A DNA stretch of 64,000 bases, from positions 11,316-75,315 of the forward strand of contig NW_019218627.1 of NCBI RefSeq assembly GCF_002571385.2, in the 5' to 3' direction. A model generated the notes under the pieces. The model was not told the origin of the DNA, did no database searches, and saw only the letters and a list, made by a program, of their open reading frames with translations. Numbering within the stretch: position 1 is the first letter of the stretch; every line of letters starts with the position of its first letter. Positions 1 to 64,000 of this stretch are shown piece after piece. The stretch comes from Stylophora pistillata (lineage: Eukaryota). The translations under genes were made by a program, and so were the position numbers.

Positions 1-259
1 TCTTTAAGCTAGCGTGACTCCTTATATATCTTTCAGAAAAGTTCTAGAATGTTCTAGAGATCTGTAATATTGCTATTTTTAGAAACATTACACTATGATT
101 ACATCATAACAAAAATATGCTGAGTCACGGTTCTAGAAGGTTCTCCTTAAAGTTCTCGCTTAGTCATCATGACTAAATGTTCTAGAAACTTCTTCGTTCT
201 ATTTTTAATAATTACGTAACGCAACGCACTCTAGAAAAATATGGGCGCTCTCCATAACA
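1..259 (-). mobile_element. LTR edge (U3 end) of an LTR retrotransposon continuing left out of the window; 5' or solo LTR
   Basis: Minus strand starts TGTTATGGAGAGCG at 259 (TG.. LTR terminus); repeated TTCTAGAA motifs; TATATAAG on minus strand near 21-28; no polypurine tract next to 259. Confidence 0.55.
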
Positions 260-2708
260 GCACTAATCATTGTATACATCCCGTAAAAAAACAGGCAAGG
301 AAAGAAAAATAGGTAAATCAATAAACAGCTCTTACTTGTCGATAAATGTCTGAAGATGAAAGTCTGTAAACATGGTTTTAACGTAACCTACCTTTATTTG
401 CTAAGTTACTTTCGAGAAAAAAAAAAATTCACAAAAGAAAGAGTAAAATTCATGATTTCCTCCTCCAGAGACTCGAAAAATATGACGATTATATTGATTT
501 GTTTACTTTAATAGCACAAATATAAGACCCCAGCATGTTCTGTTTTCTTGCCGTATCTTAAATGCATTAATGTAGTTGTAATTTGTCTAGAATTTTGAAT
601 CTCTTGCTCTGTAAATATTTTTATTTTATATTTTATAATATACGTATTAAACACTGACCGCCTCGACTAGCCTTTGCTAACTGCGGGCAGTGTATATTTT
701 TTGTAATATTGTAATATATCATTAATATATATCATTAAACTATCATTAAACTATTAAATCTCGAAAGTTATGCAAACCCTAGAATGTGTCTCGGATTTGC
801 GAAACAAGATCTAACAATCTCATATGAATTCTCCCAACCCTCCCAGCCCTCCTAGTGTTTAGATAAGGCCATTGTAAACACCGTATAACAGTCCTCTATT
901 TCTTAACTAACAAAGACAATTGATACTTTTTGTGTGTTTTAACCGTTTTGTTTTTCTTCACCAGTCGAATTTTGCTTTTTTTAAAATTAGATCATAGACA
1001 AAGAGGTCACTTATGAGAGACCTTTGCTTTCGTTTTCCGAGAAACCTGCGGGTTTTTTCCCGGAATTAGAAACGCTCACGAAGCATATATTTACGAAGCT
1101 GACGAAGCAAATATCAAGAACGCCGACGCAGCAGAACTTAAAACCGCTTAAAAAACTGTTTCCAAGCACAACAGAGCCATTCACTTCAAGGAAGGAAAAG
1201 AAAGAGGTATGAATTTCCTTAGTTCCGAGGTAATGTGATCAACTAATAATGTACTTGAAGAAAAATTGCGCTTTAGTTGGCGAATAGCAACGAGAACATC
1301 GAAGGAATAACCCGCAGCTTATGTCAAATTTGTCAACAACATTTCTTCCGGTAGCGGAGTTTATTAAGACACTAATGCGAAGAAAATTGAGTCTTTTCAG
1401 AAACAAAGGCTCTTCCAGATCTAAACACACTGATGACATCGAATTCATTGAAGTGATTACAAAGAGAAGTAATTTGAATTTATCGATAAAATTTAAAAGA
1501 AGCCGATCGATTTATTCGCGAGATTCCTCTTGGGAAAGCTACGAAATCAAAAGAATTTACCACGCTAAAATTTGTCTCAGGATAATGCAAGTCCCAAATT
1601 TAGCTTGGGCAATGGTTGTACTTATGAAAGTTCGACACCAAATGATTGTAACTTTGGAATAGAGTTGAAACATTGCCTTTTCGCATTTTGGCTTGCATGA
1701 AATAAAACTTACTAGTTTTGCTATGATTTCTTTTCTCGGCCTTGCATTTTTCCTTTCGTTATTGACAGTAGCAGACTCTGGATTTAAAAATTATATTTTT
1801 TCATTGATATTTTGATAATTTCAAACCGCGACACAGGTTACAGTTTTGGTAAGCGTGTTTGACAATCGGGTACAAATGACGATCCGGAAGACTTCGTGGC
1901 GCAATATAACTTATGTTCTCTTATGTTGAATGAGTCTTAAAAAGGACTATTTTAGTAGTTCAACATTTTTATTGTGTAAGCTTGTTATGGACAATAGCAA
2001 AATCCTAATTCGTCTCAATCATTTGGCCCTTTTGAGTGCCTACGAATAATCTTTTGTAAATAAAATTAAAGGGATCAAATTAATGCTTGCTCGAAGGCAT
2101 TAATTTCATCATTTCACTGGGTTTAATTAAATGCGGTAAGATTACCATAAATCAGACACGATTTCGCCAGGCTTAGTTGAACCCTCGACAACTCTGAAAC
2201 TTTGAACCGAGGACTAAACAGTTAGGGAACATTCCTGAATTCCTTATTGTAATGACTAATGAAAATGATAAACATTTGAAACATACAACACTCACTGTTT
2301 GCCATACATGTTATAACTTGAATACAGTAACTCGTCCACTCAATTTATCTCGGCGACGAGTATTATTTGGGAAACGCTCAGGGCAATTTTAACTGTTCCC
2401 AATATGACTGCTAGCTTGTGCTGCCATGGAGCGGACATGACTCGGGTCTCTTCACAAGGATCGGGTTACCTATTCGTCTATAGCTAATGACTCGAATCAT
2501 GGAGCGGTCATGGAATAAGAACAGACCGAGCTCTGTACTCTCTAGTCACCAGCCAAATTTCAGAATCTTTGTTTAAAATACGTTTTACAGCAGAAAATTT
2601 TTATAATTTTCTAGTGATCAATCCACCAGAGTTTAAGCGGAGCATTTTACCTTTTTACCTTTCAGCTTCTCGGATTAATAAGAGATACAAGGAAGCTAAC
2701 TGGCTACG

Positions 2709-5700
2709 ATGGAAACAAAAAATAGCGACTCACTCCATGAGAAAATTAAAAAACAGAAAGAAAAAATTTGCGGAAATAGCCCGAATCTATCTAAAGAAGC
2801 TGCCGATTACCTGGAAGCAGCGCTTGGAAGATTACATTCCCTTACTTTCAAAGATTCAAAACAAAAGGACACATTTTTTGAAAATGTTCAATGTCTTCAA
2901 GGATATCACATAATTGAAATCTTCAATACATGGGTGGCCTCTCATCTTCAAGATTCACTGAAAGATCCTTCCAAATCGACGAGAGAGATAATGGGAATTT
3001 TCGAAATTTGTTCTCAATTTTGTTATTCCTCCGACATGTCCAGTGGAGTATCCTTTGAGGTCTTTATCAGGACTATTAAGTTTTGCTTTCCCTCTGATTC
3101 AAAGAAGTGCCACTTATCAACAAGAATAGTTGTGATGCTACTGGAACTTGTGCAGATTCTCCAAGAAGGAAAACTCATTTTTCCTGTTTCAGATTCACAG
3201 AAGAAAACGTACTGCATTAACAGTGCTACGAATCTCTTCAATGACTTCATTGTAATTTTAGAGGCGAGGGACTATTGCGCGGAAGATATTGTTGATATAA
3301 TCTCCCAAGCATCTAAGTTTGCTCGGGCAGATATCAAACGCAAGTCTTCTGAATTGCAATCGGAACTGATGAAGACGTTATTTCCTGGCTTACAGTAACC
3401 TTTTGATGACTTGATTCCCGCAATTTACTTCAGAAACTGGGGTGATCTCCTTCAGCTAACGAAAGAAGGAGATGTTGCATTCATTCTTCGTCTAGCCAGT
3501 GAAGATCCACTTTATACGCCTCTACCAGGTACCATATCTCCTCTTTGGTATATGGTTAATGTCTTACGGGAACTTAAAAGAAAAGGAGAGCAAGTCGATC
3601 TTGGCTATGAGGAAGAACGGCTTGATGTTTTCTTTAGACACATGTACGATGTTTTCAGAGAAGGCTACGAGATGACAGCTACCTCATTGAAAATCTTCTC
3701 ATGGAAAAAGGTTAACGATACCGACTTAGCAGATGTTTATAAAATTTTCTTCCTCAGAAAATGCGAAGAGCCCACACAATTTCCAACCCACAGTGTACAA
3801 TGCTTCCAATCAGTGGGAGAATTGCTGCATAAATTTCCAGACGGATGTCTAGTCGCAAGAATTCTCCAATTTTGGATTGACACTTTCCCAAATGATCTGG
3901 AAAAAGCAGAGCTTATGAAATTGTTAGATCTCTTCACAGGCCTCTTTATCAAACAATCAGCTGAAAGTGTAAACGGCTTAAAAGAAAAAGCTGACCGGCT
4001 CTTACATTATATTATGAAAATAATCAAGGCGTCCTTAATCGTTTCTTGGCCTAAAGCACCTGAATTTTTGGAGGTATTCAAGCGATCAGCATATTCTTTT
4101 TTGGACTGGATTTCACAACAAGTTGACCTCAGCGAATATGCCAAAGAAAACACGATTGCCCTTTTCGTGCGATGCTTCGATCGTATGGAAAGGTGCGAAC
4201 CATTTTCTTGTCAGCTCATCAAATCCTTGTGCCTATGCAAAGGCTTGTCCCTCGAATACAGGGAAACTTTTCTTGAGGAAATTATAAACTTTTCCACGCA
4301 CCTCGACGAGAACGAAAAAGATCTCATTCTGGCTTTTGTATCTAAAGTATCTACGTCTAGTCAGACCCTTGATAGCAATCAGGAAGTCTTCTCTGAACTC
4401 TCAGAGACATTAAATCGATTAATTTTCAAAAACAAACGTCTGACAAAACAAACTAGATCTAAAACATTTCAGCTGATCATGAATCTAGCCAAAGCTCCAC
4501 TTCTGAGCGTGAAGACTGATAATGTAGTTCGCTTAATAAGGCATTCAAGGAATTTACCAGATGGTCTATCATGCTGCGAAGATGTTTTAAGATTAGCGAC
4601 CTCAGTTGCTGCAATTGTCAAAGAAAGAGCTGAGGAATATTTTGAGATTCTATTCTCGGCAGTTTTTGAGACTTTGAACGGATCGAAACCCCTCTGTGAG
4701 GTCTTTAGCATCCAGCATCAGAATATGACTAAGCTACATATTGATGAGGGTTTCTCAATCGATGTAATGATCATTTGGAATGTTGCCGTGGCTGGACTCT
4801 TGGCACTGGGTATATTTGATAAGATGGTTGACCTGCCTTGTTGCTTGCCAGTTTTTGCAAGAGCAAGGGGATTTAACTCCCCATTTGAAGCTTTGTTGCT
4901 GTATTTTGAGTTAAGGCGGGTGTTTTCTGGGGTCATCTTGTTGTTGAGAGACTTTGCCAAGAGAGGTAGTAGGGAACCATTACCTAAGTCCCCTGTTGGA
5001 AACTTTGTTGATTCTCTGAAAATTATCGTACAGTCTGACATCTCAACACCTGAGGCGAAGCTTAGGTTGATCCAGAAACTCTATCTCCTAGTGCAAGGAA
5101 AGCCAAGGCTCCTGATTGGAAACGTCTTACATTGCGCACTTATGAATGTCATTCCACTTTGTAGCGGAACCTGCCGATCGGACCAAAAAAAGGATTTGGA
5201 CTTTGATCACATTGCAACCATAATTGAACGTCCTGGAATGGTGGAGCTACTTGGAAACATTCCTTCGACACCATCAAAATCAATGTGTTCTATTCTTTGT
5301 CAAACGATTTCCAAAAGGCTATCCACGCAAGATGTAAGCAAGATCTACGATTGTTTTGCTTCCTTCAGACATGCACGAAAAGTATTCCTAGAACATATGT
5401 TAACGCTGTTGGAATCAACCATCAAGGTTTCCAGCTCAGGCACTGTGGTAGTTCGTCTCCTAAAGGAAGCAAAAGAGCTACTCTGTCAGTTTGACCCAAA
5501 ACTGATGCCTCTCGCTATTTCTATCTTTTCTTACCTTGTTGAAAACAACGTAACCCCAAAGGAAAGAGCAGCCTTTTTTGCGGTGGTTTTTCCCGGGTGG
5601 CAAACTACTTGCGACTCAGGCGTGTGTGTGAGGTACGAAATTCCTCACATTCTTTGGAAAACCTACGAAAGTACTAGAAACGGAAAAGGAACATCTGAGG

Positions 5701-8700
5701 TCATGGATAATATCCAAGAACTTATTGAACGCGTCAAAGACCTGGAAACACGAGTAGTGAAAGAGGCTTTGGGAAATCCAGCTACCTTTAATCGTGGCAG
5801 CATAGTTCGCTGCGACTTAGAGAGACTCGCTCTCCACTCCCCTTTATCATGCGAAGATGTTGCCTTATGTTTCCACCTCTCTTGTTGTTACCCAAGTGTC
5901 CACCGACTGACCTGTTTTAACCCGTATGCAGGTTCTGGTTCCCAAATGCAAGATGACCGCTTAATACCTAAACCTACTCAACGCAACGAATCCAAGAGCA
6001 GAGACGATATAAGTAGCCGTAAACAGTTCAGTAATGCCACCCACCATTCATTTGAACAAGCCTCTATGGCTTCAAAAACACTAGCATCTCTCTTGACTCC
6101 AGGTACGATTGCAGAGAAAATGATGGTACAGTTGAGACGTCTCCGAGGTGATGATATAAATCTCCATGATACCACAGTTAAGCTTTGGAATTCTCTTTTT
6201 GCAAACGAAGGCTTAGCCTGTCCAATTGAAGCCTGCAAACCTTCAGACGATTCTTCCGCCTGTGATAATGTGGTAAGGCTTTTCCTCTCCTGCTTGGAAA
6301 AGGCACCATACTTTGAAGTTGTACCTACCTGGTTCGACAATGACATCCGCAAGGGACTAAGTCAGCATCACGTCCTTCAATGTGCCGAAGTCGTATATGA
6401 GTCATGTGGATGGAAAGCCCAAAACCTGGACAAGGAGGGGCATTTTAAGATTCAGGAAGCAATAGCTTTATTATTACAAGAGATCCTTAGAAGTAGCACT
6501 CTATTTCCCAGAATGCCTCCTTTCCTTAATGCAACGTCCTGTTTTTGTGATCTTAGACCCCAACTAGAGTCCCTCCTTTGCATTCTTCAAAATTGCCTGC
6601 CGTTTCAGATAACCTTTGATCTTCTAAAACTCGCCATGGTAGACTTTCAAGCCGCCACTACGATTGCAACGATTGCTTCTTATTGGCCATGCAAAAATGA
6701 AGCAGCAAAGTTGCTGGAGGAAGTTAAAAGGCGCTTCGAAAAAGAGGGAGAGCGTATACACCCACTATGCAAAGACTTTGTTTGGTCAATGTTAGAAGCG
6801 GGTGGCCGGGTTTACAAAGATAGCTCTCAAGTTCTGATAGACAAACTTGAATGGCTGAACGATTTCCATGGCCTTGATGTTCTTAATTACGGCCTTGATC
6901 GGCTTCCAAATTGGCGTAGATTAATGACGGCGGACGGTGTTCCTGCCCACGTGATTGACAACTGGTGTGTGTTTTTTCTCTTCACACCCAGGGAAAACAT
7001 TTCGTTGCGCGATGTTGATGCAGTTCTTGACATCAGTCCCACATCCCTGCAGCTAGTTGCAAATGCCTCTGAAAGTATTAAAAGATGCTTATTTTCAGAA
7101 AATGTCTTTCAAGGAACGCATTCGCAAGAAGAGATATCCTCTAACTCTTTGATCAAGGAATGCTTACGACTGGCCAGATTCCTAAGCGAATTAATCCACA
7201 TATTGAAGGTCCGAGTGCCTGAAAAAACTGCCATCGATGATATTGTTGAGGAAATTGTGGTTCAAGCTTGTAACAGGCTTTGCATGAGTCATATGGAGAA
7301 AATCAAGAAGGAAAAAGATAAAGTCATGAATGCAAAAGACGAAACCGAAGAGACAGAGGACAAAAAACAAAAGGAAGAAAAAAAAACCAAGAAGACAGAG
7401 AACAAATCCAAAAAGGGAGGAAACGTAAGCACAAAGAAAAAAGAGCAAACCAAAACGATAGTAGGCAATTCTAAAATGAAAGAGGACAAATTCAAAGAGA
7501 TAGAAGCCAGAACCGCAGACACAGTAGAAAATGATGGAGAAGAGATGAGAGACAAACGCAAAAAGACAGAGGATGAAAAAGATGAAACAGATTACGAGCC
7601 CAAAATTGCAAAAGATAAAATCAAAAGTAACAATCCCTACAGAATCCTCCACCGGACGCTTAAGGCCCTTTTCAATGAAATGTTTGCCAAACAATCCACA
7701 ATCACCGATAACCAATCCAGTTTACAAAACTGTGGTGAAGGTGCGATGGATTTTGTCTTGAAAGGTTCAACCTTGCCACAGCATCATCTTCCAAGTGAAG
7801 TTTATGAGTCGATGCTGGTATTAATGCGACGCTGGTTGTCGGGTATCGCCAACAAACCATCCCTTGCTTCCAACGCTATGAAGATTGTTCAGTCACTTTT
7901 ATCATTCTCTTGCGAGAAAGATCATTCCCAGATAGAGAAGTTACAAGACGAGATTCGACTTCAGATACTATCATTTCCAAGAAATCAGCTTCTTCTATCC
8001 CAGTTACAAGCAGCAGGCTACAATCAAGGAAACTCCGTGAACTCCCAGGACTTGTGGGCCTCGCCTTCTCTCGAGCTTTCTTGTTTCTTCAGCAAGTGTG
8101 AGTTTCAAAGTGACAAACGTTATGAGACGAAACTAACTGATGTCCTCAGGCTTCATTGGATGCAATGGAAGGACCTACTTTTCAAGCAGAATATTCATTC
8201 TGTAACGATCGATGACCACGAAGTGCCTGTGAAGGACCTCTTTGAGACTCACGCTTCGCGAGTTGAAATGGAGAAGCAGGTGGCAGCTGCAAGGAAAAAA
8301 GTCGGGCAGATTGAGTCCGAGAACGTTAGCAGACATGTGAGCCAGCTAGTTCGTGAAGAGCAGAAGCACCGTGACAGAGTTACTAAATTATACAAGAAAG
8401 TAAGTAAAACGATATACACTAATTTCGTTGACATTGCAGACATTACAGAGCGTGACTTACAAGAAAGTGAGAGCGTACTCATGCATCGTATGCAATACTG
8501 CCTTTACCAGTGGTTAAAAATTCAAACTGTCACATTTACGGAAGAACGATTATGACAACTTGGACAAGCTGGCAGGGTTTGATAGTCCGTAAACTTCCCA
8601 TTAGAACCTGTTAATAGCCCTTCGAAATATTGTGAAGTGATGACGATGATGAAGATTATTATTATAACTCAAATTATCTACTACAACACATAAATCATTT

Positions 8701-11577
8701 GACGATGCTCCGACCTATAGGTAGGGAGGAAAAACGTTCAGGTGACCACCACTAAATTAGTTAAAGCTGACTTTCTAGGTAACCATGTCTTCATTTTTTC
8801 AGAAAGAAGCAAAACCTTGCTCATGCAAAGGCACGTGCTCTAAGGGAGAAACAAGGACCAATCAAGGATGCCCTTGCAAAACACAAGGTTTGGAATGCGG
8901 TCCTGCTTGCACGTGTGGCTCTGCTGACAAGCCTTGTAAAAATAAGGTGGGTTTTGTGTGTTGTGTGCGCTTTATTATATACCTGGCCTGCATTCATTTC
9001 ATCGGCGAGCATTCAGGAATGTTATCCTGGCCAGGAAATCGGAAGGCACTGTGTTCCTTTCAGTACGTCAAATATGATGCTCATGACGAAGATGTCAGGA
9101 AACGCTCAGGAAACACCGTCACTAGTTATATTTTTACTGAATGTTCTTAAACTAAAACCAAGAGCTCATAGTTAACCTTAAAAAGCTAACACCGAGGTTA
9201 GAAAGCACCAGGTTAACAGACTATAAACAAGAGCTATTGGGAATCGATTTGCAGAATTATTGATGCGCTCTTGAGTCGCAAAATGTGCTGATTAACATTT
9301 TATGATTTTGTAATCTAATCGCCATTAGGGTACCACTTCGTTCTCTTAGCATATACTGCTTCAGAAAAAGACATTCTCCACTTTCAATACTTCCACAATT
9401 TCTGTTTCCCTTCTAAGGTGGAAAAAGAGAAGAAGACAAAACTGGTGGCTGTATGGGAAAACCGATTTTTAGAAAACATTAAACTTTGCTCAGAGCTAAT
9501 TCCAGGTAAGCAATTTGACTAGTTTCTCCCAGAGAGCAGGACCCAGAGAAAGCGAAGTAAAACGATCGCCAGTGTAAATTTTAAACATGGATTTACAAGA
9601 TAAAACTGTGAATCAAATTGTCTCTTAATGCAAATCGGCTGTAACTGAACATGGTAATGGCAAAGAAATTAACTTGAAACGAAAAGTCGTTGAAAATCAA
9701 CCCAAAAACGATACAATCGTGAATTTAGCTCGGGACCTTTCCTCAGAAAATAAATCAGAACCCGCAGAACGAGAGCAGAACTTTCTTTTTATCTTTTTTT
9801 TTTAAATCTCCGGGCACTTTAAGTGAGCGGTGTTTCGTGCTTTTTCCAAATGGAGGGGCACCTTGGTAAACTTTTGACTTCCAATGGGCGACGAAGACTT
9901 CATGAAGAAGAAAGCTTAAAGAAAGCGAGGCTCAGTTAGAGAGATAATAAAACTTTTTATTGTTGCAATTTGCAGGCTGTTACGCACCCAACGGTTTCCA
10001 TTCTGAGAAACCTGTGATTTGTGCTCTGTCCGTGGACAACAGGATCTTGACTGTGTTCAAAGAGGAGAAGGGCCGCAGAGAGGAAATCGAGAATGTTGAA
10101 GTGAAACTCTTCGATGCTGGTTTGTACGTATACGGGTTGCATACGAGTGGTCATTATTACGTCACCGACGAATTGTGGGCCGCGTTTTATAAAATGCTTT
10201 TGCAAAAAAGATTGGTGCCTGGAATAGTATTGTCCAATGAAAGCCCGGGGTTTCATTGGATCAAGAAATATGTACAGCCTGGTGAGTGGCAATACACCTC
10301 TTTCCTAAATTGATATTGAGAATTTGCCACCACATCTTTTGCAAAGTTAAACAAACTCCTATTTTGAATAATTAACCTTTCTGTGATTCCCTTCCTCAGT
10401 GAAAGTACATCCTTGCTTCTGGAAGTGGCACCTAAATTGCGGTATCGTTCCTCCAGAAGAAGACTATTTAGACTACCGCCCAATTGAAGCAGCCTTGTGT
10501 CCTTGGTTGCATGGACTCAGTGAATTCCTAACCTTAACAAGGATAAATGTCGCAAGGTTTCGTTTTAAATATCTCATGGTGAGTTCATTTAATGTCAGAG
10601 AAGTTGGCAGGAATATCATGACCTAAAATTACATCTACTGAATCAGCACCCATTTATATCGCCTGTACTAAACATTACTATACTTACGTTATAATTGAGT
10701 TATAGATTACGTCTAGCTTCCGAGTATACCATATAATAGACAAATTTACACTGTTATTTCAAAATGCTAGAAATAACAGGAAAGCAACTGTTTACATGTG
10801 GCATTTCGTTGTATGTTAGTTCGAATCAGCTCAGTTTCAAATGACGTTGATTCTTTGTGAAACAAAATGTCCCGAGTCATTCATTCATTCAGAATCTTTT
10901 GAGATTTCAACATTTTGACTTCGTACTTTGCAGTCATCAATGTGACTCCACTCATGTATTGAAGATATGAGGTGCTGTTGCACTCTTGCCTCATCTTGAA
11001 GTCACAGACATGAACACAAAAATCGCCCTTTTCATCTCTGAGAAGAGAGCAATAACTAAGTTGTCGTCATTCAATATTTCTTAATAAAGAAAACTGCAGA
11101 ATCAAATGACTAACTTTAAACTTTCTAACAAACTTGTCTAAATCAACACTAGGACGCTAAAGTCGTCGAGGGGAAAGAACAGCAGGCGAGGGAAGTGGCA
11201 GGAAAATTCAACGCCATTCCCCAACTGAAACAGAAATTGCACTCGCTGCACAACGACGCCATCCTAATAGGAAAACTCGCATCGAAACTGGAATTTGCTG
11301 TTAAGAAAACAATCACCCAAATTGTGATGGGAGAATGGCCCACTACAGAAACTGTCAAGAAACACATTGATATGAGAAGGTTCGCGTTTATCAAATGTGA
11401 ACAGTGCAAATTGAAAATTCAAAACTGTAAATGTATAATTTACCAAGAGGAATATGCAACTATTGTGCTAAGGGTGTGTGAAAGCGTCCAGGAAACACTC
11501 TTAGTTTTACTATTCTATGTCTTTCTTGTCAATCTATTTGCTTTGGATTAATATAATTCCTGCTTAGGAGGCTTTAA
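2709..11577 (+). CDS. Uncharacterised very large protein (~2,200 codons): helical solenoid-like N-terminal region, K/E-rich linker, CXC exon, unknown C-terminal domain; one in-frame TAA at 3396-3398
   Basis: ORFs 2709-3398 and 3411-8555 are in the same frame, separated only by TAA-CCT-TTT-GAT-GAC. Phase-compatible GT-AG exons: 2709-8399 (donor GTAAGT), 8803-8946, 9418-9505, 9976-10281, 10400-10578; then less certain 11153-11379 and 11568-11577. No family recognised. Confidence 0.7.
8803..8946 (+). CDS. Phase 0-0 exon encoding a CXC/tesmin-like Cys-rich zinc-binding module (part of the large gene)
   Basis: ttttttcAG|AAAGAAGCA...AATAAG|GTgggt; KEAKPCSCKGTCSKGETRTNQGCPCKTQGLECGPACTCGSADKPCKNK has 9 Cys in CxC-x3-C...CxC-x6-C-x3-CxC...C spacing. 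Confidence 0.65.
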
Positions 11578-14080
11578 GAAACCACTGACTGACTGAGGAC
11601 ATCTGTGGAAAGTTTCTCTGAAGAAAGGCCTCAAATTCAATACTCTCCATTTTTTTTGTTCTTTTTTGTACACGGCCTCCACTGACTGAAGGCAGAGTGA
11701 CGCCTAGAAGAAGGAACTCTTTTCTTAGACTCTTCAAATATTTACGAGAATTTAAACTTTAAAAAAAATTGACTATTAATCGCTCATGCACCAGTTGAGT
11801 AGTGGGTTCTGAGGCCGTATTGCACATGGCGGGCTTGTGTGAAGTGTAAACTCTTCTAAAGGTAAAGAAAGGGTCAGAGGTAGGATAGTGGGCAAGAGTT
11901 TTACTTTTGTCGTTTAGCTGTTTCTTTTGTTTTCTTTATTTTTCAGAGTGCTCTTTTAAAGAGTGTCGTGAACTAAAAACCAAAGTAATTTGCAACGGCC
12001 AATCTAAACGAATGAAAATATGAGTAAATGAAAAATGAGCCAACGAGAACTCAAAGTAAAAACATGCAAACTGTCTGCAGCACGAGAAGACATGGATGAC
12101 CAAGTCACTATTGGTCTTCGTTTCAAAACCGACTTTCGGGATCAATTTCTGAGCGAAGTAAAGATCAACCAAAGCGATCTCGAATTACTTTAACCTCTCA
12201 ACCGAGAGTGCTGTTGCCACAGAACAGTTTGTTCACCAAGCAATACTACCATAAAACTCCATACATTTAGAAGCTAAACTTTAATATCTACCTACTGATA
12301 ACATTCAATCAAAAATCAGATCATCTCATAAATACCTGACTTCAAGTGTTTTTGCTATTAATCATTAGCTCACTATGCCAAAATGCTAACTGTTACACAT
12401 TATGTGCTGCAGTTAGCTGAAACCTTACAAGTGTGCCAAGTAAGGTCTGCAGCCAGAGCTAGGTCATTACACAGTGCATGGATTGAACCCAGGGGTAAAG
12501 ATAGATGATATGATCTGATCGTCCAGGTTAGAGTGTTCCTGGACCTAACTAAGTAGTGTTGTTGGAAGCATTGACTGATGAACACAAGTCACCATAGGAG
12601 TCAAGCTCGTAAAACACAGTCTTTAGGATAACAATTTTGGATAACTCTCACCTGGACAATCAGACTATATAATTACATAGGTAAAAATTGGTAACTTTAG
12701 TTGCTACCCATTCAAAGGTTTGAGAAGTGAAAAAATAAGTTATCAATGCAGCTTAAGCACAGAAATATATTACATAAAATAGAGAGAGACCCAGTACATT
12801 CTGGTAACACTACTCTCATTACTACAGAACTTTTTCTACCAAAACTTATGTGAAATAAATGGCCATTACCAAATGCAAACTGTGATAAAATTAGTCAGAT
12901 CTGTTCAGTTTAAATAAACTGCATATTCCTGCAAATTGATATCAGAGATGAACTAAGTAAAATTTATTACTTCCAGCAGATTGTAATTTTCAAGGTTGTG
13001 CAACTGTAACAGACAGATTTACAGAGAGAGGGAGACTGACAAACACAGAGACAGATGACAGCCCAGTAGATAGACAGACACCTTTTAGTGCAAATAGTAA
13101 TCACCAGAAATGCCAAAAGGGGCCCTTGAATTTAAGTGCCAGTGAGAATGTCCTTTCATGGAATGTCCCTAAGAATTTCATTGCTTAACAGTGTCATCAC
13201 TTACTAATTTTTTCACTAGTAAGAGGAAAGAAAAACATCACTTGCAGAACATTCTCTGATTCAAATTCTCATAGTTACATATGTAAGGAATTTATGACAG
13301 ACACTAACAAGAATCGATTTTTAGAGGTTTAAATGAGAGAAAAAATTCAACCAACAATTTGGCCTAACCACCCTGAAAAATATTAATGTGTAATTCCTGT
13401 AGTGTTTCAGCTTCCGTTGCATTTGGAAAATTGAAAAAGAAAAGTTCATATTTTATTTCTATTTAGGGAACAGACTAAATTGGGCAGTAACTAATAATTT
13501 CTTAGGAGTGAGACCTAAGCATTTACGACAAACTAATTACAAATCTGAAAAAATTGGCTGTTTATGCCCTAAATGTCTTTATGCCATGTTAGGCCAAATG
13601 AAAAAGTAGGGAAAGACATTCTCATTGTGAGCCATAATTAATATCTGTATGCTAAAATCAAGTAAATAACAGATAAGAAAAAAAACTCCTACCAACACAT
13701 TAAAGGCACTATCCAATCCATTGCCAAAGTAAATTGTGATATTTTCCACAAAACAGTGTAAATAAAACATACACAATGTACATCTTAGTTAAGTTAAAAT
13801 AAGCAAATCCATAACATCAATCCAGCAACAATATTTATGTCCTCAAAAAATTGTCTTTGTGCTCACAAATGGGAACAGTACAATATTTTCCATTTCTTTT
13901 TTGACAAATTCTGTTGTTAAAAAAAGTTTTATACATGCACACCTTGATTTTCACCAACAAAGTCTAAGTGAGTTTACTAAGCAAACTTTAAGTTGTACCA
14001 CTTTCTTCAGCTCAGAATTATTGCTTGAAAAACATTTACAAGTTTTTTTTAATGGCCAGTCTTAAAAAGCTGTTGCTTGT

Positions 14081-16849
14081 CTATGCCCTGGTTGATTTAT
14101 CACCTTCCCAGGCCACCTCTGTCAGTCTGATTTTTCTGACCCGGCGATAGTAAATAACACATAGGATGAAAAACACAATCACCAAAATAAAGCCACAGAT
14201 CTAGGGAAGAAAATTAAATTTAAAATAAATGTCAGTTATTGGGAAAGATAACTTTGGAATGCGCAGTCAAGAGAACTGTTTGTGCATTATCATGAAGCAA
14301 CATCGAGTGACGAGTGGTTACCAATTTTTTCCCTGAGGAACAGGCAGAATTTCAATAGAAATTTTTGTATCAGTTTCAAAATTTGGCCTCTGCAACCAGT
14401 CCCAAAAATTCAAACTGATGGAATTCATGCAACTGATTGGTATGAAAAATTATTTTCCAAGGGCAAAGAATTCACAAAAATTCTACAAATCACATGATGC
14501 AAAATGTCCCAGCAACTAGTGTCTCCACATCCTATTCCAGCAATATGTTTTGGAAACAGTAAAAACAATACCACATGTTCCAGAGGCTTGTGGCAGCCAA
14601 TTTTTCCAGCTCCTTACTCATCCATATCTCTTGTCTAAGATTCTTGTAAAAAGGTCTTTTTTCTTGCTAACAAATGGCTTTGCAGCCAATTTAGGTGTTT
14701 TTTAATACATTCACTACACATCACTTGGAAAGCAACACACTGCCTCAGACACAAGAGGTCTTAAATTTCACCAGGAGGGAGATTTAGCAGCAATCTAAAA
14801 GCACGCTAAAAGCAATAAGTACATGTAATAGTTTCACTTACTGCTGCAATGATAAACTGCGCAGAATTCAGGGTCCACTGGGACAAAAGAGCCGAGGAGA
14901 ACAAGAAAAAGAAGAAGTACGACAAGCAGTAACTCAGCAGAAAAATCCACTGTTGGAAACAAAAACAAGTCAGATAATTAGTCCAATGCCTTGACTATGT
15001 CTACCTCTACAAATGAAAATTCCATTTAACCCCCAAGATCCACCAAGACAGAATTTCTCCTTACAAGATCAATATAACAACCAGCGAACAAGTGATGAGA
15101 ATAAAGACAAATATCAATTAGAATATGGAAGTATTAGTTGATCTAATACAAAATTCTCAGATTTAAGATCAGTTATAAGAATTGTATGGTAAATAGTAAG
15201 AGGAAGTAGTGACCAGATCTTTGAAGTGAAAGGGTTAACTATGATTCTTAAGAATTATTATTTTTTTTTGGCAACTTTTAACAAATGGTTAACATCACAG
15301 AGTACACAATTGAGTTATGGATGCGCGCGGAAGGCTGCTAAGCACGAAAGAAGCATTACAGACTCTAGCTTCCAAGATACTTAGGAAACCTCCCCGGTGA
15401 ATCCATGACTCAATAGTGTTTACTGTGGTGTTTATCATTTGTTTTATGACATAAAAAACAAATTTCTTCCAAAACATTTGCTTACATGGAAACAACTGCT
15501 CACGTTAGCAGTGTACACCCATGGACAAACAGTAGACAATGAAGTGACCATTCAGAGTGCACCCTTTACATGATTTATATTATCATTGATGATATTTTAT
15601 TTAGTGTCTTTGACCAGCGCTGGTCATCCATACTTAAACGGAGCAAAACTGAGTAACCAGGCACTCACCAGAGAATACTCCCTCTGCCAAACACCCAGTA
15701 TCTTGACTTTACAGCAACCAATCACATGGAAGAAGATAATGAGTAAAGCTCCGATCCAACACAGAGCACTGACAACGATGAAGAAACCATAATGAGAGAA
15801 TATGCTGGATTCTTCATGACTCAGAACCAATGCAAATGCAATCAGGCCGAGAACCTAGCAATTTTACAACGTAATCATCAATACAAGGGCTTAAACCTGT
15901 TCACTCCCAAGAGTGACCAAAGGGAATTTCTTTGCACAATAAACATACATTTTTGTCTATAACCAAGAAATACATGTATCAATTGTGGAAATCAACTAGT
16001 ATAAAGAAAATTTCAGGGCATAAATACCATGACATGTATGGAAGGCAGAGAAAAGCATTAAGTGTAAGATTTTGAGAAAGGAATGGTTCCATTATGAGAC
16101 AATCCGAGACATTGATTCGTATAATTCCCAGTTATTATTATTTTATTTTTCATAACTTCTGGTCATTAGATTTGTGACTGTACAACTGTACACCAAAAAT
16201 GTTACAATAATATCAGCTTACGATTAAGGTTCGTTAATAACGGCTATAAAGACAACTGGATACCGCCTTGAGCAACAGCTACTGCAAAATGCACCGACGT
16301 GACATTACGCAGCGCTCTCGAGACAGCATTTTAATGACATGCACATATCAAACACTGTACATCCCACGTATAAATCATTAAAATTTGTGATTTGCGAGTA
16401 GAAAAATGTTATGTTTCACGCAGTCGTAACTAGTGCGTAATAAGGAAAAATGTTTTCCTATCGCTACATCAAACAAGAGAAGAATACTCCAGAATAATCC
16501 ACTGATTTCAAAACCCACACTAAATCTTGAGTAGAAGTTTAAACACGCAAAATTTCGCAGTTGATTTGTCAGGAACACTTGTTGGGTGCGGTGAGGCAAT
16601 GCATGTTTTAAAAAATACCTGCATATTTCAAATACAATTCTAACATACACAGAAAAATATTTCACATTAAGAAACTACAAAATCGAAAACTGAAGTCCGT
16701 CTGAATGCTATCGAAAGGGTAGAAAGAAATATGCAATTGACATTATTAAAAGTCGTTTGACTTTCACTTACGAACTGTAACAAATATAGAAGTCCTTCGA
16801 GCGAAATCAAAAAATACGTTTTGCATCCGTAACTGTCGCCTTCGGCCAT
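14081..16849 (-). CDS. MARVEL-domain four-transmembrane protein (CMTM/plasmolipin/MAL-like), 163 aa
   Basis: Exons 16849-16772, 15854-15669, 14949-14842, 14200-14081, all phase 0 with GT-AG; reads MAEGDSYGCKTYFLISLEGLLYLLQF|VLGLIAFALVL...|WIFLLSYCLSY...FIIAA|ICGFILVIVFFILCVIYY...*; four hydrophobic helices and the MARVEL-type 'xxGxLxxxQxVLGLI' start. Confidence 0.75.
15026..15238. mobile_element. TTAA-flanked (piggyBac-like) MITE copy
   Basis: TTAACCCC...AATTTCTCCTTACA...GATGAGAATAAAG...GTGAAAGGGTTAA; same family as 31535-31751, 36343-36557, 46985-47233, 58042-58243. Confidence 0.6.
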
Positions 16850-18557
16850 CGTTTAAATTAATCTGTTGAGAAAAAGTACAATTTGGTTAAACTTTGCCGA
16901 AAGAAACCCCAACTCGAAAGAGAATATTGCGAACAGACCGGTATCGCATCGCTAAAAAATTTGAAATAGAAATGGTATTAGGACAAGATTTGATTAGCTC
17001 TTATTTTTAAATCTTGTGATAAACACACAACTGGATGTGGTCGAGAATGAAACATGGCAGCTACCTGTGCGAAAAGTATGTATACAACATCAGCTCTTAG
17101 GCTGAAAGGCGATTAATAGAAGGAAATGTTTATATCATTCGCTAACAACAACTTCGACGCTAAACAACTTGAATACTACATTCGGTGGTGAACACTGACA
17201 TTCGATTTTGTCATCCCTGAAAAATTTGGACAGATCTCTAAAGTTGCTTAGACATGAAATATTACCAATCCACACTTACCTTATGTTTCAGAAGAATAAT
17301 GTTACCCCAAAGACAGCGAAAAAACCGAAAGTTTCATGAGAGCTTAACTGCTAAAATGCGTGAGAAATAATTATTCTCTACAATCCAACAGCTCAGCGGC
17401 TTTCCGCATAATTTACATAATTACCTTCTGGGTGATTCTAATTTATGCGGACTTCGTTAGTGCATTTTTTTCTCCTGGAAATTAGTTTTCTTCTTTCCTT
17501 TTTCATTCTTTTTTTTCTTTCTTTTTTTCTCTCTTTCTTTCTTTCTTTTTTTTAAATTATTTTATTTGCTCGTTTATTTCGTTAGCCAGATAGCTTTGAG
17601 GATTGTTATATGGCACCTCTTGGGCCTATCCCAGACATCAAAGTTCATTTCATGAAAATTTAAAAGGTGGCACAAATGCAACATAGTAGAGTCGTTTGGG
17701 TGCTAAAGTTAAGGCAAGGTGGAAAATTCACTTTCTTATTTATCATGTTAGTTAGAGATATTTTCGTGTTTCTCTTGATAAACCATGATATCGGAAATTC
17801 TCTCAACCAGGAAATAATTATTGTCAGAGAACGAGTGTTCTATGGGAGAAAAGGGAAATCATATGAAGTTGTGGCTGCCTTAAATATATATAGTTCAGAG
17901 CATCGTGATAGGAAGTACCGTTAAAAGTATTTTAATTTGTTCCCGTGGTAGACCTGTGGGTGATTGTGTCGGCATGTTTATCATGTGGACTATTAAAAGC
18001 GTACTCAAGTTTTGAAAGTTCGATAAGGATGCGGTATATATAGATGTACGCCGTTTGATTTATTGATTGACGAATTAATTTCTGATTGATTTAAAAAAAA
18101 TTAAATGATTGGCCGTTTGCATGCTTATTTGGTTTTATAAACCGAGCTGATGAGAGATCTGTAGGGCTAGTGCTCAAGACGACAGCTTTAGAAACTATTT
18201 TCGGTGGCTAGTTTACATCATTAACTCCGTTATCTTGTTATATCCCCTACCGACACAATCCCACAGTTTCTTCAGAAATTTACCCCATTTATTCATTTGT
18301 TTGCATGTTTGTTGCTGGTTAGTTAGTTTGTTTGTTTGTTGGTTCGTTTTTCTTTTATTGCTGGTTTATGTAATAGGGATGAATAGGTTTGCAAATCGGT
18401 AAATTTGTCCTTAAAAAGACCTCAAGGATGATAGATTTGTGAAAACAAGCAAAAACAGTGAGCGAATATGTGGATTTGAGAAAATACAGAGGATCTAGCC
18501 GGATCGACTGAAGATTGAACCCAGCATCTATGATTTCCGTCTGCCTATAGTTAGTCT

Positions 18558-18712
18558 AAATAATTTGAATATGAACAAAGTTGAAATGGTAAATTGCCCA
18601 CCGTTCGTAACGGTGGGCCAATTTACCATTTCAACTTTGTTGATATTTTCAAATTATTTCGTTACCCCCACCGACGCAGCCCCAAACAGTTTCTTTAGAA
18701 ACTATCAGCCTT
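18558..18712. repeat. Penelope-associated dispersed repeat with a head-to-head inverted duplication
   Basis: Arms AACAAAGTTGAAATGGTAAATTG.CCCACCGTT / AACGGTGGGCCAATTTACCATTTCAACTTTGTT; 18610-18712 is the reverse complement of the repeat at 26006-26110 and 41408-41510. Confidence 0.65.
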
Positions 18713-19509
18713 TATTTATTTATAGTTAGTCTAGTTAGATAGCTAGAGGTTAAGGCTGTTGAGGATTGGGTAATTATGAAGTACACTAATAGGTTGAACG
18801 TCCTAAAAGTAAATTAACATGATTCCAAAGAGCCTTTGTCAAAGCCTCTAGTTGATTTTTATATCCAGTGTAAAATTAGAGCAGTCATTCCTCTTCAGCA
18901 AAGTCCGTTGCACGAGTCCGAAAAAATCAGCGAAATTGAAAGAAATAAAATGGTGGCTAGCGCGTCGCGTAGAACTCTGGGAGTGAGGCTGCTCATAGTC
19001 CATATCCAGTGTTTTCCACTGCAGCTTTTTATAATAGTTGTTTTGCCCAGTAATGAGCATATATGTTGCACGGGTAATTAAATATTCGTACAAAGAGCTC
19101 AGATCAATACAGTTATTAAAGGGAAATAATGATGATAAATATAATAATAATTTTTTCTTTACAACATTAATTTTTATTTCACAAAATCAGTGAAAATACA
19201 GGATAACAAACAAAATTGAGACAAATTAAGGTATAAATATTAAAACAAGTTTAAAAAGTCTCTAGCTGAGAGAAAAGTCTTGAATCTCTTCGATATTAAC
19301 AACTGTTCTACAGAGTAGCAGAATTCATCTTATGTCTGCATTATTTTGCTTCAGCTTCATTCAGCAGAACAGCAAATAAATTGACGATACATGATCGACG
19401 TCCTTAATAATAATAATAAATTTTTCCTTAAAAATATTTCACAAAAAGCAGTTCTCTAAAAAAAAAAGAAAATTCAGTAAACTAAGCTACATAATAAAAA
19501 ATTGACTAC

Positions 19510-19548
<39 letters not shown>

Positions 19549-19967
19549 TAAACATTGGCAGAAGATATATTGAGAAGAAACCTAGAATAGGACTTCTGCA
19601 ACTTAGTAGAAACCAAGGGGCTGAGTATTGATTATGAATATACTGCTATTATTCGTTAATTGCTATTTAGAGTCAGTTCAGGGTAAGAAGCGCCAGTAGA
19701 ATGCTTAAACATAACGTTTGCGACAATTTTTATTCCATATTTGATAACTTCTAATTTGAAAAGTATAATAGAAAATGAAATAGAAGAAATAGAAGAAATG
19801 GAAATAGAAGACCACAAAAATATTTTTGGGGGGTATCTTAAAAAAAAAAAACAGGTGTTGCCATCGCAGAGACATTCGTCATTAATTTTCCCAATATCTA
19901 GAGATGTCTTTACCTGAACTTTTTTCAGGGAACAAACAAATTTATGTAAAGCAAAAGCAAAAGAAAA

Positions 19968-20000
<33 letters not shown>

Positions 20001-20080
20001 GAAAAAAAAAGAAAGAAAGAAACACATGCTCAAAAACTTAAAAGAAAGTTACGATCATTTCGCCTTTTGATCACAGTAAA

Positions 20081-23000
20081 TCACTTGAGTTTTAATGGAG
20101 CGAGGTGATCGCGACTCACTCTACATGACACACACCGGAAGCCTTCTCTTGCAATCGGAACTGACGTCAATCGGGTCCATTCTCCCGTAAGTATGTCGAA
20201 GCATTCTAGAGAATATAGTTCCCGTTCTCCTTTGTAGTCTCGTCCACCAATAACGTAGATCTTGGTATTCAAAACAACAGCCTCGGCATCTTGGCGAAAC
20301 TCAGTCATGTCTGAAAGAGCGGAAAATGTTATTATCATCTGAGAGAGTAGAAACGGTGTAGAATGTAAAATGATTTTTCAGCTCAATGTTGTTATATTTT
20401 GACATTGTTTAATTGCAATAAATAAATGAAATTCCAGGCAAATCGTAGGCTATTTATTGAGGTATATACCTGTATCTAAAGCTTACCTTTAGCCATATTC
20501 CACTGATGCGTCTGTACATCATACACCTCACACTGGCGGAGCGTTGTGTAACCGTTATATCCACCCATGACATAAATTTTACCCTCAACCTCCACAACAC
20601 ACGCCCCGACTTTCCCACAATTCATCGGCAGTACAAAGCTCCAGAGGTTAACCGCTGGATCGTATCGCTCCATGCTTATCTCGGGCTCGATTCCCTGCCC
20701 TTCACCACCGATTACGTAAATATGCGTTTCTGTGGCAACCATTGCGTGACGACTTCGCGGGATTGTGGGAGGGGAAAGAGATTGCCATTTGTCGCTGATA
20801 GGGTTGTAGACCTCAAACGAGTTGCCTTGAGAACCATTTATAATTCCACCTGCAACAAAGCGAGAAAAAAAGTACTAATAAAGCACCGTAATTTGGATGC
20901 TGTTTCAAAATGTTGTAATTATTTTTTCTTTCATTTGTATTTCACTCTCACCTGAGACATACAGCAGTTTGTCATGTTCCGCCGCAGCAGACTTTGCCCT
21001 TGGTTCTTGCATTGAGTTCACATAGTCCCAGTAATTGTGGTGCGGATCATAGCATTGCACCATATCTTGAAGAAGCAGGGAAGCCTGACCTTCTACAGAC
21101 CCAGCGCATGCGTACACAAATCCATCAACGGAGGCCACTGAATGATCGAACAGCTGAGTCCTGGAAAGAGGTGTTAATTACGTGTTAGCTATGTGATACG
21201 TGTTATATAAATTGGTCACCGAGAGCAAACAAAATCTAGTCAAGGAGCAGCTCAAGCAGTTTGAGGGATGCGGTACACTCCAGAGTGATAGCATGGACTC
21301 AACCGCTCCATCAGTCGGTTGGTGGGTTAATCAATGAGTTAAGCCCACTACGTCCTGTCTTGTCAGTCAAACACACCGTTCCGGAGCTTTGACCGAAAAC
21401 CAAAAACACTTAATCAACGTCTAGAATCGAAAAAGGTCAAACTGACATCAGTGATGTTAGAGCCCGGACCCAAAAACTCAATTCTCACGATGCACATTGG
21501 ATATCAGTGTACTGCTGAATTTCAGATGTGATATACCCAGCTGACTATCTACGGTCAAAGCACTGTTAGTTTTGAAATTGATCTTTACTATGCTTTGAAA
21601 TGTTCCCCGCAACGTACCACGTCTTTGCTCGAGCTCCATATCCCATAGAGCTTCGCGGGTTTGTTGGCGCATCAATAGACTGCTGGTGTCAAACTTTCGA
21701 GTAGTAGACTTGCTTATCCCACTTTCTTTGGAATGAAGCTAGTTACCTAGATGGGATACTAGTCTAAGGTAAGTTAGCCTATTGAAAACCTAGTGGATTC
21801 TTAAACTATATGGAAGGGGCTATGTGCTTTGCCCTAAGTCGTGTAGACTTCTGTAAATGATCATAAACGACTCCAGACCTTCATTCAACCAGTTATAGGG
21901 ATTGCTTTTTCCATTTCTTTCACCATAAACCAGTTATAGGGATTGCTTTTTCCATGATTTCTGTCACCATAAAATAGAAGGGACTTTTGGTATTCCAATA
22001 CTTACTTCAAAGGCGCTAAAGTATACCACTGATTACCGATAGGCTCGTAACAGAACGTCAAACGACCTTCCTCTGGGTTTCGCCCTTTACCTCCAACAAA
22101 TAAAATCACGTCGACTAATGTTGAATATGTTCTTGGCAACGTCCGCGGGCTGCTCAAGGTCTTTCTGATGTTCTCATCTTGCGCTGAATTGAATCGCAAG
22201 GCTTCCAAAACCATCTCCTTCGCTGTTGGTGAACGCTGCACCAACTGTTGTCGTTCGACGTGCTCCATTAGGATGCTGGGAGGAAGGAGAGCAAGACGAA
22301 CGTGCTGGAGTAATTTGGCAAAATGGATGCCTCTGTCTTTACGATCATAGTCTGTCCATCTAACTAAACTGTCGAACACCTAAGAGATCAATAAGCATTT
22401 AGAGAGATGATTTGGTATTTGTATTTACAATACTCTAAAATTCTTGTCTTAAGACAAGATTTTCGCGATGGCCTGACGTGTTTTACGGAGTTAGGTCAGA
22501 CAAAATTTCAAATCTGACCTCCATTACATCCGTGCTTATTTCAGCGACTAATGACGGCCCGTAAAGCCCCCGCGACAAACTTTAGGTATCAGTTAGGTAA
22601 GATTTATATTCGATTTTTATTCGCTTCCGTTTTTACTCTGTTTCACATCATAGTAACTAAACTTAGTTGTACGTCTCTGATTCTAATCAAATTTATCACA
22701 CCTACCAGAAATCTTTGATTCAAGTCAAAGTGCGAGAGAACCCGTAGGGGTTACGACTTGTCTCTCTTCACTTTTCAACAAAATGAAAATTCCACATCCC
22801 GATCCTTTAGTTTAGCTCTATATAGTCTGAGGGTCACTAATTGAGCAACTGACTGGTGAACGCAACAGTGCATTACTTGTCAGTAACCGTCGTTTTCGAG
22901 CGAAGCCTAAAATTTCACTGTTAAACCTAAAATCTCCTTGTTACCCCAACAGACGCAGCACCACAGTTTCTTTATAAACTTACCCCCTAAAAATTTCATA

Positions 23001-23817
23001 AACCGGCTCTTCTTACGCGGTGTTAACTATGTCAGTACTTATGCATAACGATTTTGTTTTACCCTTGACTTGTACAAAGGCGTTTCCTCAAGAGGAACTT
23101 TGTTTAGAATGAAACAAGAAATTACAGCGACTTCAATCTAGCCTAAGACTGTGCTAAAAAATCACTTCAGTGGAGTCGCCTTGCTACCTGTTGCTCACCA
23201 GTTGTGCAAATATCACTGTTGGACAATATGCTCTCTAGTTCATCTTGATGTAGCTCCAAAAACTGTGATGTTTCCGCGACTTTGACAAAATTTTCACACA
23301 GAAATCTGTGGCACCGCTGATGAAGCTTTTCTTGTCCATGAGTAAGCGAAATTTCCTGCACTTTCAAACAATTGTCAGGCGTTAAAAAACTCGCAAGAAC
23401 GTAGGAACATTCCTCGATCAAGCTTTGTAGCTTGAAGAAGATTGCAGCCTTGAAAATGTCGATAGCGTTGCCGATGTTGATAAAAATTCGTCCTCCATAC
23501 ATGTAACCAAGTAATGCCTCCATAGTGGAACGCTCGATCTCTTGAGGAAGATCCACGTGCTTAATGAATCGACCGCTTTCGTTGTCTATGAACAGGGATC
23601 GGAAATACGGACTCGCAACGCCGAGGATATTACGATGGCACGAAAATTTCAAACTTCCAATTCGCAGCGTCACATCGCAGAGAATCGCCTCTCTGCGTAA
23701 GAATTGAAAGTACTCGATGATAGAATCTTGAAAATTTCTATCCACAAATAAATACGTTTGGTCCTGTTTGATTCTATTAATGTCTGTCTGGATATCTCCA
23801 ACGTGTTGGGAAGGCAT
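20081..23817 (-). CDS. Kelch-like BTB-BACK-Kelch protein (probable CUL3 adaptor), 601 aa
   Basis: Exons 23817-23188, 22379-22006, 21160-20952, 20849-20487, 20310-20081 (1806 nt, in frame); BTB (LCDVTL..FSCHRNILGVASPYFRSLF), BACK (EQQVFDSLVRW..LLQHVRL), Kelch repeats (IYVIGG..ERYDP...W). Confidence 0.92.
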
Positions 23818-24718
23818 ACTGAACTCTTGAGTCTGATTCCTTTATTTTATATTTTACTAGTGCCTGGTTAGATACATTAAATGCTTACAAGTATTATTTG
23901 CATACCAAGAAAGCTGCGTGAGTTTATTTATGCTCATTTAAGAGTCGTATTTGTGGTGTAAACTAACAGGTACCACTGGTATATTTATGTATGCAAATAA
24001 TGACGGCGGATTTTGTCCGTGCATTTTTGAAATGTAATCGGGCTAACACTCACCTCTTAAACTGAAAACAGACAAAAAAAAATTCAACAGACTTTGGAGG
24101 GAGGGGAGGAACTGAAGAGCGACGGCGAAACAATGACCGGGAAAATATGATTATCACTTTCCATGTTTTGTTGCCAGCGCATGTGTCTGGGTAATGGGCC
24201 GGTCAATATTAATCCCCTGGGCAAGTCGGAGGATATTGGTTGTATCACGATAAAATTTACCTGATTCCCCCATAAGGTTTTGTAATATTGTCATGATCCC
24301 CCTCATAGGCAGTTATAATCAGCAGTCAATTTTTCATGTTCCCCTTTCATATCCTGTTGGATATATATGACTGATCCCCTGTTATTCCCCTGAAAACCAT
24401 GTGATCCCTACCAAAAAAATTCCTCTTCTTAATGAGTTCATTATTTTCCCTGGAAAATTGGAGAGGTGTCTCACACATTTTGACGCAGACTAGATGGTTC
24501 AATGGGTAGTGATCACTTCGATTTTCTCTAACAGCTGGACACCATGATGACTACTTGCGTGATTGTTTACATGCGTGATTGTCTACATGCGTGGTTACAA
24601 AGGCGATAATTAGTCTGGTCTCCTGTCGTCGTGATCCGAACGGACGATCGCGTGAGTTTGGACACTCACCAAGCTCTCGTTTCTACAGAACGAACATAAA
24701 ATCCACTAATTTGTGACA

Positions 24719-25432
24719 ATGTCTGACGAACCGGAAACAACCACCTCTGATTTTTGGAAGGGACTTTGGAAGAACGGTGACATTGGCTGGCATCGTAACG
24801 AAGTGAATGCATTTCTGATCAAGTATTTTGACGAACTCACCGGTGGACGATCGAATCTTCGCTTCTTCGTGCCCCTTAGTGGAAAATCAGTAGATATGTT
24901 GTGGTTGGCCGACAAAGGGCATACAGTGGTTGGAGTAGAGCTCGCCAAGCAAGCAAACGAGGATTTCTTCGCAGAAAATAACCTGACTTTCACGGTGGAA
25001 TCAGTTGAAATGTCTGCAGTCAGTGAGCCTGTGGAAGTATACAAGTGTACGGAGAAGAAGATCACGATCTTTTGCTGTGACCTCTTCGCTATGACAGAAA
25101 ATGATGTTGGTGGGAGATTCGACGCCATCTGGGATCGTGGATCCTTGTCTGCCATCGCTCCTTCGTTTGGTGACAGGGGTAAACGGTATACAACAAAAAT
25201 GCATTCACTTCTGGCTAGTGGTGGAAATTACCTGCTAGAAAGCTGTTATTATGAAGTTGACCGCGGGATGAACCCTCCAGCCAGCATTCCAGACGAGCAG
25301 ATAAATGAAATGTATGAAGAACACTTCACTATCAAAAAGCTGGAAGTGAACAAAATTCAGCCAAACCTCGACATAAAATTGTCCTTTGCTCTCGACATGA
25401 AACATTACCTGTTCAAGCCAAAAGTAAACTAA
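24719..25432 (+). CDS. TPMT: Thiopurine S-methyltransferase-like SAM-dependent methyltransferase, single exon, 237 aa
   Basis: FWKGLWKNGDIGWH, RFFVPLSGKSVDMLWLADKGHTVVGVELA, CCDLF, FDAIWDRGSLSAI and NPP are TPMT-family motifs; first ATG at 24719. Confidence 0.9.
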   Translation: MSDEPETTTSDFWKGLWKNGDIGWHRNEVNAFLIKYFDELTGGRSNLRFFVPLSGKSVDMLWLADKGHTVVGVELAKQANEDFFAENNLTFTVESVEMSAVSEPVEVYKCTEKKITIFCCDLFAMTENDVGGRFDAIWDRGSLSAIAPSFGDRGKRYTTKMHSLLASGGNYLLESCYYEVDRGMNPPASIPDEQINEMYEEHFTIKKLEVNKIQPNLDIKLSFALDMKHYLFKPKVN

Positions 25433-26005
25433 TGTACCCGGGGAAGGTGGGCGGGGAGGTAGTTGCTATGGACATTTTTATATTGACGAGGAGGCTAGAT
25501 ATCTCGACCAGTGGTGTAAGTGTCGGTTTTTTCCTCCTTAGGAATAATAAAAAAAAAACCAGGTACTAATACTACTCTGATTAGCTTGGGTGATTTAAAG
25601 ATGAATTTTTTTCTATGTCCAATCAACATAAACCCTTAATAGTTGTTTCAAGTTTTTAATCAAGGTCTAACCATGCCCATAGTTGCCTCTTGTGGGGGCT
25701 AAATTGTTCATGTGGGTTGCCACCCCCTGTTCCTTGACCCTAACCTACTGGACTGTTCATAACAAATACAGTGTAGTTCCCTTAGGATCAAGGGAACTAT
25801 ACTTTTCTTTTTGTTCACTTGCATTTTTTAGACTGTTGAGATTTACCACAAGTTTAGTTGTAACAATTTGATATCCTATCCAGATATCCCCATCTGATAT
25901 ACCAAAGTAAATCAATCATTGATTGCAATTTATCAGATCAGTTGTAATCAATAATTCCTGATTAGTCCCACATGTCAATGAAATAAACACTCACATAAAT
26001 GAATA

Positions 26006-26345
26006 AAGGCTGATAGTTTCGAAAGAAACTGTTTGGGGCTGCGTCGGTGGGAGTAACGAAATAATTGGGATACATCACCAAAGTTGAAAAGGTAAATTGG
26101 CCACTGTAACGATTACAAAAGCTGACGTTTCGAGTGTTAGCCCTTCGTCGGAGCGAATAGAGGAATTGTGGGTTGTGTGTGCTTTTAAAGGCAGAAAATG
26201 GAGCTACGTTATTGGTGGGAACATGGCAACGAGAAAAACATGAATAAATTAGTGGAATGAAAAGCGTTCTTTGATCCCTGTGGGATTTAGACTGCCCGTT
26301 TGAAAGATGAGCTTTTGTTCAAAATTTTTAGGGCTTTCCGTGCTA
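26006..26345 (-). mobile_element. Penelope-like retroelement-derived repeat carrying a minimal type I hammerhead ribozyme motif
   Basis: Minus strand 26154-26121 reads GCTCCGACGAAGGGCTAACACTCGAAACGTCAGC (C[U/C]GAnGA-stem II-GAAA-GUC); homologous copies at 41408-41548, 41180-41385, 18170-18290, 22940-22990, 49020-49180. Confidence 0.65.
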
Positions 26346-26811
26346 CCTAAGTGCAAGGAAAGACCGCAGATTGGCATATGTTGCTTAGAATGATTAGGTA
26401 AATTAAAATGTCTAGTGACTGGTTTCGATGTGTCCTTGTCATTCCATAAATGAAAAGGTTGATTTTGATCATAATCAGACCAAAACTATTAATGAGTGTT
26501 TCAGGTTGTCTTGTTTGCGCTCCTAAGGAAGAGCTTGATTTTTGCTTGCTTGGCAAGCTCTACTCCAATCCACAGTATGCCCTTCCACTGATTTTCCACT
26601 CAGGGGCAGGGAAAAAGTAAAGATTTGATCATCCACCTGTGAGTCACCAGAAATGCATTCCTTTCATTACCATGACACTCACCCCCACTTGCAGAAATAC
26701 AGACAAATTTTGCCCCCTTGTTAGCCAAGTGATTAAGCAAAATTTATTTTTCTTTCACTGAAAATATATAATTTTTCAGAAGCAGTAATAAGTCAAAAGT
26801 TCTTACCCTTG

Positions 26812-26986
26812 CAGGGGCCTCATTAATGTTTTCTGCAGGAGGGCAACTGGTTTTCACAGGTGGGAAAAACTCTTTGAACTGAACTTTTTATAAGAAAACT
26901 TTCCACCAGACAGTCAAATCAGGTGGGCAAAACCGTCCTGACAACTGGTCAATTTGCCCGGTGCCTGGCCCTTAATGAAGCCCCTG
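26812..26986. mobile_element. hAT-type MITE with 15-bp TIR and 6-bp TSD
   Basis: TIRs CAGGGGCCTCATTAA / TTAATGAAGCCCCTG; direct repeat CCCTTG at 26806-26811 and 26987-26992. Confidence 0.8.
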
Positions 26987-28177
26987 CCCTTGATGATAAA
27001 TAAACTAAAATTCCTTGACATATTTTACAATTGCATTTTAATAAGCAACATTTGGAACTTAAAATATTTCTACAAACACAAATTAATGTCACTGCATTGA
27101 AAGGAAAAATTATAATACAAAGTTGAATGTTGAGTAAAATCACAAAACTTCACACCAGTAGTGAATATAGAAACATAGTTCCAAGTAGTCACAACTAATT
27201 ATTTACAAAAGTTACAACTGGAGGGCAAACATTTACCAAACGAATACATAATGCATCTGACAAACCTTTCACAGATTGGGAGAAAACCAAACTCTTGCAA
27301 TCACATCAACATGTAGGATCGAGGTCAACATATTGGTTCTAAATCATGTGTTGGCTTTGAGAATTAGAAGCCTCGTGAAAAGAACAGTCACTGTCATTTT
27401 CTTCAATATTGGAAATTTCCACCATAAACTATTTCTTGCAAAGTGCAAAGGGAAGCTACTAAAAAAAATTCCTTGTCATTTAAAACACTGACATGAAAAA
27501 AGTCTAAAACAATTAACCTTGTAAAATTCATGAGTGACCAAAACAGAGTTTCTCCCTACAATAGTCATCTAAACAATATCATGGGGACAAGTGAAAAGAA
27601 TAAAGAAAAACATCAATTAACCTAGGATTATTAGTTCATCCAATACCAAATATTTCCCAGAACTGACATCATACAAATTCTATGGCAGAAAGTGAGAAGT
27701 AGTACAAATAAATGAGATCTGGGAGTGAAAAATTGAGAAATTCTCACTGGTGAACTTGATGCACATAAATGCACATTGTGTGTAACTGCATATTATACCG
27801 TCCATTATTTCTGCTTTCTCTACTCTTCATGTTGTGTCAATCCTCACTTCGTAACATAATAAATACATCATACCTTTAACACTGCAAAGGAAAAAGTTTG
27901 TTTATTTCCAATTTGTTTTGAACAGGCATCCAAGGAGTGACTGTTCAAGTCAGAGTAGCTGGCTCGCTTTTGTTGCATTTTGCCAAATATATATTAACGA
28001 ATTCTTCAAGGTCTTAAATAAGCTCAACTTGCATTTGTACATGTTGAGGTACTCTGAAGAAGCTAGTAAGACTCTTACAATTAACACAAAGATTTGTTTC
28101 AGAGTGCAAAGAATAAGATTCTTTTCTTGCAAATTGCAGACAGTGTAAACTAGATAACTGTGAGAAACTGGGGATAA

Positions 28178-28299
28178 ACAACACCCACAGTTAGTTTAAA
28201 AGATCACAATTTTCCCTGAGGCCAACTTGTGTACATATACAACACCCACAGTTAGTTTAAAAGACCACAATTTTCCCTGAGGCCAACTTGTGTACATAT
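28178..28299. repeat. 61-bp tandem duplication (x2)
   Basis: ACAACACCCACAGTTAGTTTAAAAGA(T/C)CACAATTTTCCCTGAGGCCAACTTGTGTACATAT twice, downstream of the RTF1 stop. Confidence 0.9.
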
Positions 28300-28982
28300 A
28301 AATTTTGTTAACAAGTATAATCTTCCACTTTCAAAACTAGGGAGAATTTCAGATTAAAAATAACAATTAACACAATACAATTACTAACTTCTCTAAGCTT
28401 AAAGTCCATTTGTTTCAGAGCACTCTAAAGTGTATGCGACTTTATCATGACAAATTATTGAAAAAAATACGAAGGCATAAAATTCAATCAGCAGCAAGAG
28501 TGCTTTATCTCTAAATTTTTTTCTCCCTAAGGTCTCTCTCTTTTTAAAAAGGTTACACATGAAAGACCACAAACACTTTTTAACTCTGTCCATAAAGAGC
28601 CAATTGACTTTTTTCCATGTAATTTCCAGTAATATACAGTGGTTGCTGCATGCTCTTTAGTGCTGCCCCTGATTTGATGAACATGTTTTGTACTTTTTCT
28701 GGGTTTTGGTTCAGTTCATGAATGCAATGTGCTTATTTGAGTGAATTGGTTGACAAAAACAGATAAGCTTCATTCTTTGGCTCGGATAGAGGAAAAAAAG
28801 GCAATCCAGAATTCTCCCTTTCCTTCTTTTCAGCAGTTCAAAGAGCCATAAAAAGAAGCACTGAAGTACCACAAACATGCACAGTCAAAATGTTTCCTTC
28901 CATACTACAAATCCAACAAGGAAAAACAATTTCACAGTCAGTTGGTGATTTAACTGTTAGCTCAGCCAGTGGTTCAAGCAGT

Positions 28983-31900
28983 TCATATCAGTCCCCTTCT
29001 CTTCTTGTAGTCTTCAAGGTTTAGTGATCTCCTAGGTGCCCCATCCCTTTCATTGTTGGCAGGTCTTGGAGTAGCTACCACTGGACGAGACTCTGTTGAA
29101 AGAAGATTTGATTTAATTGTTTAAGTTAATGATATACGCAATTTTTCTCATCATTCCAAAATAGGACATCCTAATAGAAAATAAGGGAATGCCCCCCCCC
29201 CTTATATTCCTCCATCATTTCTCTCATCAAATTCATCAGCTGTTTTAAAGATTTTTAATAACCATACATGGGTTATTGCCTAAGCAATCATGAAGCTTAT
29301 TTTTTATCATTTGGTGGGCTCCCTGAGCTGAACAGAAACCTTTATTCTGAATTGCTATCTTATTGGCACATATAAGCTTTACATACAAGGAAACTTGGCT
29401 GATTTACCAACAAGCTTGGACAATAGCACACCTTATCTTCTGTTGTGAATTCAAAAGTATATATCCTTTTAAAGCATAATAAACACAAAGGAGTCTTGTT
29501 TCCTCCAATACTGAGTAATGAAAATTTCGGTTCTTTCTGTTTTTACAGGGACACCTGGGAGAACAGACCATTGAATGGCGTTCCCTGGTTAAATAAAGCT
29601 CATTATTATTATTATTATTTTTAATCTAGTGCAGCACACATATCTGAGTATAGACTTGTACAGTGTATTGCTTGAACTTGACTGGACATTTCCAAAACTT
29701 TCTGCTCCCCAAAGGATTCCTAAAGTAATGCTATATCCACTACAGAGAATTAAAAAAAAAAAAGTGCAATACCAGTTCCAGGGGCAGGAATGTCGAGATT
29801 GATTGTGATGTCAAAGTTATGTGCTGAAAACAGATCCTCTGACTGAGAGGGTTTCCTATCAGGAGGCTGGTGAGCTGCTCCAGCTGGTGGAATTTGTGAA
29901 AGTCTTTCTATATCTGAACCCTAGAAAGGAAAGGAGATGACTGTGTTTAAATGAAATAGAAGTGATAGTATCAGTTATATCACCCTAAATTTAAGCTTTC
30001 TTTCACTGATATATCATGATTGTCTTTTACTTACACTATAATTACCATCTTTGGAAAACAAAAATGTTTTACCCCTTGAAAAATGGGACATGTCCTTTCA
30101 CACACATACCACCCTAACATTTAGGGCAACCTCTTGTAGTCACTTCCCTTCATCCAATGCATTGACTATTGAGAGGGCCCACTATACCCAAATACTAACT
30201 TACTCAAATCCACTGTTCTTTATTCACAATTTGTTTTGATCAAGATGCATACATGTATAGTGTTTCCATTCCATAGTGGTTTAGGATGAGTTGAACTTAC
30301 ATCAACTGTGTCAGTCGGTTGGCTTGATGATGATGCCTGCAACAAACATGAAGCAAATCAGTATGGAACAAACTAAGTCTTTTACAACTTGTTTCTATAA
30401 TCACATGTCTACATCAAGACTGTGCTCTATGAAAAATTGAAGGAAGCCCAGCCCTCTGAAACTGTGAAATCCAGGGTGCCCAACATAATTATGCTTTTTA
30501 TATATAAAAAAAAAAACTACGGTTCCTGAGTTGCCTACCAGCAAAAGTAAGGTGCCAGGGGCCACCGGGCACTGCTACACCGTATATAGTATATTAAGTA
30601 AAAAGCTCACTGCTACATGGTATATAGTATATTAAGTAAAAAGCTCACTGCTACATGGTATATAGTATATTAAGTAAAAAGCTCCAGAACACTACTTAAA
30701 AATAAATGACAACATATGTATAAGAAAGAGCTTTCACAGTATGAGACCAATAACCCTTTGACTAGTATCTATTTTCTCCTTACAATATCACCCCTGAATC
30801 ACACATTAAGGTCACAAGAATAAAGGAAATGATCACCTGCTGAAGAGCTCTTAATTGTTAAACAAATTCTTCATGTTAGTAGCTTAGGAAACGTAAAGAG
30901 AACAGTATGGAGAATATCCATCCACCTGTACTGGTGTTAGAGCGTAAAGGGCTACTGCAAAACACTATTATAATAAAAATGACAAAACACTAAAACTCAA
31001 CACCTACTCCATCAGTGCTGGTGGATTGAGGCATCCCAGCAAAAGCTGCCCCTTCGGTATTTCCTTCATTCTTTTCTTGTGTAACAGAACTTGGTAAGGT
31101 TTTATTAGCCTGGAAATAAAAGTCAGAGAAAGCCCAAGCATTAAAAAGTACAACTGACTTTTCACAATTAGTATTTTGATGAGACAATTTGGTGAAACTA
31201 CAGCTCTGCAAACAGAGAGTATGTCAAGTTCAGATGTGCAGTGCCACCTTTCATGCAAATTTTTGGAGGTCTAAAACAATTAAGGCATGGCTCTGTGGCA
31301 TCCTACAGGTTCAGTTCATGTTGTCCATAATTTTACAGAGTTTGACTCACTCACCATAGACACAAGTTGAGGAAGGGTTTTCCGTCTTGTGAATGGATCA
31401 GCTTTTTGTTCCACATTCATTTCTTCCTGTTTGGGAAGGATTAATAGTTGTGAAAGAGTTAGCAACAGTTTTTGAAGTGTTTACACAAAAAGAAACTTGA
31501 CATTTAATAACCCAATCACCCTCAGTTTTTTCTGTTAACTCTTTACCTCCCAGAACTGATTAACATGTTATTTCTCCCTATACCATCCTTACAATATCCA
31601 GCAAACAGGTAATGAGAATACTCTAACATATCGGGAAGACAATGTTATCTTGATCCAACACCAAATGCTCTTCCCTAATTAACAAGGAATATATAGCAAC
31701 TGGCCATGGAGGGAGGAATTAACAATCAGATCTTGGGAGTTAGATGGTTAACAAATGCACCTTTGAAAAAGGGAACAGATAATTTGCATTTTTCTTTAGT
31801 ACAGTAACTGTAACTCATCATCAACATCATATGTACATGCTCCTCCATCAACTCATGAAAAACATGGGAAATTTTTTTCACAGAATGCCAGCCACAAGAA

Positions 31901-34900
31901 TACAAAACTACTTAATAACAGTTATCTTACAGCTGCAGCTTTTTCAGCCTCCACAATATTCCTCTTTCTGTTTCTCTCATTGATATAACTGCAAGTGGAA
32001 ACAGAATGCCGCAAGAGATAAATATAAGCTGCTGGCTAAAGTATATCAAGGAAATTAATAGAGTTTAGTAAAAATAATGAACTGTTCAATTTTCAAAAGA
32101 AACAACCCACTTAACTCTTCGAAAGGTGTTAAAACTTGAAATAGACATGGTAGAGATTAAAAAGCTGGCTTTTATACAAATACTTTCACGAAATTCCTTG
32201 AAAATCTTTAGATTATACAGCATTATATTAATTTTTTCATGTTCTTTTCCCCTTTTCTTAGGTGTTAAAACTTTGTCTAGGATACATGAAGACCCTGATT
32301 TACACCCATGACACTCTTCTTTTTTTTTTAAGAACAAGTTAAGAAAATTGTTTGACATGACAATATGTTCTTTAGGCCAACTTAAAAACGTCTAGACTAA
32401 GATGTTGGGCTGGGTTTTCAAAAAGTGGTTGTACAGGCTCTTAAAATTAGATTTAAAACTGAAAGTTGAAACTGGGAGCATGAAAATAAGATAGGTAATA
32501 TCTTATGGGCTTTTCCATAATACAGGGGAAAATTGAACAAAGCAACGTTTGAAAAGCGAGTTCAACAAAAATCAAACAACTTAAAATGAACCACAACACA
32601 GGGTACATTTAGTTTAATTGTGATTTGCAAAACACAGACCAAGGCTTTGTATTACCTGATAGCACTAAGGTTTTTAGATCGCACTTTGTCAAGTTGTTGC
32701 GCTTTCTCTTCCAAGTCATCTAGTTCACCTCGCAGTTTTTCTGCCTCTTCCAAGTTCCCCTTCTGTTCTGCTATTTCCTGTTTCCAAAAAAGGACAACAA
32801 AAAGTGCTTTTAACTTATTTTCTTATTTTTATTCAAATACAATTCACTACCTTACTCATGAATTCTGTGTAAAATTGAACTTGAAAACCGAAAAATCAAT
32901 GAGTTTAACTTCATAATAATATTGAATGTGACTTAAAGCTACAACAAGCTTTTACAAACCTTTGATCGCATTAAATGATTCTTCTTTTGAGCATAATTAA
33001 AAGGTGTTTTCCTAAATTTCTGCTTCTCAGCGACAATCTGTCATTAATGGTACAAACAAAAAAGAACATAATTATTCAATACCTCATAACCTTTGCTAAT
33101 GAAAAACAAAGAAAATGAAAAAATCTGGACAAACATTTCTGTCACACAAAAGCATAAATTTACAAGCCTAACGTGGAAATTTCTTGTTCCATAATCAGCA
33201 ACGATACACATGGTGCTCAAATGTAAGTTAGCAGTTTTGCATGATTAAATTGCCATAATTAGTCTGGCCATAAGAGTGAAGACATTAGTCTCTTGAGTGA
33301 CAAGGAGCTTGCCTTTTGAGAATAGTCTCTTTTCTGGTGTGAGAATGTTAACTTCATTGTGAGAATAAATGTAATTATCATTAATAATCAAAATGGTTAC
33401 TAACAGCTTTGCATAATCAATAGCTGAACACATGACTCCAATTCTAAGAATTTCACTACTTTGCATCAGTTTTAGTTGCCAATTATCACAGAGACACTTG
33501 GATCATGGTCCTAGGTGACTTAGGTTAGTTCTATCCTTCTTCAAGACATTTACCTAAAGCCACACTCTCACAGTTTGCATACCATACCTTATCAATATCT
33601 TCTTCATTATACATGTAATGCTGTGCCTCATTAAACTGTTTGGCTTTAGTGTCCACTTCCTCAAGTGTTGGTAAAGGAATGCCATGAGATTCACACTGGG
33701 AACAAATGACAAATATGATCATCAAAATCACTGAAAGACAACTTAAGTAAAAACAACTGAAGAGGAGTTATATTGTTCAATTGTTCAGTTCACTCCCATA
33801 AATGCTCAACACTAGTGAATTTAAGTTAAATCATCTGAGAAAGAATGGAGAGATTAACCCTGTTTAACTCAATTATAACAAAAGTTACCTCCTCTTTCCA
33901 CCTGGAAAATTCTGTTTCTGTGAATCTCTGATTTGACACAAACTCTAGTCTAAACACCCTTTCCTGGTTGCCATGTCTGAAAACAAAAAAGGAACATTGT
34001 TATTAGATTATATTTAGGAGTGGAAAAGTTCATAACAGACAGAGGGATGTTATTCCTATTTTACTCCTCCATCTGGAGAAGGGGTAGAAACTCAACATCA
34101 TCTCATAAATTTAAGGGGACTACCAGTTCTGTAAATTCTCAACTAGCATACTTTAGTTTTAATCCTTTATTTGTTTTTGTACTTCCCAAAGAGTATATCT
34201 TAGCTGTTTCCACCACATCTCTTATCTCTGCAACCTACAATAAAAAATACCAGTATTGTAAGAGGCTGTAATCAGTGTTTGTCTGTTGAGATTGTTTAGT
34301 TTAAACCCATCAGTCAAGTTAAAGACAAGTTGATAACCCCTGCAACTGCCAAAATTGATTAACATGCATTTTCTTGCCACAATACCAATACATCATGCAG
34401 CAAACAGGTTTTGAGAATAATCAAATTTATAATTTAGAAGTTTTTATCTTGATCTAACACCAAATTCTCACTGTAATTTACAAGGAAATGGGTTGCAGCT
34501 AGAGGGAAGAGTTAAAAATCAGATCTAAGGAGTTGAAGGATCAAGTTTGTAATGTCCAAAGTAAGAGTTGCTTATTCTCACAGTGCTGCCATCTATTGAG
34601 GAGAGTTGCTTATTCTCACAGCGCTGCCATCTATTGAGGAGAGTTGCTTATTCTCACAGCGCTGCCATCTATTGAGGGAAGTCTCCTCTATAATTATTAG
34701 TAAACCATCCCTCTTAAGTTAGTCAATGTCAAGTTTGATCGGCTTCACTGCTGAGACTTTCTTGAATAAATCAAACTGTTCTGCTTTTTTCCTTGCTGTT
34801 ATCCCTCAACTGAATGCCTCCCTCTCACAAAAACCTTTTCAATCTTCCATAATGAATTTCAAGAAATGGCCCTTTACTCCTTATACCAATGAGAGCAACT

Positions 34901-37900
34901 TTGCTGTTCTCTCTGCCTCATTGTTGTGACTTGCATGTTATTTTGGCACTGGATCACTAGACCACAAAAACTTGGAAATGGCCTATTGATATGTGGTTTC
35001 TCAAGAAACAAAACCTTACCCTATAAACAGGTCTTGCATCATGGTTTCCAATACCAACACGCACATAACAGCCAGCCACTATCTCGCCAAAGAAAGGCAT
35101 GTGTACCCATCTGTTTAAAAACAGTTAAAAATAACAACAATGATAAACAACAAACCTTTGATTTCTCCTGGAATTATTTCAACTCGCAATGTTTCAATGC
35201 ACTTGAATGTGTTCCCAAACACATTTAAAAAAAAGAAAAACATTTCAGTGCAAGCACAACAAGCCAGTTCTCAACTTAACGGAGTTGTACAGGTGTAATG
35301 TTGTTGCCTAGTAATACATGTTGCAAGAACCTAGATGTAAGTGTAGAAGCATGTGAAGGCAAGGATGAGATCAATTTTCTCTTTAGTGCATCAAATAAAA
35401 TTAATATGTTCTTCAGAAACTCTGAGTTTAGTCTTCTTTAGACATCATAAAAGGCACCTGAATTCTCTTTGAATTTACTCGACGCTTGTCTCCTCACTGA
35501 TTCCCATGTGAGGAGTCTCTCCATCTAGAGACAAGACTCCTGACACAAGAATAGCTGATTCTGTTCACTATTTTCACACCACACAGGCCAATACCTTTCA
35601 AGTTTGTGCCGTGATATTCTTATCCTCTCCAGGTCTCCCAAAGCCGATACTCTTTGAGGTTGTGCCTCACCTTGCCTGGAGTAGAAAGTCAAAGAAACAG
35701 TCAATCAATTCCATCTTTAAATAAAATAGCATCATATCGATAGCTAACAGCTTGAACTCCATTTGCTTACTCTTCATCAGATTCTTGGTAGGATCCTTCC
35801 CCTGAACTTGATTTGCTTTCCTCCTGCTCATCATCATCCTCATCGTCAGTAAACACATCACTAGTCTTGAACTGAGGCGCTTTTTGGTCCACTAACGATT
35901 CAGCAACTTTTTTCTCTTTTTTCTCAGATCTCTTTGCCTTTAGGTCATCCAAAGCCTTTGCTTTTTTTTCTTCAACATGTCTCTTCCGCTCTTTTTTGCG
36001 CAAAGCTATACCTTCCTTCTCAATATTTGCTTTCTCCTTCTCTCGCTTTTTCTTCTTCTCCTTCCTTTTAGCAAGACGGAGTTTTCTTTCAATTTCAAAT
36101 CGAGTCTTAAGAGCTTCTCTTTTCTCCACCCGGTTGAAGATCTCCTGCTCTCGTTCTTTTTCTGTCATCTTTTCAAGTCTTGCTCTGTCTGCTTCATCTC
36201 CCATCAAGTTGTCATCCCAACCATCATGATACTGCTCCTCCTCTTCATCTTCTGAGGAAGATGATGATGACGATGACTCTGTTTGAATGAAATGCACAGT
36301 TCTAACCTGAATAAAAGGCAGTAACCACTCAGATTGTATTCCTTAACCCTTAGACTCCCATAAAAGTGAGGAAGAAAGAATTTCTCCCTATACTATCAAT
36401 ACAATATCAAACAGAGAAGTGGTGAGAATAGAGAAAAAATATCAGTTAGGGGATTATTAGTTTATCCAACACCACATTTCTCCCAACTAACACACCAAGA
36501 ATTGTATGGCAGACAGTAAGGAGAATTGCTACTGAGATCTTACAAGTAAAGGGTTAAAAATTGGTTAGTGCTGGACTCTAATTGAAGAAGCCAGATTTGA
36601 GGGTCTAGGGTCACAAGTTGGGTTCCAGCTCTCCCACTGTGTTGAGTTCTACTGCAAGATACTTTTCCCTCACAAGACCCGAGAAGTTAGCTAAGGGCCA
36701 TTGTGGATAAAAAAGGGTTAAATACTGTGTGTCCAAAAGATAAATAATGGACAAAATATGCATCAGAAAAACACACTACATGCCTCTATTTAAGTACTCT
36801 GACTTATAGTTTGCTGCAAAGTTCTCTTTAAACATGAAGCATATGCAGTGCACAATGCCACTCACAGAGCCTAATTTGCTTGAGCTTAACCTGAATTCCA
36901 AAGCACAAAGCTACCAGGAGGATTGTCAGTTTTGTCAGATTTCCATGAAGTTTTTCCAGTTACCTCTTACAATTCAAGGAGGAAGAGGGACTCTGGGAGT
37001 CAACACAATAACCTTATCATTTGATTATTAATTATTTTTGTCACCTGGGTTGATAATATTAATTGGCCAAGATTAAGGGATTCTACAGTTCATGCTTTGA
37101 ACATGAGCCTGTTGTCAGTGCAAATCCACAATGACCTGGCTGGGCTTGATTACAGACATTTTGATTCAAGGTCCAACCTACTGACAATATATTAGGCCAT
37201 CCAGTCCCCTTCACCAACCATAAATTATGCATAAAACTTCACATTAAAACTCTTGCTAATAACTCTTAATTAAGTATTTAAGATTATTACACAAGTCATG
37301 CTCTCATTGATTGATACAGGTGTATTTTGATGAGTATTTAAATACAGTTGTTATGTGTGAAATATTTTTAAGAGCGACAGAGGGCTTTGCTGTGTCTTCA
37401 TAGCTTCACCTAAAAACTTGGGGGGGATTGAAGAATTCTCAAAAGTTATGCAAACCTGAGATGCAGTTGAGGGTGTGCATAACTTTGCCAAATTCCCAGA
37501 GCCCTACTTGCATTTAGATGAAGCTGTGTAAACACAGGAAAAGTCCTATTCTGCTTTAGTACAAGGACTCTCACCACCAGAGGACGTTTCACCACTTTCT
37601 TCTGACGAAGAACCCGATGATGAAGCCTTTTTGGGTTTTTTCTTGTCCTTAGCTTTTGCAGCCTTTCCCTTACTATTCTCAGAATCCATTGTCCACTATA
37701 GGTATTAAACAATTGAATAAATAAATCAACAAAGACTATATTAAACCATTGACCCTTAAAAGTGACTAGCATCTAATTTCTCCTCACAATATGACCCCTG
37801 AATCACACTTTAAGGTTATGAGAATTAGGAAATGATCACCAGCTAAAGAAGCTCTTGATTGTGTAATAATTTCTCCTACTACAATTTGAGGAAATGTATC

Positions 37901-39952
37901 GAGAACAGTATGGAGAATATGACAGGGTTCGTAAACTTTTTCAGGCCAAAGATTCAAGGACTTTTCAAGGACTTTCCAGGACCCCACTTAGAAATTTCAA
38001 GGACTTTTTGTAATGGCAATTTCATCTCAAAACCAAGAAAAATATTTCTGTTAACATCTATGTTTTGCATTTACCGATGGTACAAAACAAAAGCAGATAT
38101 TTTTCGATGTTGTTGAATAAAAAAATTAAGGACTTTCAAGGACCCAAAACGAAATTCAAGTACTTTCAAGGCCTTGAAATCGGCCTCCTGACAAAAAAAA
38201 AACAAAAACAAAAAAAAACAAAAGCAGGTATTTTTTGATGCTGTTAAATAAAAAAATCAAGGACTTTCAAGGACCCAAAACAAAATTCAAGTACTTTCAA
38301 GGCCTTGAAATCAGCCTCCTGAAATTCAAGGGTTTTCAAGACACGTACGAACCCTGATATGACTACTGATGTTAGGGTAGAAAGGGTTAGGCATGACATT
38401 AATTAAGAAGCATGACCTTGAGAAGCATAACCACTGGTTTTGATTTGGATGGTTTACACAGCTGTGATTGGTGCAATTATAAACCTTGGTGTTCTGATGA
38501 TATGTTCCAAATGGCAAGAGTACCATATAACCCCATATATTAATTACGCATTCAGACTAGTAGACTTTGTTTTTGAAGTTTTGTCGTGAAAGACAAAGAA
38601 GTGGAATGTATGGGGTTCTATGGTACTCTTTCTGTTCCAAACTTGCCTGAGTGATCTGTTGTGGTTCTTAAGTTGTTGCCCTTCCTGATTTCCTTATAAT
38701 AACATAAAGCAAAAACAGCTACAGGACAGCCATACACTGTATGACAAATTAATGATGTGGTCAAGTTTGAACATGTATGCACCATTTTTTTTTTCAAAAC
38801 AACCTAAATAGCTGCCGTCGTTAAAAAGCTACTGAATCATCATATCAAAACCCATAACAAAAACTCACAAATACCTGGAAATTTGGTTAAGCATGTTGTT
38901 TGGGAAGTTTTCATTCACGTTCGCGTTCGTAAGGCTTTAATTTACAATTGGAACAATTCAAATTACAATTACAATATTCATTATTTCAAGAGGGTAAATA
39001 CATGATTAACCCAGTAAAGAGTTTTCTAACACATGGCCCTCTGTAAACCCACCCATCCCACCCCAGGGAGGACATCCATCANNNNNNNNNNNNNNNNNNN
39101 NNNNNNNNNNNNNNNNNNNNNNNNNNNNNNNNNNNNNNNNNNNNNNNNNNNNNNNNNNNNNNNNNNNNNNNNNNNNNNNNNNNNNNNNNNNNNNNNNNNN
39201 NNNNNNNNNNNNNNNNNNNNNNNNNNNNNNNNNNNNNNNNNNNNNNNNNNNNNNNNNNNNNNNNNNNNNNNNNNNNNNNNNNNNNNNNNNNNNNNNNNNN
39301 NNNNNNNNNNNNNNNNNNNNNNNNNNNNNNNNNNNNNNNNNNNNNNNNNNNNNNNNNNNNNNNNNNNNNNNNNNNNNNNNNNNNNNNNNNNNNNNNNNNN
39401 NNNNNNNNNNNNNNNNNNNNNNNNNNNNNNNNNNNNNNNCCTATCCGAGAAGACTACAATATCTAACCATTTTTTGATGTTATAGAAAGGCAGCAAATTC
39501 TTCTCAATTATTTTAAGACCCTGAGTGTTGGTCCGGCCGGGGCTCGAACCCTCGACCTCCCGCACAACAGTCCAGCGCTCTATCCATTGAGCTAACCGAG
39601 AGGCGGTCAAAACGAAATGAAAACGTTGTGCATTCGAATCCTGCCATAGTTTACCTCGTCATCACTTCCCTCCGATGAGTCCAAGTCGCTGTCTGAATCT
39701 CCGGATCGCTGTGGCTTGGAGTTATTATCATTCGCTGGTCTCGAACGCTTAGCGAGTGACTTCAATTCCTGAAATCAACAACAACTCTCCATGTCACCAA
39801 CACTTGAACACACGGTAAACAATTCAGATATCTGCAAAATTCTGGATCACCTCCTCTAAGTCTTGTTCACTCTCATCATCGTCGCTGCTTGATTCCACTG
39901 CGACGCGTTTTCTTTTGCGTTTCGAGTCGTTGCCTTCCTTCGATTTCCCCAT
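28983..39952 (-). CDS. RTF1: RNA polymerase-associated protein RTF1 (PAF1 complex), 17 exons, 673 aa
   Basis: Exons 39952-39851, 39768-39655, 37695-37575, 36278-35771, 35675-35595, 35110-35020, 34234-34152, 33976-33889, 33695-33588, 33037-32960, 32777-32656, 31988-31931, 31426-31355, 31109-31008, 30336-30301, 29920-29773, 29092-28983 (2022 nt). HMD ([24 protein letters not shown]), Plus3 ([34 protein letters not shown]) and C-terminal [16 protein letters not shown]. Confidence 0.95.
30570..30683. repeat. 38-bp tandem repeat x3 (RTF1 intron)
   Basis: CACTGCTACATGGTATATAGTATATTAAGTAAAAAGCT repeated three times. Confidence 0.9.
34565..34677. repeat. 38-bp tandem repeat x3 (RTF1 intron)
   Basis: GAGTTGCTTATTCTCACAG(T/C)GCTGCCATCTATTGAGGA three times with no spacers. 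Confidence 0.9.
36343..36557. mobile_element. TTAA-flanked (piggyBac-like) MITE copy
   Basis: TTAACCCTTAGACTCCC...AGTAAAGGGTTAA; TTAA ends with CCC/GGG inverted termini. Confidence 0.7.
37923..38356. mobile_element. hAT-type MITE with 6-bp TSD, nested inside a TTAA-MITE (37741-38389)
   Basis: TIRs CAGGGTTCGTA / TACGAACCCTG; ATATGA on both sides (37917-37922, 38357-38362); internal ~130-bp duplication; host MITE resumes after the insertion. Confidence 0.8.
38940..39608 (-). mobile_element. tRNA-derived SINE (Nin/Deu-domain type), interrupted by an assembly gap
   Basis: Minus strand: TTAGCTCAATGG (A box) ... GGTTCGAGCCC (B box), then non-tRNA body ...GTCTTCTCGGATAGG; tail with (TGTAAT)n near 38960. 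Confidence 0.75.
39082..39439. other. Assembly gap (others: 41549-42487, 57128-57963, 59946-59966)
   Basis: Runs of N; at least two abut recognisable repeats. Confidence 1.
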
Positions 39953-40136
39953 GTTTGCACTCGAGAACATTCAGAAGAAGGCTAGGTTACGAGGCGTCAA
40001 CCAGCTAAATGCATCGTGGGATAGAAACTTGGCTACCAAGTCTGTTGTCGTCCCCAGATCTTTTCATCGACTCAGCACTTTTCGAGTGCTTTGATTGCTC
40101 TTCTTGAACAGTTCCTTCATGAAAGTGACCAAAGAT
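39953..40136. promoter_or_regulatory. Bidirectional promoter region RTF1/ZFYVE1
   Basis: Divergent ATGs at 39952 and 40137 (184 bp apart); ZNF143/STAF-like TCCCACGATGCA on the minus strand at ~40010-40021. Confidence 0.7.
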
Positions 40137-43100
40137 ATGGCTGCCACTTTACCCGATGACGATGATCTAGATGAAGTTATGCTTATGAACCATCCTGTAA
40201 CAAAATCCTCCGCTCGAAGTGGCAAGGTAAGCTAATACTTTCGAAGACGGTGACGAATTTTGATCACCATTAATTGAATTGTTTTGATCCGGATCCAGCA
40301 ATTTTTCATACCTGCATCGTACCGCAACAGCTGTTTTTTGTGATTTTGAAACAATAAAAAATTGAATTTCATCCGATTTTTATCATTTCTTGAATTAAAT
40401 TTTTTATTTAACCTCTTTTTTTTAAGGAAAGGAAAAATGAACCCACTGCAACATCAAGAGTTAGAGAAGACATTTCCCAAGCGCCGAAGAGCTTTTTGTT
40501 GCTTAACGAAATGGAAATTCTCCAGGTAACCTTGGACCTTGAATGTAAAATAGTGGTCACTAATTTATCTACACCTTTGCGAATATTTGATTTATCCAAA
40601 ATCTGGATTTTCCCGGTTCGTTCCTAAATAGTGAGGCTAACTTAAATAAACGTTGCAATATGTGTTACAGTAGTACTTTGAACCCGGTTATCTGGCGTTA
40701 CCATGTATAATACACAGGTTGTTGGTGAAGTTTAGCTCCCTAACCACTAGTTATGGTTAGCTTGTAACTTCTACTCACAAAAATTGGTTAAACTAATTAA
40801 TCAAAGTAGCTTTGTAGCTGATAAGCTTGTCTGCGCTGCATGATATCATAAGCTGTGGATATTTGTATTTATGTTGACGTAACTAACGTGATCAGTTTGG
40901 AGCTGAGAATTTGACAATTAGCGCCATGCATGAGGATAAACAAAGCTGCTTGCTATGGAGTGATTGGTAAAATTATATTTCAATGAAATATTTAGGATAA
41001 TAGCAAAATGGGATTTTATCTCATGTAAGACTGTATTTATCTAAGCAAAGAGTCAGAATACATGAACTAAAAGACTAGTTTGTTTCTTTGAAGTTTCTGC
41101 CTGAATAGAGCTTTGCAAGAAGGCATTGCAATTTTTTTCTTTTGTCATGACAAAAACCCTAGATTGATCTGTTATGATTATAAAGCTGGCATTTCAAGTG
41201 TTAGCCCTCCCTCAGTTAACCCATTCCATCTGGATATGGGCTTTAACACCATAAACACACGCTTTAGAATCTCTTTGTGATGGTCAATTTATATTTATCA
41301 ACTCAGTTGATTTAAATCAATTTACAGTATCTTATAATACCCCCCAACGATGCAGCACCACAGTTTTTTGGGAAACTTACCCCTTTTATTAGTCTCTTAC
41401 AATTATAAAGGCTGATAGTTTCAAAAGAAACTGTTTGGGGCTGCGTCGGTGGGAGTAACGAAATAATTTCGATATATCAACAAAGTTGAAATGGTAAATT
41501 GGCCACCGTAATGATTACAAAAGCTGACGTTTCGAGCGTTAGCCCTTCNNNNNNNNNNNNNNNNNNNNNNNNNNNNNNNNNNNNNNNNNNNNNNNNNNNN
41601 NNNNNNNNNNNNNNNNNNNNNNNNNNNNNNNNNNNNNNNNNNNNNNNNNNNNNNNNNNNNNNNNNNNNNNNNNNNNNNNNNNNNNNNNNNNNNNNNNNNN
41701 NNNNNNNNNNNNNNNNNNNNNNNNNNNNNNNNNNNNNNNNNNNNNNNNNNNNNNNNNNNNNNNNNNNNNNNNNNNNNNNNNNNNNNNNNNNNNNNNNNNN
41801 NNNNNNNNNNNNNNNNNNNNNNNNNNNNNNNNNNNNNNNNNNNNNNNNNNNNNNNNNNNNNNNNNNNNNNNNNNNNNNNNNNNNNNNNNNNNNNNNNNNN
41901 NNNNNNNNNNNNNNNNNNNNNNNNNNNNNNNNNNNNNNNNNNNNNNNNNNNNNNNNNNNNNNNNNNNNNNNNNNNNNNNNNNNNNNNNNNNNNNNNNNNN
42001 NNNNNNNNNNNNNNNNNNNNNNNNNNNNNNNNNNNNNNNNNNNNNNNNNNNNNNNNNNNNNNNNNNNNNNNNNNNNNNNNNNNNNNNNNNNNNNNNNNNN
42101 NNNNNNNNNNNNNNNNNNNNNNNNNNNNNNNNNNNNNNNNNNNNNNNNNNNNNNNNNNNNNNNNNNNNNNNNNNNNNNNNNNNNNNNNNNNNNNNNNNNN
42201 NNNNNNNNNNNNNNNNNNNNNNNNNNNNNNNNNNNNNNNNNNNNNNNNNNNNNNNNNNNNNNNNNNNNNNNNNNNNNNNNNNNNNNNNNNNNNNNNNNNN
42301 NNNNNNNNNNNNNNNNNNNNNNNNNNNNNNNNNNNNNNNNNNNNNNNNNNNNNNNNNNNNNNNNNNNNNNNNNNNNNNNNNNNNNNNNNNNNNNNNNNNN
42401 NNNNNNNNNNNNNNNNNNNNNNNNNNNNNNNNNNNNNNNNNNNNNNNNNNNNNNNNNNNNNNNNNNNNNNNNNNNNNNNNNNNNNNTTTAAGGAAAGTGT
42501 AATGATGAGTTTAGGATAAAAGAGCTTATTTTAATACTTGACAACTTGGAATTTAATACCTGAGCAGTCATAGTCATGTACATGTTCAAAAGCGGCCAGA
42601 TGTCACTAACAACCCTGAATAGGCATATCATTGTTAGATCAGTACTATTAGCATGCTTATTCTGATTAGTTCATTTTCATATGCATAATATGTTTACTGC
42701 TTGTATATACTCTGTAGCCTGCTAATTTATTATTAATATTTATTATTTTTATAATATTAATTATAGTATTTGTTACACAAAGGTTATTTAAAAGTAAGTT
42801 ATCAATTTAAGAATAAACACTAGCGAGAAAAACACACAACGTTTCGATGACTCCATGTCATCATTCTCAAGTGAGAAGAGAATAAAAATGAATAGTTAAT
42901 TTATACCGTACGAAGGTGGCAAACGTAAAAAGTTTAAAATATTTAAAATATTTAAATAAATAATTGTGTGTTATCAATCACTGTCTTATATTGTATTAGT
43001 TTTGATAATTATGGTAAATGCCTTTGGTATCAGATTTTTAGTGTTTATACAGTCATGTACATAAATTATTTTAATTAATTATTTTGTTAATAATTACCAT

Positions 43101-46100
43101 GGTCACCACTCTCTCCTTCAGGTGCATACAGTAGAGGACTTCATTGCTAAGTTGTCCTGTCATGGCGACACCAGCATGAAAGTTGTATCCATATTTGGTA
43201 ACACAGGTGATGGAAAATCACACACCCTTAACCATGTCTTCTTCTGTGGCAAAGAAGTATTTGGGACTTCACCATCTCAGCTCTCCTGCACAGTTGGTGT
43301 TTGGGCTGCCTATGATGAGGGTAGTCGGGTGGTTGTCTTGGATACCGAAGGGCTATTGGGTATGTCAGGCAATCAGAACCAACGTACAAGGCTATTACTG
43401 AAGGTCCTAGCAATATCTGACATTATCATCTATAGGACAAGAGCTGAAAGGCTCCACACAGACATGTTTACTTTCTTGGGGGATGCATCAGATGCCTATC
43501 TAAAACATTTCACCAAGGAGCTGAAAGATGCTACAGAACGATGCCACATGGATGTGCCCCTATGCAATCTTGGTCCAGCTGTGATCATCTTTCATGAGAC
43601 ACAGCATACCCATTTACTAGGAGTGTCAGAGAATGAGGCAAATCCATCAGGTTTGGATAATTTTGCAGCTTTGAAATCAGTTGATAAATACTGTAATTTC
43701 TCTAATAAGTGCCTACAGGTGCCAGGGCTTGACACTGACAGACCAGCCATTACTAGCCACAGACTAGCAGAAATTCAGTTTTCAATTGGCAAGTGGTTTT
43801 CAATTTTCACCAGCCAGTTTGGCCAGTAAACAAACTGAAATTGTTGTAACATCTAAGTTGTCATTAACCACTTGGCTAGTAAGTTAAAAAGTTAGTTTCG
43901 AGCCCTGGGTGCTTCAAATTTTTGCTAAATTAAATTAAGTGGAGGGGCACTTATGGAAGAAGGATGGAGGTTAATAGAGGGTGGTGCTTATTTTACTCTC
44001 CTGTACAGATTCCACTATAGCTGAAGGTTAAAAAGTTATAGATAAAAGGGGCACAGTAGAAATAGGTTTTCCATCATGTATCCCTATTATTTAAGGTAGT
44101 GAGAGTTTGAGAGAGGGGCCCCGGGGACAGTAATGTTTATTATAGAGCACTTAATTATTCAAGGAAATACAGTATGTCAATTGATTTTGAATTTCTTTTT
44201 GAATCTGAAGTAGTTCTAAAGATTGAATTATACTCCTGATTTTATATTCTGCCACTCAAAAATTCTTTTTTTTTTTAATTTTCCTTCTGTAACAGAAAAT
44301 CTGAAGAGTCCTGATGAGATTTTAAAGGAGAGATTTGCAAATGTAGGAAGAGTTCCTCATGCATTTAGTTCTATCAAGTACCTAGGAACAAGGACAGAGA
44401 CTCCACCAACAAACTTCAAGGGATTGAAGCAAGCTGTAAAGGGATGTTTAGGGGACAGCTCTGTGCGCTCGTCACGATCACCTACTGTCATTTATAAAGC
44501 TTTGATGGTAATTTCTCTAGATTAGTTAACAGTCTTTGACAGCTAATCACACCCAAATCACACATTAAGGTCACAAGAATTAAGAAAATGATCTTAAAGT
44601 AAAGGAGCTCCTGATTATTAACAAATTCTCCTTGTTAGCACCTTTGGAAACTTGTAGTGAATAGTATGAAGAATATGCATGCTGATGTCAGGATGTAAAG
44701 AATTCAACGATACAGGTCAATTGCACTCGTTAGTCTGGGAAAAACTAAGACCACATTAACTGTGGTCGCTTACATGAAAATGACCAACAAACCAAATTGA
44801 ATCCAGTTGAAATTCTTTGTCATATTCTTTGCCAGCATGTGCTTGGGTCCAGTTAGCAGTTACTAGACAGAACTGAATTTATTTGGAATTGTTGATCATT
44901 AGATTCTCATCATAGGTCAGGGCTTTAAATTAATTTACACTAACTTTTCAATTTACTAGCCAAGTGGCTAGTGACAACTTAGATACTACGATAATTTCAG
45001 TTTGTTTACTAGCCAAACTCACTGGTGGAAATAAAAAACCGCCAGACAAAACTGAATTTCTTCTAGTCTGTGGCTAGTTAGCTACCATTAGTGTCAATGG
45101 AGCTCTGCAGGTTTAAAGTCTGATCTGTTTAAGTAACCAGGTGATAATGCTGGAATTGCTGAAGGCCTAATGCAGGTGAAATACCTATGGCCTTATAGCT
45201 GAGGGAAGTGTTTCTTGTACAGGTATACAATTAGTAGGCTGAATGTTAAAGTTAACTGAGAGAAGTGCAATGAAAAAAGGTTCTCAGAAATTATTATTTA
45301 AACTAACTAGACCTAAAGGAGGTAAGGGCCAGTAAGTAAAGGAGTGTTAAACGCAGTGAGTAATGAGTGTTATATTCAATAACATGTACCTGTTTGTGTC
45401 CTTCCTCTGAAATCTGTAAAGGGACTAATTATTAGATGGGGAGGGGGGAAGGGTTGGTCAATAACTGTAATTATGATCATTGTGTTACTAATTTTTTTAC
45501 ATCCAAGTTTCTCTCCTTTCCTTTTCATCAGCTCCTAAATGAGAAGTTCAGTGGGGACATTGAAAGAACAATACCAAACACTTTCCCTGACGAATATTTC
45601 ACTTGCCAGGCAGCGTGCCTCTCATGCCAGTAAGCACAAGGTTTATGGTTACCACCTTATACAACAAAATTTGTTGTTACTAATGACTGTAATTTTTGTC
45701 AATGGTGTAGGCTAACTGTACATGTCCAGCAAAGAGTAGTGGTGCTGTCTGTGACAGTACCTGACACGATCATGCATTGCAAAGGTCGACATCATCAGAG
45801 TCTACTGATTCAGAAGATTAATAATGTCAGTTGAATGTTGTAACCCCTAACCCCCTAATAGAGTGGCAAGCGTCTGATATCTCCTAATGATACCACAGCT
45901 GAGTTGAACAATCATGAAGGTCATGGGAATAAATGAAAAGATTGCCAACTTGATTAAGAAGCTCTTGATCCTCAAATAAATTGTTCTTGTTAGTACATAA
46001 TTTGACTGGAAATGTACAGAGAACAGTATATGGAATATGTAGTACATACTTAGTATACACCAAATGCAAATAGGGCATCCAATTTGAGTTGCCATTGTTC

Positions 46101-49100
46101 TGGACTCACTAACCTCGTCTTCACGTGGAAACACAAAAGGATTATTACATGTGTGAGAGGCTAGTGAGTCCAGAACAATGGCGACTCAAATTGGATGCCA
46201 TATTTGCATTTGGTGTGTAAGACTAGTTTATCTCTACAAGCTTTGAATTTATTGTCTTCTGGAAATGTGTTCATTTAGCTCATTGTTGACTTTGGGCAAA
46301 CTTACTTACTTACAAGATTTCTCAGTGCTTTCTAACATGATTATCATGATGTTTACTTATGGAACAAACTTATTTGGTTTTAATACTTCTAGAGCACGCT
46401 GTCAAAAGAGCATGAAACACGAGAATGAGGAATCATCAGCACACCACAGTGATGTCAGATGTCGCTATCAAGCCCAGTTTGACAACAGGATTTTTACTTG
46501 TAGGGTGAGCTCACTATGAAATCTAATTCCTTTAAATATCTTGTGAAATTATTCTTGGGAAATTCACAGATTTTTCACAGGATTTTCATGGTTAAATTAA
46601 TAGCATTTTCATGGTCTCAGTGCTATGAAAAAGACGTAAAAAATTCCATGAAAAACCAGTGAAAATTTTAACATTCACAACTCATGAAATATTGTGTAAG
46701 GTGACCTAGATGCCATAAAATAGCCATGGAAATGGCATTTCATGACCTTTTTAAAGGTACTGAAAACCCATGAATTTCATGTCAAAAAAAAAAAAAAAAT
46801 TCATGGTTTTAAAATTCTTAGTCTAGTTTTTAATGGGATGCAACAAGTCATGACCCATGAATATTCTGTGAATATGTGACAAGCACATAATAACTATATA
46901 CACCGTATGCATACTTTTCCATTCTCATGACTATGAGAGACTCTTGGGAGTTTTAATTTATACAACAAGCTTTCTTTACCAGGGTTAATCCTTTAACTTC
47001 CAGGAGTGATTGACCCACACATGACCAAGACAGAACTCCTCCTTACTTTATCAATACTGACACTACAAAAGATCAAGCTGACTAGTGTGGAGAATAAAGA
47101 AAAATATCAATTAGGGATCCGAATTATTAGTTGGTCCAATACCAAATTGTCAAATTTAAAACCACAAGAATTATTATTATGGCAGACAGTGAGAAGAATT
47201 ACTAAATGGAGATCTTGGAATTGATAGGGTTAATGTAGTACTATATGCAGTCATAATTATTGATTTCTGACCTATTAATGAGAGTACATTACTCTCTGTC
47301 ACTGTAGTCGCACTAGTTTGTGCATGTGGTATCCTCTTAGGGCATGATATGGTTACATGATTGTATAATTTAATGAATAAGATTAATTTTATCAGAAATA
47401 AACAGCAGGTGTGGCATGCATGCGGTTCCCTTACTGTGTTTTTTTGTTTGTTTGTTTTTGTTTTAATAAAGGCCTGTTATGAGAGGGGAAAACAGAATTT
47501 GGTTGTTCCAAAAATGTGCTCCTCCAATGATTCATCTTGGCTTGGACTTGCTAAATATGCCTGGTCAGGGTAAGCACTTGCAATTACTAAAATAATTATT
47601 GATAAATATTTAGGAAGTCTGTTTTCCTCTAGATTTATTTCCACTTCGAATTCTGGTGCTTCAAAAACACAATGATTTAGCAAGGAATTGAAAAGGATAG
47701 GATATTCCACACTTTCATCACAACAATGTTGACTACAATTATAATAATTATATTATTATTATCATCATTACTTTAATTATTATTCTCATATTATTATATG
47801 TCAAAGTAGTTCTGATAGAGGTAAATCCAAGCATTCTGAGGGGAGAATTAAAGGAGCTTTACCACTAAATTAGTTTACACTGCAATCTCCTTTTCGCTAA
47901 ATGTTATCGGCAGATATGTTCTGGAGTGCCCAGAATGTGGTGTCATCTACCGTAGCCGCCAGTACTGGTTTGGAAATGAGGACCCAGTTAAGACTGTGGT
48001 TAGGACTGAGCTTCGCCATGCATGGCCTGGGGTGAGATTAGGCTTTACGACAAATCCAGCCCCTTTTTTCCCAATGATTCATGAAAATCTGCAACAGTGC
48101 TTGGAGAAACAGTCTCCTATTTTTTATATTAAGAAAAAAATTTAAACCACACTTACGATTGGTCTATCAGCCTACTAACCTATGCGGGATGTCAGGGGAA
48201 CACAAGAAAAATTTGTAAATCACAAGTTGGAGGCAGGTGATGTATAAACTTTTTGAGTATTCCTGAAATTCCAAGAGGGTCATTATGCCAGGAGAGCAAT
48301 AGAGAATATGGTCCATGGCAATTATAAAATAAAGTTAAAACAAAACACAACACATTTCAATTTTCTATGGGTTAATACCACACAGGTGCAATAGATTAAA
48401 GGTTTTTCATTTAAAGGAAGGAAAGGGAGGGATTTCTCTCTTAATGTTCTTTGTTTGTGATACAGGAATAGGTTACCTAAAAGAGAGAGCCATTTGTGCT
48501 AAGTTTCAGAAGAGTTTTTTTTGGGAGGACAGTTTTCCAATTTTTTTTGTTTTTTGTTTACCAAATGGAAGAATCTCATAATCAGGGGCTCATTGCCGTA
48601 ACAGTAACACTGTAAACAGTATAAGGATATATCGCTTTGTTATCTGGGTGTGGTCAAATATCTTTTACACAACAAAGCCTGTTGTAACTATCAGTTATTA
48701 TAACATGACAGGGCATGGTGAATGGCCCTCTCTCTGTTTTAAACAAGGATGAAAATTGTAGATTAGTATGCTTTTTGTATTCAGCAAACATTTGCTAAGC
48801 TGGATGGTGGCAATGCGGCCAGACGGTTTTTGGATCATATCAGTTATGTCACTGATGCAGTTAGCAGTCTCAGCAGTCCTTCCAGTCAGGCAGTAACCAA
48901 CTGGATCACAGACCAAGTGGCCCCAGATTATTGGGTCCCAAATTCTGAAATAACTGTAAGTTAGAAGAACCTTTATCTCATTTTGCTGGGAACTGTCTCT
49001 GCATACACAGCAGTCATACATGATGAGGGCTTAGGCTCAAAATGGCAACATTAAAAACCCTTCACCGTGGCCAATTTATTTTTAATTATCAACTCTGATG

Positions 49101-50982
49101 ATAAAACCAAATTTGTCTAACTTGTAATACCCTCCACTGATGCAGTACCTCAACTTTTGTTAGAAACTTAATTACCCCCTCTGTTTATGCATGCAAAGCC
49201 TAGCAGAGCTTCATAGTAAGTGGTGTCAAAGTAGACTAAATGTTACCCATCTGTTCCACATTGAAAATGCAAAATTTTATCGAGTTTTTTGTTTTACCTA
49301 TTACTATATTTAGCAGTAGTGTTGTTTTACTCCAGATAATTCTTGTTTTAAATCAACCTAAACCAGGAAATGTAACCAGTCACGCTATTAAGAAGTTTCA
49401 AGCTCACTTAATATTTCCCCAAATTTTAGTTTAACCAGTACTTTTAAAGTCAAATTAGTTTAAAAAATGTTTTTACTTTCCTTTATTGTCCAGGCTTGTC
49501 AGGTATGCCGTCAAATATTCAGGGATGGGGAGACTAAGCACCACTGTCGTGCCTGTGGGGGTGGGGTCTGCGATGGATGTTCAACTAATAAGAAACCTGT
49601 ACCAGAACGAGGTTGGGGTGAGGGGCCAGTACGAGTGTGTGACCGCTGTTTTGGAAAAACGTCAACAGTGGAGGCCCAGCCTCAACCCACATGTGACTTA
49701 AGGTAAGGTAACGTCATAATTTATATAGATTGACAGTAAAACACTAATCCTGATCAGAATTTTAATTCCCAGAAGTGATTAACCTGTAACTTCTCTGTCT
49801 TGCTGGTTTTCACTATCACACTGTCATCAAAACCATTCAACAAGTAAAGTCAAGGATCAAAGAGATAAAAGAAATAATTTTATGTTCAAATGGTCTCACA
49901 AAGAGTCAGGTCAGTCTGTCCAATAACTGGTGCAGGAGATATTCAAAGAAAATGTTTTACTCAAATTTATAAGGCTTTATGTAGAGCCCCATGTCATGTA
50001 AGTGTCCCTCTGAGGGGCACAAATATGGCATCCAGAAATTAACAAAAACATGTCATTGAGTTTTGCTATAAAAGGCCAACAGTCATCTTCTTTGGGCTCA
50101 TTAACATCTACATGTCTTGAGTACTTATTCTCACACAAGGACTGTTCAGATTGCAAAATCTCAGTGGATGTCACTTTTTTTAACCTACAATTTTCATGAT
50201 AGCATCTTTGGCCAACATTTCCAAATTCAACTTCCTTTATCACCAAACAAAAAACCCTATCAAACTTAAAATTTGTAAGATGAGTCTTCATTTGTTCTAA
50301 TAACTAAATTCTTCCTTATTTTTTTAATTTTGATGATCGATGTCACATGAAAAACATGTCAAATAATTTCCATACATTATCTAGCAAACAGGGAAACGAG
50401 AATACTCAAACTTATCAGGTAGAAGTTTTAATCCTGTTCTGACACCAGGATCTTGTAACTAATTTAGAAGAAAAATGTCGCAGTTAGAGGGGAAAATTAA
50501 CAATCCGATCTTGGGAATTAAAGGGTTAACCTTGATTGTGATTTTTCTTAATATGAATATTTTGATTTTTTCTCAACAGTGATTTATCAGATGCACTTGA
50601 AGAGGAGACTCCTCAAGAAATTGTGCACCCTGAAATTGACCATAGTCTGTATTCTGAAAACCCATTTGGACCAGTAGCTGCCCGAAAAGTAACAGAGGTT
50701 GTTCAATCCGCTGTGGGGGTTTTAAAAACGGCCATAGTTTATCCAAAGGGGTTCATCACTGATGCAGCAAGGCCAGGCTACTGGGTACCAGACTCTCAAA
50801 TTTTAGCCTGTAACTGTTGTGAAACTGAATTCAAGGGAAGTGATACCAAACATCACTGCCGAGCTTGTGGTATGGGTGTCTGTAGCACCTGTTCAGAAAG
50901 TAGGAGACCTGTGGCTTCAAGAGGTTGGGATCACCCAGTCAGAGTCTGTGACCATTGTGCTGCTAAAAAAGGACAGCTTTAG
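40137..50982 (+). CDS. ZFYVE1: Zinc finger FYVE domain-containing protein 1 (DFCP1), 11 exons, 712 aa
   Basis: Exons 40137-40226, 40427-40525, 43122-43650, 44296-44507, 45532-45629, 46393-46504, 47472-47569, 47914-48031, 48785-48955, 49494-49702, 50580-50982 (2139 nt). P-loop VVSIFGNTGDGKSHTLNH, LDTEG, AKYAWSGYVLEC, two FYVE domains (YWVP..KHHCRACG..VRVCD). Confidence 0.95.
41408..41548 (-). repeat. Second near-identical copy of the hammerhead-bearing Penelope-type repeat, cut by gap
   Basis: Matches 26006-26146; minus strand ...GAAGGGCTAACGCTCGAAACGTCAGC with intact stem II; the CUGAnGA part falls in the N gap. Confidence 0.7.
43723..43907. mobile_element. hAT-type MITE with 5-bp TSD
   Basis: TIRs CAGGGCT(T/C)GA; GGTGC on both flanks (43718-43722, 43908-43912). 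Confidence 0.75.
44918..45107. mobile_element. Second copy of the same MITE family, inverted relative to 43723-43907
   Basis: ACTAGCCAAGTGG..GACAACTTAGAT..ATTTCAGTTTGTTTACT..AACTGAATTTC..CTAGTCTGTGGCTAGT is the reverse complement of the 43723 copy; flanks TAGGT/CAGGT. Confidence 0.7.
46056..46217. mobile_element. Foldback MITE with ~60-bp inverted arms and TA flanks (Tc1/mariner-like)
   Basis: ACACCAAATGCAAATAGGGCATCCAATTTGAGTTGCCATTGTTCTGGACTCACTA / TAGTGAGTCCAGAACAATGGCGACTCAAATTGGATGCCATATTTGCATTTGGTGT; TA at 46054-55 and 46218-19. Confidence 0.75.
46985..47233. mobile_element. TTAA-flanked (piggyBac-like) MITE copy
   Basis: TTAATCCTTTAACTTCC...GATAGGGTTAA; body matches other copies. Confidence 0.65.
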
Positions 50983-51559
50983 GGTCAAAGTGTATTTAAT
51001 TCAGCAAGGAGTGGACCACAAGAAACTTGCAGCTGTTGGCCCTTCATGATCAAGTTTTAAAAAAGCAACCTCACAAGTTTACATGAAAATTACTATTTCA
51101 TGGCCTTGCATGGAGATCGAGAGTATCATCAATTGCTGTGATATCAAGTCTGATTTTAAGTCCATTGCACACCATGCTTGAGGTCTTTCAGACCAAAACC
51201 ATTGTGAGTCATTTGAGGGCTTTCCACTCGAGAGGCATAAAAATCAACACTGAGGTTATCACAGGTGCTTGCCATACCAAAAGATAGAACCACAAAGAGG
51301 CATTGCAATCTGAAATTGAAAACATGCAGACTGTCTGATATGCAGGAAAATGCTGCCCACGTAGTCTTAAATTGGTTGTTAGGCTACGGCATTTAATTGA
51401 TTGAGAGGGTGTCCAGAATTTTCTAGACCATTCATTAAGTGAAGTAAAGCAAAACTGGTGCAATTGTGGTTTAATTTAGACACTCAATTGCTCTCTTAGG
51501 AGACAAAATGAGTAATTTTTCCTTACAAAAACAATACATCTATAAGCCAAAAGGTAATG

Positions 51560-51978
51560 AGAGTAAAGTAAGTATAGCAAGTAGAACTTTATTTAAACAT
51601 GAAACATTGATGAACAGAAAGATGCTCGTTAAAAAAATGTACGTGTATACTAACTAATATAATTAGAAACTATAATATGATAAATGAATAAATAATTTAA
51701 GAAAATATATATCGAAAAAAAAAACAAAAAACAAAAAACATGCTATATGCCCGAAATATACAAGCTAAAAATATTGCAGGCTAAGGACTAATAAAATCTA
51801 TCATTGAAATAACGCAGAAGGCGTGAATCAAGCACAGAAGGTGCATTTGCAATTAACTTCAGTATCCAAATTTAACTTAACTGATTTCTAAAAATAGTAA
51901 TGCTTTTGGCATCCCTGGCATCTTGAGGAAGGCTGTTCCACAGCTGACAACCAATATAAGAGAAGGACCGATGCCCAA
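51560..51978 (-). mobile_element. 5'-truncated CR1/L2-type LINE 3' end inserted in a TTAA-MITE
   Basis: Minus strand encodes GHRSFSYIGCQLWNSLPQDARDAKSITIFRNQLS* (typical ORF2 C-terminal FSY.G..LWNSLP), then a 3' UTR with AATAAA; MITE sequence lies on both sides. Confidence 0.7.
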
Positions 51979-53389
51979 GAAAATGATCAACCTCATGATA
52001 AAAAGAACATTGATTTACTACCGGCCATCTTCTCAAAACTAACATTGAAAGAAATGTATAACGGATGGTAAGGAGAGCTTACACCGCAATCAATTTACAG
52101 GGTGAAAGGTTTTTTCAATACCAGTTTGGTACATGAAACATGTAGGACCTAGTAGGTTCTTTGGACCTTTTGAAATTACTAATCCTGAAAGTGGGAAGAG
52201 GTTATCAGCTAACTTAAGTGTACCATAGTTATAATTATACTTTTAAGACAAATAATACAACAGTTGTGTGAGACATAATAAGTCAAAATAAAATTAATAA
52301 ATCAAATATTTCTCCCCTTGTAAAAAGGTTAAGTACAGTTCGTCTTCCCTGTTGTATTAAGCATTTTTTCCAAGCATACCAGTATTAAAATATTTTTATT
52401 TCTAGGCAGTTTTTTTCAGGCTGTTCTGTGATAAACTTTCTCAAGGATTTTTCCCTAGTTTCCATGCTTTTTCCATTTATACAGTCATATTAAACAACTC
52501 ACAAAAACAGTAATTGGGCCCATTAGATTTGCCCATTAATCTACTGTTCCTACATCTTCCTTGGAATTCAGCTGCTTTGATTTTGTATGCCAAAACGTGG
52601 GGCTGAAATGAGTCCACATTTGTAAACAATTGAAAATATTGAGTTTATACACAGTTATCACTGCTCTCAGAAAAAAAACCTGGCTGAAAAATAGAAATCA
52701 TATGAAAGGTAACATCAGTGCATAAGTCATAGGGCTGTTCCAGCCAGAGCTTATCCAGATGTTATTGGCAAAGAGCAACTAAGATTTTCCCCCAACTTGT
52801 CTCTGACCCTATTGGGTGGGATGCTAATCTATTGCAGGGTTATATCTTTTTACACTTAAAATCAGTATGCAAATTCTCCATACTGTTCTCCATCTGTTTT
52901 CTAGGGTGCTGACAAGGAGAGTTTGTTTAGCTATCATGAGATTCAGGTGATGATCATTTCCTATGATTTGGGTGATCTTAATGTTTGATCCAGGGGTGGT
53001 ATCAGATGTGGAGAAATTAGATGCTTGTCATTCTTAGGGATTAAAGGGTTACACCTCGCCTGCCATAAACAATGGTACACTTTCCAATTAAAGGGAGTGA
53101 TGTTAAAAGCCAAAACAAAAGAAATTATAATGGCCAGTCAGAACAGAAAAAAAATATTGCATCAAGGCAAAGAGATTCCAAAGCTTAACCAAGCAAACTT
53201 CCTGAGGGGTGGGGGTAAGGCTGAAATAGGTGAGTACACACTAGTTGGGAAAGAATTCAGTTTTTCATGTGATTGGTTGGAAATGTGATCCTAAAAACTA
53301 CTTGTGATTGCCACTCAGCTGAAAAATGCAATAAATTGCATACTCGCAGTGTCACTGTCAGTGATGTTTATAACTCTCTTAAATCAATG

Positions 53390-55459
53390 TCAAACTCCAG
53401 GTAACTTGAGCAGTAAACAAGAGTAATTATATAGCACCAGTGAATCATCTTCGCCAACTTCTTTACGAGGATCGCCACAAGCCGTTTTGTAAGAGTTCAT
53501 AAACTGTAGTGCTTCATCCTCTCTGCGCAACTCCTCCAAACAAGCTACCAAGACATAATATGCAAATATCAGTGCTGGAGCTTTAATGGTGTCATTTCGC
53601 TGAATATGGTAACCAAGGTTACCATCCAATGTGATCTCCTCGCTCCGACCATAACCAAGGTATTTCAATACTTTAGAGGCCTCACTACAAGTTATACCTT
53701 GCTTTGCAGCCTCTATAGCTTCATCAAAACGATCATTTCTGTATAAAAACATGCTAAGCTCAACATGATGAGAAGCACTGGTTGGCTGTAACTCCACTGA
53801 TTTTTTCAGCATCATCTCGGCATGGGTTAGAAGCTCCCCATTAGGTTCAGTAACATCATCTTCATATGCTTGTACATGGTAGAAACATCCAGCATCGTGG
53901 AATAGACTGGCTGGAAGATCAATACCATTGGTGGCCTTTGTCAGTGTTGCAATTACCTCTTGATCTGAAAATCCAAGGCTTCTCATGGAAATCAAGCGGC
54001 AAGCAGCTGCTTCAGCATCACCATCACCATTGCGTCTTAGGCATTGAACTATTGAATTGCACAGTAATTCATGGGCATTTGTTTGCTTACCAGTCCCTTT
54101 CAAAATTTGAACTACACACTCAATGTACTCAATCCCTTTCTGAGCTGTTCTGGGATTTTTCATCAAAACTAAGCCAAGATTGTAGAGGTGGTATTTAAGA
54201 AAATCACTCAAAACATTCTTATCTGGGGAGCTGTGGAATTCCTTTAGAAGTGCAAGAAGAGTGCTATATCCAAACTTCTCTGGTGCCTGACTTAAAAGTG
54301 ACTCAATGCATTTTGTAAGTTTAGGGGAGTTTGCTAAAGCTAAGAGAGGCTTCTGCATGATTTGCATCAACTCCTTGGAAATGATTGCACAAGATTCTTT
54401 AGAAATTTCTTTAAGATGATTTCTCTGTATGACAAAGTAATTGGGCAACGTGTAACTCTGTAGACATTTTGTAAGCCTTTCAATTACTCCAAGCACACAG
54501 TGTCCTAGGTTTAAATTGTTCCAGATGTCAGGATCTGCCTCCTCCAAGAACCAGAAGAAGGCACATTTAACCCAGTAGGAAGGTATACGCTCATAATGGA
54601 GATCTTTCACGAGACCTTTTACAACCAGATAGCATTTCCTCTGCACTGGATTCAGATTCTGTGCCAGAACTGTTTCAGCGAAAGAAAATGACAACCTCCA
54701 TTCCAGATGGGAAGCGTCTCCAAACCCTTTTGCAACCGCAGCACAACCTTGATGAAAAATCATCTGCACGATTTCCGGTTGTGGCCAGTTCCGTTTTCTC
54801 TTCGCCCATTCATCAGCAACAGAAGGCCAATTAGGACAACGGAAAGCAAAGACAAGATCCACACTTTCCATGCTGATGCCGGCTTCCTGAACCAGATGCT
54901 CTGTGACTAACAGGGAAGGTCCAGCTGCTTTTGCAACTTCTTGAACTTGGTTCAAGTTCTTCCGAAATACGTCGCAAAATTTAGAGCTTGATACGTAAAC
55001 ACAGTCACCTTTACTTTCTAAAACATCATCGGGTAAACTCCAACGGCAAGCGGTATTGACACGGAGTTTTACGTACCTTGGTTCTTTTGCATTCTCAATA
55101 AAAGCAACAACATCGCTAATTGATTCATCTGCACTGTTTTCTTCCTCATCAGACACGGTAATTTCCTTGATTATAGCTAGTTGTGGCAGAAACATCACGT
55201 CAAGATCTGTTCCATATCGATATCGAAGGCTACTTCCGGCTTCGTTTTCCTCGGCCACTTCCATGCTTAGTAAATACAGTCTTTCCTCTAAACTTCCACT
55301 GCGCTCAATAATAAAACTGGTTTCCCAAGGAAGTATTTTTCGAAGAGCATCTTCAGTTGGTTCAAATTCAAACCGTCCAAAATTTGGACGATGCCAATCT
55401 GAGAAAGTTACCAGGTGGCATAAAAGGCCGAAATGATCGGGTTCGAATTTAGTCGCCAT
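53390..55459 (-). CDS. cGAS-like receptor (Mab-21/cGLR nucleotidyltransferase) with C-terminal TPR-like helical domain, single exon, 689 aa
   Basis: NTase motifs SGS (G55,S56), DLD (D85,D87), VDLV (D201); WPSVADEWAKRKRNWP, EWRLSFSFAE, PSYWVKCAFFWFLE, LPNYFV of the Mab-21 family; TPR-like AEMMLKKSVELQPTSASHHVELSMFLYRNDRFDEAIEAAKQG. Confidence 0.9.
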   Translation of the reverse strand: MATKFEPDHFGLLCHLVTFSDWHRPNFGRFEFEPTEDALRKILPWETSFIIERSGSLEERLYLLSMEVAEENEAGSSLRYRYGTDLDVMFLPQLAIIKEITVSDEEENSADESISDVVAFIENAKEPRYVKLRVNTACRWSLPDDVLESKGDCVYVSSSKFCDVFRKNLNQVQEVAKAAGPSLLVTEHLVQEAGISMESVDLVFAFRCPNWPSVADEWAKRKRNWPQPEIVQMIFHQGCAAVAKGFGDASHLEWRLSFSFAETVLAQNLNPVQRKCYLVVKGLVKDLHYERIPSYWVKCAFFWFLEEADPDIWNNLNLGHCVLGVIERLTKCLQSYTLPNYFVIQRNHLKEISKESCAIISKELMQIMQKPLLALANSPKLTKCIESLLSQAPEKFGYSTLLALLKEFHSSPDKNVLSDFLKYHLYNLGLVLMKNPRTAQKGIEYIECVVQILKGTGKQTNAHELLCNSIVQCLRRNGDGDAEAAACRLISMRSLGFSDQEVIATLTKATNGIDLPASLFHDAGCFYHVQAYEDDVTEPNGELLTHAEMMLKKSVELQPTSASHHVELSMFLYRNDRFDEAIEAAKQGITCSEASKVLKYLGYGRSEEITLDGNLGYHIQRNDTIKAPALIFAYYVLVACLEELRREDEALQFMNSYKTACGDPRKEVGEDDSLVLYNYSCLLLKLPGV

Positions 55460-56067
55460 TGATTATCGTCTTTGACTCAGGATAACTTTGAAAGTCTTCT
55501 CATCCATGTTGAAAGGTTGTTTCAAATTCTCAAAGTCTTCTCCCTAAGGATGGGCCGATATTCGCTACCAGCGATGCCGAGGTCGGATCAAAAAATAACG
55601 ATACTACAGAGGAGAATCGATTCTTTCGATACTGCAAGTGACCTGCGCTTTTTAAATCTCCCTCGACTAACCGCTGATAAATAGCCGAAAAGACTTCGGG
55701 CTCGAGATCGTGCACTGATGTGTGTGGGGTTGCAGCAGTGTACCGATCGCGATCAAGGGTGGTGGTTTCTTCCTTTCCACAGAGCAACATTTCATTGTGA
55801 AATAGACCCAATTTTATTAACTGTAAATGTAAAGTCACTCAACATGCTCTATACAACGGCAACAAAATCACAACTCACAACAATCCGGGCATTAAAAGGA
55901 GATATCTAGAGTGCCTACCAAAGAAAAACATTGTGTGAGAAAAGCACTGAGAAAGGTTAAATAGTTCTAAAGTATGGTATTAAACTTATTACATACAAGT
56001 CTGCCACACTGCCTCAGCTGACGTATTGCCATATCGTCTTGAATTTTTGCCGCTCGTCGGACAACAG

Positions 56068-56069
<2 letters not shown>

Positions 56070-56123
<54 letters not shown>
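56070..56123. repeat. (AAT)n microsatellite
   Basis: About 18 AAT units; similar tracts at 19511-19545 and 58925-58975. Confidence 0.9.
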
Positions 56124-56127
<4 letters not shown>

Positions 56128-58924
56128 GATTTTTATTTCACTATAGTTAACGGGCTACGCTCATGCGCCCCCGTCATACTATTCTTACTGTATATAGCAT
56201 ACAAAAGTTGTAAACTGCTGCATAATAATAATAATAATTATAATAATGATAATATTGATAATAAATAATAAATAATAATAGTAATAAATAATAATAAGCA
56301 ATAAATAATATTAATAACATTAATTAATAATATTAATCTCTGCGACAATAATAATAATAATAATTTGAGCTATGGGGTCAAAATAATTCACAAACAGTTT
56401 TCTCTAACGCCTAGGAAGGAAATAATGAAAAAAAAAACATCCATTTGCGTTCCGTATAGTTAGCGCTCGACGTTTTGCATTGTCCGCTGCCTTAATTATT
56501 GTCTTCAAAATATGGACAAAAAGCGAGAAACAAAAAGCGTATGAAGATTTGGTGTAATTTCAGCAGTTCTAAAATAACTAGACGCTCGAGGAGCGTTCAC
56601 TCTGGCTTCTTTTATAGCCTTGGCATCCACACCAAACACGAGTACAATTATAACATAATTTGTAAATTGGTGCGATCAAATTCAATTGCGCGAGTGTACT
56701 TCAATTTTCCATTGTGCACGCTGGCGAGGTCAGCAAACAAATGCTTCGCGAAAAAAAAAAATTTCTCTCGAGTGACTTCAGCATTTTTCATAAAACAAAA
56801 AAAACAAAAAACAAAAAAAAACGGGAAAAACTTCCCCAAAAAAGTTAAACTAGACATGGCGCAACAAGCGAACAAACCGATGAAGATCTGCCTACTTTTT
56901 CTTTGGGAATGGATTTTTTAACTCCCGAGAAAGAACCCAGAGAAAAGGAAAGCAAAACAACCTGTGGTTTCATCTCATTTCGCAACTCTAACTTCATTTC
57001 AACGCATGGATTCACCTGTCAGTTTTTTACCAGTCTGAGACAAGGTCATTAAAGCATAGCGAAACACTTTTCCGAAACAAAATAAACAATGCATTGAAGC
57101 GTGGGAGAGGGAATTTCTGATCTTTATNNNNNNNNNNNNNNNNNNNNNNNNNNNNNNNNNNNNNNNNNNNNNNNNNNNNNNNNNNNNNNNNNNNNNNNNN
57201 NNNNNNNNNNNNNNNNNNNNNNNNNNNNNNNNNNNNNNNNNNNNNNNNNNNNNNNNNNNNNNNNNNNNNNNNNNNNNNNNNNNNNNNNNNNNNNNNNNNN
57301 NNNNNNNNNNNNNNNNNNNNNNNNNNNNNNNNNNNNNNNNNNNNNNNNNNNNNNNNNNNNNNNNNNNNNNNNNNNNNNNNNNNNNNNNNNNNNNNNNNNN
57401 NNNNNNNNNNNNNNNNNNNNNNNNNNNNNNNNNNNNNNNNNNNNNNNNNNNNNNNNNNNNNNNNNNNNNNNNNNNNNNNNNNNNNNNNNNNNNNNNNNNN
57501 NNNNNNNNNNNNNNNNNNNNNNNNNNNNNNNNNNNNNNNNNNNNNNNNNNNNNNNNNNNNNNNNNNNNNNNNNNNNNNNNNNNNNNNNNNNNNNNNNNNN
57601 NNNNNNNNNNNNNNNNNNNNNNNNNNNNNNNNNNNNNNNNNNNNNNNNNNNNNNNNNNNNNNNNNNNNNNNNNNNNNNNNNNNNNNNNNNNNNNNNNNNN
57701 NNNNNNNNNNNNNNNNNNNNNNNNNNNNNNNNNNNNNNNNNNNNNNNNNNNNNNNNNNNNNNNNNNNNNNNNNNNNNNNNNNNNNNNNNNNNNNNNNNNN
57801 NNNNNNNNNNNNNNNNNNNNNNNNNNNNNNNNNNNNNNNNNNNNNNNNNNNNNNNNNNNNNNNNNNNNNNNNNNNNNNNNNNNNNNNNNNNNNNNNNNNN
57901 NNNNNNNNNNNNNNNNNNNNNNNNNNNNNNNNNNNNNNNNNNNNNNNNNNNNNNNNNNNNNNNGAAAACGGAGCAACAAAATGGCGGAGCTGAACGATCC
58001 AAAATTTGATTTTCTTTTTTCAATTTTATAGGCTTCCCCTTTTTAATCCTTTAACTCCCTTTGGTGATCAGGACAGAATTTCTCCTTAGAATATCAATAC
58101 AGTAACAAGCAGGCAAGTGCTGAGAATAAAGAAAATATTAATTAGGGCTGATGGAATAACAAATCCTCCAAACTGACATCGTAAGAATTATAGAGAAGAC
58201 AGTCAGGAGAATAACTAATGAGATGTTGGGAGTGAAAGCGTTACGAAAGCGACTTTTTAACTGCATTAGCATTATTAATTGGTCATGAATAACACTTTAC
58301 TGATGTCACTTGTGTTGTTTTCGTCTTTTGTGCACGCTGTACGCGATCAATGCGACGCTCGTATTAGGTCTTGAGAAGGGTCACGAAAACTAGGAGCAAT
58401 TGAGATAATTGAAAATGAAATAATCATTAAAGAAAATAAATCCCTTGTTTAATAACAATAATAATCCTTTATTTGCCATAATCACTAAAAATTTACAAAA
58501 ATCATGTTAAAAGGCTTAAAATGTCTGATAAAAATCTAAGAAAATCTATTGGATACACGCTTCGGTTAGTAACGATGATGACAACAACAATAATAATCAT
58601 AATAATTCGGTTCTCTAGGATCAGACTCGTATCAGACCCAAACTAACTTTGATAACAAAAACGACCTACATATAAAAATCGCGAAAGCAACTACTAGTTC
58701 GTATTGAAAGAATTTCAGAAAACGTGCATTGAAATTATCCTTATAAAAGTAAATTACATTAAAAAAAGTACATGAGAAGGGAAATGACTCTTACTCTAAA
58801 AAGTGTAAAAACAAATTTTAAAAATGTCTAGCCTATATTTGCCATAGCATTGTCAATTAAAAAATCTGTATTGAATGTCTCAAATGATCTTCTTCTTCTT
58901 CTTCTTCTTCTTTTCTCTTCTTCT

Positions 58925-59423
58925 TATAATAATAGTAATAATAATAATAATTAATATAATAATAATAATAATAATTTAACACTTATTTTGTGCAAATCAA
59001 CATGTGAATATGATCAAATGCACATCATAATACTTTTCGGGGGACTTTGGCCAGACTGCATAAGCAGTTTACAAACAATCGAAGGAAACTTATTTGAAGA
59101 TGCCCCCTCCCCTTAATTCCCAGTATACAGGCCAGACCACATCACAGTAATCTCGTGACTGGGTTCTCTGACATCCCCTGCCTAACCAAATTAACTAATT
59201 AATAGATGCAGGAGACGGGACCTACAGTTTATTCGTCCTTATCCGAGAAGATTAGAATGTCTATCTATTTCTTATTAAAGAAAGGTAGTGCATTCTCCTC
59301 AGTTATTTTAAGACCTTGAGTGTTAGCCCGGCCGGGGCTTGAACCAGTTATTTTAAGACCTTGAGTGTTAGCCCGGCCGGGGCTTCGACCTTGACCTCCC
59401 GCAAAACAGTCTAGCGCTCTAAC
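58925..59423 (-). mobile_element. tRNA-derived Nin/Deu-type SINE, 5'-clipped, with internal ~42-bp duplication
   Basis: Head homologous to 39440-39608; core TCTTCTCGGATAAGGACGAATAAACTGTAGGTCCCGTCT; CAGTTATTTTAAGACCTTGAGTGTTAGCCCGGCCGGGGCTT occurs twice; (ATT)n tail. Confidence 0.75.
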
Positions 59424-60302
59424 CAAGGAAACTCATGGCGAACAATTTGATACACCATGGCCTTGGCGCATGCGAATCGTGTTACTCTGTGGACTTACAT
59501 TATGTTTCAGCGCCTATGAAATTACAAAGAAAACAGTGAAAACCAGTCTTACCGTAGTCAAACCCATGCTTTCATAAGTTATGGCTAAAACTTTTTTCAG
59601 GTCCCCAAATCTAATTTAAAAGAAGAACATGTCCCCTTGCCTTACAGCAATATTGTTTACAAAGAGTTGACGAATCGACGTTTCCTAACGCTTTTGAGAT
59701 TTTCTCCTGTTCCTGAGAAAATCTGCCATAATTCTCCTCTTATTTCCGTTAAATTTGTCCGAACGTGGCACCGTAATACTTTTCGGATAAGTTCTCTGTT
59801 GCTCATGTAAGATGTCCCCAAAGACATTTCGACTATCGTAATCTCTTATTTGAAGGCTAAAGTCGACTTCTGTACTGAAAACGGCCCATAAAAACGGGAA
59901 TTGACGGTTCCTAACGCCCCTAAAAAAGGGTTAAAATCGGAAAGANNNNNNNNNNNNNNNNNNNNNTCTTGAATGATTTTCCACGTGGATATCAATGAAT
60001 GACAGGAGTCAATGGATTACCACTCAACAACCCATTCGAGTAACGTAAGGGGTTGGAGCCGTACGTTTTCCTCCGAAGACTTTTTACTAAGTCTTGAACC
60101 TTAATTAATTTTTGTCGCAATATTTTTAATTTTTGCGGATCCTGAGCGATTCGAATAGTTAAAAGGATTTTTTCTGGGTATATTTCAAATTTAAGCACTT
60201 TTGCAACCTATTTTAAAATCAATTTCCCAGGGAAAGAGAGAGTACCCCGCGAGGGAGGTTGTACCGTTTACACTCGTCCCCAGGATCATCTCCGCTTTCA
60301 AG

Positions 60303-63285
60303 ATGGCGGGCGGGCGGGCGGTTTATAACGATAATAGTTTAGTGATAGTCGGGCGCGAAATGATCGACGACTTCCCAGACCTTGGACCAATCAAACGAAA
60401 AAAAAATACTCGCCAAAATGGCTCGCATGGCTCGCACCGTGGCTCGCATGGCTCGCACCGTGGCTCGCATGGCTCGCACCGTGGTTCGCATGGCTCGCAC
60501 CGTGGCTCGCTGGCTCGCATAGCTCGCTGGCTCGCAGGTTTGGCAGACCCGGAACTTACATATGCGGCTAAAGTGTTGGAGACGAAACCAGTATTCGCCC
60601 TGGAAATACCCTATCCATTGCTAAGGGAATGGCACAAAATAATCACTGAGGACACCTTTCAAAAAACCTCACAAGGTTCGCCCGGCCCACAGCTTGTGTC
60701 AGATTATCTTGCTCTGTTCATAGTTAGCAGAGGGAGCTGGTTAGGAAGCGCGGCGAACTTCAAAGAGCGCTCCTATTGTTTGCTGGATGAACATGAACGT
60801 ACCCTCATCCATGCGTGACCGTGCACACAGTCCCTCTACTAACTATGCTTTGTTAGAAGGAGCAATCAGGGACCATGCATTGTTCTTCACTGAGGACACC
60901 ACCAAGAGACATGAGATGAACCAAACATTGGCCAAAAGAGCTGGTTCAGTGGCAAATCTCTACAGGACAACAAAAGGTAGAGCAAGAGAGGCCTTAAATG
61001 ACAAGTTCAAGAAGTTCCACATTTTCGAGGGCCAGGTAAAATCCTCTCAGGATCTTCGCAGGAAAATAATTACAAAAGAGAGCGAAATCAATCGATGGAG
61101 AACTAAACACAAGAATATTGAACAGGAAAGAGAGGAGTTATTCAAAGAAATGACTCAGACTATTGAGGAGAAGGATAGAGTTATTAGTCACCTACAAAAC
61201 ACAAATAAGCAATTGGAAGACTATTTGGTTTATCTGGAAAAATTATCTATTAATGCTGAATACAAAGGGAAGCCAGTTTCTTCCAGTCAAAACAAAGCAA
61301 GAACACTAAAACATTTTCTCATTAGGCCTGAAACTGCTCTTTGGTTCAGCAAATATTTTGGATTAGACATTGAAAGCATTTTGGTGAAGGAGAGTGACTC
61401 AGGTGAAAAACACACCTTATCCATTAAGCAAATTTTGCCTTGTGATTTGGCAGGACCAAATGAGCAAGAAACCACCCTAAAGTACAATTCCCTCTCTGAG
61501 GAAGAAAAAAGCAAGTCGAAGAAATTCTCTTCCTCTTGGACAAGTTTTGTGTGGGTGATTCTTTTTTCCATGAACTTACTATGGTCACAGGTGGGCTTCC
61601 GAGGTCATATCAGACTCAGCAATGCAGAGCCAATTTAAATAAGTTATGCCTCATAGACGGTCTACCAGGAAAAGCACCTGGGGCAAAAGTTAGTGCTGTT
61701 AAGGAACTTATCAAGGAACATGTCATGTAGAAGAGTACCTAGGAGAAAACCCAGAAGCTGAAAAAATCCAAATCAAAATAAATGGTGATGGGGCACGGAT
61801 GACCCGGAATTGCAGCTTTGTGTTGTTGTCCTTTTCAATTTTACATACAGGCGATCAAGTTATGACAGCCAAAGGAAACAGAACTCTTGCAATCCTTAAT
61901 GGAAAGAAGACTATAACTCTCTCAAAGAGTCCTTTGGAAGCATTTTTAGTGAAATCAACTGTATGATTACGGAAGCTAAGGTTACTGTTGGTCATACTGA
62001 AATAGAAACAGAATTTTCCTTGGTGGTGACTACAAATTCATTCTTATCATGTTAGGTTTAAATGGAGCAACAGCTAACTACACATGTGCATGGTGTAAGA
62101 TCCACAAGGATGACAGTTGGAAAACAGGTGAAAATTTCACTGATTTCAATTGAAAGCCACTATCAAGGTCTTTACAGGAAATGATAGAAATGTGAAAAAA
62201 ATCAAAGGATAATTACGGCTGCTGTATTGTGAGGAACCCTTTCTGCACATTGAGTTGGAGCATGTTATTGTTGATGAACTTCACCTCCTTTTAAGAATAA
62301 CTGATGTGTTAACTTGCAATTTAATAACAGAAGTTATTGTTTGGGATATTGAGGAGACTATTCTAAACACCAGCAACAAACAGACACACCTAAATGAGTT
62401 GATTAACAGCACAAGGTCTTGTGGAGTATCTTTCAATGTTTGGAAAATAAAGAATGCAGATGGCAAATAAAGTTCTGTTCACGACTGGACAAGTCTCATT
62501 GGAAACGATAAGAAAGCACTGCTGTATCACCTTCCAGAGAAAATGACTGATTTCTTGAGGCCTGAAACTGCTGAAAAGATCAAAAAAATATGGGTGACCT
62601 TCGCAGCCCTGTACAAAAGTCTCAGTAACTGGGAACCAAATACCAGACCCACAGAGTTTTGGTTGAAAGCAAAACAATGGGTGAATGATTTCATCTCTCT
62701 TGCAGGATTGAGGGAAGGTTATCAACGAAAAAGAGTTACCCCATACATGCATATAATGGTTTCCCACATCCCATGGTTTTTTCAAATGTATAAAGCAGTC
62801 AAACTATTCACAGGGCAAGGAGTAGAAAAAAACAATGATGTTTCAAGGTCCATTGTTTTGAGGAAATCATAGTTAGTAGAGGGAGCTATGAGGAAATCAA
62901 ACAAGTGGGACTCAGTTGGCGATGTTCTCTGTCAAGAGTCACGCCAATGGCATCTACGAAAAAGGGAACGGGAGCCCAGATGCTATCAGAAACACAAAAC
63001 AGAGTACTGGGAGGAGGACATATTCCAAAAAAGAAAAACAATTCACCCCCAGAAGTTACTACTCCATCTCAATCTGATCTGCATGTTGGCCAAAGTGCTG
63101 TTGCATCTCAAACTCAATCTAATGGGCCTTTGAGCTCAATTGACTTTTCAAAAATGAGATTGCCTCAGCTTAAGGAAGAATTAAAGAAACGAGGAATCAA
63201 AAACATTTCTAAGAAAACAAAACACCTGCTTGTACAATTATTGAAGGGCATTACTGACAAAAAAAACCAGTCAGCCTCTATTTAA
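60303..63285 (+). pseudogene. Decayed RAG1-core/Transib-like DDE transposase with C-terminal SAP/Rho_N-like helix-extension-helix motif
   Basis: Across frameshifts and stops: IKINGDGARM (D 61787), FLGGDYKF..GLNGATANYTCAWC (D 62028), DELHLLLRI, TPYMHIMVSHIP, LFTGQGVEKNND (E 62825), in the same order as RAG1 core motifs; tail DFSKMRLPQLKEELKKRGIKNISKKTKHLLVQLL. Confidence 0.75.
60418..60550. repeat. 21-bp tandem repeat (GGCTCGC-based) ending in a TIR-like GGTTTGGCAGACCC; probable MITE remnant
   Basis: (GGCTCGCATGGCTCGCACCGT)x4 followed by GGCTCGC variants. Confidence 0.75.
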
Positions 63286-63373
63286 TAAGAAATGACATTG
63301 TCATTGGATGCAGATTATAAAGGTTGCATGGTATATAGCATTTGGCCTAGATATGAAGATATTGTTTAAGTTC

Positions 63374-63467
63374 TGTCATGTATTCGGTTTTATTTCGAAA
63401 AGCAAATCTAATGAATAATGCGCACACGTGCGCATGCTTACAAGAACCAACCACATATACTACAACA
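63374..63467 (-). mobile_element. 3' LTR (94 bp) of the Gypsy element
   Basis: Minus strand: PPT AGGGGAGG directly followed by TGTTGTAG...AATAAA...CATGACA (TG..CA). Confidence 0.7.
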
Positions 63468-63639
63468 CCTCCCCTGTAAGCCAGTCTCTTGTCCCCTAAA
63501 GTCTTTAAGAATTTCAAAGTTCCCAATATTCAACACAACATGCTATCCGTGAATTTAAAAGTTTTCCAAAAGTTCAACACAACATGCTATCAGTAAAAAT
63601 CCAGTCTCAACCTAACCCCATAAAAAGGCAGTTCAATGT

Positions 63640-64000
63640 TCAAAGATCCATCCGAACTGGGGGTTTCCGCACTCTGGAAGGGTATCGTTTTACAGGAACA
63701 TGTTCAATCTGGCTCGGTGAGCTGCTAGCGGACGATTCAGCCACTGGATTGCATTTGGGTGACGGGCAGTCTGTCTCCCTCGAGACAACTTCTGTCTGTT
63801 CAGGTAGTTCAGCTACTGGGTGATCAGTGGTCGTGGCTGGGAGTGGAAAAGGCAAGGGGTATGAAACTGGCGGGTGTCTGTCTGTAACAGGAACATTGGA
63901 ATCTCGGAGTTGATCCGTGTGTCGACGCCAAACTAGGTTAGGCCCAATCTCCACTTCATAAGACAGGGGTCCCAATCGTGCACGTACAATACCGGGTACC
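63640..64000 (-). mobile_element. Ty3/Gypsy pol C-terminus (post-integrase region); element continues right of the window
   Basis: GIVRARLGPLSYEVEIGPNLVWRRHTDQLR...RYPSRVRKPPVRMDL* is the typical Gypsy integrase tail; PPT and LTR follow. Confidence 0.85.

Follow-up and report, generated by a model that had tools for sequence, protein, structure and literature searches.

A truncated coral gene model belongs to a 2,268-residue protein with a predicted GNAT-fold C-terminal domain

The window analysed here comprises 64,000 nucleotides of contig NW_019218627.1 from the coral Stylophora pistillata. On its forward strand, RNA contigs yield a gene model with a coding span of 2709-11551, in which six exons join in phase to encode 2,268 aa. 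All five introns are of the GT..AG type and are joined in the RNA contigs of each of the four runs, which come from four studies; the gene is real, intact, expressed and spliced. The original prediction had assembled one long gene out of fragmented open reading frames and proposed RNA junctions as a check, and these five joints bear it out. In-phase splicing of the downstream exons holds as well, but they number five rather than the six proposed: the RNA contigs run unspliced beyond 11577, so there is no seventh exon, and exon 6 reaches the stop codon at 11549-11551. The ATG at 2709 is preceded by an in-frame stop, and relatives share the same start residue. In three of the four RNA runs, contigs have loose ends of 20-92 nt before position 2664, which match window positions 1176-1205. 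The features are as follows:

1115..1206 (start approximate), + strand: 5' UTR exon, spliced to about 2666 (GT after 1206, AG at 2664-2665, RNA loose ends)
2709..8399, + strand: coding exon 1 (5,691 nt, aa 1-1897), about 1,450 aa rich in Leu and Cys, then the start of a module shared with sponges and protists
3396..3398, + strand: TAA in frame at codon 230, present in the assembly but in none of eight runs; coral relatives read through
7290..7634, + strand: K/E-rich low-complexity linker, aa 1528-1642
8010..8027, + strand: AAGYNQ motif, LxxxGYxxxLW-like
8262..8399, + strand: charged helical segment, aa 1852-1897, judging by its sequence a likely coiled coil
8803..8946, + strand: coding exon 2, CXC-type Cys cluster, symmetric phase 0-0 (RNA contigs)
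9418..9505, + strand: coding exon 3, giving the GNAT-like domain its strand 1 and helix 1 (RNA contigs, model of a relative)
9976..10281, + strand: coding exon 4, encoding the GNAT-like domain's core, which contains the GCYAPNGFHSEKP motif (Cys1976, His1983, Glu1985)
10400..10578, + strand: coding exon 5, where the GNAT-like domain ends (DYxD motif and last strand)
11153..11551, + strand: coding exon 6, helical region and hydrophobic C-terminal tail, possibly a membrane anchor, with the stop at 11549-11551

The gene had been described as an orphan. This does not apply, as NCBI already holds LOC111345249 (P0001 in our set, Stylophora pistillata, 1,987 aa), which is 100% identical to residues 282-2268 and is a truncated model of the same gene, and as the C-terminal module has relatives beyond corals. 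Exon 1 had furthermore been taken as open, which overlooked an in-frame TAA at 3396-3398 of the assembly. Position 3397 is T in all four RNA runs, and among four further runs (DNA or unlabelled) it is T in three and C in one; the assembly's stop letter A thus occurs in none of the eight runs, with the caveat that contigs drop rare variants. The stop at codon 230 is therefore most likely an assembly error. At positions 2063, 2379, 2822 and 4023 the assembly letter is likewise found in none of the four further runs that cover the site, and two other letters occur across the eight runs; wrong assembly letters at sites that are polymorphic are the likely explanation. Among the variable sites listed for exon 1, 34 are coding, 27 of them non-synonymous (including the false stop) and seven synonymous, a count that leaves 85 further rows aside and into which assembly errors are mixed. 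That the gene is a pseudogene or a null allele would accord with the TAA of the assembly and with the one stop that a paralogue also carries in its exon 1; it is highly improbable given the eight runs that lack the stop, the spliced RNA contigs from four studies and the purifying selection on the gene.

The gene is one of four full-length copies, which likely form a single tandem array. Across exons 3-5 the domain shows strong purifying selection, with a dN/dS of 0.05-0.09 in the comparison that the original prediction had suggested along with the copy count. For exon 4, dN against four paralogues is 0.06-0.10 and dS 0.66-2.08, and therefore the high identity does not stem from gene conversion. 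Exon 1 differs from its paralogues by a dN of about 0.7, with dN/dS around 0.3, saturated dS and no sign of positive selection. Local tandem expansion together with a fast-diverging N-terminus is compatible with a conflict-type gene.

The N-terminal region is composed as originally described: leucine makes up 8-18% and cysteine 0-6% over residues 1-1500, lysine and glutamate account for 41 of the 100 residues at 1501-1600, and a motif scan of the protein found no P-loop (GxxxxGK[ST]). Pfam searches with pieces of the window gave only weak matches below cut-off; for the solenoid that the original prediction saw in exon 1, the sole HEAT/ARM candidate is FANCI_S3 (E 0.0036, below cut-off), and exon 1 has no PDB sequence match. 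Only the N-terminal approximately 1,450 residues appear to be restricted to corals, as judged from sequence comparison. The site of the K/E linker is hypervariable; the linker is missing in most relatives, and P0007 and P0008 have 12-aa repeats in its place. Sponge, amoebozoan and Omnitrophota relatives likewise have an AAGYNQ-type motif upstream of the domain, and the charged helical segment (aa 1852-1897) can be aligned with protist and sponge relatives. A CXC module had been proposed as part of the architecture; it is present in exon 2 but does not belong to the family, since the exon is missing from the paralogues, the Oculina relative and P0016, and a Pocillopora protein retains its tail only. 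We read this exon as a local insertion, private rather than a family feature. Compared with CXC domains of the Tesmin/TSO1 type or of transposons, it has no Pfam match at E up to 1, and there are 18 other dispersed weak matches in this genome; one of three CXC-like matches inspected adjoins a Mutator-like open reading frame, itself below cut-off.

The globular C-terminal domain of the original prediction is conserved and looks like the working end of the protein. The model of the window's own protein is poor (pLDDT 59). The fold was studied on the AlphaFold model of a relative, P0028 (mean pLDDT 91.6), which is identical to the window's domain at 136 of 189 residues (72%). VIA-align of P0028 against 48,161 chains gave a best Z of 8.7 (rmsd 3.1 over 139 residues), just above the Z of 7-8 that the method regards as common. 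The best 50 matches listed have Z 7.3-8.7, whereas models with no clear match typically stand at 4-5 by rank 50; they bear acetyl- or acyltransferase titles or, where they do not, are what we take to be GNAT-fold proteins. Foldseek with the same model named human GCN5 (probability 1.00, E 6e-3), and in none of the Foldseek searches was E as low as 0.001. KDZ-transposase CxC, PD-(D/E)xK nuclease, USP His box and deaminase were set aside as candidates after the fold searches, in whose listed matches they do not appear. The predicted topology of P0028 is b1-a1-a2-b2-b3-b4-a3-b5-a4-b6, and this model, a prediction with moderate Z, contains the core, six to seven strands plus four helices, that PMC8556138 gives for the GNAT superfamily. 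We thus predict a GNAT fold for the C-terminal domain.

Sequence libraries fail to place it. No family in Pfam, NCBIfam or PHROG matches the domain, in keeping with the suggestion of an undescribed family, and Pfam/NCBIfam GNAT profiles match neither the nine coral and anemone domain rows nor P0028. GNAT profiles matched five of 40 proteins, always downstream of the domain; a second scan gave hits in nine of 59, inside or outside the domain. A PDB sequence search returned nothing for P0001, and the best hit of the family profile (E 0.058) falls in the helical tail. In the ESM Atlas the coral domain found no usable match and a bacterial one three unnamed phage/bacterial clusters at 0.95-0.96. 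Paper searches for the four LOC identifiers found none, and no description of the domain family turned up in a literature search outside which lie most subscription journals and all supplements, including those of the Omnitrophota preprints, which may list the domain. The CoA-binding loop between strand 4 and helix 3 (motif A, R/Q-x-x-G-x-G/A) is found in one of 59 domain rows, as against nine of 14 second GNAT domains of protist and sponge relatives used as control. The missing CoA loop is also compatible with a dead enzyme.

What the family does conserve is the motif GCYxPxGxHxE, with the spacing Cys-x6-His-x-Glu, predicted to lie in the loop that connects helices 1 and 2. In the alignment, Cys is kept in 47/49 rows, His in 45/49 (it is substituted in four of 49 and in the bacterial locus L047) and Glu in 46/50, alongside an Asn (53/59), the Tyr that closes strand 4 (41/59) and the Asp of YxD (39/46). 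These polar residues, shared by bacteria and eukaryotes, are compatible with an active site.

The original prediction had likened the layout to that of lineage-restricted immune or conflict proteins of invertebrates. The C-terminal module is not confined to invertebrates: besides anemones and sponges, a chytrid, amoebozoans and Omnitrophota/WOR-1 bacteria have it. Within Omnitrophota, 16 of 301 genomes carry it, mostly inside very long open frames, and the bacterial context combines such frames with HEAT repeats, methyltransferase, kinase or peptidase. Protist and sponge relatives possess a separate, canonical second GNAT, which corals lack and which could carry out the chemistry in the protists and sponges that have it. 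An AU test did not reject monophyly of the animal domains (p 0.225), and therefore we claim neither separate coral and sponge origins nor a direction of transfer. A third homologue search, over proteins of 3,465-5,000 aa, gave no match, the motif pattern occurred in none of the viral contigs, and tblastn gave no plasmid hit and weak matches to two phage records (E 0.2).

Compared with known GNAT proteins (GCN5, RimI/RimJ/RimL, Naa50/Naa80, Rv0802c), the domain is alike in predicted topology (Z 7.3-8.7, rmsd 3.1-4.6 over 115-160 residues) but shares 3-12% identity, has no profile match and no R/Q-x-x-G-x-G/A loop, has, between helices 1 and 2, an additional loop with Cys, His and Glu, and sits within a protein of 2,268 aa. 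PcfJ proteins have a GNAT-like fold, and PF14284 resembles the domain by eye in having a Cys behind its first helix and then three strands; a PcfJ feature score of 0.85 for the bacterial domain in the ESM Atlas is a lead only, the PF14284 profile does not match the family, and a profile-profile score of 12.9 stands against a shuffled maximum of 15.0 (PcfJ profile of eight rows, two below the family cut-off, small enough to miss a remote link). PcfJ is not mentioned in PMC5512222 or PMC7824862, and we found no relevant paper. Two preprints (10.1101/2023.11.21.568195; 10.64898/2026.06.07.730766) describe Omnitrophota giant proteins with HEAT repeats and Pfam GNATs, and their parts available name canonical GNAT only (PF00583 in one); these proteins also carry the coral-type domain, which the canonical GNAT profile misses in the 14 bacterial proteins scanned. 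NLR-type and other invertebrate sensor-effectors share the tandem cluster, the divergent long region and the conserved terminal domain; the coral protein differs in lacking domains of the NTPase, death-fold, TIR and LRR types, and a search for an NLR/STAND P-loop NTPase gave neither a Walker A motif nor a Pfam match.

Our best reading of the models is an undescribed GNAT-fold family. Going further, we give nearly an even chance to an expressed GNAT-fold protein whose domain would be a cysteine-dependent acyl or aminoacyl transferase and whose diverging N-terminus would choose the target. His1983 and Glu1985 would activate Cys1976, which would accept the acyl group in thioester linkage and pass it on to a target protein, at an amine or hydroxyl, with the long, fast-diverging N-terminus picking that target. 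The donor would be bound without the usual pyrophosphate loop and may therefore be other than CoA, for example a charged tRNA. Charged tRNA serves the GNAT folds of Mom, FemX and MprF as donor, according to PMC13219725; these have no sequence link to the domain and none is named among the best 50 structural matches, so that tRNA use here is a guess. An alternative that we consider unlikely is that Cys, His and Glu form a zinc or iron site, making the domain a metal-dependent hydrolase or the metal structural. H-x-E is part of the zinc motif of deaminases, and in the model it stands at a helix start in a resembling manner, and a second Cys seven residues upstream is kept in 31/44 rows; yet that Cys is missing from all four bacterial rows, the strand order is GNAT-like and no deaminase is among the best 50 matches listed. 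Of the deaminase motifs HxE and PCxxC, the alignment has the first, with no PCxxC seen.

The missing CoA loop and the separate canonical GNAT of protist and sponge relatives would equally suit a non-catalytic binder of an acylated peptide or metabolite within a scaffold or sensor protein. PanZ and antizyme are non-catalytic GNAT folds, and 4cry and antizyme entries are among the structural matches. Conservation of Cys, His, Glu, Asn, Tyr and Asp from bacteria to corals, and retention of the domain at dN/dS below 0.1 in corals, which have no second GNAT, make this as unlikely as the metal site. An ordinary acetyl-CoA N-acetyltransferase with CoA bound through a diverged loop seems to us less likely again: the close structural matches listed are all CoA-using enzymes or their relatives and a Gly follows strand 4 in 38/58 rows, but motif A is absent, GNAT profiles miss the coral domain, and a profile comparison of the domain with the family's own second GNAT found no match. 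On the transferase reading, we tentatively suggest that the tandem copies may have a role in host-microbe conflict, with a different partner recognised by each N-terminus. We found no evidence for an immune role. A wider scheme, which we regard as rather doubtful, would be an undescribed GNAT-fold class with a catalytic Cys-His-Glu in place of the CoA loop that serves host-dependent Omnitrophota as an effector cassette within their giant proteins, was exchanged early with Amorphea eukaryotes and gave rise in stony corals to a tandem array of sensor-effectors acylating targets in host-microbe conflict.

Likely wrong letters at polymorphic assembly sites can thus yield false stops in gene models, and here a wrongly truncated coral gene model leads to an enzyme hypothesis with three named residues. 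The domain family, missed by the profile libraries searched, connects the giant proteins of Omnitrophota, which are poorly understood, with corals, sponges and amoebae. If its chemistry is cysteine-dependent or CoA-independent, it would represent a new mechanism in one of the largest enzyme superfamilies.

In the contigs of all four poly(A) RNA runs, taken from four studies, the same five GT..AG introns are skipped identically. This RNA-seq junction check bears out the original prediction that a large first coding exon is spliced to small exons, while the seventh exon that had also been proposed is absent. The RNA contigs define a gene of 2,268 amino acids:

end near 1206, 5' UTR exon
2709-8399, plus strand, coding exon 1
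8803-8946, plus strand, coding exon 2
9418-9505, plus strand, coding exon 3
9976-10281, plus strand, coding exon 4
10400-10578, plus strand, coding exon 5
11153-11551, plus strand, coding exon 6

Deep RNA contigs also overlap the 3' UTR at 11669-12600 and continue past 12600, either because the UTR is long or because a neighbouring gene is transcribed there. The original reading overlooked an in-frame TAA at 3396-3398 (codon 230), the sole stop between the ATG at 2709 and the donor after 8399. Position 3397 reads T in all four RNA runs, and T in three and C in one of four further runs; A occurs in none. As the assembly letter at 2063, 2379, 2822 and 4023 is likewise a third letter, unlike the two letters of the sequencing runs, we infer that the stop is a wrong letter at a polymorphic site rather than a null allele, with the proviso that the runs were compared as contigs, which a rare allele at 3397 could escape. 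That the gene is a pseudogene is very improbable. The NCBI model LOC111345249 (Stylophora pistillata, 1,987 amino acids) begins downstream of the TAA and is identical to residues 282-2268. A stop in a paralogue (G000:C565:106670-106672) may be the same sort of assembly error. At 7398-7785, within and just beyond the K/E linker, all nine RNA-contig/assembly differences among those listed are non-synonymous.

Exons 3-5 encode a globular domain, for which the AlphaFold2 model of a relative (P0028; 59 sequences; 136 of 189 residues identical to the window's domain) reached a pLDDT of 91.6, with predicted elements in the order of the Gcn5-related acyltransferase (GNAT) fold. The best 50 rows listed by VIA-align for this model (Z 7.3-8.7) are acetyl/acyltransferases by title or other GNAT-fold proteins; 7byy, 2qml, 4cry, 1ro5 and 1z4e are among those with the fold but without such a title. 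Foldseek returned GCN5 at probability 1.00 (E 6e-3), while its first four rows align badly, with an rmsd above 15, to an engineered fusion. GNATs likewise dominated the ranking for the window's own domain, whose model was poor. Although the predicted fold is like that of the GNAT superfamily, the canonical motif A and the profile match fail in the window's domain. The CoA loop, described for GNATs in passages of PMC8556138 and PMC9703596, is present in just one of 59 domain rows, and an ordinary acetyltransferase is a quite improbable reading. The relatives in protists and sponges have, in addition, a canonical second GNAT, with the CoA loop in 9 of 14, and a hydrophobic tail (hydropathy at least 1.6) in 7 of 15; no second GNAT was detected in the coral proteins. 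The tail is present in the Stylophora and Pocillopora copies and absent from the six other cnidarian proteins scanned.

Profile comparison gave no match to PcfJ, and the gene is not an NLR. Pfam, PHROGs and NCBIfam hold no family describing the domain, and the passages of main texts searched, including those of 10.1101/2025.01.14.632903, PMC13219725, PMC5512222 and PMC7824862, give no description of it. Contrary to what had been proposed, the gene is no orphan, given its NCBI model and the relatives of its C-terminal module, which reach to bacteria; it is a real gene that apparently belongs to an undescribed family inside the known GNAT superfamily.

The conserved module spans about 540 aligned columns (hhalign probability 99.95). 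It begins with helices and an LxxxGYxxxLW-like motif, continues through a charged helix into the globular domain and closes with further helices. Relatives of the first ~1,450 residues turned up only among 18 proteins of one search and the paralogues and coral proteins of another (those named being Stylophora, Pocillopora, Oculina and Montipora), and a coral profile gave no match to this part of the distant relatives. The K/E linker (residues 1528-1642) is missing from most relatives or swapped for repeats. Coding exon 2, the CXC exon, is symmetric and probably inserted late: the paralogues do not have it, and in the Pocillopora protein no more than its tail is left. Elsewhere in the genome there are 18 further weak matches to it, and one of three inspected adjoins a Mutator-like open frame that scores below cut-off.

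The genome contains five matches to exon 4 and four to the end of exon 1, and a second contig, C565, has a tandem array of three full-length copies plus a partial one. Since P0020, a protein from a 3.8-kb contig, matches both the last C565 copy (first exons, 96-99%) and C839:850-2222 (last two exons, 98%), and C839:1-152 overlaps C565:156,986-157,137 at 98% in a partly repetitive stretch, C839, the contig on which the window occupies G000:C839:11316-75315, likely continues this array, with the window gene as its last member. The two contigs likely join at C565:156,986-157,137 and C839:1-2222, so beyond 157 kb the C565 scaffold may have been wrongly joined or may represent another haplotype; at C565:159,960-160,325 there is an isolated last exon belonging to the family. 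Paralogues share 27-29% identity with the window gene over the first 1,550 residues (tblastn) as against 81-87% in exon 4. With dN of 0.06-0.10 against dS of 0.66-2.08 versus four paralogues, the identity in exon 4 is due to purifying selection and not conversion; in exon 1, dN is about 0.7 and dS is saturated.

Searched against 1.84 billion representatives, a profile built from nine sequences of corals and anemones gave 142 matches (E up to 0.001), of which 30 were looked up and 10 bore an organism: sponges (Sycon, Oopsacas), a chytrid (Rhizophlyctis), amoebozoans (Cavostelium, Pyxidicula, Pelomyxa, Mastigella, Mastigamoeba, Clydonella) and one Candidatus Omnitrophota bacterium, with no bilaterian among these ten. 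The proposed restriction to an invertebrate lineage therefore does not hold for the C-terminal module. A separate homologue search added the anemones Actinia and Actinostola. Scanning genomes of bacteria and archaea for the motif yielded 22 loci, seven of them chance matches and 13 members from bacteria (labelled Omnitrophota, WOR-1/Saganbacteria and, in a few cases, otherwise) that, having been picked by the motif itself, are uninformative on its conservation. The other two (L024:1161-1475 and L032:5724-6038) nearly reproduce coral exon 4 within a single bacterial MAG, probably through contamination with animal DNA. By whole-domain search, 16 of 301 Omnitrophota genomes, counting the centre genome, carry the domain, 13 of them in open frames of >1,000 amino acids; in six loci read, the motif's Cys and Glu are kept throughout and the His is missing in one. 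Strong support sets bacteria, hexacorals and other eukaryotes apart from one another in the domain trees, which do not settle the origin. Several bacterial carriers (the P0156 C-terminus, L030, L031, L035) share a GGID-like tail, a possible Omnitrophota export signal. Residues 600-930 of P0156 matched three phage/bacterial ESM Atlas clusters (~200-350 amino acids, feature scores 0.95-0.96), which may represent free-standing relatives of this domain.

In GNATs the region between helices 1 and 2 lines the acceptor side. The model places there a GCYxPxGxHxEKP motif, whose Cys1976, His1983 and Glu1985 would, judging from their conservation, have a catalytic role. We tentatively favour, at a little short of even confidence, a cysteine-dependent acyl or aminoacyl transferase whose variable N-terminus picks targets. 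That the three residues instead form a metal site is unlikely, and it is equally doubtful that the domain is a non-catalytic binding module.

Further features accompany the gene in the window and, in one case, in another record (L015):

23170-23841, minus strand, BTB-BACK gene
24710-25429, plus strand, TPMT gene
43065-43826, plus strand, GTPase-like exon with a weak AIG1 match, presumably resembling ZFYVE1
53393-55462, minus strand, open frame of 690 amino acids with Mab-21 nucleotidyltransferase and Mab-21_C, 42 kb from the gene, a cGAS-like receptor candidate
60195-61635, plus strand, long open frame without a Pfam match
L015:6669-9095, plus strand, long open-frame pair without a Pfam match, a single stop between its halves, lying between the window gene and the next family copy

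The Mab-21-family neighbour is no real evidence for a conflict role. For Omnitrophota giant proteins, cell-surface effector roles are proposed among other readings in passages of 10.1101/2023.11.21.568195 and 10.64898/2026.06.07.730766. That the tandem copies act in host-microbe conflict is conceivable, if somewhat doubtful, given how patchily the family is distributed, its expansion in tandem, the divergence of the N-terminus and the bacterial context.

What the first reader, a model, noticed from the sequence alone, without database searches (positions are those of the whole stretch)
53390..55459. Catalytically intact cGAS-like receptor fused to a TPR-like C-terminal domain
Seen: complete GS...DxD...D metal-binding set (G55/S56, D85, D87, D201), a long acidic insertion after the DxD strand (SDEEENSADES), no obvious cGAS zinc thumb, and ~290 aa of helical/TPR-like sequence after the Mab-21 lobe, all in one exon. 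Known: cGLRs are animal pattern-recognition enzymes that make cyclic dinucleotides for STING and are expanded in corals. Inference: the acidic insertion and TPR module suggest activation by a protein or other non-dsDNA ligand, or TPR autoinhibition, i.e. an uncharacterised sensing mode with a possibly unusual second messenger.
Basis: partly seen in the sequence, partly recalled or inferred. Interest (0 to 1): 0.75.

Follow-up and report, generated by a model that had tools for sequence, protein, structure and literature searches.

The report
Coral cGAS-like enzyme with TPR tail
This is a real, expressed, intron-free coral gene for a cGAS-like immune signalling enzyme with an intact active site joined to a peptide-binding-type TPR domain; such fusions are already listed in the literature but none has a known trigger.

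Summary
Window 53390-55459 (minus strand) is a 689-aa open frame of Stylophora pistillata, filed in GenBank as PFX14071.1 'Protein mab-21'.

- **Enzyme half:** Pfam finds both Mab-21 domains. A confident AlphaFold model (pLDDT 86) matches Cv-cGLR1, Sp-cGLR1, mouse cGAS and MB21D2 at Z 25-26.
- **Active site:** G55/S56, D85, D87 and D201 are invariant in 13 of 13 family members, from corals to bivalves.
- **Not like cGAS:** there is no zinc thumb, and the enzyme domain is acidic (pI 5.3).
- **C-terminal half:** residues 379-510 are helical. Residues 514-684 form three TPR repeats plus a cap, closest to Hop/Sti1 domains (Z 12-13). This half is as conserved as the enzyme.
- **Gene model:** RNA contigs from four studies run unspliced across the gene.

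The family is one group shared by stony corals and bivalves. The acidic loop SDEEENSADES is coral-only, variable and predicted flexible, so it is probably not the core of the mechanism.

Most likely this is a nucleotide-signal synthase controlled through its TPR module by a protein or peptide, not by nucleic acid. That is inferred, not shown. Mab21-TPR fusions are already noted in print (Li 2023; Kaur 2021), so it is a new member of a known kind. The scan noted other cGLRs in this genome, but not this locus.

The parts
53390..55459 (-). Complete coding sequence, 689 aa plus stop codon, single exon
   Evidence: ORF list. RNA contigs lie colinear with no joints. An in-frame stop lies two codons upstream of M1.
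54665..55459 (-). Nucleotidyltransferase core (aa 1-265) of the Mab-21/cGLR fold
   Evidence: Pfam PF03281 at aa 127-265. The model range 8-374 matches Cv-cGLR1 at Z 26.3 and Sp-cGLR1 at Z 26.0.
55292..55297 (-). G55-S56 activation-loop motif
   Evidence: Invariant in 13 of 13 rows of A2. It lies at the junction of strand 49-54 and helix 55-59 in the model.
55199..55207 (-). D85-L86-D87, the first two catalytic acidic residues
   Evidence: Invariant in 13 of 13 rows. They sit at the start of strand 86-92 and align with D/E-x-D/E of the S. pistillata paralogues.
54857..54859 (-). D201, the third catalytic acidic residue
   Evidence: Invariant in 13 of 13 rows. 'svDlvfAl' aligns with cGAS 'SVDITLAL' in the PDB profile search.
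55121..55153 (-). Acidic loop SDEEENSADES (aa 103-113) inside a coral-specific insertion
   Evidence: In corals the stretch has 4-9 D/E in 20-29 residues; in bivalve kin it is 13-15 residues with 2-4 D/E. pLDDT is below 50 at aa 107-110.
54344..54664 (-). Mab-21 C-terminal helical lobe (aa 266-372)
   Evidence: Pfam PF20266 at aa 274-364, E 6.8e-14.
53921..54343 (-). Helical region aa 373-513 (the last short helix of the Mab-21 lobe, then seven helices from 379 to 510) linking the enzyme to the TPR module
   Evidence: Model secondary structure, pLDDT mostly 80-92. It aligns colinearly with the bivalve kin.
53393..53920 (-). TPR module aa 514-689: three helix pairs plus a capping helix
   Evidence: VIA: Sti1 TPR2B Z 13.1 (124 of 125 aligned, rmsd 2.4); HOP TPR1 Z 12.3 (115 of 115, rmsd 1.8). 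Profile match to consensus TPR proteins, E 4e-15. Matches to true TPR proteins.
53576..53677 (-). Conserved insertion aa 595-628 between the second and third TPR, holding the motif SEEITLDGNLGYH
   Evidence: S606 E607 E608 T610 L611 D612 G613 N614 L615 G616 H618 are invariant in 10 of 10 coral rows. D612 is invariant in 13 of 13.
55460..55691 (-). Unspliced 5' leader (138-232 nt) with a 14-codon in-frame upstream ORF at 55463-55507
   Evidence: Contig ends at 55597, 55623 and 55691. Translation.
51754..53389 (-). 3' untranslated region. It is shown down to 52600; the rest is extrapolated from contig lengths
   Evidence: Contigs run colinear to 52600 and continue 353-846 letters beyond the laid stretch.

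Best explanation
The gene encodes a cytosolic cGAS-like receptor (Mab-21 fold nucleotidyltransferase). It most likely makes a cyclic di- or oligonucleotide signal for the coral's STING-type receptors. Its activity or location is probably set through the C-terminal helical and three-repeat TPR module, by binding a protein or short peptide rather than by nucleic acid binding on the enzyme's back face. Shown here: the gene is real, intron-free and transcribed. The fold is that of cGLRs. The GS/DxD/D set and the nucleotide-contacting motifs (WRLSFS..E, SY..K) are kept. The enzyme is acidic and has no zinc thumb. The tail is a TPR solenoid as conserved as the enzyme. Enzyme and tail have travelled together in one group found in stony corals and bivalves. 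Inferred, not shown: catalysis, the product, the kind of ligand, and whether the TPR activates, inhibits or only tethers.
For: - **Fold:** Z 26.3, 26.0, 25.6 and 25.1 to Cv-cGLR1, Sp-cGLR1, mouse cGAS and MB21D2, with bacterial CD-NTases at Z 14-16.5. Foldseek E 1e-12 to 1e-10 for the same set. The model has pLDDT 86.3 and pTM 0.81.
- **Catalytic set:** invariant in 13 of 13 rows down to 23-29% identity. W254, S257, F258, E262, S294, Y295 and K298 are also invariant there and align with cGAS 'WRLSFSHIEKE' and 'SSYHVK'.
- **Charge:** pI 5.28 for the enzyme domain, and 5.0-6.0 in all 13 members. The Li et al. preprint gives pI >8.5 for nucleic-acid sensors and proposes non-nucleic-acid ligands for acidic cGLRs (passages).
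- **Tail:** TPR by sequence and by structure. Its identity to orthologues equals or exceeds that of the enzyme, e.g. P0009 at 53/50/55/65% over the four regions.
- **Shared history:** on the enzyme region alone the coral clade (9 rows) and the bivalve clade (3 rows) are sisters at 94/94, apart from the other S. pistillata paralogues. Mytilus P0012 finds the coral proteins at E 2.5e-84 over 92% of its length.
- **Expression:** 20 of 24 listed runs hold half or more of the words. 4 of 4 runs laid carry colinear contigs that stop 138-232 nt upstream of the ATG.
- **Constraint:** of the 14 in-frame differences among those runs, 8 are synonymous and 6 are not. All 6 lie in variable loops or outside the invariant positions.
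Against: - No biochemical data exist for this protein, as far as I could see.
- The spacings GS-28-DxD and DxD-113-D fall outside the published cGLR search pattern.
- Human MB21D2, a top structural match, has an intact site but no known product or ligand (passage).
- One family relative (P0155) has lost the first acidic residue, so non-catalytic roles occur in the wider family.
- Z 12-13 for helical repeats is within the range the tool warns may be a common arrangement.
- I could not inspect model coordinates, so neither active-site geometry, surface charge nor enzyme-TPR contacts were measured.
- RNA evidence is from assembled contigs, which cannot give strand or level.
Confidence: 0.55

Rival explanations
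1. It is a non-signalling Mab-21 scaffold or pseudo-enzyme, like MAB21L1 or MiD49/51. It would bind a nucleotide as a cofactor and use the TPR module to assemble a chaperone or adaptor complex, without making a second messenger.
For: MiD49 (Z 21.7) and MAB21L1 (Z 20.5) are also strong structural matches. MB21D2 has no known product (passage). Hop/Sti1-type TPR domains, the best C-terminal matches, are chaperone adaptors. P0155 in the wider family lacks a full triad.
Against: All five catalytic residues are invariant in 13 of 13 members across corals and bivalves at 23-29% overall identity. That is hard to explain without catalysis. The closest sequence match in the PDB is the proven enzyme Sp-cGLR1 (E 3.4e-16).
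Confidence: 0.2
2. It is an ordinary nucleic-acid-sensing cGLR. The TPR tail acts only downstream, in oligomerisation or docking to a signalling partner, and not in ligand sensing.
For: All cGLRs with known ligands sense dsDNA or dsRNA (Li et al. preprint, passages). The nearest solved relative, Sp-cGLR1, senses dsRNA.
Against: The enzyme domain has a net charge of -13 and pI 5.28. The N-terminal helices are net -3. There is no zinc thumb. The published nucleic-acid sensors have pI >8.5.
Confidence: 0.12
3. The TPR module is an intramolecular brake. It holds an acidic segment of the same chain (the coral acidic loop, or the conserved SEEITLD loop inside the TPR) and keeps the enzyme off until a competing ligand displaces it.
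For: The best structural matches bind acidic EEVD-type tails (the function is recalled; the matches are). The protein has an acidic, flexible loop next to the active-site strands and an invariant SEE..LD loop within the TPR. A pTM of 0.81 for a 689-aa two-module chain suggests a fixed arrangement.
Against: The acidic loop is absent from the bivalve kin. The position aligned to a consensus TPR Asn is an invariant Glu, E567, which does not favour an acidic ligand.
Confidence: 0.1

Closest known systems
Sp-cGLR1 of Stylophora pistillata (PDB 8GJY), dsRNA-activated 3'3'-cUA synthase
   Same: It comes from the same genome and has the same fold (Z 26.0, 317 residues aligned). It is the best PDB sequence match (E 3.4e-16) and has the same catalytic motif pattern.
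   Different: About 20% identity. Sp-cGLR1 has no C-terminal domain (376-aa chain) and is described as a dsRNA sensor of the basic class. The window protein is acidic, 689 aa, and carries the helical and TPR tail.
Human MB21D2 (PDB 7LT1), orphan cGLR
   Same: It is the top Foldseek match (E 1.2e-12; Z 25.1). It has an intact site and no known nucleic-acid ligand (passages).
   Different: 18% identity. MB21D2 has no TPR module; the alignment ends at model residue 390. Orthology was not tested.
TPR-fused cGLRs listed in the Li et al. 2023 preprint (Fig 1C, Table S2), and the oyster Mab21/cGAS-then-TPR proteins of Kaur et al. 2021
   Same: The same domain order: a cGLR/Mab-21 enzyme followed by TPRs, in cnidarians and bivalves (passages).
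   Different: Those are census entries without function. The oyster example carries HEPN, Ig, DED and TRADD-N domains in front, which this protein lacks. The preprint's S. pistillata figure annotates only ankyrin and death-domain fusions. I could not see the tables to learn whether this protein is listed.
Acidic cGLRs Pd-cGLR (Pocillopora damicornis) and Sp-cGLR2 (S. pistillata), 2'3'-cGAMP synthases with unknown ligand
   Same: A low pI and a proposed non-nucleic-acid ligand. The P. damicornis orthologue of the window protein has pI 5.06, near the 5.0 quoted for Pd-cGLR.
   Different: Identity with either is unknown, because accession numbers are only in supplements that I could not open. pI does not discriminate: 18 of 21 S. 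pistillata paralogue ORFs have pI below 6.3.
Hop/Sti1 three-repeat TPR domains (PDB 1ELW, 3UPV, 4GCN)
   Same: Three TPR hairpins plus a capping helix superpose over the whole target domain (115 of 115 at rmsd 1.8; 124 of 125 at rmsd 2.4).
   Different: 11-16% identity. The window protein has a 34-residue conserved insertion between repeats 2 and 3. Conservation of the carboxylate clamp was not established.

Membership tests
cGAS-like receptors (criteria of the Li et al. 2023 preprint) | Predicted structural homology to cGAS (bilobed Mab-21 NTase fold) | tested here: met
   Z 25.6 to mouse cGAS and Z 26.3/26.0 to Cv-/Sp-cGLR1 over model residues 8-379. Foldseek probability 1.00.
cGAS-like receptors (criteria of the Li et al. 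2023 preprint) | G[S/G] activation-loop motif | tested here: met
   G55-S56, invariant in 13 of 13. The preceding residue is S, not the Q/T of the search pattern.
cGAS-like receptors (criteria of the Li et al. 2023 preprint) | [E/D]h[E/D] ... [E/D] catalytic triad present | tested here: met
   D85, D87 and D201 are invariant in 13 of 13. D201 aligns with the cGAS SVD motif.
cGAS-like receptors (criteria of the Li et al. 2023 preprint) | Motif spacing: GS X8-20 DhDh, and X50-90 to the third acidic residue | tested here: not met
   28 residues (aa 57-84) lie between GS and DxD. Between the DxD strand and the third acid lie 111 residues counted from V88 to V200, or 113 from D87 to D201. The pattern is quoted. 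The excess is due to two loop insertions, at aa 63-84 and ~97-118.
cGAS-like receptors (criteria of the Li et al. 2023 preprint) | [quoted passage not shown] | not testable with these tools
   Needs recombinant protein and NTP assays.
cGAS proper (dsDNA sensor) | Zinc-thumb insertion and a basic DNA-binding surface | tested here: not met
   No H-x5-CC-x6-C motif and no CC pair (the motif is recalled). The cGAS Cys-rich segment is unmatched in the profile alignment. pI is 5.28, against >8.5 for nucleic-acid sensors.
Tetratricopeptide repeat (TPR) domains | Pfam TPR model above its gathering score | tested here: not met
   The best hit is TPR_17 at 18.4 bits against a cut-off of 24.4. TPR families reach E<=0.01 in up to 6 of 13 family members. 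They are above the cut-off in paralogue L007 (TPR_2 at 32.8 vs 27).
Tetratricopeptide repeat (TPR) domains | Significant sequence similarity to bona fide TPR proteins | tested here: met
   The orthologue profile hits consensus TPR proteins at E 4.1e-15 and 4.9e-11. The C-terminal query hits many proteins. Of the 19 whose Pfam content I checked, 8 are TPR proteins and 7 are Mab-21 kin.
Tetratricopeptide repeat (TPR) domains | Helix-turn-helix solenoid of 34-residue repeats in three dimensions | tested here: met
   Model residues 507-688 match whole 3-TPR domains at Z 12.3-13.1 and rmsd 1.8-2.6. The tool warns that Z below about 13 can be a common helical arrangement.
Hop/Sti1-type carboxylate-clamp TPR | Conserved clamp of Lys/Asn/Arg residues that grips a C-terminal EEVD peptide | tested here: inconclusive
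   Only repeat 2 could be placed on the TPR consensus. There a consensus Asn position holds the invariant E567. The clamp positions are recalled from memory, not from a call. No residue-level structural alignment was available.

The most novel reading that the evidence does not exclude
This is a protein-sensing cGLR. A Hop-like three-repeat TPR module, inherited together with the enzyme since before corals and bivalves diverged, reads a short peptide or protein tail from a pathogen or from a stressed host chaperone system. It converts that event into a nucleotide second messenger. That would be an animal counterpart of protein-triggered bacterial nucleotide signalling, and the first cGLR with a non-nucleic-acid trigger and a defined sensor domain.
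Probability: 0.25. Interest if true: 0.8.

Novelty: new member of a known kind. Interest (0 to 1): 0.45.

Why it matters
Most animal cGLRs are orphan enzymes with unknown triggers, and the field has only nucleic-acid ligands in hand. This protein gives a concrete, conserved handle for ligand hunting:
- a separate, well-folded TPR module that can be used as bait;
- an acidic enzyme domain that argues against nucleic acid as the ligand;
- orthologues in two phyla for comparison;
- an intron-free, expressed gene that is easy to clone.

If the TPR proves to be the sensor, cGLR signalling would extend to protein or peptide cues in corals, where immunity and symbiosis breakdown are of practical interest.

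Tried and rejected
- **First model.** The first AlphaFold run, on the 10 close orthologues (A1), was unusable for the enzyme half (pLDDT 49). Adding bivalve kin and S. pistillata paralogues (A3, 25 rows) fixed it.
- **Widening the family.** Searching with the A2 profile through the search for homologous proteins returned only the same 9 proteins.
- **Other long paralogues.** I tested whether the other ~600-860-aa Mab-21 paralogues of this genome share the tail. Only L007 does (phmmer E 1.1e-9, profile E 2.1e-31). The rest score E >= 0.08 and have no Pfam TPR. So 'long tail' is not one family here.
- **GenBank two-exon model.** The upstream exon of PFX14071.1 (~55993-56032) is not joined to the ORF in any of the 4 runs laid. 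The continuation of the small contig there is not in the window. The 21 N-terminal residues of the single-exon reading are conserved in the orthologues, so I prefer the single-exon model. That form is also in NCBI.
- **Literature searches.** Accession numbers PFX14071, XP_027054222, A0A2B4R8V1 and XP_058973302 appear in no held main text. The searches 'cGLR'+'tetratricopeptide', 'cGLR'+'TPR'+'Mab21', 'cGAS-like receptors'+coral+STING+Mab21 and Mab21/bivalve/cGAS/TPR found no functional study of a TPR-cGLR.
- **Papers I could not read.** The journal version of Li et al. is not held under the DOI I recalled. Tables S1-S4 may list this protein, its Pocillopora orthologue, or show that one of them is Sp-cGLR2 or Pd-cGLR.
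- **Papers I did read.** Of Li et al. (PMC9980059) I saw only passages. Of Kaur et al. (PMC8195603) I saw only passages. Other papers I saw only as search listings.
- **Not measured.** Model coordinates are not exposed, so I measured no distances, electrostatics or domain contacts. The carboxylate-clamp question stays open.
- **Neighbourhood.** Neighbouring genes (BTB-BACK, TPMT-like, a weak AIG1 hit) show no functional link.
- **Recalled, not from a call.** Human cGAS residue roles, the zinc-thumb motif and the Hop clamp.
- **N runs.** Left as they are.
Full report
**What is there.**
- On the minus strand, 53390-55459 is a 689-aa open frame starting with ATG. An in-frame TAA lies two codons before M1, so the frame cannot extend upstream in an unspliced RNA.
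- Pfam finds the Mab-21 nucleotidyltransferase domain (aa 127-265, E 3.3e-14) and the Mab-21 C-terminal domain (aa 274-364, E 6.8e-14), both above their cut-offs.
- Several TPR models match around aa 547-593, all below their cut-offs. The best is TPR_17, at 18.4 against 24.4 bits.

**Organism and gene model.**
- The protein is 100% identical over 97% of its length to GenBank PFX14071.1, 'Protein mab-21' of Stylophora pistillata, 682 aa.
- That model replaces the first 21 residues with a short upstream exon. The 689-aa single-exon form is also on record at NCBI.
- The eight orthologues found (55-91% identity, 686-704 aa) all start with the conserved MAT..FGLLCQLVTFSEWH of the single-exon reading.
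- The 91% cluster includes named Pocillopora verrucosa and P. damicornis proteins, both 'uncharacterized'.

**Expression.**
- 20 of 24 listed runs, from 11 studies, hold at least half of the sampled words of 53000-56200. Five of them are on record as poly(A) RNA-seq.
- I laid four runs from four studies: X7 and X12 (recorded poly(A) RNA), and X1 and X2 (guessed RNA).
- In three of them (X7, X1, X2) a single contig covers the ORF colinearly with no gap. In X12 three contigs cover it piecewise. No run shows a joint.
- The contigs end at 55597, 55623 and 55691, that is 138-232 nt upstream of the ATG. There is no or almost no coverage at 55744-55874.
- They run through the stop codon to 52600 and continue 353-846 letters beyond the laid stretch.
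- That pattern fits an unspliced mRNA with a long 3' UTR, not stray DNA. Contigs cannot, however, give strand or expression level.
- The small contigs over the GenBank upstream exon are not joined to the ORF, and their continuation is not in the window.
- The leader holds a 14-codon in-frame upstream ORF.

**Enzyme half.**
- By sequence, the best solved relatives are Sp-cGLR1 (8GJY, E 3.4e-16), MB21D2 (E 9.1e-13) and cGAS (about 1e-6) (titles).
A 25-row alignment gave pLDDT 86.3 and pTM 0.81.
- Model residues 8-379 match these structures:

| Structure | Z | Detail |
|---|---|---|
| Cv-cGLR1 | 26.3 | 313 aligned, rmsd 3.2 |
| Sp-cGLR1 | 26.0 | |
| mouse cGAS | 25.6 | |
| MB21D2 | 25.1 | |
| beetle cGLR | 23.4 | |
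| bacterial CD-NTases | 14-16.5 | |

- G55-S56 sits between a strand and a helix, D85/D87 open strand 86-92, and D201 lies on strand 200-208. This is the order expected for this fold.
- In the profile search, 'svDlvfAl' aligns with cGAS 'SVDITLAL', 'WRlSFs.AEke' with 'WRLSFSHIEKE', and 'sSYhlKt' with 'SSYHVKT'.
- The Cys-rich cGAS segment has no counterpart, and the protein holds no zinc-thumb-like motif.
- G55, S56, D85, D87 and D201 are invariant in 10 of 10 coral rows. They are also invariant in 13 of 13 rows when four relatives of 23-29% identity are added.
- The enzyme domain is acidic: pI 5.28, net charge -13, and pI 5.0-6.0 in all 13 members.

**Two loop insertions.**
- These make the motif spacing unusual. 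There are 28 residues between GS and DxD. There are 111 residues between V88 and V200, or 113 between D87 and D201.
- The search pattern of the Li et al. preprint allows X8-20 and X50-90. Other S. pistillata paralogues also have long first spacers.
- The second insertion carries the acidic run. It is always acid-rich in corals (4-9 D/E in 20-29 residues) but variable in sequence.
- In the bivalve kin it is 13-15 residues with 2-4 D/E. In the model pLDDT is below 50 at aa 107-110.
- I therefore do not see it as the conserved control element.

**C-terminal half.**
- Both models make it all-helical: seven helices from 379 to 510, then pairs 514-531/541-557, 562-574/578-594 and 629-643/647-661, and a last helix at 673-683.
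- Residues 507-688 match whole three-repeat TPR domains:

| TPR domain | Z | Aligned | rmsd |
|---|---|---|---|
| Sti1 TPR2B | 13.1 | 124 of 125 | 2.4 |
| C. elegans STI-1 | 12.7 | | |
| HOP TPR1 | 12.3 | 115 of 115 | 1.8 |
| OM64 | 12.7 | | |

- The tool warns that such Z values can arise from common helical arrangements, so sequence evidence matters.
- The orthologue profile hits consensus TPR proteins at E 4.1e-15.
- A search of 1.84 billion representatives with aa 375-689 gave 230 proteins at E <= 0.001. I checked 19 of them in Pfam: 7 are Mab-21 proteins, 8 are TPR proteins, 1 is an ankyrin protein, 1 is a kinase-WD40 protein and 2 have no family.
- TPR families reach E <= 0.01 in up to 6 of 13 family members.
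- A 34-residue insertion between repeats 2 and 3 carries an invariant SEEITLDGNLGYH motif in corals, and D612 is invariant in all 13.
- The tail is as conserved as the enzyme. For P0009, identity is 53, 50, 55 and 65% over the NTase, Mab-21_C, helical and TPR regions.

**Distribution and history.**
- The colinear distant relatives are bivalve proteins: Mytilus (728 aa), Ruditapes (708 aa) and Mya (742 aa). Mytilus P0012 finds the coral proteins back at E 2.5e-84 over 92% of its length.
- In a tree of the enzyme region alone, the 9 coral rows (100/100) and 3 bivalve rows (99/98) are sisters at 94/94, apart from the other S. pistillata paralogues.
- A second pair, L007 with P0105, stands at 97/95, and the rest is unresolved. 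All 25 rows of A3 were used.
- The genome has at least 37 Mab-21 matches, and this gene is single-copy.
- Of 21 paralogue open frames, only L007 shares the tail. All 10 of the long ones I scanned have both Mab-21 domains, but only L007 has a Pfam TPR.
- Among the four runs laid, the ORF shows 14 differences: 8 synonymous and 6 not (aa 67, 73, 79, 114, 645, 667). None touches an invariant position.

**How it most likely works.**
- The sequence shows an enzyme built to catalyse nucleotidyl transfer as cGLRs do, with an acidic surface unsuited to nucleic acid, rigidly joined to a peptide-binding type of repeat domain.
- I infer a synthase of a cyclic nucleotide signal whose activity or placement is set by a protein or peptide bound by the TPR module.
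- The rivals are a non-catalytic scaffold, a standard nucleic-acid sensor with a docking tail, and an intramolecular brake. They are weighed in their own sections.

**What is known.**
- Passages of the Li et al. preprint state several things:
  - 87% of cGLRs have no extra domain, while some carry TPR or ankyrin modules.
  - S. pistillata has 42 cGLRs, three of them fused to ankyrin or death domains.
  - Acidic cGLRs such as Pd-cGLR and Sp-cGLR2 may sense non-nucleic-acid ligands.
- Kaur et al. 2021 describe oyster proteins with a Mab-21/cGAS domain followed by TPRs.
- I found no functional study of such a fusion.
- Earlier notes of this scan concern other cGLRs of this genome, one of them Sp-cGLR1, and none concerns this locus.

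**Verdict.** This is a new member of a known kind, of moderate interest as a tractable orphan cGLR.

Noticed in passing
window 3411-8555 (+), with 2709-3398 (+) just before it: A 1714-aa open frame with no Pfam match. The protein atlas gives only weak, mixed look-alikes among large helical-repeat proteins. What it is remains unexplained.
   Followed up: partly
window 55463-55507 (-): A 14-codon upstream ORF (MDEKTFKVILSQRR) lies in frame with the main ATG and one codon before it, inside the transcribed leader. It may damp translation.
   Followed up: partly
window 52857-52893: A ~35-nt element inside the 3' UTR occurs in very many other RNA contigs, with summed depth in the thousands against about 40-67 for the gene. 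It is probably a piece of a dispersed repeat.
   Followed up: no
window ~55993-56032 (-): The upstream exon of GenBank model PFX14071.1 is transcribed at a low level but is not joined to the ORF in any of the 4 runs. The continuation of its contig is not in the window.
   Followed up: partly
window 24713-25432 (+): A thiopurine S-methyltransferase-like open frame, 239 aa, Pfam TPMT E 6.6e-47.
   Followed up: no
window 23167-23817 (-): An open frame with BTB and BACK domains, probably an exon of a Kelch-like gene.
   Followed up: no
window 43122-43829 (+): A weak AIG1/GIMAP-like match, E 3.4e-4, below the Pfam cut-off.
   Followed up: no
L007 (G000:C234:103866-107441), ORF 1147-3045 (+): This is the only other S. 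pistillata Mab-21 gene with the same kind of TPR tail (profile E 2.1e-31). Its TPR_2 hit is above the Pfam cut-off. It groups with P0105, not with the window gene.
   Followed up: partly
P0155 and P0026 (relatives from the representative library): P0155 keeps GS but has S-G-E in place of D-x-D, so it is a likely pseudo-enzyme. P0026 (1466 aa) has two Mab-21 units followed by the TPR tail.
   Followed up: no
L002, L003, L004, L006, L008, L010 (S. pistillata paralogues): Several intron-free Mab-21 paralogues of 670-860 aa carry long extra regions that match no Pfam family and are unrelated to this TPR tail.
   Followed up: partly
window ~56068-56100: A (TTA)n microsatellite upstream of the gene.
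   Followed up: no
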